Shown in pieces: positions 1-62,676 of a stretch of 62,676 nucleotides of DNA (within the stretch, counting starts at the first letter, position 1; every line of letters starts with the position of its first letter). The notes under the pieces are model-generated. The model was not told where the DNA came from. It ran no database searches and saw nothing but the letters and a program-made list of their open reading frames with translations. The stretch covers positions 1 to 62,676 of the forward strand of contig JAYTSD010000002.1 in NCBI GenBank assembly GCA_043745805.1, written 5' to 3'. Source of the stretch: Fibrobacteria bacterium (GTDB lineage Bacteria > Fibrobacterota > Fibrobacteria > UBA11236). The position numbers were made by a program, and so were the translations under genes.

Positions 1-32
1 CCATAACGCTTTTTTGTTACTTTTTCTTTCAT
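1..32 (-). CDS. IS3-family transposase OrfA, N-terminus only (MKEKVTKKRY...)
   Basis: ATG at 32 with GGAGG RBS, inside the IR; basic N-terminus with KRY typical of OrfA. Confidence 0.65.
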   Translation of the reverse strand, partial: MKEKVTKKRY

Positions 33-98
33 AGACACCTCCGGTCAATTGACCTAATTTACTTTTAGTAAAGTGTCCGTTAAACGGGGCGCAGATCA
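1..98 (-). mobile_element. IS3-family insertion sequence, left end (runs off window start)
   Basis: Minus strand from 98 reads TGATCTGCGCCCCGTTTAACGGACACTT, resembling IS3-type terminal IRs (TG...GGACAC), followed by RBS GGAGG and an ATG at 32. Confidence 0.8.
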
Positions 99-476
99 AT
101 GTTTACTTCCTTCTGGATCGACAAGGTGGATTTCTTTGCTAAGAATGTAAAAGGATGGAGGGTTTTTTGCCGCTCACCAATTTACACTTTGATGCTAATA
201 GGAGGTTATCGAGATGACTTGCTATTCAGTTTTTTTAATATTGTATTATTATTTTCGGGGCAATTAATTATATTCTCTCCTTTTTTTGCATTCAATAAAG
301 GTCGACTTCGTAGCTCGGCGATCCTAATAATTACATTTTGTTTCGTCATGTCTATTTTCGTCGGTTTTCTTTTTGTCAGTCAGCGGTATGAGATTAAATA
401 CGGATACTGGTTATGTACTTTTTCTTTGGCTCAAATTGTAATCGGTTTGATTGCATATAAGAAAAAAAGTTTTTAA
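99..476 (+). CDS. Small membrane protein, possibly 5'-truncated by the IS
   Basis: 125 aa ORF with 3-4 hydrophobic segments; ATG directly abuts the IS end with no RBS. Confidence 0.5.
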   Translation: MFTSFWIDKVDFFAKNVKGWRVFCRSPIYTLMLIGGYRDDLLFSFFNIVLLFSGQLIIFSPFFAFNKGRLRSSAILIITFCFVMSIFVGFLFVSQRYEIKYGYWLCTFSLAQIVIGLIAYKKKSF

Positions 477-625
477 AAAACGAGTTACATTTCGAAATTA
501 TCATAAACAGTTAACAAGAGTATTTTTAATAACTGAATTATCTAAATAAAGCATTTACTATCATTTTTTGAGATACAATTAAAATTTTCAAAGCAATCAG
601 TATTTAATTTTAAGAAAGAATAACC

Positions 626-1000
626 ATGAAAATATATCGTTTAGAAAAAATATTACTACTCTCCACCCTCGCCATAATCTTCATAAACGCTAAAACCGAC
701 TCCACCAATATCAATATTGCTCCGGTTCCAAAACCCACCCATACCGTAAGCAAAGAAGCAACATCTCAAGGTCTACGTGGAAACATCATTGCTATCGACA
801 CCACTTCTAACACCTTGACCGTAAAAGGTTTAACAGAAAACAAAACATTAAGCTTCACCTTAAACACCGACGCGAAAATTCGCGACAATAAAAAGTTTTT
901 AACTCTGCTAGAATTAAAATTAAATACCGAAGTATTTGTGAAATATGTAATTGAAGGCGACGTAAATTGGGTGTCTTTTGTGAGGGTATTGGGAAAATAG
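626..1000 (+). CDS. Secreted hypothetical protein (small beta-rich domain)
   Basis: 124 aa, N-terminal signal-like segment, Pro/Thr linker, alternating beta pattern. Confidence 0.7.
   Translation: MKIYRLEKILLLSTLAIIFINAKTDSTNINIAPVPKPTHTVSKEATSQGLRGNIIAIDTTSNTLTVKGLTENKTLSFTLNTDAKIRDNKKFLTLLELKLNTEVFVKYVIEGDVNWVSFVRVLGK
958..1000 (+). repeat. 43-bp direct repeat copy 1 (3' end of gene 626..1000)
   Basis: CGACGTAAATTGGGTGTCTTTTGTGAGGGTATTGGGAAAATAG; 39/43 identical to 1873..1915 by manual alignment. Confidence 0.9.
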
Positions 1001-1004
1001 GTGT

Positions 1005-1130
1005 CTCTACCTCGATACACTGCTTCGCGGCATTCGGTGTCCGTAGTAGAGGGTAACCCTTCCACGCCAATTGGTGTCCATGGTAGTTCCGGTCGTCGAG
1101 TGAATCCAAAGGATTAGTATCGAGACGCCG
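1005..1130. repeat. REP-like palindromic intergenic element
   Basis: Inverted pairs CTCGATAC (1011-1018)/GTATCGAG (1117-1124) and CTCTAC (1005-1010)/GTAGAG (1046-1051); GC-rich relative to flanks. Confidence 0.4.
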
Positions 1131-1184
1131 GTATAAAAAATACAATAGGTAAGCCGTTCAGCTTCAAAGTTCTTGTGAAATGGA

Positions 1185-1559
1185 TCAGAGAAAATGATCG
1201 ATGGTGATATGGAACAGTGCAGAAAGCTTCTTGGCTTTGTCCTTGCTCACCTTGCGATGCCCATTTTCCCAATCCGAGATATAGTTCTTAGACACGCCTA
1301 CTTTCTGCCCAAGTTCGCCTTGAGTCAATCCCAAGTTCTCTCGGTAAATCTGGATGCAGTTAGCGACAGTGGCCTTCTTGTTCAAGGCTTTGGCTTGGGC
1401 GGTCTCGAAATAGTCGACGCTCTCTTCCCACTCGCTTTGGATATGGAGCTTTCGGCCATACTCTTTCTTGAGTACTTCCATCATAAGAGGAGAAATGTCT
1501 CCTTTGATTCGCACATCAATACGGGGCGTTTTGACGACTGCCAACATAGTACACCTCAA
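1185..1559 (-). CDS. Xre/Cro HTH antitoxin (HigA-like); start may be 1547
   Basis: IYRENLGLTQGELGQKVGVSKNYISDWENGHR is an HTH_3 motif; directly downstream of a RelE-like toxin. Confidence 0.85.
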   Translation of the reverse strand: MRCTMLAVVKTPRIDVRIKGDISPLMMEVLKKEYGRKLHIQSEWEESVDYFETAQAKALNKKATVANCIQIYRENLGLTQGELGQKVGVSKNYISDWENGHRKVSKDKAKKLSALFHITIDHFL

Positions 1560-1791
1560 TGGTCAAAGTTTCTTTTTTGTATGTCCAGCACGCAACCCAG
1601 TGGTAGGACAAATGACAATGATACTTGTTCTTTCCCAAGTCACTGAAGTTCGGCCAAATCTTTGCGATAGGTCCGTTCTCCCGTAGATACTGAGCTAAGC
1701 GGTGGAACTTCAGCTGCTGTTCCTGGGGCATATTATCGAAAGCCTTCAAGGCTTTCTTGGTGATCCGGATCTGGTAGACTTTCTTTTCCAC
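1516..1791 (-). CDS. RelE/HigB-like toxin (GTG start at 1791 preferred over ORF-track 1827)
   Basis: YQIRITKKALKAFDNMP...YHCHLSYHWVACW...IEVYYVGSRQNAPY; toxin-first order; promoter lies within 1799-1827. Confidence 0.8.
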   Translation of the reverse strand: MEKKVYQIRITKKALKAFDNMPQEQQLKFHRLAQYLRENGPIAKIWPNFSDLGKNKYHCHLSYHWVACWTYKKETLTIEVYYVGSRQNAPY

Positions 1792-1798
1792 ATTTTTC

Positions 1799-1841
1799 AA
1801 TATACCCTTAAAAAGGGTACTCGTCAAGGATAAAGTACCCT
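1799..1841 (-). promoter_or_regulatory. Sigma70-type promoter and operator palindromes of the toxin-HTH operon
   Basis: TTGACG (1827-1822)-17 nt-TATATT (1804-1799); inverted repeats TACCCTT/AAGGGTA and GGGTACT/AGTACCC overlap it. Confidence 0.7.
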
Positions 1842-1872
1842 AGAGGCTTTGGCCTTTGGGGGTTGTTGATTC

Positions 1873-1915
1873 CGACGTAAATTGGGTGTTCTTTATGAGA
1901 GTATTGGGAAAATAG
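1873..1915 (+). repeat. 43-bp direct repeat copy 2
   Basis: CGACGTAAATTGGGTGTTCTTTATGAGAGTATTGGGAAAATAG; translates DVNWVFFMRVLGK* versus DVNWVSFVRVLGK* of gene 626..1000. Confidence 0.9.
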
Positions 1916-1939
1916 ACCATTTCCTGTGTTGAAGTAACC

Positions 1940-1985
1940 TTGACAACCCTTCTTCTGCTGTTTATACTATGTATATACCTAGGAG
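1940..1985 (+). promoter_or_regulatory. mazEF promoter, operator and RBS
   Basis: TTGACA (1940-1945)-17 nt-TATACT (1963-1968); overlapping palindromes TATAC-TAT-GTATA and GTATATAC; AGGAG at 1981. Confidence 0.75.
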
Positions 1986-1991
1986 AGCCGT

Positions 1992-2240
1992 ATGATAGCC
2001 AAAATCCAAAAATGGGGAAATAGTCAAGGTTTACGCATTCCTAAAGAAGCACTTTCCGTAGCGCATTTTGTAACTGGCGATGCCTTAGAAATAGAAGCCG
2101 TAGAAGGTTGTATTGTTCTCAAGCCCACAAAAAAGATCCAAAAAAAATATCGTATACAAGATTTATTCAAAAACGCTTCGAAAAAAAATCCGGCAAAAGA
2201 ATTGAATTGGGGCAAAGCTACGGGTAAAGAGGTATGGTGA
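1992..2240 (+). CDS. mazE: AbrB/MazE/SpoVT-family antitoxin
   Basis: KIQKWGNSQGLRIPK and C-terminal ELNWGKATGKEVW. Confidence 0.92.
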   Translation: MIAKIQKWGNSQGLRIPKEALSVAHFVTGDALEIEAVEGCIVLKPTKKIQKKYRIQDLFKNASKKNPAKELNWGKATGKEVW

Positions 2241-2584
2241 AAAAACCATTCATTCCTGCGCGCGGTGATTATATTGCCTTGCTTTTTGATCCGCAGGCTG
2301 GCCACGAACAAAAAGGTTGGCGACCGGCATTAGTATTGAGTAATAAAATATTTAATCAAAATACCGGCCTAGCTATTGTATGTCCAGTTACAAATACCAG
2401 TCGAGATTATCCCGTACATATTAAAATTCCCGCCGGTGAAGATGTAAAAGGTGTGATTATGGTGGACCAAATTAAATCCATTGATTATCTGGCCAGAAAA
2501 GCCAAGTTGCTCGGTAAAGCTCAACCAGAAATGTTGGAAGAAGCTTTAGCAATATTAGAGGCTTGTATCAGTGAAGCGAATTAG
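2234..2584 (+). CDS. mazF: PemK/MazF endoribonuclease toxin
   Basis: PARGD...FDPQAGHEQKGWRPALVLS...DQIKSIDY; overlaps mazE. Confidence 0.93.
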   Translation: MVKKPFIPARGDYIALLFDPQAGHEQKGWRPALVLSNKIFNQNTGLAIVCPVTNTSRDYPVHIKIPAGEDVKGVIMVDQIKSIDYLARKAKLLGKAQPEMLEEALAILEACISEAN

Positions 2585-2683
2585 TTTGATGTTTTTCAAC
2601 GGCGATCACGGCCATTGAGCTTGCCTAGATGAGCCTGCCGAACTGCTCAGCGTTCGCGTTGCTCACTTAATGGATTAGATATT

Positions 2684-2737
2684 GTTACTTTAAACTTCAC
2701 CTTAGCCATCGATGGAGAAATCCGCGATAATAAAAAG
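2684..2737 (+). pseudogene. Degenerate internal fragment paralogous to gene 626..1000
   Basis: Translates VTLNFTLAIDGEIRDNKK versus KTLSFTLNTDAKIRDNKK at 842..895. Confidence 0.75.
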
Positions 2738-2764
2738 CCCAACCTGATTTTAATCAAGCTGGGC
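2732..2764 (-). terminator. Possible intrinsic terminator for a minus-strand transcript
   Basis: Imperfect hairpin GCCCA..TGATT/AATCA..TGGGC preceded by an A-run (U-tract on minus strand). Confidence 0.4.
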
Positions 2765-2795
2765 AAGTAGAGTTTAATTTAAAGAATTAAAAACC

Positions 2796-2915
2796 TTAAA
2801 CAGCCATTTCCCAAAGTGAGTATCCATAGCCGGTACCGCGTTTAATACCGAGTATGCGAATATAACGACCTGTTCCGGTTAAGATAATAATGGGATCTCC
2901 AACAATTACTCCATC
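2796..2915 (-). pseudogene. C-terminal remnant of a discoidin (F5/8 type C, CBM32-like) domain
   Basis: LTGTGRYIRILGIKRGTGYGYSLWEMAV* matches the typical F5/8C end GRYVR...GYSLWEFEV; upstream sequence is not domain-like. Confidence 0.7.
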
Positions 2916-3292
2916 GGAAATGTCTCTGAAACGCATTTGATTATGGAATGCGCGAGTAATGTGAATTTTTTTTGCAATTAAATAAATAGGCATTGAGCGC
3001 TGGATCGGTTTATACGCTCAATTGCAAGCAGATAATAAAAAAGGTTTGATAGGGTTTATGATTTTTGGAAATAAAGCGACAAAGTGAATCAAAAATACTT
3101 CAAAATAGTTTATTAAATAACTTTAAATATTTCATAAGTCATTATAAATAAAAGTCTTATAAAAATATAAAAGAATCATAATTAAATTTATTTATTTGAT
3201 AATAATATTCAAAAGCGAGCTTATATTTAAATTATGATTTTTGCAAAACATATAAGTTATAAAGCCATTTTCTCTGTAAAAAGAGGTCAATA

Positions 3293-4156
3293 ATGGTAAA
3301 GAGCAAGGATTTAGTGGAGCAACCTCTTCCCGATATTTACACTTATAATGAGTACCGTATATTTTTAAAAGACTCCTTTGAAGCTTTAAAAGCAAATTCT
3401 AAAAAACTGTCGTATCGTACCTTTGCTAAAAATGCCGGTTTTTCATCCCCGAATTTTTTACAAATGGTGATTCAAGGAAAGAGAAGTTTTAATTTCACTC
3501 ATTCTATCGCGGTGGCTAAAGTCTTCAAATTGAATAAGCAGGAAAGTGAATTTTTTCAAAACTTAGTTGGTTATGATCAAGCTAAAAGCTTTGATGAAAA
3601 AAACACTTATTATCAAAAAATTTTACGGAATAAACGTTATACCACAATTAAGGCTTTAGATAAATCTCAATATGAGTTTTTTAGTCATTGGTATATTCCT
3701 GCGGTTCGTGAATTAATGACCCATGATGATTTTAAAAATAATAGTAGTTGGATTGCTGATAAGATTTATCCTCGTATCACTGTTTCACAAGTGGAGAGTG
3801 CTCGCACAATTCTACAAAAGTTGAATTTAATTGCATTTGATGAGATAATTCAAAAATGGAAATTTTCGAATTCTGTAATTCGCAGTGAATCGGAATCAAG
3901 TCATTTGGGCTTACGAAATTATCATAAATCAGGGATTCAACTGGCACAACAAGCATTGGAAAAATTGGATTCTAACCAACGAGACATTAGATCCGTAACA
4001 TTAGGATTGCCTAAAAGCGCCTTTAAAGATTTAAAATCACGCATTGAAAGTTTTTGGATTGAGCTGATGGATTTTGCTGGATCGCAAACGCAAACAGAAG
4101 AAGTTTATCAAATTAATCTTCAATTATTTCCACTAAGTAAGGGAAGAAAAGATTAA
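3293..4156 (+). CDS. TIGR02147 family protein (DUF4423, N-terminal HTH-like)
   Basis: IYTYNEYRIFLKD, SYRTFAKNAGFSSPNFL, WYIPAVREL, RDIRSVTL, VYQINLQLFPL. Confidence 0.9.
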   Translation: MVKSKDLVEQPLPDIYTYNEYRIFLKDSFEALKANSKKLSYRTFAKNAGFSSPNFLQMVIQGKRSFNFTHSIAVAKVFKLNKQESEFFQNLVGYDQAKSFDEKNTYYQKILRNKRYTTIKALDKSQYEFFSHWYIPAVRELMTHDDFKNNSSWIADKIYPRITVSQVESARTILQKLNLIAFDEIIQKWKFSNSVIRSESESSHLGLRNYHKSGIQLAQQALEKLDSNQRDIRSVTLGLPKSAFKDLKSRIESFWIELMDFAGSQTQTEEVYQINLQLFPLSKGRKD

Positions 4157-4157
4157 T

Positions 4158-4985
4158 ATGAAAATTTTTTTCCTTTTATGGGGATGTTTAGCCTCAATGT
4201 TATTGGTGAATTGCGGTGGGGAAAAGTTAGCTGGTGGCGCAGGAGCCGGAAATCCTCCTTCTGCAAAAGTGGCATTCGTTTTTAAAGCCAGCTCTTCTCC
4301 ACTTTTACCACTGGCTAAAAAATCATCTGTGGGTTTACGAAATCCTGACGGAACTTTTTCTTTAAAAGATTCTGTAGGGTCGCTATTAACTTTATCCACC
4401 ATCAAAATTTTCTCAAAGAGTATCGAATTAATCCTACCCGATAGTTTGTCTTGTGATGAAATCATAAATCTGGAATGCATAGATAGGGATGTAACCTTGA
4501 AGGGACCGTATTCCATGGATTTAATAACCGGACTCGCTACTCCAAATCTCAGAACCGTGGAGTTGCCTGCGGGATCGTATAAAGGTTTTAAACTTCAATT
4601 TTTGAATGAAGAAGACAATCTGCCTTCGGTATCACTTGATTCGGTTGTGACCAATGTTATTCTAAAAGGAAAAATAGCAACTACAGGAAAAGCTTTTGCC
4701 ATAAATTTATTAGTGTCCGAAGACTTAGAATTCATTCCACTGAACGGGACGCCGATTAAATCATCGCTGCTCAATAATATCACTTTATCCGTGTCTATTG
4801 ATAAATGGTTTGATGGTATTGATATGTTAAAATGTTTTGAGAGTAAGGATGTACAAATAGATAGTACCGGAACATTGATATTACAGGGTGATAAGGCTTG
4901 CGGCGGTTCAGGTCAAAGAATGCGATTGAATATCGAAAAGGCTGAGAGTGAAGTGGATCATCAAGACGTAGTGGAAACCAAATGA
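4158..4985 (+). CDS. Lipoprotein partner of the TIGR02147 gene
   Basis: Lipobox-like LVNC followed by AGGAGAGNPP; starts 1 nt after the upstream stop. Confidence 0.75.
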   Translation: MKIFFLLWGCLASMLLVNCGGEKLAGGAGAGNPPSAKVAFVFKASSSPLLPLAKKSSVGLRNPDGTFSLKDSVGSLLTLSTIKIFSKSIELILPDSLSCDEIINLECIDRDVTLKGPYSMDLITGLATPNLRTVELPAGSYKGFKLQFLNEEDNLPSVSLDSVVTNVILKGKIATTGKAFAINLLVSEDLEFIPLNGTPIKSSLLNNITLSVSIDKWFDGIDMLKCFESKDVQIDSTGTLILQGDKACGGSGQRMRLNIEKAESEVDHQDVVETK

Positions 4986-5071
4986 TTAGCCTAATAGCAA
5001 ATAAAGGGCCGTGGTTTGTAAGCTGAGATGCTACAAGCATAAATTTAAAACAAACAATTCAAGGAGACAAA

Positions 5072-6916
5072 ATGAAACTTACAAAAATAAGTGTTTTAGG
5101 ACTTTGCTTATGCTTTGGGATAACCCAATCCCAAACCTTAAACTTGACCGGCATGGTGACCGATGATAAGGCTGCACCATTGGCAGGGGTGCAAGTTAAG
5201 CTGAAAAAGGGAGGTTACTCCGCAGTTACTCTTAATAACGGGTCGTTTTCTTTGACTAACTTAGCGGGTATTTTGCCGCAGGGTTATGCTGGCATGCGAG
5301 AAAATATTCCTATGGCAAAAAATGGTAGTTTATTTTTCAAAATTAAAAATGCCCACCAAAATGTTTCCCTTAAGGTTTTGACTTTAGATGGAAAATCTAT
5401 TTATGCAAAGGCAAATTTATTTGAGCCTGGAGTTTATCACTTCACACCAAGTATAGGATCAAATAGTACTCCCATTATTGTAATGTGGGAGTCAGAAGGT
5501 CTAAGATATAGTTTTAAATTTTTAACCTCAAAAAAAGATGGACCATATTCCGTTTTAGAAAATAGCTCCGAAGCCCAAATTAATGCTTTTGCCAAATTAT
5601 CTTCTGCTTTAGCAGTTTTAGATACGTTAGTGGTGAGTAAGGCAACTTTTAAAGATCAATTATTATCCCTACAAAGTTATACCGGATCATTGGGAACCAT
5701 AGTATTAACTCGCTTAGCATTGGACACTACAAAATTGAATGTGCTAACTCCAGATAGTTTATATCGCTTGGCTTACGCTGAATTTAAAGCCACAAAGTAT
5801 GATAGTGCTATTGCTTTGTTAAATGTATACCTTACGCATTATCCATCGGGAGCCAATGCGGGTGATGCACAATATTTTCTCGCACGCAGTTTTTTTGAAC
5901 AAGGAATATCAGGTGCAAGTCGTAATGCTTTTCAAATGTACCTCAAAAATTATGCCTTAGGATCGCATGCCGATTGGTCGAATAGTTATATCGGAAGAAG
6001 CTATTTAGATGAAGCGAAATTTGACTCCGCTCGGATTTGGTTTTCCAATGTGCTCACTAAATATCCTGATAGCAGCTCTGCAGATAATGCACAATACTAT
6101 ACCGGTATCAGCTATTATGATCAAAAAAATTATGCGCCGGCAATAATCGCTTTCACTAAATTGGTGAGTACTTATCCCAAAAGTAATTTACTCGTCGATG
6201 CTCATTTATATCTGGGTAAAAGCAATTATCATCAGAATAATTACCCCAATGCTTTAACTGAATTTAATATTGTGTTAACCACATTTTCAACCTCTTCTTT
6301 AGCGGCTGATGCGCAGCTTGGAATAGGTGAGGTTTATTTAGCAATGGGTGCTACCGATTCTTTAAATTACCCCAAAGCCTTAATTGCTTATAATAAGGTT
6401 ATTAATAATTATCCTAATTCGACTGTTATCACAAGTGCTACCGAAGGTGTCGGCGAAAGCTATTATTATCTCAATGATTTTGTGAATGCACGGATTTGGT
6501 TGAAAAAAATAAGTACGAATTATCCTTTAAGTATTTATGTCCCCACTTCTTATTATTGGTTGGGGCGTTGTGACATGCAACAAGTGAATTATACTAGTGC
6601 ATTAGTTTGGTTCAATTTATTAACGCAAAATTATCCCAAGGCCGAAAAATTTAATATCACGCTCTATCAAATGGGAAAATGCAATTATTTACTTAAAACT
6701 TATCCTGCTTCTTTAACGAATTTTAAGGCCTTTCAAGCGGCTGATCCCAATAGTTCATTTGCGGACAATAGTTATTATTACACGGTAAGAATTTATACCT
6801 TGCAAAAAAACTGCGTGCAAGCGAAGGCTGAGTTGGCAACTATGGCAAGACTCTATCCGGCTAGCACCGTATTGGCCTCGACGCAAAAATATGTTCCTGC
6901 GAATGGTTGCCCATAA
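5072..6916 (+). CDS. Secreted TPR-repeat protein (N-terminal beta-sandwich, about 10 YfiO/CpoB-like TPR units)
   Basis: Signal peptide, AAGGAG RBS, GMVTDDKAAPLAGVQV, repeated YPxS..A..A.Y..G. Confidence 0.85.
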   Translation: MKLTKISVLGLCLCFGITQSQTLNLTGMVTDDKAAPLAGVQVKLKKGGYSAVTLNNGSFSLTNLAGILPQGYAGMRENIPMAKNGSLFFKIKNAHQNVSLKVLTLDGKSIYAKANLFEPGVYHFTPSIGSNSTPIIVMWESEGLRYSFKFLTSKKDGPYSVLENSSEAQINAFAKLSSALAVLDTLVVSKATFKDQLLSLQSYTGSLGTIVLTRLALDTTKLNVLTPDSLYRLAYAEFKATKYDSAIALLNVYLTHYPSGANAGDAQYFLARSFFEQGISGASRNAFQMYLKNYALGSHADWSNSYIGRSYLDEAKFDSARIWFSNVLTKYPDSSSADNAQYYTGISYYDQKNYAPAIIAFTKLVSTYPKSNLLVDAHLYLGKSNYHQNNYPNALTEFNIVLTTFSTSSLAADAQLGIGEVYLAMGATDSLNYPKALIAYNKVINNYPNSTVITSATEGVGESYYYLNDFVNARIWLKKISTNYPLSIYVPTSYYWLGRCDMQQVNYTSALVWFNLLTQNYPKAEKFNITLYQMGKCNYLLKTYPASLTNFKAFQAADPNSSFADNSYYYTVRIYTLQKNCVQAKAELATMARLYPASTVLASTQKYVPANGCP

Positions 6917-6963
6917 TGGTGAAAAAGCTAAACGTAACAAGCAATGGGAAGAGGAATTAAAGC

Positions 6964-8181
6964 ATGGAAATAAGTTCATTGTTTGATCCCGCCCATTCCG
7001 CCTTGGTGGTGATTTTGGGGGTAGTGTGCTTATTCCTGTCAATCGAAACCGTGCGTTTTCAGCGCCATCGCCGAGCCTTAGCGAAAATTCCCTTTCGTAT
7101 TCATATTAATGGATCGAGGGGTAAGTCTTCGGTTACGCGTTTAATTGGTGCCATTTTGCGCCAAACGGAAAAAATAACAGTTACCAAAACCACCGGCACT
7201 GCTCCGCGATTTATTATGCCCGACGGAAGAGAAATCCCCGTATTCCGTGCTGGCAAACCTAATATTATTGAACAATTAAAAATCGTAAATAAAGCGGCGA
7301 GTTTGGGGACGCAAATATTAGTAACTGAGTGCATGGCTGTTACCCCCGAATATATTTCCACGTTAGAAGAAAAAATAATTTGTAGTACCGTAGGCGTGAT
7401 TACCAATATTCGTGAAGATCATCTCGATGTAATGGGTCCTACTGTTTATGATGTTACAGTGAATATGGCGAGATCATTACCCAAAAATAGCATTGCTTTT
7501 ACCGCTGAAAAAAAATGGTTTAAAGTGTTGGAAAAAGAAGCACAACTAAAAGGTTCGCAATTAGTATTAGTATCCGAAGAAAATGTTACTGATGCGGAGA
7601 TGCAAGGCTTTGGTTATGTGGAGCATAAAGAAAATGTGGCTTTAGCTCTAGCAGTGACTGAATCATATGGGTTAAGCCGTCAGCAGGCATTTGCAGCCAT
7701 GTACAGTGCGCAACCGGATCCCGGTGTACTCAGAAAAAGCACATTGCATCGCGAAAATGGTACTTTGCATTTTTTTAATGCTTTGGCCGCGAATGATCCC
7801 GATTCCACAATACTGATTTGGAATATGGCCAAAGCCCGCCATCAAGGAAAAACGGTGGCGCTTTTGATATTACGATCCGATCGTATTCAAAGAACAGAAA
7901 GTTTTGCACAGGTTTTAGGTGTTACTCTAGAGGCGGACCTTTACATTGTGGCAGGAACCTCGGTAGCATTTGTCATAAATAGTCTGAAGAAAAAAGGTAT
8001 TGCAGAAAATAAAATTATCGCTTTGCATACGCCCAAACCTGAAGCGGTTGTGGAAGCGCTAATGCAGAGTATTGACCATGAAACTGTTGCTGTGGCGATG
8101 GGAAATATTATTGGTCTAGGAGAATTGGTTATTCAAGCCATTGAAGAAAATTTGAAAAACAAGTTGGAGATTAAAATATGA
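6964..8181 (+). CDS. pgsB: Poly-gamma-glutamate synthase PgsB/CapB
   Basis: RIHINGSRGKSSVTRLI, KTTGT, ECMAV, NIREDHLDVMGPT, ANDPDST; N-terminal TM helix. Confidence 0.95.
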   Translation: MEISSLFDPAHSALVVILGVVCLFLSIETVRFQRHRRALAKIPFRIHINGSRGKSSVTRLIGAILRQTEKITVTKTTGTAPRFIMPDGREIPVFRAGKPNIIEQLKIVNKAASLGTQILVTECMAVTPEYISTLEEKIICSTVGVITNIREDHLDVMGPTVYDVTVNMARSLPKNSIAFTAEKKWFKVLEKEAQLKGSQLVLVSEENVTDAEMQGFGYVEHKENVALALAVTESYGLSRQQAFAAMYSAQPDPGVLRKSTLHRENGTLHFFNALAANDPDSTILIWNMAKARHQGKTVALLILRSDRIQRTESFAQVLGVTLEADLYIVAGTSVAFVINSLKKKGIAENKIIALHTPKPEAVVEALMQSIDHETVAVAMGNIIGLGELVIQAIEENLKNKLEIKI

Positions 8182-8630
8182 TTTTAACGCAAGCTGTGGG
8201 ACTAGGGTTACTGCTCTCGCTTTATCTTTCGGAAGTATTAGGCTTTGTGGCCGGTGGTTTAGTGGTACCAGGGTATTTTGTGGTGATATCCTCTAAACCT
8301 TATATGTTACTCGCCACCATTCTGGCTAGTCTATTGGCTTTGGGAATGCTCAAAATTGTATCGCGTTGGGCCTTAATTTATGGACGTCGACGTTTATTTT
8401 TATCGGTGGTTTTAGGGTATGCTTTTGCGGAAATTAGTCGCTTACTATTTTATATATCTCCCAATGAATTATTAATGCAATTACAAGCATTCGGTTTTAT
8501 TTTACCTGGGCTATTAGCGTATTGGATGGATAAGCAAGGTATTTTACCTGCTTTAGGAATGTTGTCAGTAGTGGTAACCATGGTACGTTTGATGCTCATC
8601 ATTATTCATGGAGGAGCGAATATTATATGA
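8178..8630 (+). CDS. pgsC: Poly-gamma-glutamate biosynthesis membrane protein PgsC/CapC
   Basis: GGLVVPGY, IYGRRR, GFILPGLLAYWMDKQG; ATGA overlap with pgsB. Confidence 0.95.
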   Translation: MILTQAVGLGLLLSLYLSEVLGFVAGGLVVPGYFVVISSKPYMLLATILASLLALGMLKIVSRWALIYGRRRLFLSVVLGYAFAEISRLLFYISPNELLMQLQAFGFILPGLLAYWMDKQGILPALGMLSVVVTMVRLMLIIIHGGANII

Positions 8631-9748
8631 AAATGCATAGACATAAATTAACCTATGCCGAAATTGTTACCCTCGGTTTGGTGGGCGCAGGGGTAATTTT
8701 TCTTTCGGTATTGAGTTTACATGATAGACCCACCGAAGGGTATGACAAAAAAAAACAAGCTGCGATAAAAACCGCTGAGGCTTATGCGGCGATAAAATCT
8801 TATCGCATGCAAAGTGGATTGGGAATAGATACTTTGGACGACCCACAAGAAAGTGGAATGATAGGTGTTGATAAGTCTCCTATTACTACCGATGTAGGAG
8901 AATTGGAATCTAAGCTTACTTCGGTCAATCCGAATTGGTCAGCCGTGGTCATAGATAATTTAATACAAGCCAATGTAAAGCCTGGCGATGGGGTCGTGAT
9001 TGGTATGACTGGGTCATTTCCAGCCTTGAATACAGCAGTTATCATTGCCGTGGAAACTTTTGGTGCTATTCCAATTTGGATTATTTCCGAAGGCTCTTCC
9101 AATTGGGGCGCAAATATTCCGCAGTTAACTTGGCTTGACATGGAAAAAATTTTGCATGAAAAAGGACTTGTACAAGGTAAAGCTATTGCCTCGTCTTTAG
9201 GGGGAGCAAATAATGCAGGTGGAGGATTAACTCATGAAGGACGAGAAATTTTGCGTCATGCTATTGCAGCGAATCAAGTGCCTTTAATTGAAAAGCTTCC
9301 ATTGTCGGCTTCCATTGAAGAACAATTAGCGGCATATAAAAAAAATGCAGGGTCACATAAAATTTCGCTTTACATAAATGTGGGTGGTGGCTTGGGAAGT
9401 CTAGGCACGTCACGTGTAGGTGGTGTTTTAAAACCGGGATTAAATAATGTGCGTACTTATTTGGAAATTAAAGAAGAGCCTGTACAAGGCAATGTGGCTT
9501 ATTATTTAAGTCAAGGTGTTCCGGTTTTGAATCTTTTAAATATTGTGCCTTTGGCTCGATCAGCTGGATTACCCATTGCGCCTGGTGCAATTCCTGTTCC
9601 TGGTATAGGACCGGTTTTTTCCAAGCCGGCCTATAATGTTTGGATTAATGTTTTTTTGCTTTTAGCTTATTGCTTATTAGTTATGGCTGTAGCCTTTGGA
9701 TTCACTGAGTCGATTTTAAAAAACCCAAGAAAAGAAGAAATGATATGA
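8627..9748 (+). CDS. pgsW: Poly-gamma-glutamate system protein PgsW
   Basis: SPITTDVGELESKLTSVNPNW, TGSFPALN, SSNWGAN, SLGG, YINVGG; N- and C-terminal TM; ATGA overlap with pgsC. Confidence 0.85.
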   Translation: MKMHRHKLTYAEIVTLGLVGAGVIFLSVLSLHDRPTEGYDKKKQAAIKTAEAYAAIKSYRMQSGLGIDTLDDPQESGMIGVDKSPITTDVGELESKLTSVNPNWSAVVIDNLIQANVKPGDGVVIGMTGSFPALNTAVIIAVETFGAIPIWIISEGSSNWGANIPQLTWLDMEKILHEKGLVQGKAIASSLGGANNAGGGLTHEGREILRHAIAANQVPLIEKLPLSASIEEQLAAYKKNAGSHKISLYINVGGGLGSLGTSRVGGVLKPGLNNVRTYLEIKEEPVQGNVAYYLSQGVPVLNLLNIVPLARSAGLPIAPGAIPVPGIGPVFSKPAYNVWINVFLLLAYCLLVMAVAFGFTESILKNPRKEEMI

Positions 9749-11541
9749 AATCTCGATTACTTTTCCTTTTTATACTGTTAACATTATCGTTACCTAGCTA
9801 TGCTTCATGGGATAATATTACCGATTCCTTAGCCGGCTCGCATCTTACTGTGAAAAGTCAAAATGCCAGTAAGGTGTATTTGGAATTAATTCCCAGCAAA
9901 CCACTTAATTTAGAATTTCCCAAAAAATCAAGTTATCGCTGGAAAATTACTTCTATGGCGAAAGGAAATTTTTTTATAAAAAATGGAACGACGGTTATTG
10001 ACAGCAAAATCATCGCAAAAGGAGATAATGATTTTAAAATATTTTTGGAACCAGGAAAGTATCAAATTCATTCTACCATTGGTGCGCGCGCGGAATGTTT
10101 TATTTGGAAGAAAAAACGTAAGCTAGCGTCCTTAGTTCCTGAAGGAGGCGGGTTTGCAACGTATATGCATACGGGCGATAATAATTTTGCCTATTATCGT
10201 GTTACTACTGATACTGTTCCTGTACTTAGTGTTAAAGGTCCAACTATAGCTTATGTTTTTTTTCGTGCGAATATGGTGAAGGGAATTGAAAAAACCAAAG
10301 TCGATTTAACAGTAAAAGAAAATGATTCTATTGTGGCACATAAAATTTCTGAAATCACGAAGTCTTTGAAGGCCATGCCATCGGATGATAGTACCTTACT
10401 TATTTCTGAAGCTTTAGTAGTTCATTTTAAAGTGCCCGAAGGAATGCATAAATATTCCATTCATGTGCTTAATTGCAAAGGATACCTAAAATTTTATAAA
10501 GTCGACAAAAAATCAAAGAAAAATTCTGAAGGTCAATTAGAACAACAGGGCCAACTTGATGACAATGATGAACTTGATGATGAATTGGCCGCGAATGATT
10601 TGTTAGAGGATGAAGGACTAAAATTGGGTTTAGAATCCACTAAAGCTTTCCGGTTCACTTTTCATGGGGGGTTGCAATACGATAATAATGCCTATCGGTA
10701 TAGCAAAGGATTTTTAGATACTTTTGATTTGAATCTGAAATCGCGACGCTATCCTAATGTTCAAAAAACCTGGGATATAATATTTCCCCTTGGTGCCCAA
10801 GTATCGCTGCAAAGAGGTAATCTCTCCGTTGGCGCGAGTGCAAATGGTAATCTTTATTCAGCAAATGCAAACTTATCGAATATGGGCATGAATTTATTTA
10901 TGACATGGTCAGGACCATTGCGGTTACGGGCACAATATCATTGGACGCCTTATGATCCGGTTCGTCCCACATTCGACAATGCTTCTAACCTGTATAAATT
11001 CATGTGGTATTCTGAACATAAAGGAACTTTAGCTACGCAAATTACTTCTTGGAAAATAAAACCGAGCCTCGATTTTTCGTATGGCTATTACAATTACAAT
11101 TCCATTTTTAATAATTATGATGCCCCGTTTTGGGAAAGCGGAATTAGTGCTACGATGAATCAAATTATTGCCATCCAAATTCGCGGTAATATAGGTAAAG
11201 TTACTACTAAACATAACACTACTCAAGACGCCACCAATTTATTTCTGGGAGCAGAAGGAGAGGTTCATTATGATTTCAATACTTGGTTAATAGGAGTCAG
11301 GGGATCCATATTAAATCGTGGGTACGATACCAAGGATATTTTAGACACGCATCATCAAAGAAAAGATTTATCAGGTGATGAATTCTTTTATGTGAAAAAG
11401 AATTTGCATCGTTGGGCTATTGCTTCCAAGATTGGGTATTTATGGCGCGCTACGCAATCACCTCGGGCAAATATCGATGCGGATAAAGATTATGGTGCAT
11501 TTGTGATAGGGATTGATTTTTCATGGGGCATGAAGGTTTAG
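9745..11541 (+). CDS. Secreted protein: N-terminal beta domains, acidic linker, probable C-terminal outer-membrane beta-barrel
   Basis: Signal peptide; DDNDELDDE linker; GLQYDNNAY start and amphipathic aromatic-rich strands ending GIDFSWGMKV; ATGA overlap with pgsW. Confidence 0.65.
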   Translation: MKSRLLFLFILLTLSLPSYASWDNITDSLAGSHLTVKSQNASKVYLELIPSKPLNLEFPKKSSYRWKITSMAKGNFFIKNGTTVIDSKIIAKGDNDFKIFLEPGKYQIHSTIGARAECFIWKKKRKLASLVPEGGGFATYMHTGDNNFAYYRVTTDTVPVLSVKGPTIAYVFFRANMVKGIEKTKVDLTVKENDSIVAHKISEITKSLKAMPSDDSTLLISEALVVHFKVPEGMHKYSIHVLNCKGYLKFYKVDKKSKKNSEGQLEQQGQLDDNDELDDELAANDLLEDEGLKLGLESTKAFRFTFHGGLQYDNNAYRYSKGFLDTFDLNLKSRRYPNVQKTWDIIFPLGAQVSLQRGNLSVGASANGNLYSANANLSNMGMNLFMTWSGPLRLRAQYHWTPYDPVRPTFDNASNLYKFMWYSEHKGTLATQITSWKIKPSLDFSYGYYNYNSIFNNYDAPFWESGISATMNQIIAIQIRGNIGKVTTKHNTTQDATNLFLGAEGEVHYDFNTWLIGVRGSILNRGYDTKDILDTHHQRKDLSGDEFFYVKKNLHRWAIASKIGYLWRATQSPRANIDADKDYGAFVIGIDFSWGMKV

Positions 11542-11657
11542 AAAAAATTAAACCTAAAAATTTATTCTCACCAATTATTTCCATCCTAGTATTTGTCATT
11601 TGAATTTATCAAATATGTTGCAATTCATTTCAAACTAAAATCAGAAAGAAGGCGAAA

Positions 11658-12455
11658 TTGTCTCATCGTATCCCAGTTATTCCAACAACCCTTTTACTCA
11701 TAATTCTCCTCAACACCTTTTTATTCGCTGGCCTTCCTTTAGAAACTGAAACTGCAAGAACATTAAAGGCGGGTAAATTTGAATTTTCCTCGAGTTTTGA
11801 ATATCAAATGTCTTCGGAAGGTAAGGAACAAGCTTTGCCTATGGCATTTGAATATGGAGTTACCGACAAATTGGAGATAATGGTAGAGCCTGTATTTTAT
11901 ACAGCCATTTTACCGGATTCTGGTTCAAATTCTATTGGCATAGGTGACCTTGAAGTTACTTTAAATTATAAATTTTTTTCCGAAAAAGATTTGCTCCCTG
12001 CTTTTGCCATTGCAGGCGAAGTAAAAATTCCAACGGCCAAAAATCGTCAAATTGGCACGGGAGAAGCTGATTATGCAGGTTATTTCATTATGAGCAAAAA
12101 AATACATGATTTAGATATCCATTTAAATATGGGTTATACCGTGGTAGGTCAACCGACTGGGGTAACCTTGGATAATTTATATTCCTTTGCTTTGGCCGCA
12201 GAATATTATTTTAGCGAGGGCTTACAAATTGTAGCCGAAACCTATGGTAACACCTCTTCCTTTTCTGAAGGTGGAAGTGAAGCAGTAATTACTGGCGCGG
12301 AGAATAAAGTTATTCCCGAAGCTTCGGGTGGCGAGCTTGTGGGCGCATTGGGATTGCGATACTTTTGGCATCCTAAAATCGGAGTGGCCTTAGGATTAAG
12401 TTATGACAACAATAATGCAATTATGTTTGCACCGGGTTTATTAATTCATTTTTAA
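11658..12455 (+). CDS. Outer-membrane transporter/porin (MetA-pathway/SphA-like)
   Basis: Signal peptide, PLETETA, GIGDLEV, VKIPTA...GTGEAD, terminal Phe. Confidence 0.75.
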   Translation: MSHRIPVIPTTLLLIILLNTFLFAGLPLETETARTLKAGKFEFSSSFEYQMSSEGKEQALPMAFEYGVTDKLEIMVEPVFYTAILPDSGSNSIGIGDLEVTLNYKFFSEKDLLPAFAIAGEVKIPTAKNRQIGTGEADYAGYFIMSKKIHDLDIHLNMGYTVVGQPTGVTLDNLYSFALAAEYYFSEGLQIVAETYGNTSSFSEGGSEAVITGAENKVIPEASGGELVGALGLRYFWHPKIGVALGLSYDNNNAIMFAPGLLIHF

Positions 12456-12544
12456 TCGATTCGCTTTTGGTATATTAAATTATTTAAATGCTCTTTGAGT
12501 TGAGGGCTATTAGATAATATTTCATAAATCAAGAGTTAATTATC

Positions 12545-13306
12545 ATGGAAAATCAGAATAAAGCTATAACTCACATTAAAGTACCAGAAGTATTACTGTT
12601 ATTTTGGATTCTCAAAATAGTGGCCACCACTTTGGGAGAAACCGCCGGCGATGCTGTTTCCATGTCCATGAATTTGGGTTACTTAATGGGGACGGTGCTA
12701 TTTGCTGCAATATTTGTTTTGGCCGTCATAGCTCAAATGCGATCAAAAAAGTTTCACCCGCTGTTGTATTGGACTACCATTATTGCCACCACGACAGTAG
12801 GTACAACGCTTGCCGACTTTGTAGATCGTTCTTTAGGCATTGGTTATGCAGGCGGTACATCCCTATTAATCATTTTATTAATGGGATCTTTATTTGTTTG
12901 GCATCGATCCTTAGGCTCCATTTCTATTAATACTATTAACTCTCCGAAAGCAGAAATGTTTTATTGGGTAACTATTATGTTTTCGCAAACCTTAGGTACT
13001 GCTTTGGGAGATTGGACATCGGATACAGCAGGATTTGGTTATACCGGTGGTGCTATTTTGTTTGGATCTTTGTTGGCGTTAATTGCTGCATTGTATTATT
13101 GGAGTAAAATATCTCACACCGTGCTTTTTTGGGCGGGTTTTATTCTTACTCGGCCACTGGGTGCTGTGGTGGGTGACTTTTTGGATAAGCCTATTAGCAA
13201 GGGTGGATTGGCTTTAAGCCGCTATACCGCTTCTGCGGTTTTATTTGGATTTATGTTGGCTTGCATTTTGATTTTTAAACAAAGGTCTGCAAAAAGTAGC
13301 CATTGA
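12545..13306 (+). CDS. COG4705/DUF347 repeat membrane protein
   Basis: KVPEV..FWILKIVATTLGETAGD, YWVTIMFSQTLGTALGD, FILTRPLGA. Confidence 0.9.
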   Translation: MENQNKAITHIKVPEVLLLFWILKIVATTLGETAGDAVSMSMNLGYLMGTVLFAAIFVLAVIAQMRSKKFHPLLYWTTIIATTTVGTTLADFVDRSLGIGYAGGTSLLIILLMGSLFVWHRSLGSISINTINSPKAEMFYWVTIMFSQTLGTALGDWTSDTAGFGYTGGAILFGSLLALIAALYYWSKISHTVLFWAGFILTRPLGAVVGDFLDKPISKGGLALSRYTASAVLFGFMLACILIFKQRSAKSSH

Positions 13307-13358
13307 TCGGAAGCCTTTTTTAATTAACTTTTCGGCAAACCTTCCCGAGGAGTTTTCA

Positions 13359-16300
13359 ATGAATTTTTTGCGTCTATTCGCGTCTTGGTTAATCATTGTC
13401 ACCTCCTTTTATTTTTTGGCATGCAAAAAAAAAATCAAGGGTCCTAAAATAGACGCCGCTCTAGCAAGTTTGGTTTCGGGATTTAGTTCTGGTCCAATTT
13501 CTGCGAATGGCCCAATACGTATCGTCATGGTTAATGCGGTAGCTGATTCCAATATGATTAACAAAGAATTGCACAAAGAGACATTTGATTTTTCCCCTTC
13601 CATTAAAGGAATAGCCTTATGGGTGGATGAGCGTACTTTAGAATTTCGCCCCGCAGAAAAATTAAAACGAGGAAAAAATTATCATGTCGTAGTGCATTTG
13701 GATAAAGTTGTGCCCGTGCCGGAAAAATTGAAAGCCTTGGAATTTGATATTGTGGGTATGGAGCAATATTTTGAGAATAAGATCGGTAGCTTGGAGCTTG
13801 TGGATGAAAATCACTTAGAGCTACAACGACTAAGTGGTATCGCGCTTTTAGCAGATGCCGAGGAGGGGCAAATCGTTGAGGAAATTCTTTCCGTAAATCA
13901 AGAAGGACAGAATTTAAAGATAACTTGGGAACATAAAACGGATGGACGCGAACATGTTTTTCATATCGACAATTTAAAAAGAGGGGAAGCGGAGTCCAAA
14001 GTCGTTCTGCATTGGAATGGAAAATCTATTCAGGCAGATAAAGAATTAGCGGATACAATACGCATTCCTTCTATTAATGAGTTTAGTGTTTTAAGCGTGG
14101 AAGCTGGGCAAGGTTCAGAGCGTTACATATTGGTGCATCTTTCTGATCCCCCTAAAAAAAGCATGGATTTTCGCGGGTTAGTTGAAGTGTCGGATCAGGG
14201 TGGATTACGTTTTCAGGCTATAGGCAATGAGATTCGTGTATATAGTAGCAATGAATGGTCTGGATCTAAAAATGTACAAATTAATGCGGGACTATATAAT
14301 GTATTTGGTAAGCCCTTACAAAACCCTGGTACTTTTCAAATTAATTTCGAAGAAATTAAACCGGGTATTCGCTTTATTGGTAAAGGAGTCATTCTTCCTG
14401 GGAGTAGCGATTTAACCTTACCATTTGAGGCGGTTAATTTACGTGCCGTGCATGTCACCGTAACTCGCATTTTTTCAGGTAATATTCCACAATTTTTACA
14501 AGTCAATGACTTGGAAGGCGAAAATGAATTACAAAGAGTAGGCCGTGTAGTTTGGAATAAAACGCTGCATTTAAATCCCACGACTAGCATGAGTCAGCGA
14601 TGGGCACGTTATGCTCTTGATTTAACTGAAATCGTGAAAAAAGAGGATCAAGCAGGCTCTATGTACCGTATTTCCTTGTCCTTTGATCGATCGAATTCGC
14701 TTTACCCTTGTGCCGATTCTGCGGCGGCCAATACCCAAGAAAATTCGGTACAAAACTGGGATGAAGATCAAGAAGCACAAGCCAGTGGTTGGGATGGTGT
14801 GGAGGAATATTATGATGATAATGAAGGGTATCGTTGGGAAGATAGAGAAAATCCTTGTACGCCTTCTTATTATCGTTATGGACAAAAAAAGGCGGCGCGT
14901 AATTTTCTCGCTTCTAATATTGGCTTAATGGCAAAAACCGGTATGCCGGGACATCTATTTATTGTCGCGACGGATCTCCTAACGGCAAAGCCTTTGGGGA
15001 ATACCGAAATAGAAGTTTTGAATTATCAACATCAGGTGATGGCGCATACACAAACCGATGGGGATGGTTTTGCCGAAGTGGAATTAACAGGTAAGCCCTT
15101 TTTAATCAAGGCGATAAAGGAAAAACAACAAGGCTATCTCAAAGTGGATGAAAGAACGGCCATACAAATGGGGCAGTTTGAAGTAGGTGGATTGGCGGTG
15201 CAAGAAGGATTGAAAGGTTTTCTTTTTGGAGAGCGCGGCGTATGGCGTCCCGGAGACTCTTTATATTTGACTTTTATTTTGGAAGACAAACAAGGACGTT
15301 TACCTAGCGGTCACCCTTTAACCTTTGAGTTACGCGATCCGCAAGGGCGTGTGGTGCGCACTTTAACGCGTGAAGCCTCCGGATCTTTTTATTCTTTCGC
15401 CACGAACACTGACATTGATGCGCCTACTGGAAATTATTTGGCGCGTATTCATGCCGGCCCAGCTATTTTTGAAGAAAAGGTGAATATTGAAAATGTAATG
15501 CCTAATCGATTAAAAATTAGGGCTGACTTTTCTCCCAAACCATTAAGAAAAAATCTTCCTATTAAAGGTAACCTTGATGTTTCCTGGTTAAGTGGCGCGG
15601 TAGCCAAGTATTTAGAAGCAGAAGTGGAAATGACTTTGGAAAATGCAGCACCAAATTTCCCTATCTTTACCGATTATACCTTTGAGGATCCTTTAAGGAA
15701 TTTTCAAACGGAATCGCAAAATTTATTTCAAGGACGTATCGATGGAAGCGGTAAAGCATCATTCAGCCATACCGTAAAAGTTTCGGGGAAAGCACCAGGA
15801 TTTTTACAAGCGAATTTTCGCACGCGCGTGCTTGAAGCGGGAGGCGGTTTTAGTATCGATAGATACTCTCAGCCTTTTTATCCTTATAACGCTTATGTGG
15901 GCATGAAATTGCCCAGTGGCGATAAAGCGCGCAATATGTTACTTACCGATACCACACACAATATTCGCTTTTGCATGTTGGATACCAAGGGTCAAAAAAT
16001 TTCTCATCGGCGTTTACAAATTCACCTCTTTAAAATGGAATGGAAATGGTGGTGGCAAAAAGATCAAGAGTCTGCTAATTATATTAGTAGTGAATCGCGC
16101 AATGCTTTGCAAACCGACACGGTGCGCATTGCAGGTGGCGAAGGTACCTGGTCATTGAAAGTCAAATACCCTGAATGGGGACGTTATTTGATTCGCGCTT
16201 GCGATATGGACGACGGCGCAGAAGCGCATTGTACAGGTAAAGTTTTTTACATGGATTGGCCGGGATGGGCTGGACGCGCGCAACGTGAGGGTCCTGGTGG

Positions 16301-19019
16301 CGGAGCGGCTATATTATCCTTTACGAGCGATAAAGCCAAATATAATGTAGGTGAAAAAGTACGTATGAATATTCCCAGCCCCAAAGCCGGAAATGCTTTG
16401 ATCACCATTGAAAAGGGCGGACATATTCTAAAACATTATTGGATCCCATTAAAAGAAAAAGAAACCATTCATGAGTTTGAAGCGACGGCGGATATGGCTC
16501 CTAATGCTTATGTATATGCTGCACTATTGCAACCTCATCAGCAAACGCAAAATGATTTACCTATTCGTATGTATAATGTCGTGCCTATTCAAGTAGAAGA
16601 TCCCAATACGCATTTGCAACCATTGATCAATGTGGAGCCGAATATTTTTCGACCTGGAGAAAAAGCTAAAATCAAAGTCTCCGAAGCTGCGGGAAAAACC
16701 ATGCAATATGTAGTGGCTGTGGTGGATGAAGGGCTTTTAGATCTAACGCGTTTTAAAACACCTAATCCTTGGGAGCGTTTTTATGCACGCGAAGCCCTTA
16801 GTGTGAAAACCTGGGATCTCTATGACTTTGTAGCGGGAGCTTATGGCGGAAAATTAGAAAGGCTTTTATCTATTGGTGGCGATGAAAATATTAAACCCGC
16901 TAATGGCCATAAGGGCAATCGTTTTCCACCTATGGTTCGCTTTATAGGGCCATTTACTTTGGGTAAAGGAAAATCTGCGCAACATGAAATCGATATTCCT
17001 CAATATGTAGGTTCGGTAAGGGTAATGGTCATTGCTGGGCAAGAGGGTGCATATGGATATGCAGAAAAGGCGGTTCCTGTGCGCAAGCCTTTAATGGTAT
17101 TGGGCACTTTACCACGTATATTAGTCTCCGACGAAAAAGTCTCTTTGCCAATTTCGGTTTTCGCTTTGGAAAAAAATATACATAATGTTAACGTTGAAGT
17201 AACGGTATCCGGCCCGTTAAAACTGCTAGGTGAAAGCCATAAAAAAATAACCTTTAATGAACCTTCCGATGAATTGGTGACTTTTGATTTGCAATCCCTA
17301 GCTGCAATTGGTTGGGCTAAAGTCACTATCACGGCCAATAGCGGTGGAGAAAACGCCAAACAGGTCATTGAAATTGAAGTGCGTAATCCCAATCTGAGGG
17401 TAACCGATGTGCAGTCGATTTTATTGCAACCTGGGCAAAAATGGAATGGAGTATTAACTCTTCCTGGGATACGGGCAACCAATAAAGCAACGCTGGAATT
17501 GTCACGTTTGCAGCCTTTGGATTTAGGGAAACATTTAGGTTACCTTATTCATTATCCCTATGGCTGTGTGGAACAAACTACTTCTTCAGCTTTTCCGCAA
17601 TTGTATTTGGACGGGCTTATGGATTTACCTGCCGGATATAAAGCGAATATTGAAACTAATATAAAAGCCGCTATTAATCGTTTGCGTAGTTTTCAAACGT
17701 CACAAGGAGGGTTTTCTTTTTGGCCAGGTAGTGGAGAAGAAAATCCATGGGGAAGCAATTATGCGGGACATTTTCTTTTAGAGGCTGAGAAAAAGGGATA
17801 TAGTGTACCTGAAGCTTTACTAGCACAATGGAAAAAATATCAGAAAACTCAAGCGCAAAGCTGGCATGAAAGTAACAATCAAGATCAAGATCTCACACAG
17901 TCCTATCGCCTCTATACCTTAGCATTAGCAGGAGTTCCAGAGCTTGGGGCTATGAATCGCTTAAAGGAAGTAAAGAATTTAAGTATCACGGCACGTTGGC
18001 AATTAGGAGGTGCATATCAATTGGCTGGACAGAAGGAAGTTGCTTTATCTTTGGTAAAAGGAAATCCACAATCTGTGAAATCGTATCAAGAATTAGATGG
18101 TACTTTTGGAAGTGAATTACGCGATAAAGCGATGATGTTAGACATATTAACTCTCTTGGGAAAAAAAACCGAGGCCACTCCTTTAGTACAAAATATTTCT
18201 GATGCTTTAGTAAAAACGGAATGGCTAAGTACACAAACCACGGCCTATGCTTTATTAGCGATGGCGCATTATGCGGGAGCTAGTACGGATAAAGGGCAGA
18301 CTATAAACTACGGCTTAAAATTTAATAGCAAAAATGGAGATGGACAGTTCAAAAATATTTTAGCTCAACAAGAATTGAAAATAAATGATGGGGTTGAGAA
18401 TAAAGTGGAATTAGAAAATCGTAGTCAAGGCTTGCTATATGTACGCCTACTGCTAGAAGGTGTGCCGCAAATTGGGGAAGAAAAAGAGGCTTCCAATGGT
18501 TTGCAATTGCAAATTAAATATATGGATATGCATGGCAATTCTATAGAACCATTTTCCTTGGAACAAGGACAGGATTTTCAAGTGGAATATCATGTCATTC
18601 ATGCGGGTATTGGTTTGGGGCCTTTAAAACAATTAGCCTTAGCAAGTCTTTTCCCTTCGGGTTGGGAAATTCGTAATACGCGAATGGATGCTATAGATAA
18701 TAAGGATAGTAAATCCACTAAAGTAAACTCCAGTACAAATTCAAATTTTACGTATCAAGATTTTCGTGATACACAAGTGAATACTTTTTTTGATTTAGCT
18801 GTGAATGAAGAAAAAGTGTTTAAGTTTTTTCTGAATGCAGCTTATTTGGGAGTGTATCATTTGCCGCAAAGCCAAGTGGAAGCAATGTATAATGCAAGCA
18901 TCAATGCGCGATCTGCGAGTGGTAACGTGGAGGTTAAAGAATCCACTGGTGCAGAAGGAGATCCAAATGCGCCTTCCGCCTTAACCAAGCCTGGTCAAGA
19001 AAAGAGCGAGGAGAATTAA
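13359..19019 (+). CDS. Bacterial alpha-2-macroglobulin lipoprotein
   Basis: Lipobox FLAC, ERGVWRPGD MG2 motif, thioester YPYGCVEQ, WLSTQ. Confidence 0.95.
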   Translation: MNFLRLFASWLIIVTSFYFLACKKKIKGPKIDAALASLVSGFSSGPISANGPIRIVMVNAVADSNMINKELHKETFDFSPSIKGIALWVDERTLEFRPAEKLKRGKNYHVVVHLDKVVPVPEKLKALEFDIVGMEQYFENKIGSLELVDENHLELQRLSGIALLADAEEGQIVEEILSVNQEGQNLKITWEHKTDGREHVFHIDNLKRGEAESKVVLHWNGKSIQADKELADTIRIPSINEFSVLSVEAGQGSERYILVHLSDPPKKSMDFRGLVEVSDQGGLRFQAIGNEIRVYSSNEWSGSKNVQINAGLYNVFGKPLQNPGTFQINFEEIKPGIRFIGKGVILPGSSDLTLPFEAVNLRAVHVTVTRIFSGNIPQFLQVNDLEGENELQRVGRVVWNKTLHLNPTTSMSQRWARYALDLTEIVKKEDQAGSMYRISLSFDRSNSLYPCADSAAANTQENSVQNWDEDQEAQASGWDGVEEYYDDNEGYRWEDRENPCTPSYYRYGQKKAARNFLASNIGLMAKTGMPGHLFIVATDLLTAKPLGNTEIEVLNYQHQVMAHTQTDGDGFAEVELTGKPFLIKAIKEKQQGYLKVDERTAIQMGQFEVGGLAVQEGLKGFLFGERGVWRPGDSLYLTFILEDKQGRLPSGHPLTFELRDPQGRVVRTLTREASGSFYSFATNTDIDAPTGNYLARIHAGPAIFEEKVNIENVMPNRLKIRADFSPKPLRKNLPIKGNLDVSWLSGAVAKYLEAEVEMTLENAAPNFPIFTDYTFEDPLRNFQTESQNLFQGRIDGSGKASFSHTVKVSGKAPGFLQANFRTRVLEAGGGFSIDRYSQPFYPYNAYVGMKLPSGDKARNMLLTDTTHNIRFCMLDTKGQKISHRRLQIHLFKMEWKWWWQKDQESANYISSESRNALQTDTVRIAGGEGTWSLKVKYPEWGRYLIRACDMDDGAEAHCTGKVFYMDWPGWAGRAQREGPGGGAAILSFTSDKAKYNVGEKVRMNIPSPKAGNALITIEKGGHILKHYWIPLKEKETIHEFEATADMAPNAYVYAALLQPHQQTQNDLPIRMYNVVPIQVEDPNTHLQPLINVEPNIFRPGEKAKIKVSEAAGKTMQYVVAVVDEGLLDLTRFKTPNPWERFYAREALSVKTWDLYDFVAGAYGGKLERLLSIGGDENIKPANGHKGNRFPPMVRFIGPFTLGKGKSAQHEIDIPQYVGSVRVMVIAGQEGAYGYAEKAVPVRKPLMVLGTLPRILVSDEKVSLPISVFALEKNIHNVNVEVTVSGPLKLLGESHKKITFNEPSDELVTFDLQSLAAIGWAKVTITANSGGENAKQVIEIEVRNPNLRVTDVQSILLQPGQKWNGVLTLPGIRATNKATLELSRLQPLDLGKHLGYLIHYPYGCVEQTTSSAFPQLYLDGLMDLPAGYKANIETNIKAAINRLRSFQTSQGGFSFWPGSGEENPWGSNYAGHFLLEAEKKGYSVPEALLAQWKKYQKTQAQSWHESNNQDQDLTQSYRLYTLALAGVPELGAMNRLKEVKNLSITARWQLGGAYQLAGQKEVALSLVKGNPQSVKSYQELDGTFGSELRDKAMMLDILTLLGKKTEATPLVQNISDALVKTEWLSTQTTAYALLAMAHYAGASTDKGQTINYGLKFNSKNGDGQFKNILAQQELKINDGVENKVELENRSQGLLYVRLLLEGVPQIGEEKEASNGLQLQIKYMDMHGNSIEPFSLEQGQDFQVEYHVIHAGIGLGPLKQLALASLFPSGWEIRNTRMDAIDNKDSKSTKVNSSTNSNFTYQDFRDTQVNTFFDLAVNEEKVFKFFLNAAYLGVYHLPQSQVEAMYNASINARSASGNVEVKESTGAEGDPNAPSALTKPGQEKSEEN

Positions 19020-19031
19020 GTTTTTAGTCGC

Positions 19032-21452
19032 ATGAAAATTGATTTAAAGCATTGGCGCTGGATATTATCGGGGTTAATATTTTTACTAAGTATTAGCTTT
19101 TGGTTTTTCTGTCTTCCTCGCCCTTTATTTAATACGCCCTATTCTACTGTAGTATTGGACAATGAAGGGCAATTATTAGGTGCAAAAATAGCCACGGATG
19201 GACAATGGCGTTTTCCTCTTATGGAAAAATGTCCAGTACGATTTGCACAAGCCGCATTAGCTTTTGAAGATCATCGTTTTTTTCATCATGTGGGTTTAGA
19301 TCCTTTCGCTGTAATTAGAGCTTTAAGACAAAATATTAAGTCTCGAAAAATTGTGAGCGGAGGTAGTACGCTGACTATGCAAGTGATTCGATTAGCGCGC
19401 AAATCTAAAAACCGAAATTTTGGCGAGAAAATGGTTGAGGCTTTATTGGCGCTGCGTTTGGAGTTAACTCATAGTAAGCAAAATATTTTGGCTTTATACG
19501 CTTCGCACGCTCCATTTGGAGGCAATGTAATTGGTGTTGAAACCGCAGCTTGGCGATATTATGGCCGTAGCGCGGAAAAACTTTCTTGGGGCGAAGCATC
19601 GCTTTTAGCGGTACTTCCCAATACACCAGGTTTTTTACATCCTGGACGTAACCGTGAATTGCTACAAAAAAAACGTGATCGCTTATTAACTCGATTATGG
19701 CAGCAGGGAATTATTGATAGTCAAACTTGTGCTTTAGCTTTACTGGAGCCTTTACCCGAAAAACCGATTCCGTTGCCTAGAAATGCTCCGCATTTGGTAG
19801 AGCGCTTAGCCTTGGAAAATATATCAGCTAAGCAAGTGACAAAACAAGTTGGCCTTTGGCATACCAGTATACGCAGCAATTTACAATTTAGGGCCGCGGA
19901 AATTTTACAAAGACATGGTCGGGAGTTGAGTCAGGCCGCCATTCATAATGCTGCCGTTCTGGTATTAAATACGAATACCGGCGCGGTATTAGCTTATTGT
20001 GGAAATATTACCGGTAACATTAATGATACGATAAATAAAGATAGGGGCCGCGAAGTAGATATTATTACTTCACACAGAAGTACGGGAAGTTTACTCAAAC
20101 CCTTTTTGTATGCGTCTTTATTAGATGCGGGTGAATTATTACCCGGCACTTTAATTCCAGATGTGCCTACCCAAATTGGAGATTATGCGCCGGAAAATTT
20201 TGACCGAGCTTATGAAGGGGCCGTGCCTGCGCGTATGGCATTAGCGCGTTCTTTGAATATCCCTGCGGTACGCATGCTGAAAGGTTATGGAGTAGAAAGA
20301 TTTTATCAAAAATTAAAAGATTTTGGCATGACCACCTTAGACAGGCCGGCGAATAATTATGGTTTGACTTTAGTATTAGGCGGAGCAGAAGGCTCATTAT
20401 GGGATTTATGTGGTATGTATGCTGGTTTAGCGCGAGAGGCATTATCTACTCCTAGCAATAAATCTGCGAACTCAATCTCCAATATTTTTTCACCACATTT
20501 TTTAAATGCAGGGACAAAAAGTATTAGTAACTCTAATGTTACGCATATTTCGCCGGTTGATGCCGCATCCGCATGGCTAACTTTTCAAGCCATGGCCGAG
20601 GTCTCTAGGCCCGATGGCGAAAAATATTGGCGCAATTTTACCTCAAGCCGTTGGGTAGCCTGGAAAACCGGAACGAGCTTTGGTTTTCGTGATGGTTGGG
20701 CTATTGGTGTTACACCAGAATTTGTGGTCGGTGTATGGGTGGGCAATGCAAATGGACAAGGTCGCCCGGGCTTAACTGGTATTCAAGTCGCCGCACCGAT
20801 TTTATTTGAAGTGTATAATTTACTTCCCGAAACATCTCGTTTCCCTATGCCCCAAATTAGCATGTCGCAAATTTTAGTTTGCCATGCTAGTGGCATGCGT
20901 GCAGGTCCAGATTGTCCGGTATTAGACAGTATATGCATTCCTACCAATGGTTTGCGTAGCGCGGCATGTTCCTTTCATCACTTAATTCATTTAGATGCTC
21001 AAGGAAATCAAGTGCATGATGGTTGTGAAAAGGTCGCCAATATGCGTCATGAATCATGGTTTGTATTACCTCCAACCCAAGAATGGTATTATCGCCAGCA
21101 TCATTCGGATTATTTGCCTTTGCCTCCATGGAGAAAAGATTGCGAAGATGGATCCACGCATTTAGCAAAGCCAAGATCCATGGATTTAATTTATCCAAAA
21201 TGGGGAGCTAAAATTTATGTGCCTATTGATTTGAATACGGAACATAGCCGAACAGTTTTTGAAGCGGTACATCGAGAACCAAATGCTATTATCTATTGGC
21301 ATTTAGATCAAAATTATCTTGGCCAAACTAAAGAATTTCATAAAATAGATCTGAATCCTGAGCCGGGTTTACATACTTTATTATTGGTCGATAATAAAGG
21401 CGAGCGACTGGAAAGAGTATTTGAGGTTTTGACTAAAGAGTCTGCAAAGTGA
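19032..21452 (+). CDS. pbpC: Penicillin-binding protein 1C
   Basis: FEDHRFFHH, GGSTLTMQ, SLLK, SLN, KTG; PBP1C C-terminal domain; follows A2M. Confidence 0.95.
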   Translation: MKIDLKHWRWILSGLIFLLSISFWFFCLPRPLFNTPYSTVVLDNEGQLLGAKIATDGQWRFPLMEKCPVRFAQAALAFEDHRFFHHVGLDPFAVIRALRQNIKSRKIVSGGSTLTMQVIRLARKSKNRNFGEKMVEALLALRLELTHSKQNILALYASHAPFGGNVIGVETAAWRYYGRSAEKLSWGEASLLAVLPNTPGFLHPGRNRELLQKKRDRLLTRLWQQGIIDSQTCALALLEPLPEKPIPLPRNAPHLVERLALENISAKQVTKQVGLWHTSIRSNLQFRAAEILQRHGRELSQAAIHNAAVLVLNTNTGAVLAYCGNITGNINDTINKDRGREVDIITSHRSTGSLLKPFLYASLLDAGELLPGTLIPDVPTQIGDYAPENFDRAYEGAVPARMALARSLNIPAVRMLKGYGVERFYQKLKDFGMTTLDRPANNYGLTLVLGGAEGSLWDLCGMYAGLAREALSTPSNKSANSISNIFSPHFLNAGTKSISNSNVTHISPVDAASAWLTFQAMAEVSRPDGEKYWRNFTSSRWVAWKTGTSFGFRDGWAIGVTPEFVVGVWVGNANGQGRPGLTGIQVAAPILFEVYNLLPETSRFPMPQISMSQILVCHASGMRAGPDCPVLDSICIPTNGLRSAACSFHHLIHLDAQGNQVHDGCEKVANMRHESWFVLPPTQEWYYRQHHSDYLPLPPWRKDCEDGSTHLAKPRSMDLIYPKWGAKIYVPIDLNTEHSRTVFEAVHREPNAIIYWHLDQNYLGQTKEFHKIDLNPEPGLHTLLLVDNKGERLERVFEVLTKESAK

Positions 21453-21458
21453 ACGCAA

Positions 21459-22103
21459 TTATTCCAATAAATACTCAGGAAAAAAATCCATACTTTTAAA
21501 TGTGCCATGCGCACCAGCCTCGATTAAACGATGCTCCGGAGTAAAAGCGGTATAACCATAAACTTGCATTCCAGCCGCTATTCCTGCTCGCACTCCCGTA
21601 GGCGTATCCTCAATCACGGCACAAGCGGAAGGTATAACACCAAAGGCACGAGCTGCCTGTAAATATAAATCCGGCGCAGGTTTGCCTTGAGCAACATCCG
21701 AAGCACTAAATTGTTTGCCCATAAAATTTGGCAATAAACCGGTAATTCCTAAAGTGGTCTGCATTTTTTCATGACTCCCATTAGACGCCACGCAATAGGG
21801 GATTTTCAGGGTAGATAAAACCTTATCAATCCCGACTACCATTTTTAATTCTTGTTCTAGGGCAATTTTACTTCGAGTATGATATTGCGCTAAAAAGCTT
21901 TCTGGCAAAGGGCGACCTATCATTTGTTCAATTTGTACAAAGCATTGTGCCATGGAATTGCCGACAAAATTTTCAAACATATAATCTAGATTAACCGGCA
22001 CACCGAGTTCGGTAATCATAGCTGCGAAAACCCTATTGGTGATGATTTCGCTATCGACTAAAACACCATCGCAGTCAAAAATGATTAATTCAATTTTTTT
22101 CAT
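21459..22103 (-). CDS. HAD-family phosphatase
   Basis: FDCDGVLVDSE, KPAPD, IEDTPTG. Confidence 0.92.
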   Translation of the reverse strand: MKKIELIIFDCDGVLVDSEIITNRVFAAMITELGVPVNLDYMFENFVGNSMAQCFVQIEQMIGRPLPESFLAQYHTRSKIALEQELKMVVGIDKVLSTLKIPYCVASNGSHEKMQTTLGITGLLPNFMGKQFSASDVAQGKPAPDLYLQAARAFGVIPSACAVIEDTPTGVRAGIAAGMQVYGYTAFTPEHRLIEAGAHGTFKSMDFFPEYLLE

Positions 22104-22175
22104 AGGAGAAAAATAGTTTAAGAATTTAATTAGTCATATTGCCGTTGGTTTTGACTTAAAGTCACAATCATAGCC

Positions 22176-22333
22176 GTGATTTATTCGAAAGGTGAAGAAG
22201 GTTTACAAGCCTTTGATATGACCAAGGCGATTAAAGAACAAGCCGACTATGTGGTGTTTAATGGTGCTGTGGGCGCTGTCGCTGGATCAAAATCAATTAC
22301 TGCTAAACTGGGCGAAAAGGCACGCTTATACTT
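22176..22333 (+). pseudogene. nirK: Internal fragment of copper nitrite reductase (AniA-type)
   Basis: GLQAFDMTKAIKEQADYVVFNGAVGAVAGSKSITAKLGEKARLY resembles the AniA/NirK segment GLQPFDM..A......YVVFNG.VG...A..GE.VR.Y; no Cu-ligand regions on either side. Confidence 0.8.
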
Positions 22334-22409
22334 ATATAGTAGTCATTTGCGCGAAACGCGCTTCAACATTCTTGATGTTTAAAATATCCAGTAAGGAATT
22401 GAGATAAAA

Positions 22410-23255
22410 ATGAAGAATAAATATTTTTTTATATCGCTGGCCATGCTTTGTGCACAGATGGTTAATGCCGCAGAATATGTTGTACACAAAGTTGTGGTTG
22501 ATTTATCAAAAGTGCCTATTGTACGCGCTGATTATTGGCAAGGCGTAGAAGAAATTAATTTGAATTTAATGGCACAAATGATAGTAAAGCCAAATTCCAA
22601 TAAAGCAGAAACGGATAAAGTCATTGTGCAAATCCTGCACGATGGAAAATATATTGCCTATCGGTTACGTTGGAAAGATAAGGAGATATCGAAGTCGGGA
22701 AAGCTCGGTGAATTTTCAGATGCCATAGCTTTGGAGTTTCCTGTTTTGGACAATGCCAATCCTCCACCCATTTTTATGGGCGCTGCAAAAAATCCGGTGC
22801 ATATTTTTCATTGGCGCGCAATTTATGAATACGACAAGGAAAATGCTAATAAAAGCGTGAAGGTTAATTGCTCCAAATCTAGTTTGGAGATTACTCCGAA
22901 TGAATGTGCTGATAGTTGTAGGGTGACTTCTTCCTCCGGCGATAGAAAGAAAGTTTTTACTTCTGATATTGATTGTGTTAATACTCAATCTAGTCCTAAA
23001 AAAACGGTTGATGAAATGTTAGCCGAAGGCTTTGGAAGCTCGGTAATTATTGAAGGAAATGGTACGGTAGGTCGAGGGGAATGGAAAAATGGAGAATGGA
23101 TCGTGGTGATTTCACGCCCCCTAAATTGTCCCAATGGATCAAAAATAGAAGTCGGAAAGAGTTCGGCCTTTGGTTTGGCTGTTTGGCAGGGCGGGCTTGG
23201 TGAAGTGGGGTCTAGGAAATCTATTACTATGGTCTGGATGCCGTTTAAAATGTAG
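22410..23255 (+). CDS. Ethylbenzene dehydrogenase-related (EbdC-like) heme b subunit of DMSO-reductase family type II enzymes
   Basis: Signal peptide, RLRWKD, DAIALEFP, IFMG...VHIFHWRA, AVWQG...GSRKS with candidate Met/Lys ligands. Confidence 0.8.
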   Translation: MKNKYFFISLAMLCAQMVNAAEYVVHKVVVDLSKVPIVRADYWQGVEEINLNLMAQMIVKPNSNKAETDKVIVQILHDGKYIAYRLRWKDKEISKSGKLGEFSDAIALEFPVLDNANPPPIFMGAAKNPVHIFHWRAIYEYDKENANKSVKVNCSKSSLEITPNECADSCRVTSSSGDRKKVFTSDIDCVNTQSSPKKTVDEMLAEGFGSSVIIEGNGTVGRGEWKNGEWIVVISRPLNCPNGSKIEVGKSSAFGLAVWQGGLGEVGSRKSITMVWMPFKM

Positions 23256-23263
23256 GGCAATAT

Positions 23264-23434
23264 ATGAAAACTGTGGAACGAGGCACGTTGCCTTTGGATA
23301 AAGTGTATTATATGACCGAAGAAGATATTCTTGCTCATAAAGTCACAAATACATTAATGTGTTATGGTCAAATTAATTTCAATCCAAGATTAAGGGTGTC
23401 GGAGGCTCTAGCAAGCTTCTCTCAAGTGATATGA
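23264..23434 (+). CDS. Small ORF (56 aa, MKTVERGTLPLDKVYY...), possibly a truncated gene
   Basis: ATG 8 nt after upstream stop; stop overlaps the next ATG; absent from ORF track, presumably below its size cutoff. Confidence 0.3.
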   Translation: MKTVERGTLPLDKVYYMTEEDILAHKVTNTLMCYGQINFNPRLRVSEALASFSQVI

Positions 23435-24210
23435 ATGAAAACCCTAAAAATGAAGAACCTTTGTCCAATGATGAAAAATATTCATCGCCAGTAGCTCCTT
23501 TACATAAAATCCATAAAAACCTCGCAGCCGAACAAGGCTCCTTAGAAACCCTAAAGCAAATTAGTCCCATTTCTTATACTTTTGAAAGATTTTTTCATTG
23601 GGGAAGTCGCGCTTCTTTGGAAAGACTTTTCGGACCCTCACGGGTAGAGATTCAAGAAAATTTTCATAAAGCGACTGATAGACGTCACGCGGCGAGAGCC
23701 AGAGGTAAACGCATTGAAACTTATTTATCAGTTTGGATTTTAATAGAATTCGCGACTATAAGTTTTGGAACTCTATGCCTTAATCGATGGGTAACCTACA
23801 TGTTTATTGTAGCATCTATATTACGCATCGCTGATATTATTCAAATAACAGGTAATCATAGTTTGTTTGACAGACTAAAATTTTCATGGCATCATTATTA
23901 TATCGAAAATACCGTACGTACCATATTACTTTCTCTGATTAATTATGTGGAGCTCATCGTTTGTTTTGGGTACTTATACTGTATTATTGGAAGAAATAAA
24001 CATTTTTTGCATTTTAAAGATTCTCCTTTCGATGGTTATTATTTTAGTGGTTCCACCCAACTGACTATTGGTTATGGTGATATTATTCCTTCTGGTCCAG
24101 TAAAATATTTGGCATTATTCCAAGCTTTTATTGGCTTTCTTTTTACCATCCTCATTTTGGGAAGATATATTTCCTTGCTTCCTGAATCCAAAGAAGATGC
24201 CGAACCCTAA
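23431..24210 (+). CDS. Potassium channel family protein
   Basis: Pore signature YFSGSTQLTIGYGDIIP between TM helices. Confidence 0.85.
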   Translation: MNENPKNEEPLSNDEKYSSPVAPLHKIHKNLAAEQGSLETLKQISPISYTFERFFHWGSRASLERLFGPSRVEIQENFHKATDRRHAARARGKRIETYLSVWILIEFATISFGTLCLNRWVTYMFIVASILRIADIIQITGNHSLFDRLKFSWHHYYIENTVRTILLSLINYVELIVCFGYLYCIIGRNKHFLHFKDSPFDGYYFSGSTQLTIGYGDIIPSGPVKYLALFQAFIGFLFTILILGRYISLLPESKEDAEP

Positions 24211-24302
24211 TGCGTCGCTTTCAGGCATAACAAGATTTGGGATTTCCCTAATTCACCAAATAAACCAACACAAATATTTTACCAGTTATTAAACTTTGGG
24301 AC

Positions 24303-26057
24303 ATGAGATCTCGAGTTTTCAAGTTACTTTCCAATTTAGGGCAATCAGGAATTCACCCTGGCCTTAATCCGAATTTAGCCCATAATTTATTGATTACAAA
24401 TTACGCCTCTATGGTGCATGTTTTCGCCACCGCACCTTATTTCTTTATTTTTTTAGCCATGAAGGCTCCGGTACTAGCCATAATGGTGATCCCGCTCACG
24501 CTTTTTTATGCGAGTGTAACATTCCAAAACAAATTGGGTTTTTATAATTTTTCTCGCGTCGCTTTAATTACCGTAACCAATGGGAACATTTATTTTTATT
24601 CTGCTTCCTTAGGTCAATCGGCCTCTATTCAAAGCGTGTTCTTTTTCACATTAGTTGTTCCACTGATTTTATTGCATACATCCGAATGGGGTAAAATAAT
24701 TTTTTGCGTACTTCAACCCATTCTGCTTTGGAGTTTGTTGGGTATCAAGGGGTCTTGGTTTATTCCCCATACTGTATTGAGTCAATCGGCAATGAGTTTT
24801 ATGAGTCCCGCGATTAGTATTACTACAGCGATATTACTTTTTATTTGCTGTTTTTTTGTTTTCACCACCTATCAAAAAAGTGAGTTAAGATTAATTTTGG
24901 CAAAGGAAGCCGCAGAAATAAGTAGTAAAACAAAAGACGAGTTTTTAGCTACCATCAGTCATGAAATTCGCACGCCAATGAATGGCATTTTGGGAACGCT
25001 ACAAATACTGCTTCGTATGCATCCCACACCAATGCAAAAAGACTACCTGATGATCATGAAATCATCGGGAGATATTTTATCGAAAGCCTTAAATGACATT
25101 CTCGATTTTTCAAAATTAAAATCCAAAAATATAAAACTCGAAGAAGTTGCTTTTGATATTCGTGAGATCATTAAAGTGGGGATACAATTATTTGAAAAAG
25201 AAGCCTTAGAAAAAGGCCTAAAATTGGGTTTTATAATTCAGGATAACTGCCCTGTATGGGTGATAGGCGATAAAATTCGTTATACTCAAGTAGTTATAAA
25301 TCTTTTAAATAATGCGATTAAATTTACCGCAACTGGAAGTATCTCGGTTGCCTTACAAAAAACTGGAGGAGATGATTTAACACCTGAGTTAACATTAAGC
25401 ATTAAAGATTCGGGGATTGGAATTGCGCAAATTGATATGCCAAAACTTTTTGTGGAATTTAGTCAAGTGGATGGTTCGTCAAAAAGAAAGTATGGTGGAT
25501 CCGGATTGGGCTTGGTAATATGCAAAAAATTGGCCATACAAATGGGTGGGAATATAACAGTTGAAAGCATAGTGGATATAGGCAGCACCTTCTTTTTTTC
25601 AGTAATAATTCCCGTTAGTACTCAAGTACAGGCTGAGGACAAAACTGAAAAAAACTTTGCGTCAATACGAGTTCCAAAATTTTCAGGCTTAAGTGCTTTA
25701 GTGATTGAAGACAATAAAACCAATCAAATCATAGCTAGAAAGTTATTGGAAAAACTTGGATTAACAGTTTCTATTGCAGAGAATGGTAAAGATGGTTTAG
25801 ATAAAATCAAAGTCGCAAAATTTGATTTGATTTTTATGGATTGCCAAATGCCAGTCATGGATGGTTACGAAGCCACGGACGCAATACGTAACCTACATGG
25901 TCCAGAAAAAGATTTACCTATTATTGCTTTAACAGCCAATAATATGGAGGGGGACAGAGAAAAATGTTTAGCAGCGGGTATGAATGAATATTTAGCTAAA
26001 CCCCTTCAAATTCCTGAAATGATAAAAGTGATTAGCAAATTTACACCTCTCACTTAA
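24303..26057 (+). CDS. Membrane hybrid histidine kinase with receiver domain
   Basis: 5-6 TM helices, ISHEIRTPMNG, NAIKFT, DSGIG, GSGLGL, FMDCQMP. Confidence 0.95.
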   Translation: MRSRVFKLLSNLGQSGIHPGLNPNLAHNLLITNYASMVHVFATAPYFFIFLAMKAPVLAIMVIPLTLFYASVTFQNKLGFYNFSRVALITVTNGNIYFYSASLGQSASIQSVFFFTLVVPLILLHTSEWGKIIFCVLQPILLWSLLGIKGSWFIPHTVLSQSAMSFMSPAISITTAILLFICCFFVFTTYQKSELRLILAKEAAEISSKTKDEFLATISHEIRTPMNGILGTLQILLRMHPTPMQKDYLMIMKSSGDILSKALNDILDFSKLKSKNIKLEEVAFDIREIIKVGIQLFEKEALEKGLKLGFIIQDNCPVWVIGDKIRYTQVVINLLNNAIKFTATGSISVALQKTGGDDLTPELTLSIKDSGIGIAQIDMPKLFVEFSQVDGSSKRKYGGSGLGLVICKKLAIQMGGNITVESIVDIGSTFFFSVIIPVSTQVQAEDKTEKNFASIRVPKFSGLSALVIEDNKTNQIIARKLLEKLGLTVSIAENGKDGLDKIKVAKFDLIFMDCQMPVMDGYEATDAIRNLHGPEKDLPIIALTANNMEGDREKCLAAGMNEYLAKPLQIPEMIKVISKFTPLT

Positions 26058-26827
26058 CCAATATATGCTAATTCCAATTCGGATTTCTGCAAATAGTGTT
26101 CACGATATTGTTTCGGTGATTTACCAATTATTTTTGTAAAATAGCGAGTAAAATGACTATGGTCATAATGGCCTGTTTGAAAGGCAATCCAAGCAATAGA
26201 TTTTTCGCCTTCCATTAAGTACTGGCATGCTGCTTCGAAGCGTACAGTTTGAATGTACTCTGTAACGGTAACTTGAAAACACTGTTTAAAGCGCCTTTCA
26301 AATTGGCTTACGGAGAGGGTTGCTAATTCAGCAAGTTTTTTTATACTAAAGCTCTGATTATAATTTGCCAAAATGTAATCCACCGAAGCAGACATCTCCA
26401 TGAATGGCTTAAAAGATTTTTGTGATTTTTTCATGTCGCGGGAAAATCCAACTAATCCAATAATTTTATTTTGGTGGTTAAAAATTGGAATTTTGTTGGT
26501 GCTATACCAATCAATTTCTCCTTTAGAATTTCTACTTAGCTCCATACGATTGATAATGGTTTTTCCCATCAAAAAAACCTGCTTATCATCGCGCTCATAA
26601 CTCTCGGCCAAATGTTTTGGAAAAACTTCGTGGTCGGTTTTCCCCAAAATATCAGATTCTTGCGCTATGCCGATTAAATCCAATAATGCATGATTCATGG
26701 CCATAAAACGACCGGCTATGTCCTTCACGAAAAAATAATAGTCCGGAATATATTCAAATAGTCCCATAGCCGATGGAGTGGTGGCTATGTGTTTAAAAAA
26801 GTTTTCGCGTAAATTTTCTTCTTGCAT
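26054..26827 (-). CDS. PAS-domain AraC-family regulator
   Basis: FFVKDIAGRF PAS segment; SVSQFERRFK and GHYDHSHFTRYF HTH motifs. Confidence 0.92.
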   Translation of the reverse strand: MQEENLRENFFKHIATTPSAMGLFEYIPDYYFFVKDIAGRFMAMNHALLDLIGIAQESDILGKTDHEVFPKHLAESYERDDKQVFLMGKTIINRMELSRNSKGEIDWYSTNKIPIFNHQNKIIGLVGFSRDMKKSQKSFKPFMEMSASVDYILANYNQSFSIKKLAELATLSVSQFERRFKQCFQVTVTEYIQTVRFEAACQYLMEGEKSIAWIAFQTGHYDHSHFTRYFTKIIGKSPKQYREHYLQKSELELAYIG

Positions 26828-26908
26828 AAGCCAACTCTTTTCAGAATTAAAATGGTCTCGTACAAGATATTTAAAATGCCTAAATTATACAAATAAAAAG
26901 CATCAGAA

Positions 26909-27193
26909 TTAAACCATAGTTTTGGCAATTTCTATAACTTCATCGCTTTCTAAGGATTTTTTAAGTAAGCGATCGGTTTCATTGCGATAATCTACGCTGG
27001 CATTTCCATTTTTCTGTATACGCAAGCGCTGTACTACTTTATCAATGGTTGTCCATTCTGGGCCGCTTAATACCTCATCCAAGCCGTTCTTTTGTGTAAG
27101 TACCCATTTGTCCAAATCGCCATTAAAATCTTGATATCTTTGCATTTTCTCTTTAGTAATCATGAGTTGTTTTTCCTTTGAGTTTTCAAACAA
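26909..27193 (-). CDS. Hypothetical protein (start may be at MITKEK)
   Basis: 94 aa ORF with protein-like composition filling the gap. Confidence 0.65.
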   Translation of the reverse strand: MFENSKEKQLMITKEKMQRYQDFNGDLDKWVLTQKNGLDEVLSGPEWTTIDKVVQRLRIQKNGNASVDYRNETDRLLKKSLESDEVIEIAKTMV

Positions 27194-27405
27194 GCGTTTC
27201 GTTGGTCTAATATAGGTTCATTTACAAGATTTATATCCAAATTCTGGATAATAAATAGAGATTCCATCCTTTGGGGTAGGGAGAAAAGGTAATGATTTCG
27301 ATGGTAATATTAATGTTACGATACCGTGACTTTTATTCACGGCTCGGAGATTTCGGGATTTGTACCCCGCGATTTATTTCACAAAATATTTATTTATCGA
27401 TATGA

Positions 27406-28122
27406 TTATCCACTACAAATATCCACCTTACCGGATACTGAAATTTCTGATCCATCTGCTAAAAATACGGAGTTCGGTTTCATGCCCTGTAAGAGTGCAA
27501 ATTTTTCGCCATAAATTCCTGCAAAGTCAAAATCAATTCTAAAGTCTTTAACCTCATGAATATGCCAGATAGGATGCTTTACTTGGTATTCATAAGTTTT
27601 TTGTGAGTTAACCTGAGTGTAACCCCAATAATGTTCATAGATAAATTCTTCCATCGAGCCGGCTTTGATCATTTCCGCGTTAGCATTAGCAATTACATTT
27701 AATTCCGACCATTTCTTTATGTTTTGTACAGCATAGTTGATTTCTAAATATTTATTCAAAGCATATCTATGTCGAGTAGGTAAGGTTTGATAATTTTCCT
27801 TATATAAGGTATTGGCGACTGCGGTAATCATTGGCTTGGGCACGATTTCTTTGATAAAAGTCACACCCCTTTTGATTTCTCCCGTATCAGTTTTATGCAG
27901 ACAATAAATTCTTAAATTTATTTCTTCGAAGCTAGCATGAAAGGGAATTTTTAAGCCTAGTATTTTTGTTTTATCAAAAAGAAAACCTACGAGACTGATA
28001 AAACATTTGCCTTGCCATAAATCCAATTCCGTACGATAGGGTAAATATTCTTTCACTAACTCGGCATCAATGAGATAGTTAGCGGCGATGAGGTTTTTCC
28101 AATGAGCAGTGAGAAAAGGCAT
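27406..28122 (-). CDS. DUF2071/YqjF family protein
   Basis: FLTAHWKNL, FEEINLR, GVTFIKE, EHYWGY. Confidence 0.88.
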   Translation of the reverse strand: MPFLTAHWKNLIAANYLIDAELVKEYLPYRTELDLWQGKCFISLVGFLFDKTKILGLKIPFHASFEEINLRIYCLHKTDTGEIKRGVTFIKEIVPKPMITAVANTLYKENYQTLPTRHRYALNKYLEINYAVQNIKKWSELNVIANANAEMIKAGSMEEFIYEHYWGYTQVNSQKTYEYQVKHPIWHIHEVKDFRIDFDFAGIYGEKFALLQGMKPNSVFLADGSEISVSGKVDICSG

Positions 28123-28688
28123 TACAAATTAACAGCTATTTTAATATGCTCTAGATGATTTCGCCCATGCCATGAATAAATAGCCACATGCTGGAATAGT
28201 GCTGTAACCTTCTGGCTACCCGGATGATAAAAGGTACGTTTCCATTGTTCTTCATAGAGCGACTCCATCACATAAGCCCATTTTGTATGCAAAGCCTGCA
28301 ATAGGGCCAATGTCGGCTCAATCATTTTTTCGTCATAATCTGCAAGCAAAGCCCATTCTTGCTCTTCATACGGTTTGATGGTGGGATTTAATTCAGTTAA
28401 GGCAAGCTTGAGGCGGCAATATCCATTCATATGACTGTCCACTATATGATGTAACACCTGTAATCCGGTCCAACCATTTTCACGATATTTGTTTTGCAAT
28501 TTTTCCATGTCAATATGTTTTAATAGTTGCATTACTTGGTTGGGAAGATCGGCAATGTCTTTAATTTGTTGTGCAATTTCTTTAGGATTATAAATGCTGG
28601 GAAAAGGTGATTCGCCGAGTGGATACTTCAGGTTATAGTCTTTTTCATTTTCCATAAGTATTCCTTTTTTTATTCTTGATTCACTCAA
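28122..28688 (-). CDS. YfiT/DinB-family (bacillithiol transferase-like) protein
   Basis: YRENGWT..QVLHHIVDSH, PTIKPYEE, YSWHGRNH. Confidence 0.9.
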   Translation of the reverse strand: MSESRIKKGILMENEKDYNLKYPLGESPFPSIYNPKEIAQQIKDIADLPNQVMQLLKHIDMEKLQNKYRENGWTGLQVLHHIVDSHMNGYCRLKLALTELNPTIKPYEEQEWALLADYDEKMIEPTLALLQALHTKWAYVMESLYEEQWKRTFYHPGSQKVTALFQHVAIYSWHGRNHLEHIKIAVNL

Positions 28689-28723
28689 TCGCCATGACTT
28701 TTCGGCATGGAAATCACTAAAAA

Positions 28724-29011
28724 TTACACATCGTTATTGGATACATTTTTGAATTTATGGGTAATGCCAGGTGGAACTTCAATGCCTTGCCCTGCTGACA
28801 AGGCATTCTTGACCACTTCCATTTCAATTTCGGTTTGGCCGCTCAAAATATAAAAGAATTGTCGAGATACCTTATGAAAGTGGGCTATTTCCATTCCACC
28901 AGGTGGTACACGTTCTTTAATAATGGACAAATCATCTCTTTTTAAAAAATGCCAGCCGTCACAATTTTGTCTCCAATTATAATGCTCAGCGTTTTGCAGG
29001 TCGATAATCAT
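28724..29011 (-). CDS. Cupin domain protein (C-terminus may be short)
   Basis: NAEHYNW...CDGW, HFHKVSRQFFYIL, PPGITH. Confidence 0.85.
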   Translation of the reverse strand: MIIDLQNAEHYNWRQNCDGWHFLKRDDLSIIKERVPPGGMEIAHFHKVSRQFFYILSGQTEIEMEVVKNALSAGQGIEVPPGITHKFKNVSNNDV

Positions 29012-29186
29012 ACCATTATAAATTAAAAAATATGGTCACTATTGTGGCTAGGTTTTTGGCTAAAATCCGTTTCCATAATTAATTATGGAGTAATATATTG
29101 CCGTGTTATTTTTTTGTTGAAATCAAAATTTGGTCCGAAGGGTCAATTTATATCGCAGCTTCGGCGACAAGCGTTTTAAAATTTAA

Positions 29187-29830
29187 TTAATTATTGCGGG
29201 CATAATTGACGATTTGTAAGCGACTGCTTAAGACTAATTTTTTCATAATATTATGCAAATGGCTTTTAACGGTAAAAACTGAGATATTAAGTCTATCAGA
29301 GATTTCTTTATTGCTCAAGCCTTCTACCAATAAAGCAATAATTTCTTCTTCCCGTGGTGTTTTGTGAATCCATCTGGAAAGTTAATTTTTCCTTTTAAGA
29401 GGGAATAATCGATTATTTGATTGAAGAGTGCTCCTGCCATTGAGGAAGGAAAAACGGTCTCCCCACCGGCGACAGCTCGAATAGTTTTGAGTACCTCTTT
29501 CATGCTTGAGTTTTTAAGAATAAAACCATTCGCTCCAGCAAGTATGAAATTCAAAATATCAGTTTGCACGGTCGCAAGACCCATACCAATAATTTTTATT
29601 TCAGGTAAGGTGATTTTTACAGATTGCAATAAATCCAATCTTTTTTGGTTACTTAAACTGAGATCCATTAGTACAATATTTGGTTTTACTTCCAAAGTTT
29701 TGGATACGGGATTATCCGAAATATAAGAGACGCCAGCTAATTGAAGGTCTTCGTGTTCATTTATTATATCAGTAATGCCTTCTCGCAATATACGATTATC
29801 CTCAATAAGATGTATTCGGATACTCGCCAA
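29187..29830 (-). pseudogene. NarL/LuxR-family response regulator with a 1-nt frameshift near 29362
   Basis: Receiver in ORF 29324..29830; HTH TPREEEIIALLVEGLSNKEISDRLNISVFTVKSHLHNIMKKL in another frame ending TAA at 29187; span 644 nt. Confidence 0.85.
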
Positions 29831-30287
29831 AACTAATCCTTTAATTCGACTTCTATTTTTTTGTTTGTTATCATTACTTTATAAACCTAACAGTTTTTAT
29901 AATTAATATTTATGTAACCTTAGGGATACCTACCTGCTTACAGTTTCAAGGATGTACAAACATTTTCTCAGGTAAAGAATAATCCAAAAGGATGAGAAAA
30001 GGCTTAATTCTTCAAAAGGTATACTTAGTTATTTTCATTGGATTGGTAGATCGTCCCTGAAGCTAAAAAGTATAAATATATGGGCGCGACTGCGATAAAA
30101 GTTACTTTTGGTTAATAGTCGATTAATCACCTTATCACCTCTAGTATAAATTGAAGCCAATATTAAAAAGGCTGAAGATTTGGTCGCTATTCAATATTGA
30201 TATTTTAGCTGTACATGATTATACGTGAAATAAAAGTCAGTATTGACTTTTCTTAATTTCACTATTTCCATATTGTACGAGTGTAAG

Positions 30288-31178
30288 TTAGAGGGTCTTT
30301 TGGGAACCGTGTTCAGTCGCATAAACATGGGTGAATTCGGCTCCTAAAAATAGAATTTGTGTCGAGTAATAAATCCAAATTAAGATGATTACTAATGATC
30401 CAGCGGCACCATAAGTAGAACTGATACCGCTATGTCCCAAGTATAATCCAATTAAAAATCGACCTAGAGAAAAAAGCAAAGACGTAACTATCGCGCCTAC
30501 CCAAACATCACTCCATTTGATGCGTGTATCAGGAAGAATTTTGAATATCAGGGCAAATAATAAAGTTGTAATGCCAAAGGAGATTAATAAAGTAATGATC
30601 TGTAGCATAATATTTAAAGCTTGCGATAGGCCGATTAGCCAATGTCCAAAGGCAGCTAGAGCTGCGCTTAGGACTAAGGATACCAGTAAGAGAAAACCAA
30701 TGCCTAAAACCATTGAAAACGATAAGAATCGATTTTTAATATAGGTGGCAATTCCTTTTCCCGGCTTAGGTTTCACATCCCAAATAGTATTTAATGCGGT
30801 TTGTAATTCCCCAAAAACTCCGGATGCACCGAAAAGTAAAGTGATGATGCCAATCAAAGTCACTAATATATTGGTACTGGGTTTTCGTGAGTTTTGAATC
30901 ATAGATTGAATTGTATCTGCGCCCTCTTTACCAACGAGCCCTTGAATTTGATAAGCAATTTCATTTTGGGCCGCATCATGTCCCCAAAAAAATCCGGCAA
31001 CAGCGATGGAAATTAAAAGTAAAGGGGCAATAGAAAAAATAGTGTAATAGGCTAAAGCGGCGGCAAGTCTTTGTGCCTCATCGTCGCTCCAAGCTTTGAA
31101 AGTAAGGTTTATTAGATTAATAAGGTATCTTATGAATGGCTTACCTTTTTTAAATTCATTTTTAATTCTGGAATTCAT
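30288..31178 (-). CDS. YihY/virulence factor BrkB family membrane protein
   Basis: AAALAYYTIFSIAP, ALNTIW, YGAAGSL..WIYYS. Confidence 0.93.
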   Translation of the reverse strand: MNSRIKNEFKKGKPFIRYLINLINLTFKAWSDDEAQRLAAALAYYTIFSIAPLLLISIAVAGFFWGHDAAQNEIAYQIQGLVGKEGADTIQSMIQNSRKPSTNILVTLIGIITLLFGASGVFGELQTALNTIWDVKPKPGKGIATYIKNRFLSFSMVLGIGFLLLVSLVLSAALAAFGHWLIGLSQALNIMLQIITLLISFGITTLLFALIFKILPDTRIKWSDVWVGAIVTSLLFSLGRFLIGLYLGHSGISSTYGAAGSLVIILIWIYYSTQILFLGAEFTHVYATEHGSQKTL

Positions 31179-31819
31179 TCCGGAAATTCGAATGTTAAAC
31201 CTGCCATTAATTTAATATCTCTAGACATCCAATTGTCCAATGCTTTAGAGTTTTTATTAATAATATTGGTAAATCCATGGGAATAACGTGCATCCGCAGA
31301 AGCATGTATATGCGGGGCAATACTAAAAGATAAGCCAGCACCAACGTCTCCCATGATGTCCATATTATCAATGTCATCTTTAGCATTCCATGTTGCCGTA
31401 AAAATCCCAGCACTTGCGGTTCCTTCTGCACTTAAATTAAAACCAAAATTGGGACCTGCAAATAAGAAAAAATAAATATCTGGAGTTCCAAATTTAGCTT
31501 TTAATAATACGGGAATTTGGAAATAGGTGAATTCACCTTTGCCACTGAAATCCGCAAACGTTGCTCCATTCTTGACATAAGTGGGTTCTAATAAAAGACT
31601 AAATGGAGTATTAACACCAAGCTCGATCAATCCACCTAAGGAAAAACCGGTTAAACTATTTGTGTTAACTTTTTTACCGATACCGTCCTTAATGGTGGCA
31701 TTGGCGAAATTGACACCTCCTTTTACACCTAAACCCATGGACATATTAGCGGATCCGATTTTAGGTAACATTAAAATACCTAGAGCAAGTAATGCAAAAA
31801 AATTTCTTAAATGAAGCAT
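31175..31819 (-). CDS. Outer-membrane beta-barrel (porin family) protein
   Basis: Signal peptide, GVKGGVNFA, YFQIPVLLK, DARYSHG. Confidence 0.85.
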   Translation of the reverse strand: MLHLRNFFALLALGILMLPKIGSANMSMGLGVKGGVNFANATIKDGIGKKVNTNSLTGFSLGGLIELGVNTPFSLLLEPTYVKNGATFADFSGKGEFTYFQIPVLLKAKFGTPDIYFFLFAGPNFGFNLSAEGTASAGIFTATWNAKDDIDNMDIMGDVGAGLSFSIAPHIHASADARYSHGFTNIINKNSKALDNWMSRDIKLMAGLTFEFPE

Positions 31820-32029
31820 AAATATTCCTTTGTTTTAGAATTATGATTTTAGATCGGAGGCCATTTTTTTTGCGAAGCCTAGTTAAAAGCAATGCAATTT
31901 CAATTCACGATCTATTTCCCATAACAACGATTATTTTTGAATGGGGCGCAACTATTTATTCAAAAATCCTGTTCAAGAATATTATTTGAGGTCATAGTCT
32001 TGCTGAATTTTTATTTCGTAATTTTTGCT

Positions 32030-32599
32030 TTACTCTATCGCAAAGCTGAACTTCACCCAATCAAATTTGTTTATTCGATAAATAAAATTTTTAGTAGCCT
32101 GCTCTTCTCCAAAATAAGCAATATCCTCTTCACCTATTTTAATTGCTCCCAATTTTTCCATAGCCTTTTGCGAACGAATATTATTCGCGCCCACTTGAAA
32201 TGTTACCGTGTCGACAAAAGTAAAAGCATAATTGAGCATTATCACTTTCAAAGCAGGATTAAATTTTGAGCCCCAACAATGACGAACCAAAAAGGTATAT
32301 CCAATTTTGAGGCTTTGGTTTTTTGCATCAAAATCATAATAGCGACAGCTTCCAATTACTTCATTAGTTTTCGCATCAATGATAATGAATGCGCCTTTGG
32401 ACTCTGTAGCACCCGTTAAAAACTTTTCGAAAACGTCTCTTTGATAACGATTTTTAATGGGATGTTGTTCCCATATTAGTGGGTCCGATGCAATTTGATA
32501 AAGCGTTTCAAAATGTTCGGATCTTAGCGGAAGCAATTTGAGAATGTCATTCGCTAAATGTGTGGGTTGCAAATTAGGGGATGGAAAAATTGAAGTCAT
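32030..32599 (-). CDS. GNAT (RimJ/RimL-like) acetyltransferase
   Basis: DPLIWEQHP, IGYTFL..CWG, NIRSQKAMEKLGA. Confidence 0.9.
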   Translation of the reverse strand: MTSIFPSPNLQPTHLANDILKLLPLRSEHFETLYQIASDPLIWEQHPIKNRYQRDVFEKFLTGATESKGAFIIIDAKTNEVIGSCRYYDFDAKNQSLKIGYTFLVRHCWGSKFNPALKVIMLNYAFTFVDTVTFQVGANNIRSQKAMEKLGAIKIGEEDIAYFGEEQATKNFIYRINKFDWVKFSFAIE

Positions 32600-32602
32600 G
32601 AT

Positions 32603-33787
32603 TTACTCACTCTCAGAATCTTCCCCAATTCCTTGTGCCTTACGAATAGAATCCTTCTTCTTATCGCGTTTCGTTTCTTGTGCATGAAACCGTTTTGCTT
32701 GAATAGTCCAAGGTTCGATTTGTGCATAATCGGGATGGCAGGGGAGAGGGGGTGGATATTCTTCTTGAATATTACGCATTTGAATATATTCGCGTGGGCC
32801 AGCAAAGCTGATGCAACGGCCACTACGACCGGCTCTGGCGGTTCGGCCAATACGATGCACATAGTCTTTATAATTTTGCGGTAAATCGTGATTTACAATT
32901 AAAGTCACTTGACTCATATCAAGACCGCGTGCAGCCAAATCGGTGGCGATTAAAATTTTGCATTTACCGGCTTTGAATTCTTGGAAGACGCGCGCTCTTT
33001 GTGATTGATCCAAATGCCCATGCAGTAGCATAGCCGTTACGCCTTTTAATAACAATAAACCATGCAAATGATTGGCTTTTTCTCGATTACGCACAAAGAC
33101 TAAAGTTTGTCCAATATTTTCTGCAAATGCCTGCAATAGCAAAGGCCCTTTTTTCTTATCGGACTTTAAAAAATAAAATAACTCCTCTAAAGCTTTAGGC
33201 CCTACGGTGGCTTCAAAGCGGGGAAGGGCAAAGCCCATAGCTTCAGCCTTACCAAGCTCGGCATCGGTAGCGGAGAATAAAAGTTTTTGAGGAGTTGCGG
33301 GCAATTGTTTTAATATTTCTGCAATTTGTTCTTCAAAACCCATGCCTATGAGTTTGTCGAATTCATCGATCACTAAAATTTTAATATCGCGTAAAAGTTT
33401 GGGTTGATCTTTTAATAAATCAATTAAGCGTCCTGGCGTAGCGAGCATGATACGCCATTCATGATGGCCAAGCTCGCGGGTTTGTTGCCGCTTATCATGT
33501 CCACCTAAAACCAAAATAATTTCATCGCGTAAAGGCTGATGCAAGGCTTGTAACATCTGTGATACCTGATAGGCAAGCTCTCGTGTAGGCAATAAAACTA
33601 AGGCTTTGCTGCTTTTGAGTGGGGAGGCACTCATTTTCCAAAGCGCTAAAGCATAAACCAAGGTTTTGCCCGTGCCGGTAGGCGCTAAAGCAGTAAAACT
33701 TTCGCCGGCTAAAGCCTGCGGAACAGTGAGGCTTTGAATGGGCGTAGGAACTTTAAAGTTCAATGCCGCGATGGCCTTTTGTTGCAC
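32603..33787 (-). CDS. DEAD/DEAH-box RNA helicase (true start probably upstream, up to 33889)
   Basis: PTPIQ, APTGTGKT, PTRELA, TPGRL, DEFD, SAT, ARGLD, HRIGRTAR. Confidence 0.93.
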   Translation of the reverse strand: MQQKAIAALNFKVPTPIQSLTVPQALAGESFTALAPTGTGKTLVYALALWKMSASPLKSSKALVLLPTRELAYQVSQMLQALHQPLRDEIILVLGGHDKRQQTRELGHHEWRIMLATPGRLIDLLKDQPKLLRDIKILVIDEFDKLIGMGFEEQIAEILKQLPATPQKLLFSATDAELGKAEAMGFALPRFEATVGPKALEELFYFLKSDKKKGPLLLQAFAENIGQTLVFVRNREKANHLHGLLLLKGVTAMLLHGHLDQSQRARVFQEFKAGKCKILIATDLAARGLDMSQVTLIVNHDLPQNYKDYVHRIGRTARAGRSGRCISFAGPREYIQMRNIQEEYPPPLPCHPDYAQIEPWTIQAKRFHAQETKRDKKKDSIRKAQGIGEDSESE

Positions 33788-33885
33788 AGGGGATAAAAAA
33801 CCCCAAGATGCGCTAGCAGGATCAGTAACATTTGTAGCGTCAGCTGGATCGGACTGATCGGACGGTTCAGAAGGAATCAGGGCGT

Positions 33886-34938
33886 TCAGGTTGCAGCTCG
33901 ATGAATATATTTACTCGCTAAAGCATGGATAGCCTTGGTATCACGCACCACTTGCGCTAGTACATCGGGAGTAATAGCTTGTTTAGGATCATCACCTACA
34001 CCTTTTTTCGGTTGGCAATGCGTTTCCACCACCACGCCATCAGCGCCATAAGCAGCAGCTGCTAAACAAGCATTAGGAACATAAACGGCCTTGCCCACAC
34101 TATGCGACGGATCGACAATCACCGGAGCCCAAGTTTTTTCTTTGAGTAAAACAGTAATGCTTTCATCGGGATGATTGCGAAAGCCTTCGAGTGGAGGCAT
34201 AGTGCCGCGAGGACATAAAATAACATTGGGGTTACCCTGGGCCACAATATATTCCGCCGCCAAAATAAATTCGGATACCGGACCCATGTGCATAGCTCGT
34301 TTAAGTAGTACACGCGTTGAAGTATTTTTGGTGAGTTCACCCACTTGTTGTAGTAAGCGATAATTAAGCCCACTGCGCGCACCAATTTGCAAGGAATCCA
34401 CGCCGGCTTCTACACAAAGTTTTAATTGATCAAAATCCATGACTTCGGTATTGATTTGCAAACCCGTTTTAGCGCGTGCGTCCAATAAAATTTGTAAGCT
34501 GCGCGCATCGCCTTGAAAAGAATGGGGAGAGGTTCGAGGCTTCCAAACTCCACCACGTAACATATCGGCCCCTGCTTCTTTTACCGCATGGGCGGTTTCC
34601 AAAAAGTAATTGGGATTCAAGGGATCAATCGTGCAATGGCCAGCAATCACGGCAAACTCTTTGCCTAAAATTTTATTTCCCACTTTGACTTGATGCTGTG
34701 CCAATTTACTATCACGGGACATGAGTTTAAAAGGAACTTGAATGCGATCGATACGATCAATATAAGGTAAACCTTCAATGCGATTAATTAAGTCTTGCGA
34801 GGTTTCATCGCCAAGAATGGCATAAATGGAACGTTCATGACCGTGAATGGGTTGGATTTTAACATTAAGTGCTTCGGCGATTTCTTCTAATTCGCGAAAT
34901 TCAGCTTCACTTAATCGTGGTGCAAGGGGAATAATCAT
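33886..34938 (-). CDS. aroF: DAHP synthase, class I-beta with N-terminal regulatory domain
   Basis: IAGHC, RGGVWKPRTSP, QIGAR, LLKR, DPSHSVG. Confidence 0.88.
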   Translation of the reverse strand: MIIPLAPRLSEAEFRELEEIAEALNVKIQPIHGHERSIYAILGDETSQDLINRIEGLPYIDRIDRIQVPFKLMSRDSKLAQHQVKVGNKILGKEFAVIAGHCTIDPLNPNYFLETAHAVKEAGADMLRGGVWKPRTSPHSFQGDARSLQILLDARAKTGLQINTEVMDFDQLKLCVEAGVDSLQIGARSGLNYRLLQQVGELTKNTSTRVLLKRAMHMGPVSEFILAAEYIVAQGNPNVILCPRGTMPPLEGFRNHPDESITVLLKEKTWAPVIVDPSHSVGKAVYVPNACLAAAAYGADGVVVETHCQPKKGVGDDPKQAITPDVLAQVVRDTKAIHALASKYIHRAAT

Positions 34939-35095
34939 ATTTTTAACCTACATGTTTTTGAGCGCCAACCTGCCTAGGTTAGCGAGGCATACAAAGCTAC
35001 TTAAAATGAAATAAATTCCAAAATCAAAAAGCTTCAAGCCTCGCGTTTCCGCTGGTTTTTTGCATATTTATGGCTTGTTGAGAGGAGATTAAGTA

Positions 35096-37279
35096 GTGGC
35101 AATCAGCATTGACGAAACTCAAGATTTAATTGCTCGCTCGGTACTCCAATCCAAATCATCCTTGCCTTCTCATAAAACCCTTGATCCGCGTGAAGTGGGG
35201 ATGGCCACCGGCCCTCGATTTAGGGCGCGTTCCATAAACCGAGTACGGCAACAGCTGGATTATCTGGAACGTAGCACCGACACGGATGAGTGGCAAAAAC
35301 TAGACGACGATATTTACAAGTTTGTGCATAGTCGACATAAGCAATTGCAAGGGATGATTAACCCTTTATCGCATCAATTTATTTTTGAAGTAGAAAATCA
35401 ATTATTGCGCGAAGCGAATGATTATGAAATTGGAAATTTTTTAGCTCTAGTGCGATTAGCCGCGGATTTAGATGAAACGCGAGCCACTTTTATTACTGCT
35501 TCGGAAAAACAATGTTTGCATATTTTTTTGCGTCGCTTAAAGCAAAATACCGATGAAAATTTTGATCCCGAAAGCGTAAAGCATTTTGAAACTTTGTTAA
35601 AATCGGGCCAACCAGAAATTTTACGTAGCCTTACGGATTTAATCCGCCTAGTAGCAAGGGCCGCTCATTTACCGCTATTAGGTAATATGCATGATACCCC
35701 AGTGAGCGGATTAATTTTGCTTTTACAAGTTATCGATTTGTCATTACTTAATGAAGTAGGACAGAAGCAAAATAAAGACTATTTTCAAATTAGTCCTTTG
35801 GATGTTTTTTTGGCTGCGCGCGCTGTCCTTTCCAATCGCAGTGTGGATAATCCTACCTTACCTTTATTAAGTGATTTGGTATTAAGGAAAAACGGTTTAT
35901 ATCATGACGATTTGCAGGAGTGGTTGAAATCACTTTATGCTCGTGATACAGGAGAGAAAACCATAACCTTACCCGCGGATTTGCGCGAAGAGGTTTTTCA
36001 TTTAAAAAGTGGATCTTATTTAGCCCTAGATATGGTGGCCATCGGAGCAGAACGGCTCTTTGCAGCGCGGGCCAATAATCAAATCCAAAAAGGATTAGGA
36101 ACGCTTTCCGATGCCTTAATGTTCAAAGTGCAAAAACAAGACGGACATAAAGACGGCCAAATACAAAATTTATTACTGAATTTTAATACTCTTTTGGCAG
36201 GTGAACGTCGCTCCGCAAAACGGGTACATGCCGAACGTCAGCGGTATGATTATTTAGCCAATATTAAAAAAGCAAATTCATTGGTACGCGAAATTCATGC
36301 GGAAAGAACCGGCGAATTTGCTATTCCTAAAATATCCGCAGCGAAACATAATCTAGTTGAAGCAGAGGACGCGACAGAAAAAATAATCGTTGCCGAATCG
36401 CAACCTTTATTGCCCGAATGGGATAGCTTGGTCAATCAAATTCGCAAAAAATTAAGTTCCAAATCACTGGTGCTTAAAGAATTGATTTCTCAAATTGGCA
36501 AAGCGCGCGCCTTAGATACTTGTTTGTTACAGGGGTTAACTCCTGGGGGAAGTCGTGCTATTAGTCGTTTTATTCGCTTGCTACAAAGCCAAGAAACAAG
36601 GATAGTTTTAGGTTTAAACGATAAATTATGGTTGGAACTAGAAAACGCTTTAGGCACGCGCCATTCTTCTTTTTGGGCCTCCTTAGATTCCTTATTGTAT
36701 GTGTTATATGATTTTCGTCATAACTTGGAGCAACTAAATTTTAGACCTAGTGATAGAGGTTTGCACGAGCAAAATGAAGCTTTTGATAAAACCGTATTGG
36801 CCTTAATTATTCAATCCATATGGTTGGGACGCCTCGATCAGGATCCCTTAGAGCAAAGCAATCCTTTTCATGGCTACTGTGCTTTTTTGCAGACCTGCAC
36901 GCAAAAATTAGGATCCACTTCTTGGGAGAATTTAGATTCCAGTATGCGTATATTAATGCAATTGAAAAAAGATTGGATGCCGGATATTCAAAATAATTTA
37001 AACCAAATCAGTCATTATTTTTTTAAAGAAAATTTGATTGTACCTTCTTTATCACGTGGTGATATGCGTATAGGCTGGGAAAAAGGTTGTGAACGAGGAT
37101 TGATGGAAGAAATTCGCTTAGCCGGAAAAAATGAAACCAGCACCGAAGAATGGGCTCAATTACAAATACTATTACCCCAAACGCAAATAGCTTTAAATAA
37201 GTTAACCGCAAGGCTCGGCGAAATTAAAGCAGGGCTTTGCCAAATTCGATTGCAGCAAATTTTTGCGGAACTCGCTTAA
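35096..37279 (+). CDS. Large helical hypothetical protein
   Basis: 727 aa ORF, GAGGAG RBS before GTG, Leu-rich, no recognised motif. Confidence 0.8.
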   Translation: MAISIDETQDLIARSVLQSKSSLPSHKTLDPREVGMATGPRFRARSINRVRQQLDYLERSTDTDEWQKLDDDIYKFVHSRHKQLQGMINPLSHQFIFEVENQLLREANDYEIGNFLALVRLAADLDETRATFITASEKQCLHIFLRRLKQNTDENFDPESVKHFETLLKSGQPEILRSLTDLIRLVARAAHLPLLGNMHDTPVSGLILLLQVIDLSLLNEVGQKQNKDYFQISPLDVFLAARAVLSNRSVDNPTLPLLSDLVLRKNGLYHDDLQEWLKSLYARDTGEKTITLPADLREEVFHLKSGSYLALDMVAIGAERLFAARANNQIQKGLGTLSDALMFKVQKQDGHKDGQIQNLLLNFNTLLAGERRSAKRVHAERQRYDYLANIKKANSLVREIHAERTGEFAIPKISAAKHNLVEAEDATEKIIVAESQPLLPEWDSLVNQIRKKLSSKSLVLKELISQIGKARALDTCLLQGLTPGGSRAISRFIRLLQSQETRIVLGLNDKLWLELENALGTRHSSFWASLDSLLYVLYDFRHNLEQLNFRPSDRGLHEQNEAFDKTVLALIIQSIWLGRLDQDPLEQSNPFHGYCAFLQTCTQKLGSTSWENLDSSMRILMQLKKDWMPDIQNNLNQISHYFFKENLIVPSLSRGDMRIGWEKGCERGLMEEIRLAGKNETSTEEWAQLQILLPQTQIALNKLTARLGEIKAGLCQIRLQQIFAELA

Positions 37280-39013
37280 ATGAAGCTTTACCATTTTATT
37301 TTTTTCTGTCTGGGGAGTTTATTAATAAATAGCGTTTGGGGTATTTCTTGTGGCACACCAGCGCTTTTGCAAAGTTCTTTAATGGGTAAAGGACAGTCCT
37401 TTTCCGCACGACAAACCAGTTCCACGCTTAGGGCCCGTATTTTAGAAGATTCCAATTTTATAATTCAATATAATGTGCATGGAATACATCAGGTAAAATG
37501 GGTTGCAGGTGATGAACCCTTGCACCTATTAGTGGATTCCCTCTATGCAGCCCTTCCCAAACCAACTCCCATAAATAATACGGATTCCTTAGTCTTTGCA
37601 CAATTGGATAAACGCAATGCACCGCATCCGATATATGTAACTACTATGTTACAGTACTTTAAACAGGCCTATGCTTATTATGTGGGCCATTTGGGTATGC
37701 CCAAACCGGAAGCTAGGATATCAAGTCAATTTTACTTTCGTGGCTTAAATCCTTTAAGAAAATTCCCAGTAGATATTGCGGATTTAAAAAATACCCCTTT
37801 CGTTGATCCCCGATTTGACACCTATGGGGTAACCATTCCACCTGACAAAGGTTCAGGAATGCTTTTAGAGAATGATTTTTTAGTGAATACTAAAATTGAT
37901 GTGAATGGTGAGATCACGGGAAAACATCTTACCAGCAGTATTCCTAATGGCCCGCTTATCCATGATTATGCGAATGAATGGTCTTTGGGATTAAAGGTCA
38001 CTTGTTTTCATGAATTCTACCATGCGGTTCAATTCGCTTATTTTGATCCCAACCAAATTAATATTTGGTATGAAACGAGCGCTGTAGGTATGGAGGAACG
38101 CAATGCCCCAGAAGTGAATGATTATTGGCAATACTTTCCTGATCTCTATTTAAAGCTCTCTACAAGTATGTTTAGCTATGAGCCTGAATCATTAGAAACT
38201 TATGGTAATGCCGCTTTTTATTTGCATTTGACGCAGGAATTAGGCGAAGATTTTGATTTAACGATTTGGTCAACTTTAAAACAAAATGGCGGAGATTTAA
38301 AAGCCGCCTTGCAACAAGTTTTTAAGGATAAAAACAAAAATTTTGAAGGGGTATATAGCCAGTATGCGGCTCAGTTTCTTTTTACCGGCGGAAATTTTAA
38401 TAATCCACTTACACCTATTTCTCCCGATATGGTAGGTTGGCAAGCCTTCAATTATTTTACCGAAATAAATTTATCCTCCTTTAATCCTACCAAAACAATT
38501 TCCCTTCCTCCTCTTAGCATGACTTATTTAAAAGTCACGGAAGCCAATTCCGTGCGACGCAATTTTTTAGATTTATCTGGCGCCTCAAAAAATGCAATTA
38601 TTTTAAAGCCGAATATTCTGAAAAGTTCTGCTGATTTTTTTTCCCAAGCGTCCTTGGGATTGGAAAATACGGTCAATAATACGCCCTATTATATTTGCTT
38701 AGCGAATGCTTCAATGGATTCCACCTTAAAAGCAACTTTCCATCAAATTGCCTTAAAACATGACACCTTACTTTATGCTTTTCCAAATCCAGCTTCGGTT
38801 AAAATCAAAGAGGTTAATTTTGCCATCCTGCCGCAAGCCGCTGCTATTGAAATATTAAATGAAGCAGGGAATAAGATTAAAGATTTACAGTTTGAAGCGA
38901 ACACCTTAGTTTGGGCTTGGAATTTGACGGATAATAAGGGGAAGGTAGTGAGGCCGGGAACGTATTTTTACCGCAGTAATGGCAGCTCTTGGAAACCCTT
39001 ACTGCTTTACTGA
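37280..39013 (+). CDS. Secreted putative zinc metallopeptidase with FlgD/T9SS-like C-terminal domain
   Basis: Signal peptide, SCGTP, HEFYHAVQ + WYETSA, C-terminal AFPNP...WNLTDNKGKVVRPGTYF. Confidence 0.75.
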   Translation: MKLYHFIFFCLGSLLINSVWGISCGTPALLQSSLMGKGQSFSARQTSSTLRARILEDSNFIIQYNVHGIHQVKWVAGDEPLHLLVDSLYAALPKPTPINNTDSLVFAQLDKRNAPHPIYVTTMLQYFKQAYAYYVGHLGMPKPEARISSQFYFRGLNPLRKFPVDIADLKNTPFVDPRFDTYGVTIPPDKGSGMLLENDFLVNTKIDVNGEITGKHLTSSIPNGPLIHDYANEWSLGLKVTCFHEFYHAVQFAYFDPNQINIWYETSAVGMEERNAPEVNDYWQYFPDLYLKLSTSMFSYEPESLETYGNAAFYLHLTQELGEDFDLTIWSTLKQNGGDLKAALQQVFKDKNKNFEGVYSQYAAQFLFTGGNFNNPLTPISPDMVGWQAFNYFTEINLSSFNPTKTISLPPLSMTYLKVTEANSVRRNFLDLSGASKNAIILKPNILKSSADFFSQASLGLENTVNNTPYYICLANASMDSTLKATFHQIALKHDTLLYAFPNPASVKIKEVNFAILPQAAAIEILNEAGNKIKDLQFEANTLVWAWNLTDNKGKVVRPGTYFYRSNGSSWKPLLLY

Positions 39014-39189
39014 CGTGGGCAGGTTGCCGCCAAAAAAAGCACCTGTTCTCTAATGGCATGCAAATTTTGTTGCAAAGTGCTTTCTCCATATCGGCAATTT
39101 CCAGCAATGATGGCACCCTGTAAATGCTCCAAGACATTAAGGCTCAAAGCAAAAATTTCTTCACTCTTATGCGATTTCGGCTTTCTCAT
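39007..39189 (-). CDS. Possible small protein (60 aa)
   Basis: MRKPKSHKSEEIFALSL... fills the gap, amphipathic; no family recognised. Confidence 0.3.
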   Translation of the reverse strand: MRKPKSHKSEEIFALSLNVLEHLQGAIIAGNCRYGESTLQQNLHAIREQVLFLAATCPRQ

Positions 39190-39323
39190 AGACAAACAAA
39201 ACTGTATCATATTGATAAAACTTTAGACTATAAGAATGTGATATCTTTATTCTCAAATTTCCCAAGAATGAAAAATATTTTTGTGTTTTTAAAACAGTTT
39301 GAAAAATACACAGAGAGTATGGC

Positions 39324-40019
39324 ATGAGGCTAAAAATTAAAGCCTTGCGAAAGGACTTTCCTTATGTGTTTTTTATCTTCGGAGTAATATTTTTTTCAGG
39401 TTGTCGATCGGAAATTGAAAGAGCGAAAGCCTGCTATCGCTTGGGTGATTTTCCTCGGGCACAGCTCCTTTTTGATAAAGCGATTGAAGAAAACCCACAA
39501 TCCTTCGAAGCACGTTATGGATATGCGCTTTCTTTGCAAGAATTGGCTTTGCATAAAAAAGAACGTGGTGAAGATTTAGTTACGGACTGGCGTGAAGTGG
39601 CTGCGGCATATGAGTTTTGTTCTAAATTAGGAAAAATAAAATCATTAAGTGAAAATTATTCATTTGCATTATTTCACTATGCACACAAACTTTATCTCGA
39701 AAATGATCTATCCTCCTCGCTTTTTGTGTTAGAAAAAGCCAGGAGGATAGATCCACGTAATACTTTCTGTTTAAATTTAAGTGGTGTTTTACAATTTGCC
39801 TTGGGCAAATATGGGGACGCAGAAACCACTTTTGAAATTTTATTGGCTTTGGATCCGAAATTTGAAACAGCTTATCTTAATTTGGGCAATGTGTTTTGGG
39901 AAGATAATCAAGAAGATGCGGCTATGGTAACTTGGCAGCAAGGACTAGAACGTAACCCCAATGATACCGCGCTTGTTTCCCGTTTGCAGAGTGCCGTGAC
40001 TGCAACGACAGGCTTTTGA
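39324..40019 (+). CDS. TPR-repeat lipoprotein
   Basis: Lipobox FSGC; TPR patterns such as AYLNLGNVF. Confidence 0.85.
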   Translation: MRLKIKALRKDFPYVFFIFGVIFFSGCRSEIERAKACYRLGDFPRAQLLFDKAIEENPQSFEARYGYALSLQELALHKKERGEDLVTDWREVAAAYEFCSKLGKIKSLSENYSFALFHYAHKLYLENDLSSSLFVLEKARRIDPRNTFCLNLSGVLQFALGKYGDAETTFEILLALDPKFETAYLNLGNVFWEDNQEDAAMVTWQQGLERNPNDTALVSRLQSAVTATTGF

Positions 40020-41488
40020 TGGCATTTTCTAAAAAAGATTTTACAGATTGGGTTTTATTAGGGGAAGGCGGTCAGGCCGAAGTTTTTCGCGCTCGGCAAT
40101 TGGTTTTGGATCGCTGGGTAGCTATCAAAAGACTTAAGCTTTCCTCTATTGGCGGCCCTCGTGATATCGTTCGTTTTGAACGCGAAGCTAAAATATCAGC
40201 CTCTTTGCAGCATCCTAGTTTAGTAGCTATTTATGATTATGGGCAAGATGGTGAGTTTTATTATCTCGTCATGGAATTTGTAGAAGGCTTAAATCTCGCG
40301 CATTTATTTTTTCAGTCAGAATTAAAATCCTTACCAATTGCCCTTAAATATCATGTGAGTCGACAAATTATTGGCGTTGTGGATTTTATTCATCAGCAAG
40401 GTGTTTTGCATCGCGATTTAAAACCAGATAATTTCTTAATGGATACTAAGGGAAAAATAAAATTATTGGATTTAGGAATGGCTAGAGCGCAATTTCAAAG
40501 CCATACCGAAAATCATATGGAATTAAAAGGGACCTTAGCTTATTTTCCTCCCGAAATTTTTCGAGGACAAGAAAGCTTAACCGTAGTATCAGAATATTAT
40601 TCTCTTGCTTTATTACTATTAGAGGTTTATGCGGAATCCCGAATTTTTGCTGGAAAATCGGTTAGCGAAGTGGTCGGTTTAATTCAAAGTGGTATTAATA
40701 TCACATCACTTCCTGTCCCCGATGAATTGAAAGGGATTTTGTTGTTGTATTTGCATCCTAATCCAGATATGCGCCCCAGTTCGTTGCAGCTTTTAAATCA
40801 AGCTTTTTCCAATGGACCCTTGCTTAAAGAAAAGCAAGATTTAAAATGGTTAGTGGAGAGAAGTGCCGAATACAAAAAACATTGGCTAGGGGAAAATATT
40901 GCGCGCCATGAAAAACGTCAACAATACGAAGCCGCCTTTTTGTTACTTAAGGAGTTGATTGAAATTGATCCGGAAAATACCTCGGTACATTATCAATTAG
41001 CCAAGATGAGTGAAAAATTAAATGAAAGTCACCATTCTTCAGTGACAAAAATCCGCACTACTTTAGCACGCTGGCGACGTCCCGCCCCTAAATTATGGGT
41101 TTGGTTTTTTTCCGTATTGCTGGCCTTGGTGGTAATTGGTGTAGTGGCCTTATACACCGTACGCGAACCCGAAGATTTAGGGGTATCACTTTTAGCACGG
41201 GAAACGCATAATAATAGCCAAGAAAACCCTCGTATTCAAAAACCGATGAATTCAAAAAATAATAATGCCCGTTTAGTGCTCATTAATTTTCCGAAGCAAT
41301 ACAAAATTCGCATAGATCATAAATCATTTACTCCCGCCAAAGAAATGCGTTTTCCTGCCGGTCAATATCGCCTTGAAATCATGAATTCTTCCGGGCATAA
41401 AATTTATGACAAACCCATTCGTTTGAAAGCGGGCGAAGCTTTTGAATTTGAATTTTCAAAGAAAGTAAACCATGATACTGATCAATAA
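40016..41488 (+). CDS. Membrane Ser/Thr protein kinase (Hanks type)
   Basis: LGEGGQAEV, VAIK, HRDLKPDN, DLG, GTLAYFPPE; one TM; PEGA-like C-terminus. Confidence 0.92.
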   Translation: MMAFSKKDFTDWVLLGEGGQAEVFRARQLVLDRWVAIKRLKLSSIGGPRDIVRFEREAKISASLQHPSLVAIYDYGQDGEFYYLVMEFVEGLNLAHLFFQSELKSLPIALKYHVSRQIIGVVDFIHQQGVLHRDLKPDNFLMDTKGKIKLLDLGMARAQFQSHTENHMELKGTLAYFPPEIFRGQESLTVVSEYYSLALLLLEVYAESRIFAGKSVSEVVGLIQSGINITSLPVPDELKGILLLYLHPNPDMRPSSLQLLNQAFSNGPLLKEKQDLKWLVERSAEYKKHWLGENIARHEKRQQYEAAFLLLKELIEIDPENTSVHYQLAKMSEKLNESHHSSVTKIRTTLARWRRPAPKLWVWFFSVLLALVVIGVVALYTVREPEDLGVSLLARETHNNSQENPRIQKPMNSKNNNARLVLINFPKQYKIRIDHKSFTPAKEMRFPAGQYRLEIMNSSGHKIYDKPIRLKAGEAFEFEFSKKVNHDTDQ

Positions 41489-43265
41489 AAATACGGGAGA
41501 TAAATATACTCTTCAAGGTAAAGTGTTTACTGTAGGTAGCGGCAGTGTTAACAATCTGGTTTTACAAGGCGAGCAGATTCGAAAAATTCATTTTCAAATT
41601 TTAAAGCAAGGCGATCAATTTCAATTTATAGCTATGAATGGCAATGTAGATTGCAATGGGGAACTTAAGCCCGAAGGGTTTTTAAACCCTGGCGACACGC
41701 TTTCCTTAGGGGGAATTGTATTGGGAATAGAAGCCTCAGCCCCTCCAGCGCCTATTGTAAATCCAATTAATATGCTCGGCTTCACTGGCAACGCGTATGA
41801 AATTTTATTGGAAAAAGTAATAGGCTTAATAGAAAATCCCGATAAGCAAAAATCTACAGAAGATATTTTAAACCTTGCTTTAGAATTAATGACTGCGGAT
41901 GGAGGATATTTATTTGCGCTCGAAGGCAATGATTTACGCCTAATCCATTCTGTACCACAAGACAATCCTAACTATTCTCATTCGGCAGTCAATGCCGCTT
42001 TTAAAAAACGCGAAACCTTAATTTGGTCGGCTTCTGAAGAACAAGAGGAAGTGAGCGCGCAAAGCGTGGCACAAAAACATATTTATTCCATTTTAGTGGC
42101 GCCATTACTGAGCAATGGAGCTGAGTTAAGCGGATTAGTGTATTTGCATCGTAACAAGTTGGAAAAAGCCTTTACCGAAGATGAACGGAAATTATTTTCC
42201 AAAATCAGCCAAGCATTAGGCGCTATTTGGGGAAGTAATCGTAAGCAAATGGATCAAGCAGAACAGTTACAGTCCTTAAAAGCTGTAAAAGGTGCGGGGC
42301 AAATTTTATTCGCTTGTGAGGAAATGAAAAAGGTTTTGGAAATGGCTAATCGCGCTGCAAACAGCGCGGTTCCGGTACTTATTGCGGGTGAAACCGGCAC
42401 GGGAAAAGATGTTTTAGCAAATTATGTGCATTCGCATTCGCTGCGCGAGCGTGCGCCCTTTGTCGCTATAAATTGCGGCGCTATTCCCGAACATTTAATT
42501 GAGAGTGAATTATTTGGTCATGAAAAAGGAGCTTATACCGGCGCCGCCAATATGCAAAAAGGTTTATTTGAACAAGCCAATGGAGGCACACTTTTTTTAG
42601 ATGAAGTGGGCGAATTGCCTTTACATATGCAGGTTAAATTTTTGCGTGCCTTGCAATCGGGACTTATACGACGCATTGGAGGTACCGAAGAAATCCCTGT
42701 CGATGTTCGTGTGATTGCGGCTACGCATCGTAATCTGTTAACAGAATTGCAAGCAGGGCGTTTCCGAGAGGATTTATATTATCGCTTAAATCTCGTGCAA
42801 CTCACGCTCCCGCCTTTACGTGAACGCGAAGGAGATGTATTGCTTTTAGCCGAACATATTTTGAAAAAAGCTTGTGTGACTTTCAATATGAATAACGCCA
42901 GTTTATCGAAAGCAGCAGAGAAGGCCTTATTAAAATATCCTTGGCCGGGTAATATTCGCGAATTAGAAAATAAATTGCAAAAAGCTTTATTGAATTCTAA
43001 TTCACGGATTTTAGATGTGGAAACATTGGAATTACCTACTTTGGGTGTGGTGGAACCTTTGTCGCTGAAGTCGGCACGGGAACAAGCTGAATCGCGAGCC
43101 ATTCAATCGGCACTTACAAAAGCCAAAGGAAACTTAACCTTGGCAGCTACCTTTTTGGGAATTGACCGAAAGGTATTACGTGACATTATGGAACGCTTAG
43201 GGGTGCATAAAGAAAATTTTAAATCCTTAAAAAACGAGGATTTTGAAAATGCTCGGGATGATTAG
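41472..43265 (+). CDS. FHA-like/GAF/sigma54 AAA+ enhancer-binding protein with Fis-type HTH
   Basis: GETGTGKD, ESELFGHEKGAYTGA, LFLDE, FREDLYYRL, WPGNIREL. Confidence 0.93.
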   Translation: MILINKNTGDKYTLQGKVFTVGSGSVNNLVLQGEQIRKIHFQILKQGDQFQFIAMNGNVDCNGELKPEGFLNPGDTLSLGGIVLGIEASAPPAPIVNPINMLGFTGNAYEILLEKVIGLIENPDKQKSTEDILNLALELMTADGGYLFALEGNDLRLIHSVPQDNPNYSHSAVNAAFKKRETLIWSASEEQEEVSAQSVAQKHIYSILVAPLLSNGAELSGLVYLHRNKLEKAFTEDERKLFSKISQALGAIWGSNRKQMDQAEQLQSLKAVKGAGQILFACEEMKKVLEMANRAANSAVPVLIAGETGTGKDVLANYVHSHSLRERAPFVAINCGAIPEHLIESELFGHEKGAYTGAANMQKGLFEQANGGTLFLDEVGELPLHMQVKFLRALQSGLIRRIGGTEEIPVDVRVIAATHRNLLTELQAGRFREDLYYRLNLVQLTLPPLREREGDVLLLAEHILKKACVTFNMNNASLSKAAEKALLKYPWPGNIRELENKLQKALLNSNSRILDVETLELPTLGVVEPLSLKSAREQAESRAIQSALTKAKGNLTLAATFLGIDRKVLRDIMERLGVHKENFKSLKNEDFENARDD

Positions 43266-43420
43266 TCTCTTTCGATATTATGGTGTAAGTAAAGTTTTTT
43301 CATAGACTTAGAGCTTTAGATTTTTGGGATAAGAGTTTGATGGAACTTAAATTCGCTATTTTGGATATTCATTATTCTATTAAATGGCCAACACTTGCCG
43401 AAATCAAGGTTATAATTTAC

Positions 43421-43436
43421 TGGCTTAGACTTTGCT
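43421..43436 (+). promoter_or_regulatory. Candidate sigma54 (-24/-12) promoter
   Basis: TGGCTTAGACTTTGCT: GG 43422-23 and GC 43434-35 exactly 10 nt apart, with TTGC. Confidence 0.55.
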
Positions 43437-43455
43437 ACCCTATGTATTGGCATAG

Positions 43456-44103
43456 ATGAGGACAATTATGTTGCGATATGGAAAATGGAAATGGGCTTTG
43501 CTTTTAAGTGGAGGGTTTGCCTTTGGGCAGGGCCCAAGTACGGAAATGAAAGTTGATGAGCCTCAATTGAAAAAAGAAATTCCCGAAATAAATTTAGAAT
43601 TGCAATCCGAAAGATTTTCTCGTTTAGATTTACAAAAGGATTTAACTCCCGAGCAACAAAAGGCTTTAGAGGAACGCAAACAAAAAACTCGCGAATTAGC
43701 ATTGCTCATTAAGGAGAAGCGTAAAGCGATTCGGGAAGCAGATCCCAATAAAAAAGAAAAGCTTGCCTTGGAGTTTCAAAAAATGCTACTCGATAGGCAA
43801 CTACCAAATGAAGTTTCCGGCAAAGTTATCCATGAATCGAATACCAATGAACTTGACAAAAGAGTCGAAAAAAAAATCAACCCTTCCCTAAATCATTTTG
43901 ATACTCAAAGGGAAAATAAACTCATGGAATGGCAGCGATTAGAGCTGGATCAAAAAGAAAAACATTTAGAACAAAAAGAAACGGAAAAAATAAAAGAACG
44001 TTTGTTGCAAGAAAATAATTCATGGAATAAAAAGCAAACTCCGCCGATAGAAAACAAAAGCAATGATTTGAATAGTGGCAAGAACCCACTTGTTACGCCT
44101 TAA
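43456..44103 (+). CDS. Secreted charged coiled-coil protein (start may be 43468)
   Basis: Signal-like N-terminus, E/K/Q-rich; GAGGA precedes the ATG at 43468. Confidence 0.7.
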   Translation: MRTIMLRYGKWKWALLLSGGFAFGQGPSTEMKVDEPQLKKEIPEINLELQSERFSRLDLQKDLTPEQQKALEERKQKTRELALLIKEKRKAIREADPNKKEKLALEFQKMLLDRQLPNEVSGKVIHESNTNELDKRVEKKINPSLNHFDTQRENKLMEWQRLELDQKEKHLEQKETEKIKERLLQENNSWNKKQTPPIENKSNDLNSGKNPLVTP

Positions 44104-44117
44104 AATTTAGGTCTGGG

Positions 44118-44816
44118 TCAGTTCTGCGGTGTCCCAATAAATTTATAACCCGACCCATGAATAGAAAGTATTAGCGCTGGTTTTTTGGGGTTACGTTCAA
44201 TGATTTTACGCAGTTGAACAATATGATTGTCAACCGTGCGACTTTGAATATACTCTTCAATTCCCCACACTTTTTGTAGGAGTTCTTCACGAGTTACAAT
44301 TTGATTACGCTTTTCCCAAAATAATTTCATCATCATGGCCTCTTTATGACTGAGGCGTATATTTTGGCCGCGAACATTTGCCTCTAGGTTTTGGAAATTA
44401 ATTTCACAATCATCAAATCGAGCTAGGGTATTTTCCTCTTTGGGCTGCAACCAAGAGCGACTACGCAATAAGGAGCGAATACGTGCGAAAAGAATATTGA
44501 TATCAAAGGGTTTGGCTAAATAATCATCTGCTCCATTTTCTAGGCCCTCTACAATATCTTCCTTGGCATCCCGAGCGGTTAATAAAAGCACGGGCGTAAA
44601 GACTTGGGTTTTTCGTAAAGCGCGTAACACTTCGATTCCATCAATTCCCGGAAGCATCCAGTCGAGTAAGATTAAATCAAATTCATTTTCGGCAATGGCT
44701 TTTAAACCTGCTTCACCGTCTTCACAAACTAAAACCTGAAAGCCTTCGGAACGCAAATTAAATTCCAGACCCAAGGCTAAATGCTTATCGTCTTCAATGA
44801 TGAGAATTTTTTTCAT
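44118..44816 (-). CDS. OmpR/PhoB-family response regulator
   Basis: IIEDD, LDWMLP, GADDYLAKPF, RTVDNHI, GSGYKF. Confidence 0.95.
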   Translation of the reverse strand: MKKILIIEDDKHLALGLEFNLRSEGFQVLVCEDGEAGLKAIAENEFDLILLDWMLPGIDGIEVLRALRKTQVFTPVLLLTARDAKEDIVEGLENGADDYLAKPFDINILFARIRSLLRSRSWLQPKEENTLARFDDCEINFQNLEANVRGQNIRLSHKEAMMMKLFWEKRNQIVTREELLQKVWGIEEYIQSRTVDNHIVQLRKIIERNPKKPALILSIHGSGYKFIGTPQN

Positions 44817-45730
44817 ACCGACCTTAATAAACTAAGGGTAAAGATATTTCCGGATCCATCTTCGGCATGCCTAATTTCAATACGCCCTTTATGCAGATTT
44901 ATAATAGTTTTTACAATAAACAATCCCAATCCCACACCGCTTTGGCGACGTGTTTCCCGACTGGGCACGCGGAAAAATTTTTCAAAAACTTTTTTGAAAA
45001 AAATCTTGGGGATCAACTGTGAACCATCTTGTACACTAATAGAAACCCAATTTGATTCGGCGGTTAACTTTAATTTAGGGGTTATGCCGTTGCCATATTT
45101 TTCGGCATTATGAATCAAATTAACAAGTACTAAATCAATGAGCATTGGATCAAAATTTACAAAGCCACAAGGATCCGCATTTACTATTAAAGGGCGCGGC
45201 CATTTGGCTACAAATTGTTGCAACCAGTTTTCAATTTGCACTTTATGCAATTCCAAAGGTAATGCGCCTCTTTCAATTTGCTGCGATTTCAATAAATGCA
45301 GGACTAATAAATTCATGCGGTCACAGTCGGCCAAAATAAATTCGATAAATTGCTTACGTTCTGTTTCGCTAACTTCTCTTTGTAATAAGGTTTGGGCAAA
45401 CATGCGAATGGAGGACATGGGTAGTTTTAATTCATGCGTCATCATATTCACAAAATCCTTTTGCTGCCTTTTGAAATGGGCATTGCGCATTAGGTTTGCA
45501 AAAAAAACCGAAAGGATAATGATCAAAATGGAAAAAAAGACAATACCCACAATTAATATCACCCAACGCCCATGGGTTGGCAAATTTTGATCGCCATGCA
45601 CATTGGCATAAAGTTCTCGAATGGTATGAAAGTCTCGAATAATGAAAATATTCCAAAAGACTAATAAGGTGACCAACATGGCAACGGCCAATACAAAAAC
45701 AATAATATTGAGAATGCTTTTCCAGCTCAT
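44813..45730 (-). CDS. Sensor histidine kinase (2 TM)
   Basis: THELKLP, NLIHNAEKY, GVGLGL; overlaps the regulator. Confidence 0.92.
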   Translation of the reverse strand: MSWKSILNIIVFVLAVAMLVTLLVFWNIFIIRDFHTIRELYANVHGDQNLPTHGRWVILIVGIVFFSILIIILSVFFANLMRNAHFKRQQKDFVNMMTHELKLPMSSIRMFAQTLLQREVSETERKQFIEFILADCDRMNLLVLHLLKSQQIERGALPLELHKVQIENWLQQFVAKWPRPLIVNADPCGFVNFDPMLIDLVLVNLIHNAEKYGNGITPKLKLTAESNWVSISVQDGSQLIPKIFFKKVFEKFFRVPSRETRRQSGVGLGLFIVKTIINLHKGRIEIRHAEDGSGNIFTLSLLRSV

Positions 45731-45776
45731 CTTAATAAATTAGTTTGCAGCGTCGATTTAGTATATTCCTAATACC

Positions 45777-46559
45777 ATGAGAAAATTATTTTATTTGCGC
45801 CAAACCTTACAAGCGGCTTTTTTGCCTCCTTTTTTCCGTGTTTTGGGGATGTTTTATGGGTCTTGGGTATTATTGGGGTGTAATTTTTTCACGACACAAA
45901 CTTTAGTGGAGCCGCCCAAGCAAATTAATCAATTTGCCAATAATTTCACTGCCGGACAAAAGCTAGAGTATCGAATTAAAGCGAGTGTGAAAACGGATAC
46001 GGGCACAGTGCAACGTTTACCGCTACAAAGAGTGGTATTCACCGCATTAAGGGACAGTCTCATTGACGGGTTTGTATACAAACAAGTGACGTTTATAGTA
46101 ATTACTTCGCAAGAAAGTGATACCGTTTATCAAGAAAAAATTTGGCTTAATTTTGGTTTGAATGGGACATGGTCCTTCCTCAATAAATCATCAGATAGTA
46201 ATTCGATGATGCAATATTTTGCTTTCAAGCGTTTGGCCCAAATTGTGGCACAAGGGGATTCGGAAACGGTATTTCAACCGAGTCTAGGTCTGCAATGGAC
46301 TATAAATAATGGTGCTTTTCAAATTCATCGCGAAATCATTGCTTTGGATACCTTGCCTTATCATCACCATGCGGAAGTAGCTTGGAAAATAAAAGAGTCC
46401 GTGAAAATTGGCGATCAGCTTTTATCGACGGGTTTTTATTGGATCGGTCAATCGGGCTTGCTTAAAAGTGAGCAGTCAATTTTGAATTTTGTGGGTTATT
46501 CTAATGAGGGTAATGTGAGTGGACAGGGATTCTTATTAAGAGAAATCGAGTTATTATGA
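45777..46559 (+). CDS. Hypothetical lipoprotein
   Basis: LLGC lipobox; ATGA overlap with the ABC ATPase. Confidence 0.7.
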   Translation: MRKLFYLRQTLQAAFLPPFFRVLGMFYGSWVLLGCNFFTTQTLVEPPKQINQFANNFTAGQKLEYRIKASVKTDTGTVQRLPLQRVVFTALRDSLIDGFVYKQVTFIVITSQESDTVYQEKIWLNFGLNGTWSFLNKSSDSNSMMQYFAFKRLAQIVAQGDSETVFQPSLGLQWTINNGAFQIHREIIALDTLPYHHHAEVAWKIKESVKIGDQLLSTGFYWIGQSGLLKSEQSILNFVGYSNEGNVSGQGFLLREIELL

Positions 46560-47248
46560 GCATGGCCATTGATGCGCAGAATTTAATGCTTAATTATGGT
46601 GATGGACATATTATTGGCCCATTAAATTTACAGATTGCCGCAGGGAGTTGTGTGGCATTAATAGGCCCAAATGGTGCCGGTAAAACCTCTTTAGTGCACA
46701 TGCTACTTAACTTGCGTCCCCCTTCGCAGGGTACTGTGCATATTCACGGTGTCAATAGTATGCAGGCGGCTTCACGCGCTAAAGTAGGTTATTTACCTGA
46801 GGTAACAGATTTTGCAGTTAAAGCCTCGGCATTGGATTTATTGCATTTGCATGCGGCATTATTAGGTGACACCACTAGCTCATGTAAAGCATGGCTGGCC
46901 GAATTTGGATTATCGGATCCTTATCAATCGATTGAAACTTTTTCCAAAGGCATGCGCCAACGTTTAGGATTGGCGATTGCTTTTTGGGGGGAACCTCATT
47001 TATTGATTTTAGATGAACCCAATAGCGGATTAGATCCCGTGGGCATTGTTGACTTACGTAATCGCATGGTCGATGCTAAGGAAAAAGGCATAACCATTTT
47101 GATTTCCACTCATCGCTTAGCGGAAATTATGCCAATTGCAGATCAAATAATCATTATGCATAAGGGAAAAATTGCGGGGATGGCTGCCGCTTCTGATTTC
47201 GCGGATTATCAGGCGATGGAACTATTTTTCTTAGAAAGAGTAAAATGA
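46556..47248 (+). CDS. ABC transporter ATP-binding protein
   Basis: GPNGAGKT, FSKGMRQR, LILDEP, H-loop. Confidence 0.95.
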   Translation: MSMAIDAQNLMLNYGDGHIIGPLNLQIAAGSCVALIGPNGAGKTSLVHMLLNLRPPSQGTVHIHGVNSMQAASRAKVGYLPEVTDFAVKASALDLLHLHAALLGDTTSSCKAWLAEFGLSDPYQSIETFSKGMRQRLGLAIAFWGEPHLLILDEPNSGLDPVGIVDLRNRMVDAKEKGITILISTHRLAEIMPIADQIIIMHKGKIAGMAAASDFADYQAMELFFLERVK

Positions 47249-48045
47249 AGGCTACGATTTTTGGTTCTCCATTACGCGCTTTATTGTTTTTTGAAATGAA
47301 AATATGGCGTCAAAATAAAATTAATTTTTTTGCATTGGGCGCGTTGGCTTTATTTTTGTTTTTACTGAAATCTGCTTTTTCGGGACAATTGGTTATGAAT
47401 GGTAAGGCCATTGGAGTAGAATACAGAGTAATTTATTTACTAGCTATTGGATATTCAGTGATTTCGGTGCTTACTACTCTTTATACTTTGAGCCTCGCCT
47501 TAGAAAGAACTGGATCTGGATTTTTAAAACAAAATGATTGGTTGATTTTAGCACGCAATGTGAGCCGACCTTTATTTTATTCGACCAAACTTATTTCCCT
47601 ATCCTTAGCAGCCATAGCCTTTTCAGTTATAAGTTTAATTGGCTTTTGGATCACGATATATTTGTGCAGCGGACAAAATCTTTATCGTTTACTTTGGTTA
47701 ATCATTCCCTTGAGTTTAAGCCAAACGGTTTTGCTTGCCTTGTTTTTGGCTTTGCGTCAATATATGGGGGCGTTTGCTTTATTTTTTGGATTTCTATTAA
47801 CGCTCCCAATTCTCTATATTCGTCAACTCTGGCAATATTATGGTGGGATTATGCGAGGCGACAATGCAGGAGAAACCGTATTTCATGTGTTACCTAGCTT
47901 TGGAGGAATACACGCTTTTTCTTTAGGCGTGGTACAAGATTTTTATTATCGCGAGAGCGCTTGGATTTCGCTAATTAACATTTCGCTTTGGGGTTTTGTG
48001 GCGGTGTTTATGGGGATAATGAGTTTTCGAAAAAAAAGAATGTAA
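47245..48045 (+). CDS. ABC-2 type permease
   Basis: About 6 TM helices; coupled to the ATPase. Confidence 0.75.
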   Translation: MKATIFGSPLRALLFFEMKIWRQNKINFFALGALALFLFLLKSAFSGQLVMNGKAIGVEYRVIYLLAIGYSVISVLTTLYTLSLALERTGSGFLKQNDWLILARNVSRPLFYSTKLISLSLAAIAFSVISLIGFWITIYLCSGQNLYRLLWLIIPLSLSQTVLLALFLALRQYMGAFALFFGFLLTLPILYIRQLWQYYGGIMRGDNAGETVFHVLPSFGGIHAFSLGVVQDFYYRESAWISLINISLWGFVAVFMGIMSFRKKRM

Positions 48046-49866
48046 CTAGGATTTTTCCGAAGGAGTGCTATTTTTGATTTCCGGATCAATGCCGTTCAAA
48101 TAAATATTTCTCCTATCCGCTGAATAGTTTAAGAATTTATAATAAAGCTTTCCGTCGATTAAATCATTTCTCAATATGGTTAATTCATTGGGGCTACTAA
48201 AAGATTGAAAACGAATCACATTACCTTGGGGATGAAAAATAATTAACATATTCGGTGGCAAATTAACCTTTTGTGGGGTTTGCTGGGTTTTACTTGTTAC
48301 GCTATGCGTACGATGCGCATCTACTACTAAATCCACATAACTAAATTCTCTATCTTGCACGGCCGCAGGATGATCTTTATCTACTTGCCAATTCATTTTT
48401 CGTCCAGAAAGCCAATGCAAGGGCGGCGTAAAAGAAATGAAATTAAAATAAGTGCTATACGATCCTAAAGCCACGGTATTTACAAAATCATTTAAGTCTT
48501 GATTATTCGTGCGACCGCTTGGGGAAGCAAAGGTATAAGCACTTTGCGAAGTTTTTTCTTGCAAGCTAAGTTTGGAAAAATCAATTTGTCCCGCGGCTAC
48601 GGAAAATCTTTGTACAAAGGCTAAGGTATCAGAAAAGTGAGATTTTTCAACCGTTAATTTGTTCACGCCTGATTGAACAACGGTGGTTTTTAATACTCCA
48701 TTTTTTTGTTGCAAAGAATTTTTAGCCTCATCATCTAATTCTATAGTGGTTTCTGTTTTCAAGGAAAACTGCGTGATGGACGTTAATGTGGCTTTAAATT
48801 TGGCCGAGCGTTCAGCTTCTAAACGTTTTTGTTCTTCATGCAAAGCGGCCATTTGGGCTTCTTCTTGTTGCTTTCTTTGTTCATTGGCGAGAGCTTGGTT
48901 TTTTTGAATACTAACTTGGGTGAAAGCATAATTTTTGCGCCGAAGTAAATCTTGCTCTAATCGTTTCCAGCCTTCGAGACGCGTTTGAATCGGTTGTAGC
49001 TGTTGATTACTTTGGGCCTTTAAGGCCACTTCAATTTTTTCTTCTGCCGCCACTGTAATTTCCATTTTGTCTTTTTCTGCAAAGGCTAATAATTCACTAA
49101 AGAGCATATCCGCATTTAAGGCCTCTTGCAGGGTTTCCAAATGTTGGAGTAAATCATTTTTTTGCCCTAAAAATTTCTGCTGGAGTTTTTCGATTTCTGA
49201 GGCAGCTTGTTCGGCATTGGTCGCGATACTATTGGACCAGTATTCTAATTGCATGGCATCATCATCATAGTACGCTTCATTTTGAGCAAACTTGGCATCC
49301 GCTAAAAGAGCCTGCATATGTTGACTTAAAAATATTTCAGCATAATTAAAAAGCCATTCGGTTTCGCCATTTTTACAATCCATTTTAAGTTGATTTAAGG
49401 TTAATAAATAATCTTGCCTAGGCTTCAAGCTACGGGCTTCTAAGGGCATAAGCATGCGTTGAAATTTTATTTTATTTAAAGGACTGAAAACTTTTCCCTC
49501 TTGCCGAAATTGTTCTTCAATTCTTTGTGCCACCGTAAAGGCATAAAGTTCGTGAATGAGTTGATTTACTTTTTCTGGCGATCCATCCAATTTGGAAATG
49601 TCTTTGTCAAACTGTAACCATTTTTTATAAATCCCTTTATCTTTGCCCGCATTTGCTTGATGTGATTTCTCATTTAATTTACCGAAATTTTTTTGTGTTT
49701 TGGCTAAATCTTCTTCCCAGTCAGAAAAAAGATAGTCGTGATTTAATTTTTTGATATGGTCTTTTAAATAAACTTTAGCTTGGGCAATTTCGTCAACAGG
49801 CTCGGAAGCATACAAAGTAATGGGAATTAGGAATGCCCAAAGGGCTAATAGAAAAGGATATACCAT
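48046..49866 (-). CDS. Secreted hypothetical protein with long coiled coil and C-terminal beta domain
   Basis: Signal peptide; E/Q/K-rich helical middle. Confidence 0.75.
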   Translation of the reverse strand: MVYPFLLALWAFLIPITLYASEPVDEIAQAKVYLKDHIKKLNHDYLFSDWEEDLAKTQKNFGKLNEKSHQANAGKDKGIYKKWLQFDKDISKLDGSPEKVNQLIHELYAFTVAQRIEEQFRQEGKVFSPLNKIKFQRMLMPLEARSLKPRQDYLLTLNQLKMDCKNGETEWLFNYAEIFLSQHMQALLADAKFAQNEAYYDDDAMQLEYWSNSIATNAEQAASEIEKLQQKFLGQKNDLLQHLETLQEALNADMLFSELLAFAEKDKMEITVAAEEKIEVALKAQSNQQLQPIQTRLEGWKRLEQDLLRRKNYAFTQVSIQKNQALANEQRKQQEEAQMAALHEEQKRLEAERSAKFKATLTSITQFSLKTETTIELDDEAKNSLQQKNGVLKTTVVQSGVNKLTVEKSHFSDTLAFVQRFSVAAGQIDFSKLSLQEKTSQSAYTFASPSGRTNNQDLNDFVNTVALGSYSTYFNFISFTPPLHWLSGRKMNWQVDKDHPAAVQDREFSYVDLVVDAHRTHSVTSKTQQTPQKVNLPPNMLIIFHPQGNVIRFQSFSSPNELTILRNDLIDGKLYYKFLNYSADRRNIYLNGIDPEIKNSTPSEKS

Positions 49867-50036
49867 ATAATTGTAGTTTATCCCAATCTAAGGAATTAAT
49901 TCAATCTTGCCAGAACATATTCCAAAGAAAAATGGAACCATTTTAACTGTGGTGTTTTGAGCAAAAAGGATTTTAAAAAGCAATGCCTACAAAGCTCCCT
50001 ATGATTGGGATTATAGCAGAGTTTTTGTGTGGACTT

Positions 50037-53000
50037 CTACGGATGTAGTACTAGTTTAAGTGATTGCGAAACATTATAATTTACGCCCGATAAATTCAAC
50101 TTCACAAAGTAAAGACCGGAAAAAAGCACGGGAGCGTTGGAAAAATCTTGTGGGAAACGGAAGTTATAAAATCCCATGGCCAAGTTGCCAGGTTTATAAC
50201 TGCTAATTAATCGGCCTTGTAAATCAAATACATTAAAATGCACTTGCGCGGCTTGCGGTAGATTTAATTGTAAGGCAAACCCATTGAGCATGCGTTGTGC
50301 AAGGAAGGACAGTTTAGGAACGGCTTGTAAAGTTTTTGCCAATTTAGGTAAGCTCGACAACTGTTTTTTTGTTCCTGCATAAATTGTCAAGGTGTCTTTA
50401 TTCATTCCTTCAAAGGATAATGATCCCAAGGAGTCCAGGCGATATTTTAAATTTCTTTTTTGTGAGAAAGCCCAAATTTGAAAATCGTCAGGAATGTTTT
50501 TTTGCGAAAGGATTAAATCGGGTAAACTTTGCTTTTCACTGCCCACAACTATATTCCATGATAAAAGCGAGTCCCCAAAATGAGTATAGTCTGCGCTTAA
50601 AGCATGTTTGTTTCGTAGGGCCCAAACCTGAGGCTGTTCAGTAAGTGTGGGTAAATACAAATCATCTTCATGCCCTAATTGCACCGCGGCATTTTCTTCT
50701 GCGCCTAAAATCAAAGGCGTATTGAGCTTTCCTAGGCTTAAAAATAATTGCAAACTTTTTGGTGAAAACCAAGCATTCAATTTGGATAATGCGGGCTTAT
50801 TCAAAGAAGAGGAATAGCGTAACAAATTTATAACCGTATCCTGGCCATAGTAATAAACCATATATCCATGCCATGGCTCTAAAGAATCAGAATGAATAAA
50901 TGCTCCAGAACCTTCACTAGCAAAGGCATACAAGCGTTTAACTAAATTGGATGGCGACGGTGAATTTTTCCAAGAGTAAGGCCAATACAGCGTTTGCAGG
51001 TGAGGATTACCAATTTGATTCCAGCCCTGATGCAAATGCACCGAAATTTTTCCACTAGGATTTGGGACGGTTTTTAAAGCCGTAAATTTCAACTGGCTCA
51101 TTAGTTGAGGCGACGCTAAGAAATAGCTTTTGCCGGCTTCTAAGCCTTTGTCTTGTGCAATAAATTCATAGCCTAACTTGGTTGTATCGTTTTGATAAAC
51201 CATGGCCGCAATTTCTTTTTGATTATTGTTTTCCGCTAATTCTTTTAAGGTAACGGGTGCTTGCATATTCAAGGGAATGCTTATTAAGTCCCATAATAAC
51301 GGAGCAGAACCTATATGAAAAATCTCTGGGCTATGGGCGCTTTCAAGGCTTTGTGCTAAGTGATACGCCATGCCCGATTGAGTGGGGAAATTACTTGCAT
51401 AATTTCCATCTTTAAGGCTGAGTTGTATAGTTAGAGGTTTTAGTTCTAATCCATTCTTAAGACTTAAAGAAATGGTATCGCCGTTGAAAACCGATTTTTG
51501 CTGCCAATTATACTTGCTATTATCGGATCGGTTAGCATCGAGATGGAGATTGTAAATATTATCCGTCACTTTAAAATGAATTTGCGTGGAATCTTCTTTG
51601 GTGAATGATTCTTGCAAATAAGTAATCGTAGGCGCTGTGGTATCTACGGCTAAAAAATAAAGGCCCGGTTCAAGAATAAGTCCTGAGTCGGAGGAAGCGA
51701 TGCTATAAATTTTTCCATCCGGCAAAATTTTAAAAAGGGAATGCGCATCATTCAATGGGCGAGTATAAGTTACTCTTGGGAAAACCGAGCTTGAGACTGG
51801 AATGGATAATTCAATAGAATAGGCAATGTTTTTAAAACCGATAGCTTCCTTAAAGTTTTCCGTAGAGGCAGTTTTAACCTGTACGCTGGTTATGGCATCT
51901 TGACTTAGGTTTAAGGTATAGCCGCCATCCAAAAGGATTTGTTTACCTGGATTTAATAGCACATTAATGGGAGCAAAAATCACATAATTTTCTTCAATGA
52001 GCGAGCTTTGTAATGACCCAAGGGTAGCCACTGCTTTGAGGGTATTGGAATTTGAAATTCGAAAAGGTTTATTGTCATACAATATTCCTTTTCCTACTAC
52101 TCCAGGAATGGGTACGCTTCCGTCAAGAGTATAATAAATGGATGCTTTGCTAGGCTTCGAGGATAGAGTAACCTGTACTGCAGAAATATAATGGCCTCCC
52201 GATGGACTGGCATGTGGGGTGTCGGGTGTTAAGGTATAAGTCTCGGATAACATTTTACTGTTTTTATAACCACTTAAAATGGCGATGGCTTTTAAATTCA
52301 CGGAAGCGTCTAATTTTATGGATTGCCCTTGTTTATACTGTAAGGTGGACGTATTGGGAATATCCCCGTTGAGGGTATAGTAAATCCTAGGAATACTATC
52401 CTTCATTAAAGGTTCTATAAGTTTAACATTTAGCGTATCCGAAAATAAAGATTGCCCGGGAATAGCAACCGGTGTCGGTAATTGTGTCATAGGTGCAAAG
52501 GTAAAAGTTCTCCGCACAATAATACTGGTATCGGTTCCCTTAATGGCCCAAGCTCTTAAAGTGGTGGTTTGATGAAATACCAGTTTAAAGCCAGCAATAT
52601 AAGGTGATCCCGATGACAGTGTCCCTGTGCTATCGGCCAAGTAATAAATTTTGGCTTGGGCATCCGCATGGGAAAGTATGATTTGCAAAGAATCTATAAA
52701 TGACGTATCACCAGGGTTAACATCGGGTGCGGCGAGTTTTGCGGCTAATCCTTTAATGTAAGTGCGTTGAATAATTGGGCTAATAATATTTGCTTTTTTA
52801 GCCCAAGATTTTAACCGAGTGGTCAAATTAATGGTAAGTGGTTTTTTATCATAAAAAATTCCTCCACTAGTAGGCGTCGCCATGGTGTCATATGCATAAT
52901 AAATTTGTGCGGAGGTATCGATATGTGTTATTTGAAAGGAAAAGGTAGTGGTAAAACTAGTATCGTTTGGTGCCTTAGGTACATTTAATGTTGCCACTTG

Positions 53001-56000
53001 ATCGAGAGTATAAAACTTAGTGCCTTGTTGACTCACTTCGTTTCCTTTTACGGCGACGGCAATGAGTGTTTGAGTGGATTTAAGGGTAAAGGGTAAAGGG
53101 AAGGGGTTTGCGGAAGTTGTTTTAATATGATTCGCATCAAGTGGATAGGTTCCATCTAAGGTGTAAAAAATAGTGGCTCCAGAAGTCGTGCTATAAATAT
53201 TTACGGAAATGGAATCGGGAAAATTATTTGTAGTGGGTGTAAACAAAGGGGTATTGGGCGTTAGATAATAAATGGCAGAAAAAATGGGGCTGCTTTGGAA
53301 ATCTTTTAAAGTGGTAATGGCTTTTATATTCGTTGTATTTGTTAACTGTAATCCTCCCGGCGGAAAAACTTTACGAGTGGTTGAGGTATCAGGATTTGTA
53401 CCATCAAGGGTATAGTAAATGGTAATACCACCTGTTTGTGTAGAGCTTAGCATTAAAAATACGCTATCCGTAAATTTACTTCCATTAACAATATTACTAG
53501 TAGGAAGGGATGCGATGGGAGGCGCATTATAAGGAATATAAGTTTTTGTAAGGATATCGCTATTGGTGAATCCTGCTTTGATGGCAATGGCTTTTACCGT
53601 AACTTTATAATTATAAACAGGAGGGTTGAGCGAATCATAAAGTGTCGAGGCGGAACTGGGTATGCCGTCATTTATGGTGTAATAAATTTTAGCGTCTTTG
53701 GTTTTTGATTTTAAAATCACCGTTACGCTACTATTGAAAATGGTATCCAACGGAGTCGCTTCCGGTAATGAGGCTTGGGTTGACGGGAGGTAATTGTAGT
53801 TTTCCATTAATTGGTCGCTAGGAGTGTAATTTGCTTTAAATCCCCGTGCCTTAAGCACTTTACTACTTCCGCTGAGGGTGATTTTACTTGTGGCATCGTA
53901 AGTTAAGCTAGTTTCCGTTGGGTCTACACCGTCTAATGTATAATGGATTGTTGCCACAGTATCAGTTTTTAAAGTAATGGTTAAGGGATCAAAAAAATCT
54001 TGTCCTATAGGATTAGCTTTAGGTTTATCCACTTTGGGAACAAGTATTGTCAATTTAGCACTATTACTAGTTGCCATTAAAGCACTTAAATTGGATACCG
54101 TAACGCTATAGTTACCACTATCAGAAATTGTTGCATTGGCCACAGAATAGATGGCCGCATTGGCTGCTCCATTGATGGCTCCGCCATTTTTTTTCCAAGT
54201 ATAGGTTAAAGGTGCTGTTCCCGAGGCGGTCACTGAAAAGCTGAAACCTTGATTTAAGGCTACGGAAAAAGCATTTGGTTGCGAAATTATTTTGGGGGGT
54301 TGAGCAAATACTGTGAGCGTGAGATTGCTTGAACTGGTTAAGGCACTATCCGTCGCGGTCAGGGCAAAAACATATGTGCCTGGCGCGGAAAAATTGACAC
54401 TTGTGGTTAAAGCCTTGGGATCAGTGATGGTCGCCGTTCCGGCTCCGCTGACAAGAGACCATGCAAAGGTTGTTTTTGCAGGTAGGCCATCATCCGTTAC
54501 GGTTCCGGACAAGATTGCTGCAGACGGCAAGGTATCATTTTTTGCATTACCCGCATTCGCAATGGGTGGTGAATTGATGGTTAACTTCGCATTGTTACTA
54601 GTTACCTTTCCTGCACTATTCGAGTCTCTTACTGAATAATTCCCGCTATCCGTAGCTATTACAGCGGTGATACTAAAATTTGAAGTATTGGCCCCTGCGA
54701 TTTTAATTCCATTTTTTAACCATTGATAACTCATATTACTTCCAGTGTCTACAACAGAGAAGGTTACCGGAGATCCAAGATTAATTAACTGTGCCCTAGG
54801 TTGGGTTTTAATTCCAGGTGGATTAACTATGGATGCGACAATCAAGAGTACTTTAACACTTGTGTCAGCACCGATAGCATTTTTAACAATACAATCGTAT
54901 TGTACTCCACTATCGCTGAGTAAAGAATTTGGTGTGGTATAAGTGGCAGTCGTGCCTCCGATCCCTAGCGTAACAGGAACACTATTTTTTCGCCATTGAA
55001 AAGTGGGTGTGGGGTTGCCAGAATATTTTAAAGAGAAAATGCCAACAGATCCTACAGTGACAATAGCATCCTTTGGTTCGGTAGTTATTTTGGCTGGGGA
55101 TTGAACCGTTAATGTGGCCGTGGAGGAATCGGTGCCGGTACTGTTGGACACCGTAACAGTAAATGTTCCGCTATTTTGTTGATTGGTAACCGTACAAGTA
55201 GCGGTTGTACAGCCATCAGTGAGTATTGTCGTAGGATTTTTTTTCCAAGAATATTTAGGGGCAGGATTACCCGTGGCTACTACTGTATATGTTACTGCGC
55301 TTCCTGCTAACACAGTTTTGTTTTGTAAAGGAGAAGTGATTTTCGCAGCTACGGGAATATCAATGGTATAGGTTTGTGATAAGACTGTTGAAACCCCTCC
55401 TGCATTGTAGGCAATCGCTTTTAAGATTAATGTGGTATTAACTGGTATTGGGGTATTGCTGTAGAGTATGCCGGTAGTTGTGGTAGGAACGCTCCCATCG
55501 GTGGTATAGCGTATGGAGCCATTATTGTCCGTAGAAAGTGTAATGAGTTGAGCAGAGGTATAGAGTCCACCTAATGGATTAGCAGTAGGTGGCGACGGGG
55601 CGGGCATGGGTAAAATGGTTAGGGTAACTTGGCTAATCCCAATATTACTCAAACCATCGATTGCACTCAATTTTAAAATATATGTCCCTGGTGCATTAAA
55701 CGTCACCGAAGGATTTAAAGATGTCAAGTCATTAAAGATGGCTTTACCTAATGTGGTACCTCCATTATGACTCCATAAAATGGCTATTGGTGCTGGACCA
55801 TCGGGATCGACTATCGAAGTACCAGTAAGTACTACGCTTACAGTTCCTGTTGTGAGTAATTGTAAAGTTTGATTTTGTCCGGCTGAAACGATAGGCGCTT
55901 GATTAATTGTGGCGGGTGTTACCGTGACATTTATGGTGCTAGTATTGAAGGCATTTGCGCCATCCGTAGCCCTGAGTTCTAGTGTATAATTACCACTTAC

Positions 56001-56861
56001 ATTAAAGGTTGCCGGAGTATTAAGTGAAGATGGAGTGCTAAAAGTTGCCGAACCCAAAGGGGGCCCACTAATTTGCGACCAAAGGACGGCTAGGGGAGCC
56101 GGGCCATCGGGATCAGTCGCTGTGCCAGAAAGATTTAGGCTGGCTGTACCTTGTGTATTTAATTGTATGCTTTGATCCGGTCCTGCACTTACACTTGGTT
56201 TTTGATTGATGGGTGCGGGAGAGACGGTAACGATTGCGGTTTTAACAGTGGCATTTACTCCATCGTTGACTATAAGTTGTAAAGTGAATGTACCCTCTAT
56301 TGCAAATGTTACGTTGGGGTTTGGTAATGAGGCATTGTCAAATGTTACTGTGCCGTTGCCATTTAATTTTGTCCAATTAAAGGTAATAGGCTTATTTTCG
56401 GGATCACTACCACTACCATTTAATTGCAGAGTGTTTGGTAGGGTAATCGTATAAGGGCCTCCCGCATTCGCAATGGGCGGATTATTAGGTGGAGGAGGAT
56501 CGGTAACTTTAATGGTAACACTTGCACTATTACTGTTACCTTTTTCGTCGGTGGCGGTTAAAGTGAGTGTGTAGTCACCTGCAGTAGTGAAAGTAGCTTC
56601 CGTAGAAAGTGAGCTATTATCGGTGATTGTTACGGTTTCGGTTTTACCGGAGATACTCCAAAGGGAACTTACTATTGCAAAATTATTTGGAATGGCTGTA
56701 CCTTGTAAGGAAGTGGTTACAAATCCATTGGCTGAAAGCTCCAGTACAAGACCATCAGCGGGTTTTTGTATGGCTACTTCGGGAAAAATTGCAGCTTGAG
56801 CAAGGGAAATGCTACCTAAAAATAAGAGGAATAAAACCAAAAATGTTTTTTGTATTTTCAA
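50037..56861 (-). CDS. Giant surface protein: PKD-like x5, Ig I-set x4, CHB_HEX_C/Fn3-associated x9, conserved C-terminal module
   Basis: Signal peptide; PPIANAG/VSAGPDQ repeats; ITTEPKD/IKTQPR repeats; nine IYYTLDG.P-type motifs; C-terminal VFDLQGRLI...GLYFVKL. Confidence 0.88.
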   Translation of the reverse strand: MKIQKTFLVLFLLFLGSISLAQAAIFPEVAIQKPADGLVLELSANGFVTTSLQGTAIPNNFAIVSSLWSISGKTETVTITDNSSLSTEATFTTAGDYTLTLTATDEKGNSNSASVTIKVTDPPPPNNPPIANAGGPYTITLPNTLQLNGSGSDPENKPITFNWTKLNGNGTVTFDNASLPNPNVTFAIEGTFTLQLIVNDGVNATVKTAIVTVSPAPINQKPSVSAGPDQSIQLNTQGTASLNLSGTATDPDGPAPLAVLWSQISGPPLGSATFSTPSSLNTPATFNVSGNYTLELRATDGANAFNTSTINVTVTPATINQAPIVSAGQNQTLQLLTTGTVSVVLTGTSIVDPDGPAPIAILWSHNGGTTLGKAIFNDLTSLNPSVTFNAPGTYILKLSAIDGLSNIGISQVTLTILPMPAPSPPTANPLGGLYTSAQLITLSTDNNGSIRYTTDGSVPTTTTGILYSNTPIPVNTTLILKAIAYNAGGVSTVLSQTYTIDIPVAAKITSPLQNKTVLAGSAVTYTVVATGNPAPKYSWKKNPTTILTDGCTTATCTVTNQQNSGTFTVTVSNSTGTDSSTATLTVQSPAKITTEPKDAIVTVGSVGIFSLKYSGNPTPTFQWRKNSVPVTLGIGGTTATYTTPNSLLSDSGVQYDCIVKNAIGADTSVKVLLIVASIVNPPGIKTQPRAQLINLGSPVTFSVVDTGSNMSYQWLKNGIKIAGANTSNFSITAVIATDSGNYSVRDSNSAGKVTSNNAKLTINSPPIANAGNAKNDTLPSAAILSGTVTDDGLPAKTTFAWSLVSGAGTATITDPKALTTSVNFSAPGTYVFALTATDSALTSSSNLTLTVFAQPPKIISQPNAFSVALNQGFSFSVTASGTAPLTYTWKKNGGAINGAANAAIYSVANATISDSGNYSVTVSNLSALMATSNSAKLTILVPKVDKPKANPIGQDFFDPLTITLKTDTVATIHYTLDGVDPTETSLTYDATSKITLSGSSKVLKARGFKANYTPSDQLMENYNYLPSTQASLPEATPLDTIFNSSVTVILKSKTKDAKIYYTINDGIPSSASTLYDSLNPPVYNYKVTVKAIAIKAGFTNSDILTKTYIPYNAPPIASLPTSNIVNGSKFTDSVFLMLSSTQTGGITIYYTLDGTNPDTSTTRKVFPPGGLQLTNTTNIKAITTLKDFQSSPIFSAIYYLTPNTPLFTPTTNNFPDSISVNIYSTTSGATIFYTLDGTYPLDANHIKTTSANPFPLPFTLKSTQTLIAVAVKGNEVSQQGTKFYTLDQVATLNVPKAPNDTSFTTTFSFQITHIDTSAQIYYAYDTMATPTSGGIFYDKKPLTINLTTRLKSWAKKANIISPIIQRTYIKGLAAKLAAPDVNPGDTSFIDSLQIILSHADAQAKIYYLADSTGTLSSGSPYIAGFKLVFHQTTTLRAWAIKGTDTSIIVRRTFTFAPMTQLPTPVAIPGQSLFSDTLNVKLIEPLMKDSIPRIYYTLNGDIPNTSTLQYKQGQSIKLDASVNLKAIAILSGYKNSKMLSETYTLTPDTPHASPSGGHYISAVQVTLSSKPSKASIYYTLDGSVPIPGVVGKGILYDNKPFRISNSNTLKAVATLGSLQSSLIEENYVIFAPINVLLNPGKQILLDGGYTLNLSQDAITSVQVKTASTENFKEAIGFKNIAYSIELSIPVSSSVFPRVTYTRPLNDAHSLFKILPDGKIYSIASSDSGLILEPGLYFLAVDTTAPTITYLQESFTKEDSTQIHFKVTDNIYNLHLDANRSDNSKYNWQQKSVFNGDTISLSLKNGLELKPLTIQLSLKDGNYASNFPTQSGMAYHLAQSLESAHSPEIFHIGSAPLLWDLISIPLNMQAPVTLKELAENNNQKEIAAMVYQNDTTKLGYEFIAQDKGLEAGKSYFLASPQLMSQLKFTALKTVPNPSGKISVHLHQGWNQIGNPHLQTLYWPYSWKNSPSPSNLVKRLYAFASEGSGAFIHSDSLEPWHGYMVYYYGQDTVINLLRYSSSLNKPALSKLNAWFSPKSLQLFLSLGKLNTPLILGAEENAAVQLGHEDDLYLPTLTEQPQVWALRNKHALSADYTHFGDSLLSWNIVVGSEKQSLPDLILSQKNIPDDFQIWAFSQKRNLKYRLDSLGSLSFEGMNKDTLTIYAGTKKQLSSLPKLAKTLQAVPKLSFLAQRMLNGFALQLNLPQAAQVHFNVFDLQGRLISSYKPGNLAMGFYNFRFPQDFSNAPVLFSGLYFVKLNLSGVNYNVSQSLKLVLHP

Positions 56862-57199
56862 GCGTAGCCAGCCTTACAACTCGATTGTAATCTCAAAAAG
56901 TCATTAGCATTTATTGTGAGGATATTTTTCATTTAAGGCCGATTCCTATATGGGCTAAATATAATTTATTTCCCCTCTAAGCAAATTAAATCGGTACTAT
57001 TCGTATCAGAATTGGTTAATTGTTTAGTTTTCAAAACTAGTGTGACGAGTTTCTTTACAGAATAATATTTGTAAAAAAATGCTAAGTGATTAAAGGTAAC
57101 TTATCGGATTCTCATCAATTCAATGCAGAAGGAAATCGACAATGCAACGCAATTCAATATTTTGTGTGATTCAGAACTCAAACTTCTTAAATGGTTTTA

Positions 57200-60100
57200 T
57201 TAATAAAGCATTATTTTTTGAGTGAACGTATGATGAAAATGCTCCCCATTTACGCGCATGCTTAGGATTAAGGGGCCTAAAAAGTCAGGTTTTAAGGTTT
57301 TTACTGGCAGGATAAAATGGAAATTTCCACTATTTAGCCCAGTGCGAGGCTGTTGAAAGACTCTTTTTCCCAATAATGTCCATAATGAATATTCCACCTT
57401 TGCCGCTTGGGGCAAGGCTAAATTTATCGCTAAGCGCCCCCCTTCTTGGACTAATTTGAGTTTTATAATTAGCGGCGTTTCGGGAAGTACATTCCAAACG
57501 GAATATTTTTTTAATTGATCAGCAGTGCCGATCATTATAGCTAACGTATCATCAAGGTTACTCATAGGCAATGAGACTCCTTCTCCCAAAGGGAATTTTA
57601 TATGGCGAGTTAAAGAAATAGCCCAAGCCTCGTAATGTTCGGGAAGTATTTTGTCTAATAGATTTAATTGGATATTTTCACTAGCAATAATGTCAGGGTT
57701 GCTGGCATTCGCTTTATAAACTAACCCCCAAGTCATTAAAGTGTTTTTTTGAAATGCAATCAAATCAACAGATAGTGCAAACTTTTGTCGTAAAGCAAAA
57801 AAAGCCGGAGTATGCGTTAAAGTGGGCAAGGCCATTTCATCTTCTACTCCCATATCATTTCGAAAAGAATCACCTGCTCCAATTTCTAAAAATGTTCCGG
57901 CACTCCCATTTTGTAGCAATTGAAATTTAAGCGAAGCGAACGTGTTGGTGTGAGTAGTATTTTTCTTAGGTAACCCAGAGATTACGGGTTGAGAGGATAA
58001 ATCTATAATGGTGTCTTGCCCTTTATACTCTACATAATACCCTCTCCACGGCGCCAAAGTATCACTAGGTATAAAAAATCCATTTTTGGGATTAAAGCTA
58101 TACAAGCCTTTTAATTTGGAAAATGGGCGTTCGGGATTATTCCAAGTCATGGGCCAATAGCGTTTTTCTAAATGGGGATTAGCAATTTGATTCCATCCAT
58201 TTTGCAAATGTAAATGTAGCGTTCCGGTGGAATCAAACGGCGAGGCTTTTAGAATGGGGAGTTGCAGATTTTGGGTGGAGGTGGAGCTGGCCATCCAAAC
58301 CGCTTTCCCAGGCGATAAGGTATCCGTATCTTGCAGGTAAACGTATTTTTTTGAGACATTATTCCATGTAGCGGCTTTGAGAAAAAATCCATTTTGAATT
58401 TTTGCTAATTTTCCAAATGTAAGATCGGGGTCGTTAATTGGAAGCCCGATAAAATCCCAAGGTTTGCTGGTGTCCTGGCCCAATTTAAATATGGCAGGAC
58501 TTAATTGTGCTGGAAATTTCTGGGATAGGGGAAATGTTTCCACACATTTTGCTGGGAAGCACGATTTTTGTGACCCATCATCTAGTCTTAATTGTAAAGT
58601 CAGGATTTTAGGTTCGGCGCTAGAATTTTTTAAATGAAATCTTAATGAAGTGTCTGTTACTGCAATATTACTTTGATTTAAATTTGCATTGTCGGAACGT
58701 AGTAAATCATAACTTAAATTTTGCACATTGTCGTACAAGCTGAATAGTACTTGAGTGGAATCATTCACTCCAATTTTTTCTTGGCGCAAATGGATAGTAG
58801 GAGGCTGAATATCTTCTGCCCAAAAATAACTCCCAACTTCGAATACTAATACGCTGGGCGCCTTTCCAATAAACCATACTTTGCCATTTTTTAATTGATA
58901 AAGATTTTGCCTTCCATTTACAGTGTCCCCCAAAGTTATCTTGGGAAATAATCCGGTCGCAGAAAGATTTAATCCCAAAGAGATATTGATAAATCCAGAT
59001 ATTGGCAAAGACTCAGGGGATAAAATTTTGATCGTGATATTGTTATTGCTATTTACAGGGTTGCTTATAGAATAGCCGCTAGGTAATGATAAGGATTTAT
59101 TAGGAGTGAGAGTGAAAGTGCTGTCTTGTAATGTAGGTAGTTTGGAAAAAGTTTGCGTTAAAACGGCGCTGATTCCGAAGCCGGGAGCAATGGCAATCGC
59201 TTTAATGGTGGTGGTTTGTGTAATAGTAAAAGGATCACGATATTTATTGTCGCTGGCCGTGGGCTCTCTTCCATCGGTTGTATAATAGATAATTAGCGTT
59301 CCTGCTGGACCGGAAGCGGTTAAGCTGATGGTTAAAATATCTGCAAAGTTTTGATTTTGGGCTGAAGGTTGAGTAGTTGCAATGGGAGTGCCCAAGTTAT
59401 TATAAGTAAACGTGCGTGTTAACATAAGACTTTTAAGTCCATAACGCAGAGCATAAGCTTTAAGGGTTTTGCTTTGAGTAATTGTAATTGAGTCGGAATA
59501 CAAAAATGCAGTAGGTGCTTTTTGTAAACCAATAAGGGGTTCGGATCCGTCTAGGGTATAATAGATTTTATTGGCAGAATCCAATGGCGTGGAGCGAAGC
59601 CCAATTCTTAAAGTATCACTGAAAATATTAGTTGTGCTATTGCTATCGAGGCGAGAAATGACATGCGGCATACTCGGGGTTATGGTCTTTACCGTAACTT
59701 TAATGTTACGGCTCGAATCCGCATCTGTTCCATTGGTATATTTGCACATATAGATTGCTCCGTTATCAAACAGGGTCGCGGTAAAAGTATAGTTGGTAAT
59801 TGTAGCCCCGTTAATCGGTACTCCGTTTCTGTACCATTGATAAGTCAATGCCGAAGCGTGAGAATTTACAGTTAAATTAACGAGTTTGGATTCCATAACT
59901 AAGGTGTCACCACTTTGGTTATTTAAATACGGCTTGGCGGCAAAAGTAACTAGTTGAAATGGAGCTATCGCTTCATTGGTAGCCGCATCTCTTTGGATAA
60001 ATAAACTGTCACCTAACAGAGAATATTCGAACCAACCTTCTCCAATGGATTTTGAAAGCGATTGCTGGGATGTTGTCGATAATACTTCTCCCTCACGACC

Positions 60101-61009
60101 AAAATTTCCTGGCAGAATTAAAACCGTTCGGTTCGAATCCCCAGAATATGAGTCTGAATAGGAGTAGCTATTTTGACTTAAAGTCGGCTGCCCATGTGCC
60201 ACTTGGGTACCATCGGTAAAATGTACTACATAGTGAACAAAACTAAGAGTGATTAGGCTGGTATTACTTCTAAAGTAGTCAATATGCGTCCCATTAGGAT
60301 TCGTTAAAAGCGACATAGCCCCATCCATATTCAGATCGTCTCCATCTTGCCGATAATTTCCAATAATCAAACTACTACTTGGATCTACTGGTATTGGAAT
60401 AGAGGTACTGTTAGTCTTTTCCAATGCGGCTAAATTACCCAAAATTTTTTGTACTTCGCAGCCGCCATATTCAATGACTTGCCAAGCCAAACTAAATTTC
60501 GCTGGCGGACTATTATCTGCCTGCAAATGTAAATTGTTAGTGCTGGTTAATTCTGCTGTCACCCCTTCTGAAGCGCCTCGCACTAGGTTCTCACTTTGAA
60601 TTTGAACCAAAGGAAAAGCGTTGTTTAAATTTACACTTTGAATGGGAATGTCCAAAGGAAATCTCGCGATAGTATTTTTAATAAAACCTCTTTGCACGCG
60701 CACGTTACCGGTAAATTCCAACACTTGCCAACTGATATAAATACCAGTACCCTGTCCCACGCGAGAAAATTCGATGGAACTTGCATCCTTAAAACGTCCT
60801 AGTACAAACGTGTTTTGAGGTGCGCTGTCGTTTGACGAATAGGAGTAAAGTAATAGAGCTTTACTGGTATCAATAGCGCGGGATAAATTGAGGGTCTTGT
60901 TAATTCCAATTAATTGATCTTCGCCCTTTATTATTTTTACATCTGCAATGGCTTGTACAATGAAGATCGAGAGGTAAATTTCTAAAAAAGCAATTTTTTT
61001 TAATATCAT
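57200..61009 (-). CDS. Large surface protein, paralog of 50037..56861 (Ig x1, CHB_HEX_C x2, shared C-terminal module)
   Basis: YQWYRNG Ig, IYYTLDGSEP/IYYTTDGREP, GWNQIANPHL; three N-terminal WQVxEF-type repeats. Confidence 0.85.
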   Translation of the reverse strand: MILKKIAFLEIYLSIFIVQAIADVKIIKGEDQLIGINKTLNLSRAIDTSKALLLYSYSSNDSAPQNTFVLGRFKDASSIEFSRVGQGTGIYISWQVLEFTGNVRVQRGFIKNTIARFPLDIPIQSVNLNNAFPLVQIQSENLVRGASEGVTAELTSTNNLHLQADNSPPAKFSLAWQVIEYGGCEVQKILGNLAALEKTNSTSIPIPVDPSSSLIIGNYRQDGDDLNMDGAMSLLTNPNGTHIDYFRSNTSLITLSFVHYVVHFTDGTQVAHGQPTLSQNSYSYSDSYSGDSNRTVLILPGNFGREGEVLSTTSQQSLSKSIGEGWFEYSLLGDSLFIQRDAATNEAIAPFQLVTFAAKPYLNNQSGDTLVMESKLVNLTVNSHASALTYQWYRNGVPINGATITNYTFTATLFDNGAIYMCKYTNGTDADSSRNIKVTVKTITPSMPHVISRLDSNSTTNIFSDTLRIGLRSTPLDSANKIYYTLDGSEPLIGLQKAPTAFLYSDSITITQSKTLKAYALRYGLKSLMLTRTFTYNNLGTPIATTQPSAQNQNFADILTISLTASGPAGTLIIYYTTDGREPTASDNKYRDPFTITQTTTIKAIAIAPGFGISAVLTQTFSKLPTLQDSTFTLTPNKSLSLPSGYSISNPVNSNNNITIKILSPESLPISGFINISLGLNLSATGLFPKITLGDTVNGRQNLYQLKNGKVWFIGKAPSVLVFEVGSYFWAEDIQPPTIHLRQEKIGVNDSTQVLFSLYDNVQNLSYDLLRSDNANLNQSNIAVTDTSLRFHLKNSSAEPKILTLQLRLDDGSQKSCFPAKCVETFPLSQKFPAQLSPAIFKLGQDTSKPWDFIGLPINDPDLTFGKLAKIQNGFFLKAATWNNVSKKYVYLQDTDTLSPGKAVWMASSTSTQNLQLPILKASPFDSTGTLHLHLQNGWNQIANPHLEKRYWPMTWNNPERPFSKLKGLYSFNPKNGFFIPSDTLAPWRGYYVEYKGQDTIIDLSSQPVISGLPKKNTTHTNTFASLKFQLLQNGSAGTFLEIGAGDSFRNDMGVEDEMALPTLTHTPAFFALRQKFALSVDLIAFQKNTLMTWGLVYKANASNPDIIASENIQLNLLDKILPEHYEAWAISLTRHIKFPLGEGVSLPMSNLDDTLAIMIGTADQLKKYSVWNVLPETPLIIKLKLVQEGGRLAINLALPQAAKVEYSLWTLLGKRVFQQPRTGLNSGNFHFILPVKTLKPDFLGPLILSMRVNGEHFHHTFTQKIMLY

Positions 61010-61341
61010 TTAAACCTTTGAAGCAAAGCTTTCGCCTTATAATAATTTTGTCTCATTGCATTAGGATAGGCAAGAATTAACGGAAAAACATAGAGTATTT
61101 GTCAAAAGTTTCTTGTGCTAAGATTGTCTAAAAATCCATCTAATTTTATTTCCGACTCAAAAAATCCCAAAGGGTTCACGGCGTAACCATTAGGAATATT
61201 GAATTGTGTGCTGAATGAGTCCAATTTTTTCTCTCTTCCTTACAAACTTACTTCCAAGATAAAAAATCCTGTTTGGTATTGATTAATTTTTTTTTTCTTA
61301 TAAAGCTGCTATATTCAGTACTCCATTGGTAATCGCGTTAG

Positions 61342-61971
61342 TTGGTAAATTTACGCCATAAAATCAAGCAGCGGACAAATGTGCTTCCTGGAGTTAGTTT
61401 TATCACATTAGTTTTTAAAAGGATTGGTATGCAAAGCACAAACTCTATGGAGCATAAACCTTCGAATATTCTTGCATTGATAGCTCGCTCTGAATTTGCG
61501 CAAACGCGTTGCTGGGTATATGGCAGTTCATTAGAAATTAATCCTGAAGATAATCGCATTATAGAAATCATGTCCGGTTTTTTATCGCGTTGGCGCGCCG
61601 ATGGTTTGCCGATTTCCGGACAATGGCAAATTTTGCATAAGCGTTTTATTGTGATAATTAAAGAACCTGATAACACTCCAATTTCCGGATGCGGAATGGA
61701 TTCTATGGTAAAAGATATTCGCAATGTGGAAAAAGCATTGGGAACGGAATTATTGGATTCAAGTCGCATTTTTTATCACATGGAATCCGGTGCGGTAGCT
61801 TGTGTGAATCGTGTGGAGTTTAAAGAATTAGTACGTAGTGGATCTATTACTTTAGAGACTTTAGTTTATAATCCCATTATTGAGCAATTGTACCAATTGA
61901 TCGATGGGGCTTTTGAAAAACCATTAAAGGATTCCTGGCATAAACAATTGTTTGATCGTGCACTGTTATAA
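61342..61971 (+). CDS. Conserved hypothetical protein with SGCxxD motif (start likely 61427 or 61447)
   Basis: RCWVY, ISGCGMDS, TLVYNP, PLKDSWH resemble a Bacteroidota-type conserved family. Confidence 0.7.
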   Translation: MVNLRHKIKQRTNVLPGVSFITLVFKRIGMQSTNSMEHKPSNILALIARSEFAQTRCWVYGSSLEINPEDNRIIEIMSGFLSRWRADGLPISGQWQILHKRFIVIIKEPDNTPISGCGMDSMVKDIRNVEKALGTELLDSSRIFYHMESGAVACVNRVEFKELVRSGSITLETLVYNPIIEQLYQLIDGAFEKPLKDSWHKQLFDRALL

Positions 61972-62176
61972 AAGTTGCTGCCAAGTTTATCAAGGACATT
62001 CCTTCCTTAGTTCTCTAGGCAAGATCGACCGTTGAACTTTGGGCCTGGTTTTTCGGAACGCACTTTGCCCAAAGGCGCGAATGGACATACGAAGGAGTAA
62101 TATAAATTCTACTTTATTTATCAGCATGACAGGCCTTTTCACAGTCTTCGCCGTTACTGTAGGATTAAAGTTATAA

Positions 62177-62572
62177 ATGGACAAAATTATTTTTTTCGAT
62201 GGCTACTGCTCGTTATGCAATACATTAGTTGATAAAATGTTACGTTGGGATAAAAAATCGGTTTTGAAGTTTGCGTCTATACAAGGTGAAACGGCAAAGA
62301 AAATGTTACCTCCAGAATTTATTGGAAAGATCGATCCACAAACTATAATTTATTGGCGTGAGAGGATATTATACCAACGCTCAACTGCTGTGTTAATGAG
62401 CCTGCGCGATTTAGGGGGAGTCTGGTCTTTGACTTCAATATTTTTGTGGATGCCAAAATTTTTGCGTGATCTTGTTTATCGGTTTATTGCGAAAATACGT
62501 TATCGAGTATTTGGTAAACGGAAAAAATGCCGGTTACCTATTGCCGAAGAACGAGAAAGATTATTGCCATAA
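62177..62572 (+). CDS. DCC-family (DUF393) thiol-disulfide oxidoreductase
   Basis: FFDGYCSLCN, FASIQ, RDLVYRFIAKIRYRVFG. Confidence 0.92.
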   Translation: MDKIIFFDGYCSLCNTLVDKMLRWDKKSVLKFASIQGETAKKMLPPEFIGKIDPQTIIYWRERILYQRSTAVLMSLRDLGGVWSLTSIFLWMPKFLRDLVYRFIAKIRYRVFGKRKKCRLPIAEERERLLP

Positions 62573-62631
62573 TGAAGTGATCTTATTTGAGTGAATTTTC
62601 GAACCAGTTCAAACTTAAAAAAGGAGAACTG

Positions 62632-62676
62632 ATGATAGAGGAAATTTTAAAACATTGTCGTCGCGGATCAGGTGGA
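62632..62676 (+). CDS. Partial CDS running off the window end
   Basis: AAGGAG RBS at 62621, ATG at 62632, open to the end. Confidence 0.5.
   Translation, partial: MIEEILKHCRRGSGG

Follow-up and report, generated by a model that had tools for sequence, protein, structure and literature searches.

A candidate two-membrane module for the synthesis and export of poly-gamma-glutamate in a Fibrobacteria genome

In a sediment Fibrobacteria genome (99.19% complete), the poly-gamma-glutamate (PGA) genes pgsB, pgsC, and pgsW are directly followed by a gene encoding a predicted outer-membrane beta-barrel. Since the linkage between pgs genes and barrel recurs in numerous other diderm bacteria and sometimes takes the form of a fusion, this barrel is the best candidate for the pore through which PGA leaves the cell. 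On balance, we favor reading the window (the whole stretch of 62,676 nucleotides analysed) as holding the Fibrobacteria variant of a conserved two-membrane module for PGA synthesis and export, with an exit route for the polymer across the envelope. PGA, a polymer of capsules and biofilms with industrial uses, has been investigated almost exclusively in the single-membrane Bacillus, where polymer synthesis by PgsB and PgsC is established. Among the titles listed in literature searches, no paper was found on how PGA crosses an outer membrane. The one Gram-negative producer on record is Fusobacterium nucleatum (Candela et al. 2009, cited in PMC3815933).

Results

The pgs genes and their third partner

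The five ORFs between 5072 and 11541 are all on the + strand (Table 1). The initial annotation had described pgsB, pgsC, pgsW, and a 598-aa ORF as chained by three ATGA overlaps, and these were read directly at 8178, 8627, and 9745. The gap of 47 nt that it had given between the stop of a secreted TPR protein gene and the start of pgsB was also confirmed in the sequence, and no terminator-like site was found between the two genes. None of the RNA runs was found to contain the stretch, which weighs neither for nor against expression.

Table 1. Features of the pgs locus and of its upstream genes
Feature	Position	Strand	Basis
HTH protein (TIGR02147 / DUF4423), likely local regulator, first of the upstream triad	3293..4156	+	TIGR02147 and DUF4423 matches
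Probable lipoprotein P0171, 275 aa, no known family	4158..4985	+	hydrophobic N-terminus, Cys
Secreted TPR protein (P0001), 614 aa: CarboxypepD_reg-like N-terminal domain, then TPR region	5072..6916	+	Pfam
pgsB, poly-gamma-glutamate synthase amide ligase	6964..8181	+	TIGR04012, Mur_ligase_M
pgsC, membrane subunit; start overlaps pgsB stop as ATGA	8178..8630	+	TIGR04011, Caps_synth_CapC
pgsW, TIGR04332 'poly-gamma-glutamate system protein'; ATGA overlap with pgsC	8627..9748	+	TIGR04332
P0005 signal peptide, residues 1-20, ending ...PSYA	9745..9804	+	sequence reading, model helix 2-19
P0005 two beta-sandwich domains, residues 21-257, net charge +14	9805..10515	+	model, homologs
P0005 disordered acidic linker, residues 258-299	10516..10641	+	pLDDT, composition
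P0005 14-stranded outer-membrane beta-barrel, residues 300-598, plus stop codon	10642..11541	+	model, structural matches

PgsB scored 386.2 bits against TIGR04012 (cut-off 222.7, NCBIfam) and also matched Mur_ligase_M. PgsC scored 101.5 bits against TIGR04011 (cut-off 96.45, NCBIfam) and 102 bits against Caps_synth_CapC (PF14102). The product of the third gene scored 282.9 bits against TIGR04332 (cut-off 100, NCBIfam), and it adjoins pgsB and pgsC in the same three-gene order as the NCBIfam cassette. The name pgsW is only the label given to this TIGR04332 protein by the initial annotation; no relevant use of it was found among the literature matches listed, which were unrelated. TIGR04332 has a wide distribution: at E <= 0.001, 531 proteins belong to it, from sources whose names include Ignavibacteriaceae, Neomarinimicrobiota, Eisenbacteria, Proteobacteria, Methylomirabilia, and Bremerella. 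In the PgsW model (pLDDT 92.9), transmembrane helices 10-28 and 338-356 flank an alpha/beta domain of about 300 aa, and its best structural match had a Z of 7.4, indicating no clear known relative.

The initial annotation had noted that neither pgsA/capA nor capD is in the window, and this extends to the genome. PGA_cap (PgsA/CapA, PF09587) had no match in the window ORFs or elsewhere in the genome, and the control search was positive in 7 of 14 named genomes; a search of the genome for a CapD-type gamma-glutamyltranspeptidase (PF01019) was likewise negative. Since PgsA/CapA was not found in a genome of this completeness, another third subunit is needed.

P0005 combines a beta-sandwich module and a 14-stranded barrel

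The 598-aa protein, P0005, matched no Pfam or NCBIfam family at E <= 0.01. In its AlphaFold2 model (pLDDT 89.6), a signal peptide is followed by two beta-sandwiches, then by a disordered, acidic linker, and at the C-terminal end by a barrel of 14 strands. The helix at residues 2-19 comes from the model and the signal cleavage site was read by eye from the sequence. Residues 20-253 are all-beta with a pLDDT mostly above 90, and we read these sandwich domains as periplasmic. The linker (residues 258-299) follows a Lys-rich stretch and has 14 D/E against 3 K/R, with pLDDT below 50 at residues 258-297; its acidic character is kept in the alignment of close homologs. With a whole-model pTM of 0.56, the relative placement of the domains is not fixed by the prediction.

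The 14 strands of the barrel lie between residues 300 and 597, and 71 of the 99 residues on its lipid-facing side are aliphatic or aromatic, with a clear amphipathic alternation. Over its full extent, the barrel matched CymA (Z 22.8, rmsd 3.9, 271 aligned, VIA-align) and OmpG (Z 20.9, rmsd 3.3, 236 aligned, VIA-align; TM-score 0.66, Foldseek) most closely; FadL gave Z 16.9. The C-terminal residue is Val; an aromatic residue is typical of outer-membrane proteins at this position. The barrel that had been proposed for the C-terminal half is supported by a high-confidence model and by structural matches. P0005 was not placed in the CymA/OmpG sequence family, as identity in the structural alignments is 5-7% and no family matched. 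The proposed likeness to the AlgE/PgaA/BcsC/PelB class did not hold: those barrels have 16 or 18 strands, whereas P0005 has 14 and a beta-sandwich extension, and the exopolymer porin structures 4y25, 9b8h, and 9h80 gave Z values of 12.7-13.4 (4y25_A, which we take to be PgaA, 13.4; BcsC 12.8; PelBC 12.7).

The barrel is linked to pgsBCW across genomes and is found in fusions

Among 296 Fibrobacterota genomes, TIGR04332 was found in four (G000, G002, G023, and G098), and in all four a member of the P0005 family lies directly downstream of it. A match to the P0005 profile in G075 reached only 22 bits and was taken as chance. We then turn to metagenomes, where the 80 best of 534 pgsW loci were sampled and 50 of them, with at least 2300 bp downstream, were informative; the sandwich and barrel profiles were seeded by P0005 itself. 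Sandwich and barrel were found directly downstream of pgsW on the same strand, usually as two genes, in 31 of the 50, a count that applies to the loci most similar to the window PgsW and is no estimate for all pgsW loci. The sandwich adjoined pgsW with the barrel elsewhere in the locus in two cases and stood alone in three, and neither was nearby in 14. Counted per PgsW cluster (90% identity, n = 46), the figures are 30, 2, 3, and 11. The 14 loci with neither fall in separate PgsW clades, which indicates that the module is not universal. Loci with both parts span a G+C of 33-70%.

In most other loci, the sandwich module is a separate secreted protein of about 300 aa. Where the two parts are split, sandwich ORFs and barrel ORFs both begin with hydrophobic signal-like segments, and the last residue of 21 of 34 split barrel homologs is F, W, or Y (F in 17). 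Fifteen representatives of the sandwich and barrel genes each matched 0 Pfam or NCBIfam families. Two kinds of fusion were detected. PgsW and the sandwich module form a single ORF in four loci (L025, L053, L062, and L093), with a hydrophobic segment in between indicating that the sandwich stays periplasmic. Sandwich and barrel form a single ORF in eight (L008, L017, L018, L019, L027, L053, L067, and L093). Judging from these sequences, P0005 naturally joins in one polypeptide two components that most other bacteria encode separately. The expected co-occurrence of barrel homologs with pgsBCW was thus recovered in the phylum, in the metagenome loci, and in the fusions.

The neighbors of the metagenome loci include a C25 peptidase, surface-sorted in distant loci (11 of 24 upstream ORFs scanned), and an LVIVD propeller (19 of 24 downstream ORFs scanned). 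Neither is at the window locus: the C25 genes of this genome are on other contigs, and its sole LVIVD match, of 25 bits, is on contig C44.

The sandwich module is basic, the estimated barrel lumen not clearly so

Of 41 sandwich modules (median net charge +14), 40 carry a net positive charge, as would fit a polyanionic polymer. The initial annotation had expected a basic barrel lumen. Contrarily, a crude strand-alternation estimate gave 14 K/R, 12 D/E, and 3 H in the lumen, and only 18 of 34 homologs have a barrel of positive net charge; the basic part is the periplasmic sandwich module. Structure prediction of a complex of P0005 with PgsW had been suggested as a check. The prediction for PgsW 31-337 with P0005 21-257 scored 0.50, 0.00, and 0.57 in three runs, with a contact agreement of at least 0% and a partner pLDDT of at least 76. 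When the method was calibrated, 116 of 157 solved complexes and 2 of 215 mismatches passed the mark, scores of 0.60 or less accounting for 18 of these 116 and for both mismatches. The median score was 0.50, against 0.00 for the best control, and the verdict on the predicted contact between PgsW and the sandwich module was 'weak'.

A clade-specific cassette precedes the pgs genes

The HTH protein scored 243.1 bits against TIGR02147 (cut-off 50) and 119 bits against DUF4423. It is syntenic in L009 (G023) and L017, and the same family heads similar triads in G090 and G086. P0171 has Cys at positions 10 and 19 of its hydrophobic N-terminus and matched nothing in Pfam or NCBIfam; its homologs occupy the same position in L009 and L017, and its similarity to the same-position G090 protein is weak (BLASTP E 7e-4, 21% identity). 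P0001 starts with a hydrophobic N-terminus, carries CarboxypepD_reg at residues 25-65 and TPR matches at about 226-600 (TPR_6, 104.6 bits, Pfam), and also matches TPR_2, TPR_16, and YfiO. It matched TIGR02795 (119 positions) at 166 against a cut-off of 90.1, only as 5 repeated stretches. Neither CpoB (YbgF) nor BamD was retained as its identity: NF008068 gave 78.6 bits against a cut-off of 383 with no full-length equivalog match, and TIGR03302 passed its cut-off of 81.4, with 91.1, only through 3 stretches of the 614-aa protein.

Orthologs of P0001 (640-671 bits) were found only in L008 (G002), L009 (G023), and L017, at the same position beside pgs, and as these three genomes form one clade, they count as a single observation of linkage. 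TPR proteins made up only 2 of the 24 ORFs scanned upstream (those of the close relative L017 and of L095), and a P0001-like gene is absent from L018 and L019, both with a fused barrel. More distant P0001-like proteins (39-43% identity over the C-terminal half) are found in G090 and G086, whose genomes have no pgs genes. There, a regulator-small lipoprotein-TPR triad precedes a 7TM-transglutaminase and ATP-grasp (RloBC-like) operon ending in a probable barrel, which had no match to the P0005 profiles at E <= 10. The TPR protein was therefore not upheld as a general partner of pgs. From its distribution in sequence, the regulator, lipoprotein, and TPR protein appear as a clade-specific accessory cassette, which may act as a periplasmic scaffold for glutamate-rich polymers or as a regulatory or sensory unit. 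The protease of the Pseudomonas rlo operon is reported to cleave glutamate-rich sequences (PMC12239564); the triad before pgs and before RloBC-like operons indicates that the cassette accompanies two systems linked to glutamate-rich products.

Discussion

In the route that we propose, PgsB and PgsC, from their family assignment, would make the polymer at the inner membrane. PgsW would replace PgsA, and its alpha/beta domain would, judged by the model and by the positive-inside rule, lie in the periplasm. The tandem beta-sandwich module, being basic, would receive the anionic chain from PgsW and hold it at the mouth of the barrel, and the polymer would then cross the outer membrane through the barrel. 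The barrel fold, the linkage of the genes, and their fusions are observed; contact with PgsW, binding of the polymer, and its passage through the barrel are inferred from them. A stronger version, in which PgsW, sandwich, and barrel form one continuous machine threading the polyamide and the cassette marks a common periplasmic step, is tentative, and we consider it rather less probable than the general reading.

The likeness to Bacillus PgsBCA(E)/CapBCA(DE) consists of equivalog-level matches for PgsB and PgsC and an operon of overlapping genes. In contrast, the window genome yielded no PgsA/CapA or CapD-type transpeptidase, a TIGR04332 protein stands third, and the host has an outer membrane and a barrel gene, which monoderm systems do not need. 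The NCBIfam pgsB-pgsC-TIGR04332 cassette of diderms is curated as a unit of three genes, whereas here sandwich and barrel follow. What is common with AlgK/AlgE, PgaA, BcsC, and PelB/PelC is the logic of the operon, which provides a polymer synthase for the inner membrane, a module for the periplasm, and a barrel for the outer membrane. In PgaA and BcsC, the periplasmic domain is fused N-terminally to the barrel, as in P0005. Unlike these exopolysaccharide systems, the predicted polymer is a polyamide, the barrel has fewer strands, its N-terminal part is a beta-sandwich instead of TPR, and the TPR protein is a separate, clade-specific gene. CymA and OmpG, monomeric 14-stranded channels, import sugars and are without the sandwich domains and synthase linkage of P0005. 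Finally, the RloBC-like operons of G090 and G086 (compare P. aeruginosa rloABC, PMC12239564) follow a triad of the kind seen before pgs and also end in a probable barrel, but differ from pgs in ligase chemistry and membrane proteins.

Chance adjacency of the 598-aa ORF, as an unrelated porin, is hardly credible given the ATGA overlap, the 4/4 linkage in the phylum, the 31 of 50 metagenome loci, and the two fusion kinds. A more serious, though still unlikely, alternative gives the barrel protein a place in the PGA system other than that of conduit. Its task would be to anchor the polymer, to retain it, or to tie the synthase complex to the outer membrane, with PGA staying periplasmic or leaving by another route. 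Linkage and fusions indeed indicate joint function rather than passage, the basic sandwich could simply bind polymer, the lumen is not clearly basic, and the surface-sorted C25 peptidase and LVIVD propeller of distant loci suit surface processing or attachment. However, the CymA/OmpG-like geometry is a channel fold, larger than typical anchor barrels of 8-10 strands, the module holds no other conserved outer-membrane candidate, and 31 loci keep the barrel straight after the sandwich gene. That the barrel is instead an uptake channel for glutamate or recycled PGA fragments, co-regulated with the synthase, seems improbable. Its best structural matches, CymA, OmpG, and FadL, are uptake channels and not exporters, and distant loci often have a peptidase gene alongside; yet both kinds of fusion tie the barrel to the synthase side, which an importer would not need, and the module has no conserved inner-membrane importer gene.

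Within the export reading, the TPR protein and the lipoprotein could be a dedicated periplasmic scaffold guiding PGA from synthase to barrel, like AlgK, PelB, PgaA, and BcsC, which we regard as possible but doubtful. The short uninterrupted gap to pgsB, the restriction of close orthologs to pgs-bearing relatives, and the similar triads before RloBC-like operons, with the glutamate-rich theme common to both, are consistent with it. Against it, the TPR protein is not a partner beyond close relatives, C25 peptidases being far more frequent upstream, two fused-barrel loci do without it, its linkage comes from one clade, and the cassette, whose first gene is transcription-factor-like, could be a regulatory unit.

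The set of PgsW, sandwich, and barrel, conserved and in some loci fused, provides named, testable candidates for the outer-membrane step, and the distribution of these sequences points to probable PGA production in many uncultured diderm lineages. If the stronger version, that of one continuous machine, is true, poly-gamma-glutamate would have here its first secretion route across an outer membrane, with two of the three families lacking a curated model. The window adds to this module a fully fused sandwich-barrel form, and a TPR-bearing variant that connects it to RloBC-like systems; the cassette common to pgsBCW and RloBC-like operons would, in that version, mark a shared periplasmic handling of glutamate-rich polymers made by two unrelated ligase systems.

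Results

Organization of the pgs operon

Five successive ORFs on the + strand make up the operon (see the table), and three of them were identified as pgsB, pgsC and a TIGR04332 gene by NCBIfam matches above the cut-offs. The three chained overlaps proposed in the initial annotation were confirmed, ATGA being read at 8178, 8627 and 9745, and the TPR gene does lie closely upstream of pgsB, with 47 nt separating ORF 1 and ORF 2. The reported lack of pgsA/capA and capD was borne out in the window's own genome (99.19% complete), where neither PF09587 (PgsA/CapA) nor PF01019 (CapD type) was found. The label 'pgsW', used here for the TIGR04332 gene, was absent from the relevant papers in the literature search, and no fold relative was assigned to the TIGR04332 protein because the best match of its structure search (Z 7.4) was below the noise level of about 8. 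Searches of Pfam and NCBIfam with P0005, the product of ORF 5, gave no match. Neither promoter-like sites (39, with 36.0 expected from shuffling) nor terminator-like sites (8, with 8.7 expected) were in excess.

The Phenol_MetA_deg ORF begins 116 nt past the operon end. A homolog was found upstream of the related locus of genome G023, on the opposite strand (L009:2009-2530); the gene is thus close to the operon in both the window and G023, its position not being fixed. The alpha-2-macroglobulin gene comes after the DUF347 gene, and no homolog of either product was detected in the related loci searched. The stretch was matched by four DNA runs, all from one sediment-metagenome study and two of them perhaps its source, and by no listed RNA run.

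Features of the window and of related loci (window coordinates unless a locus handle precedes; L, extracted locus; G, Fibrobacterota genome)
Feature	Position	Strand	Description
TIGR02147/DUF4423 gene	3293-4156
Probable lipoprotein gene	4158-4985		no family
ORF 1 (P0001, 614 aa)	5072-6916	+	secreted; CarboxypepD_reg-like start; TPR matches at about residues 226-600
ORF 2	6964-8181	+	PgsB, NCBIfam TIGR04012, 386.2 bits (cut-off 222.7)
ORF 3	8178-8630	+	PgsC, NCBIfam TIGR04011, 101.5 bits (cut-off 96.45)
ORF 4	8627-9748	+	TIGR04332 'poly-gamma-glutamate system protein', NCBIfam, 282.9 bits (cut-off 100)
ORF 5 (P0005, 598 aa)	9745-11541	+	no Pfam or NCBIfam family
P0005 N-terminal helix			read as signal peptide (AlphaFold2 model)
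P0005 sandwiches	residues 20-253		all-beta, two sandwiches (AlphaFold2 model)
P0005 low-confidence segment	residues 258-297		pLDDT <50 (AlphaFold2 model)
P0005 linker	10516-10641 (residues 258-299)		acidic, disordered, Lys-rich stretch before it; kept in close homologs
P0005 C-terminal part	residues 300-597		14 long strands (AlphaFold2 model)
265-aa ORF	11658-12455		Phenol_MetA_deg, 33.5 bits; second probable outer-membrane barrel
DUF347 membrane protein	12545-13306
Bacterial alpha-2-macroglobulin (1886 aa)	13359-19019		MG, bait-region and thioester-domain matches
PgsW-sandwich fusion ORFs	L025:1218-2800 (ORF cut by contig end), L053:9926-11941, L062:3223-5238, L093:847-2859		about 670 aa
Peptidase_C25	L031, L032, L033, L034, L038, L052, L053, L067, L075, L088, L089		gingipain-like, about 1100-1280 aa
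LVIVD proteins (examples)	L023:3754-4764, L087:12872-13861, L053:13486-15915
RloBC-like operon	L111 (G090:C6) 1717-11598	minus
RloBC-like operon	L112 (G086:C9) 24-9484	plus

P0005 is modelled as two sandwiches followed by a 14-stranded barrel

P0005 was modelled by AlphaFold2 with a 31-row alignment (mean pLDDT 89.6, pTM 0.56). The view of its C-terminal half as a barrel was upheld, since 14 strands were modelled there and the best match of the exhaustive structure search was CymA (Z 22.8, rmsd 3.9, 271 aligned), followed by OmpG (Z 20.9, rmsd 3.3, 236 aligned). After these ranked chains of Bacteroidota BAM complexes (Z 17.1-18.1) and then FadL (16.9), and the exopolymer porins were far down the ranking (4y25_A, PgaA, Z 13.4; BcsC 12.8; PelBC 12.7). 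Foldseek concurred, with a TM-score of 0.66 for OmpG. When alternate strand residues were read, 71 of the 99 on the lipid face were aliphatic or aromatic. The basic lumen that had been expected was not supported: by a crude estimate from strand alternation without coordinates, the polar face carries 14 K/R, 12 D/E and 3 H, and the charges across the family do not favor it either. It is the sandwich region that has a net charge of +14. The linker holds 14 D/E and 3 K/R, and we can only speculate on its role, which might be that of a flexible tether or of a plug resembling the substrate. For the sandwich domains themselves, Foldseek returned scattered weak matches only (CBM51 and others), and the wide structure search gave a list filled by barrel matches, none assigning a sandwich family.

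The barrel gene is linked to pgsBCW in other genomes

The P0005 family is rare. A word-indexed search found seven proteins, query included, and 42 representatives were retrieved at E<=0.001 among 1.84 billion; a scan of genome contigs with the narrower alignment A1 gave only two relatives from Fibrobacteria MAGs, both already known. TIGR04332 is widespread, with 531 proteins at E<=0.001 and source names from six lineages. Among 41 relatives, both families were confined to the same three genomes. In the survey of 296 genomes of the phylum, TIGR04332 was present in four (G000, G002, G023, G098), and the P0005 profile matched in the same four, directly downstream of the TIGR04332 gene every time. 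These two tallies include G021 (flagged unpublished), which holds neither family. A match of 22 bits to the P0005 profile in G075 was regarded as chance.

Metagenome contigs were then scanned with a PgsW alignment, and the best 80 of the 534 relatives were analyzed, so that the sample is biased towards the PgsW of the window. ORFs were called in these loci and searched with the P0005-family profile, and profiles were iterated on the matches. In most loci the family is split into two genes immediately 3' of pgsW, one encoding a protein of about 300 aa in which the sandwich domain occurs twice, and the other a barrel protein of about 380 aa. Fifty loci from the best 80 of 534 were informative, having at least 2300 bp downstream. 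Both genes were adjacent and on the same strand in 31 of them; the sandwich gene was adjacent with the barrel elsewhere in the locus in 2, the sandwich gene lacked a barrel in 3, and neither gene was found in 14 (30, 2, 3 and 11 of 46 when PgsW was clustered at 90% identity). The expected co-occurrence of barrel homologs with pgsBCW was therefore recovered, both in these 31 loci and in all four Fibrobacterota genomes with TIGR04332. At 50% identity, PgsW formed 11 clusters and the module was absent from 5, indicating that it is tied to particular PgsW clades.

Loci having both genes span a G+C content of 33-70%. Both products open with hydrophobic signal-like segments, the last residue is F, W or Y in 21 of 34 barrel ORFs, and none of 15 sandwich or barrel representatives matched Pfam or NCBIfam. 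The sandwich module carried a net positive charge in 40 of 41 cases (median +14), the barrels in just 18 of 34.

Fusions place the sandwich module between PgsW and the barrel

In L025, L053, L062 and L093, a single ORF encodes both PgsW and the sandwich module. At the junction, the second PgsW membrane helix is kept and is followed by a short Arg-rich loop and an extra hydrophobic segment, by which the chain would re-enter the periplasm. A sandwich domain and the barrel are joined in one ORF, as in the window, in L008, L017, L018, L019, L027, L053, L067 and L093. Since L053 and L093 have both fusions, the path from PgsW to the barrel consists there of two polypeptides. Even-stranded barrels usually have both ends in the periplasm; this and the fusions together assign the sandwich module a periplasmic location, with PgsW on one side and the barrel on the other.

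A complex of PgsW 31-337 with P0005 21-257 was predicted with a median score of 0.50 (three runs: 0.50, 0.00 and 0.57), the best control reaching 0.00. The runs agreed in at least 0% of contacts, and partner pLDDT was at least 76. In calibration, 116 of 157 solved complexes reached the mark, as did 2 of 215 mismatches; scores <=0.60 comprised just 18 of the passing solved complexes, yet both passing mismatches. The prediction lends weak support to a PgsW-sandwich contact.

The upstream TPR cassette and companion genes

The initial proposal made the TPR protein P0001 part of the PGA system. The TIGR02147/DUF4423, lipoprotein and TPR genes (3293-6916) are syntenic in G023 and L017, and for the TPR gene the synteny extends to G002. 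Beyond these cases the proposed partnership did not hold. The upstream flank of pgsB was 1.8 kb or longer in 38 metagenome loci, the nearest upstream ORF being on the same strand in 25; 23 of these (L085 and L086, duplicates of L082, were omitted) and one ORF in L095 were scanned, and only 2 of the 24 encoded TPR proteins (L017, L095). Within the phylum, orthologs of P0001 over its full length (640-660 bits) were confined to G002 and G023. G090 and G086, both without pgsW, have proteins that share its architecture and are 39-43% identical over the C-terminal half. The operons there encode, in order, a DUF4423 protein, a small lipoprotein, the TPR protein, a 7TM_transglut/Transglut_core protein, an ATPgrasp_ST ligase, a large TPR protein and an ORF of 400-421 aa. 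The product of this last ORF, barrel-like in appearance, has ...VGW or ...VKW at its C-terminus, and P0005 profiles did not match it at E<=10. Operons of this type are similar to rloBC in Pseudomonas aeruginosa, where the partner protease cuts glutamate-rich sequences (PMC12239564). Since the regulator-lipoprotein-TPR cassette also heads RloBC-like operons in genomes without pgs, it is not PGA-specific; it may serve glutamate-rich polymers generally, or be a regulatory unit. The TPR protein as a scaffold for export, which the synteny would fit, is a possible but weak proposal that we consider rather unlikely.

Other companions were found at distant loci. Of the 24 ORFs scanned next to pgsB on its 5' side, 11 encoded Peptidase_C25; most of these proteins have a C-terminal sorting domain for type IX secretion, and the peptidase might process the polymer or attach it at the surface. 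On the 3' side of the barrel gene, 24 of 32 candidate ORFs were scanned (six on the opposite strand, L031 and L071 were omitted), and 19 of the 24 contained LVIVD propeller repeats, in proteins of about 330-345 aa; that of L053 is fused to an FGE-sulfatase domain. Neither a C25 peptidase nor an LVIVD propeller is present at the window locus.

Discussion

The operon and the barrel are real, and besides the established gene identities, coupling, barrel fold, conserved linkage and fusions, there is strong support for a functional tie between the barrel and the synthase. The most likely reading is export through the barrel, which we hold to be somewhat probable. PgsB and PgsC would polymerize glutamate, and PgsW would stand in for PgsA and present the chain in the periplasm, where the basic sandwich module would bind it and dock on the barrel, the putative exit.

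The core corresponds to the known PgsBC synthase with a third subunit as defined by NCBIfam. Compared with synthase-dependent polysaccharide secretion, the export part would work alike, but strand number and the kind of periplasmic domain set the system outside that class. The literature search turned up no account of a route for PGA across an outer membrane. Fusobacterium nucleatum is given as the Gram-negative PGA producer in the available text of the review PMC3815933, in which the term 'outer membrane' does not appear, and PGA terms are absent from the available text of the review PMC13721041.

Altogether, the window contributes the fully fused sandwich-barrel form, to which the PgsW-sandwich fusions add a second link, and it also contributes a TPR cassette common to RloBC-like operons.
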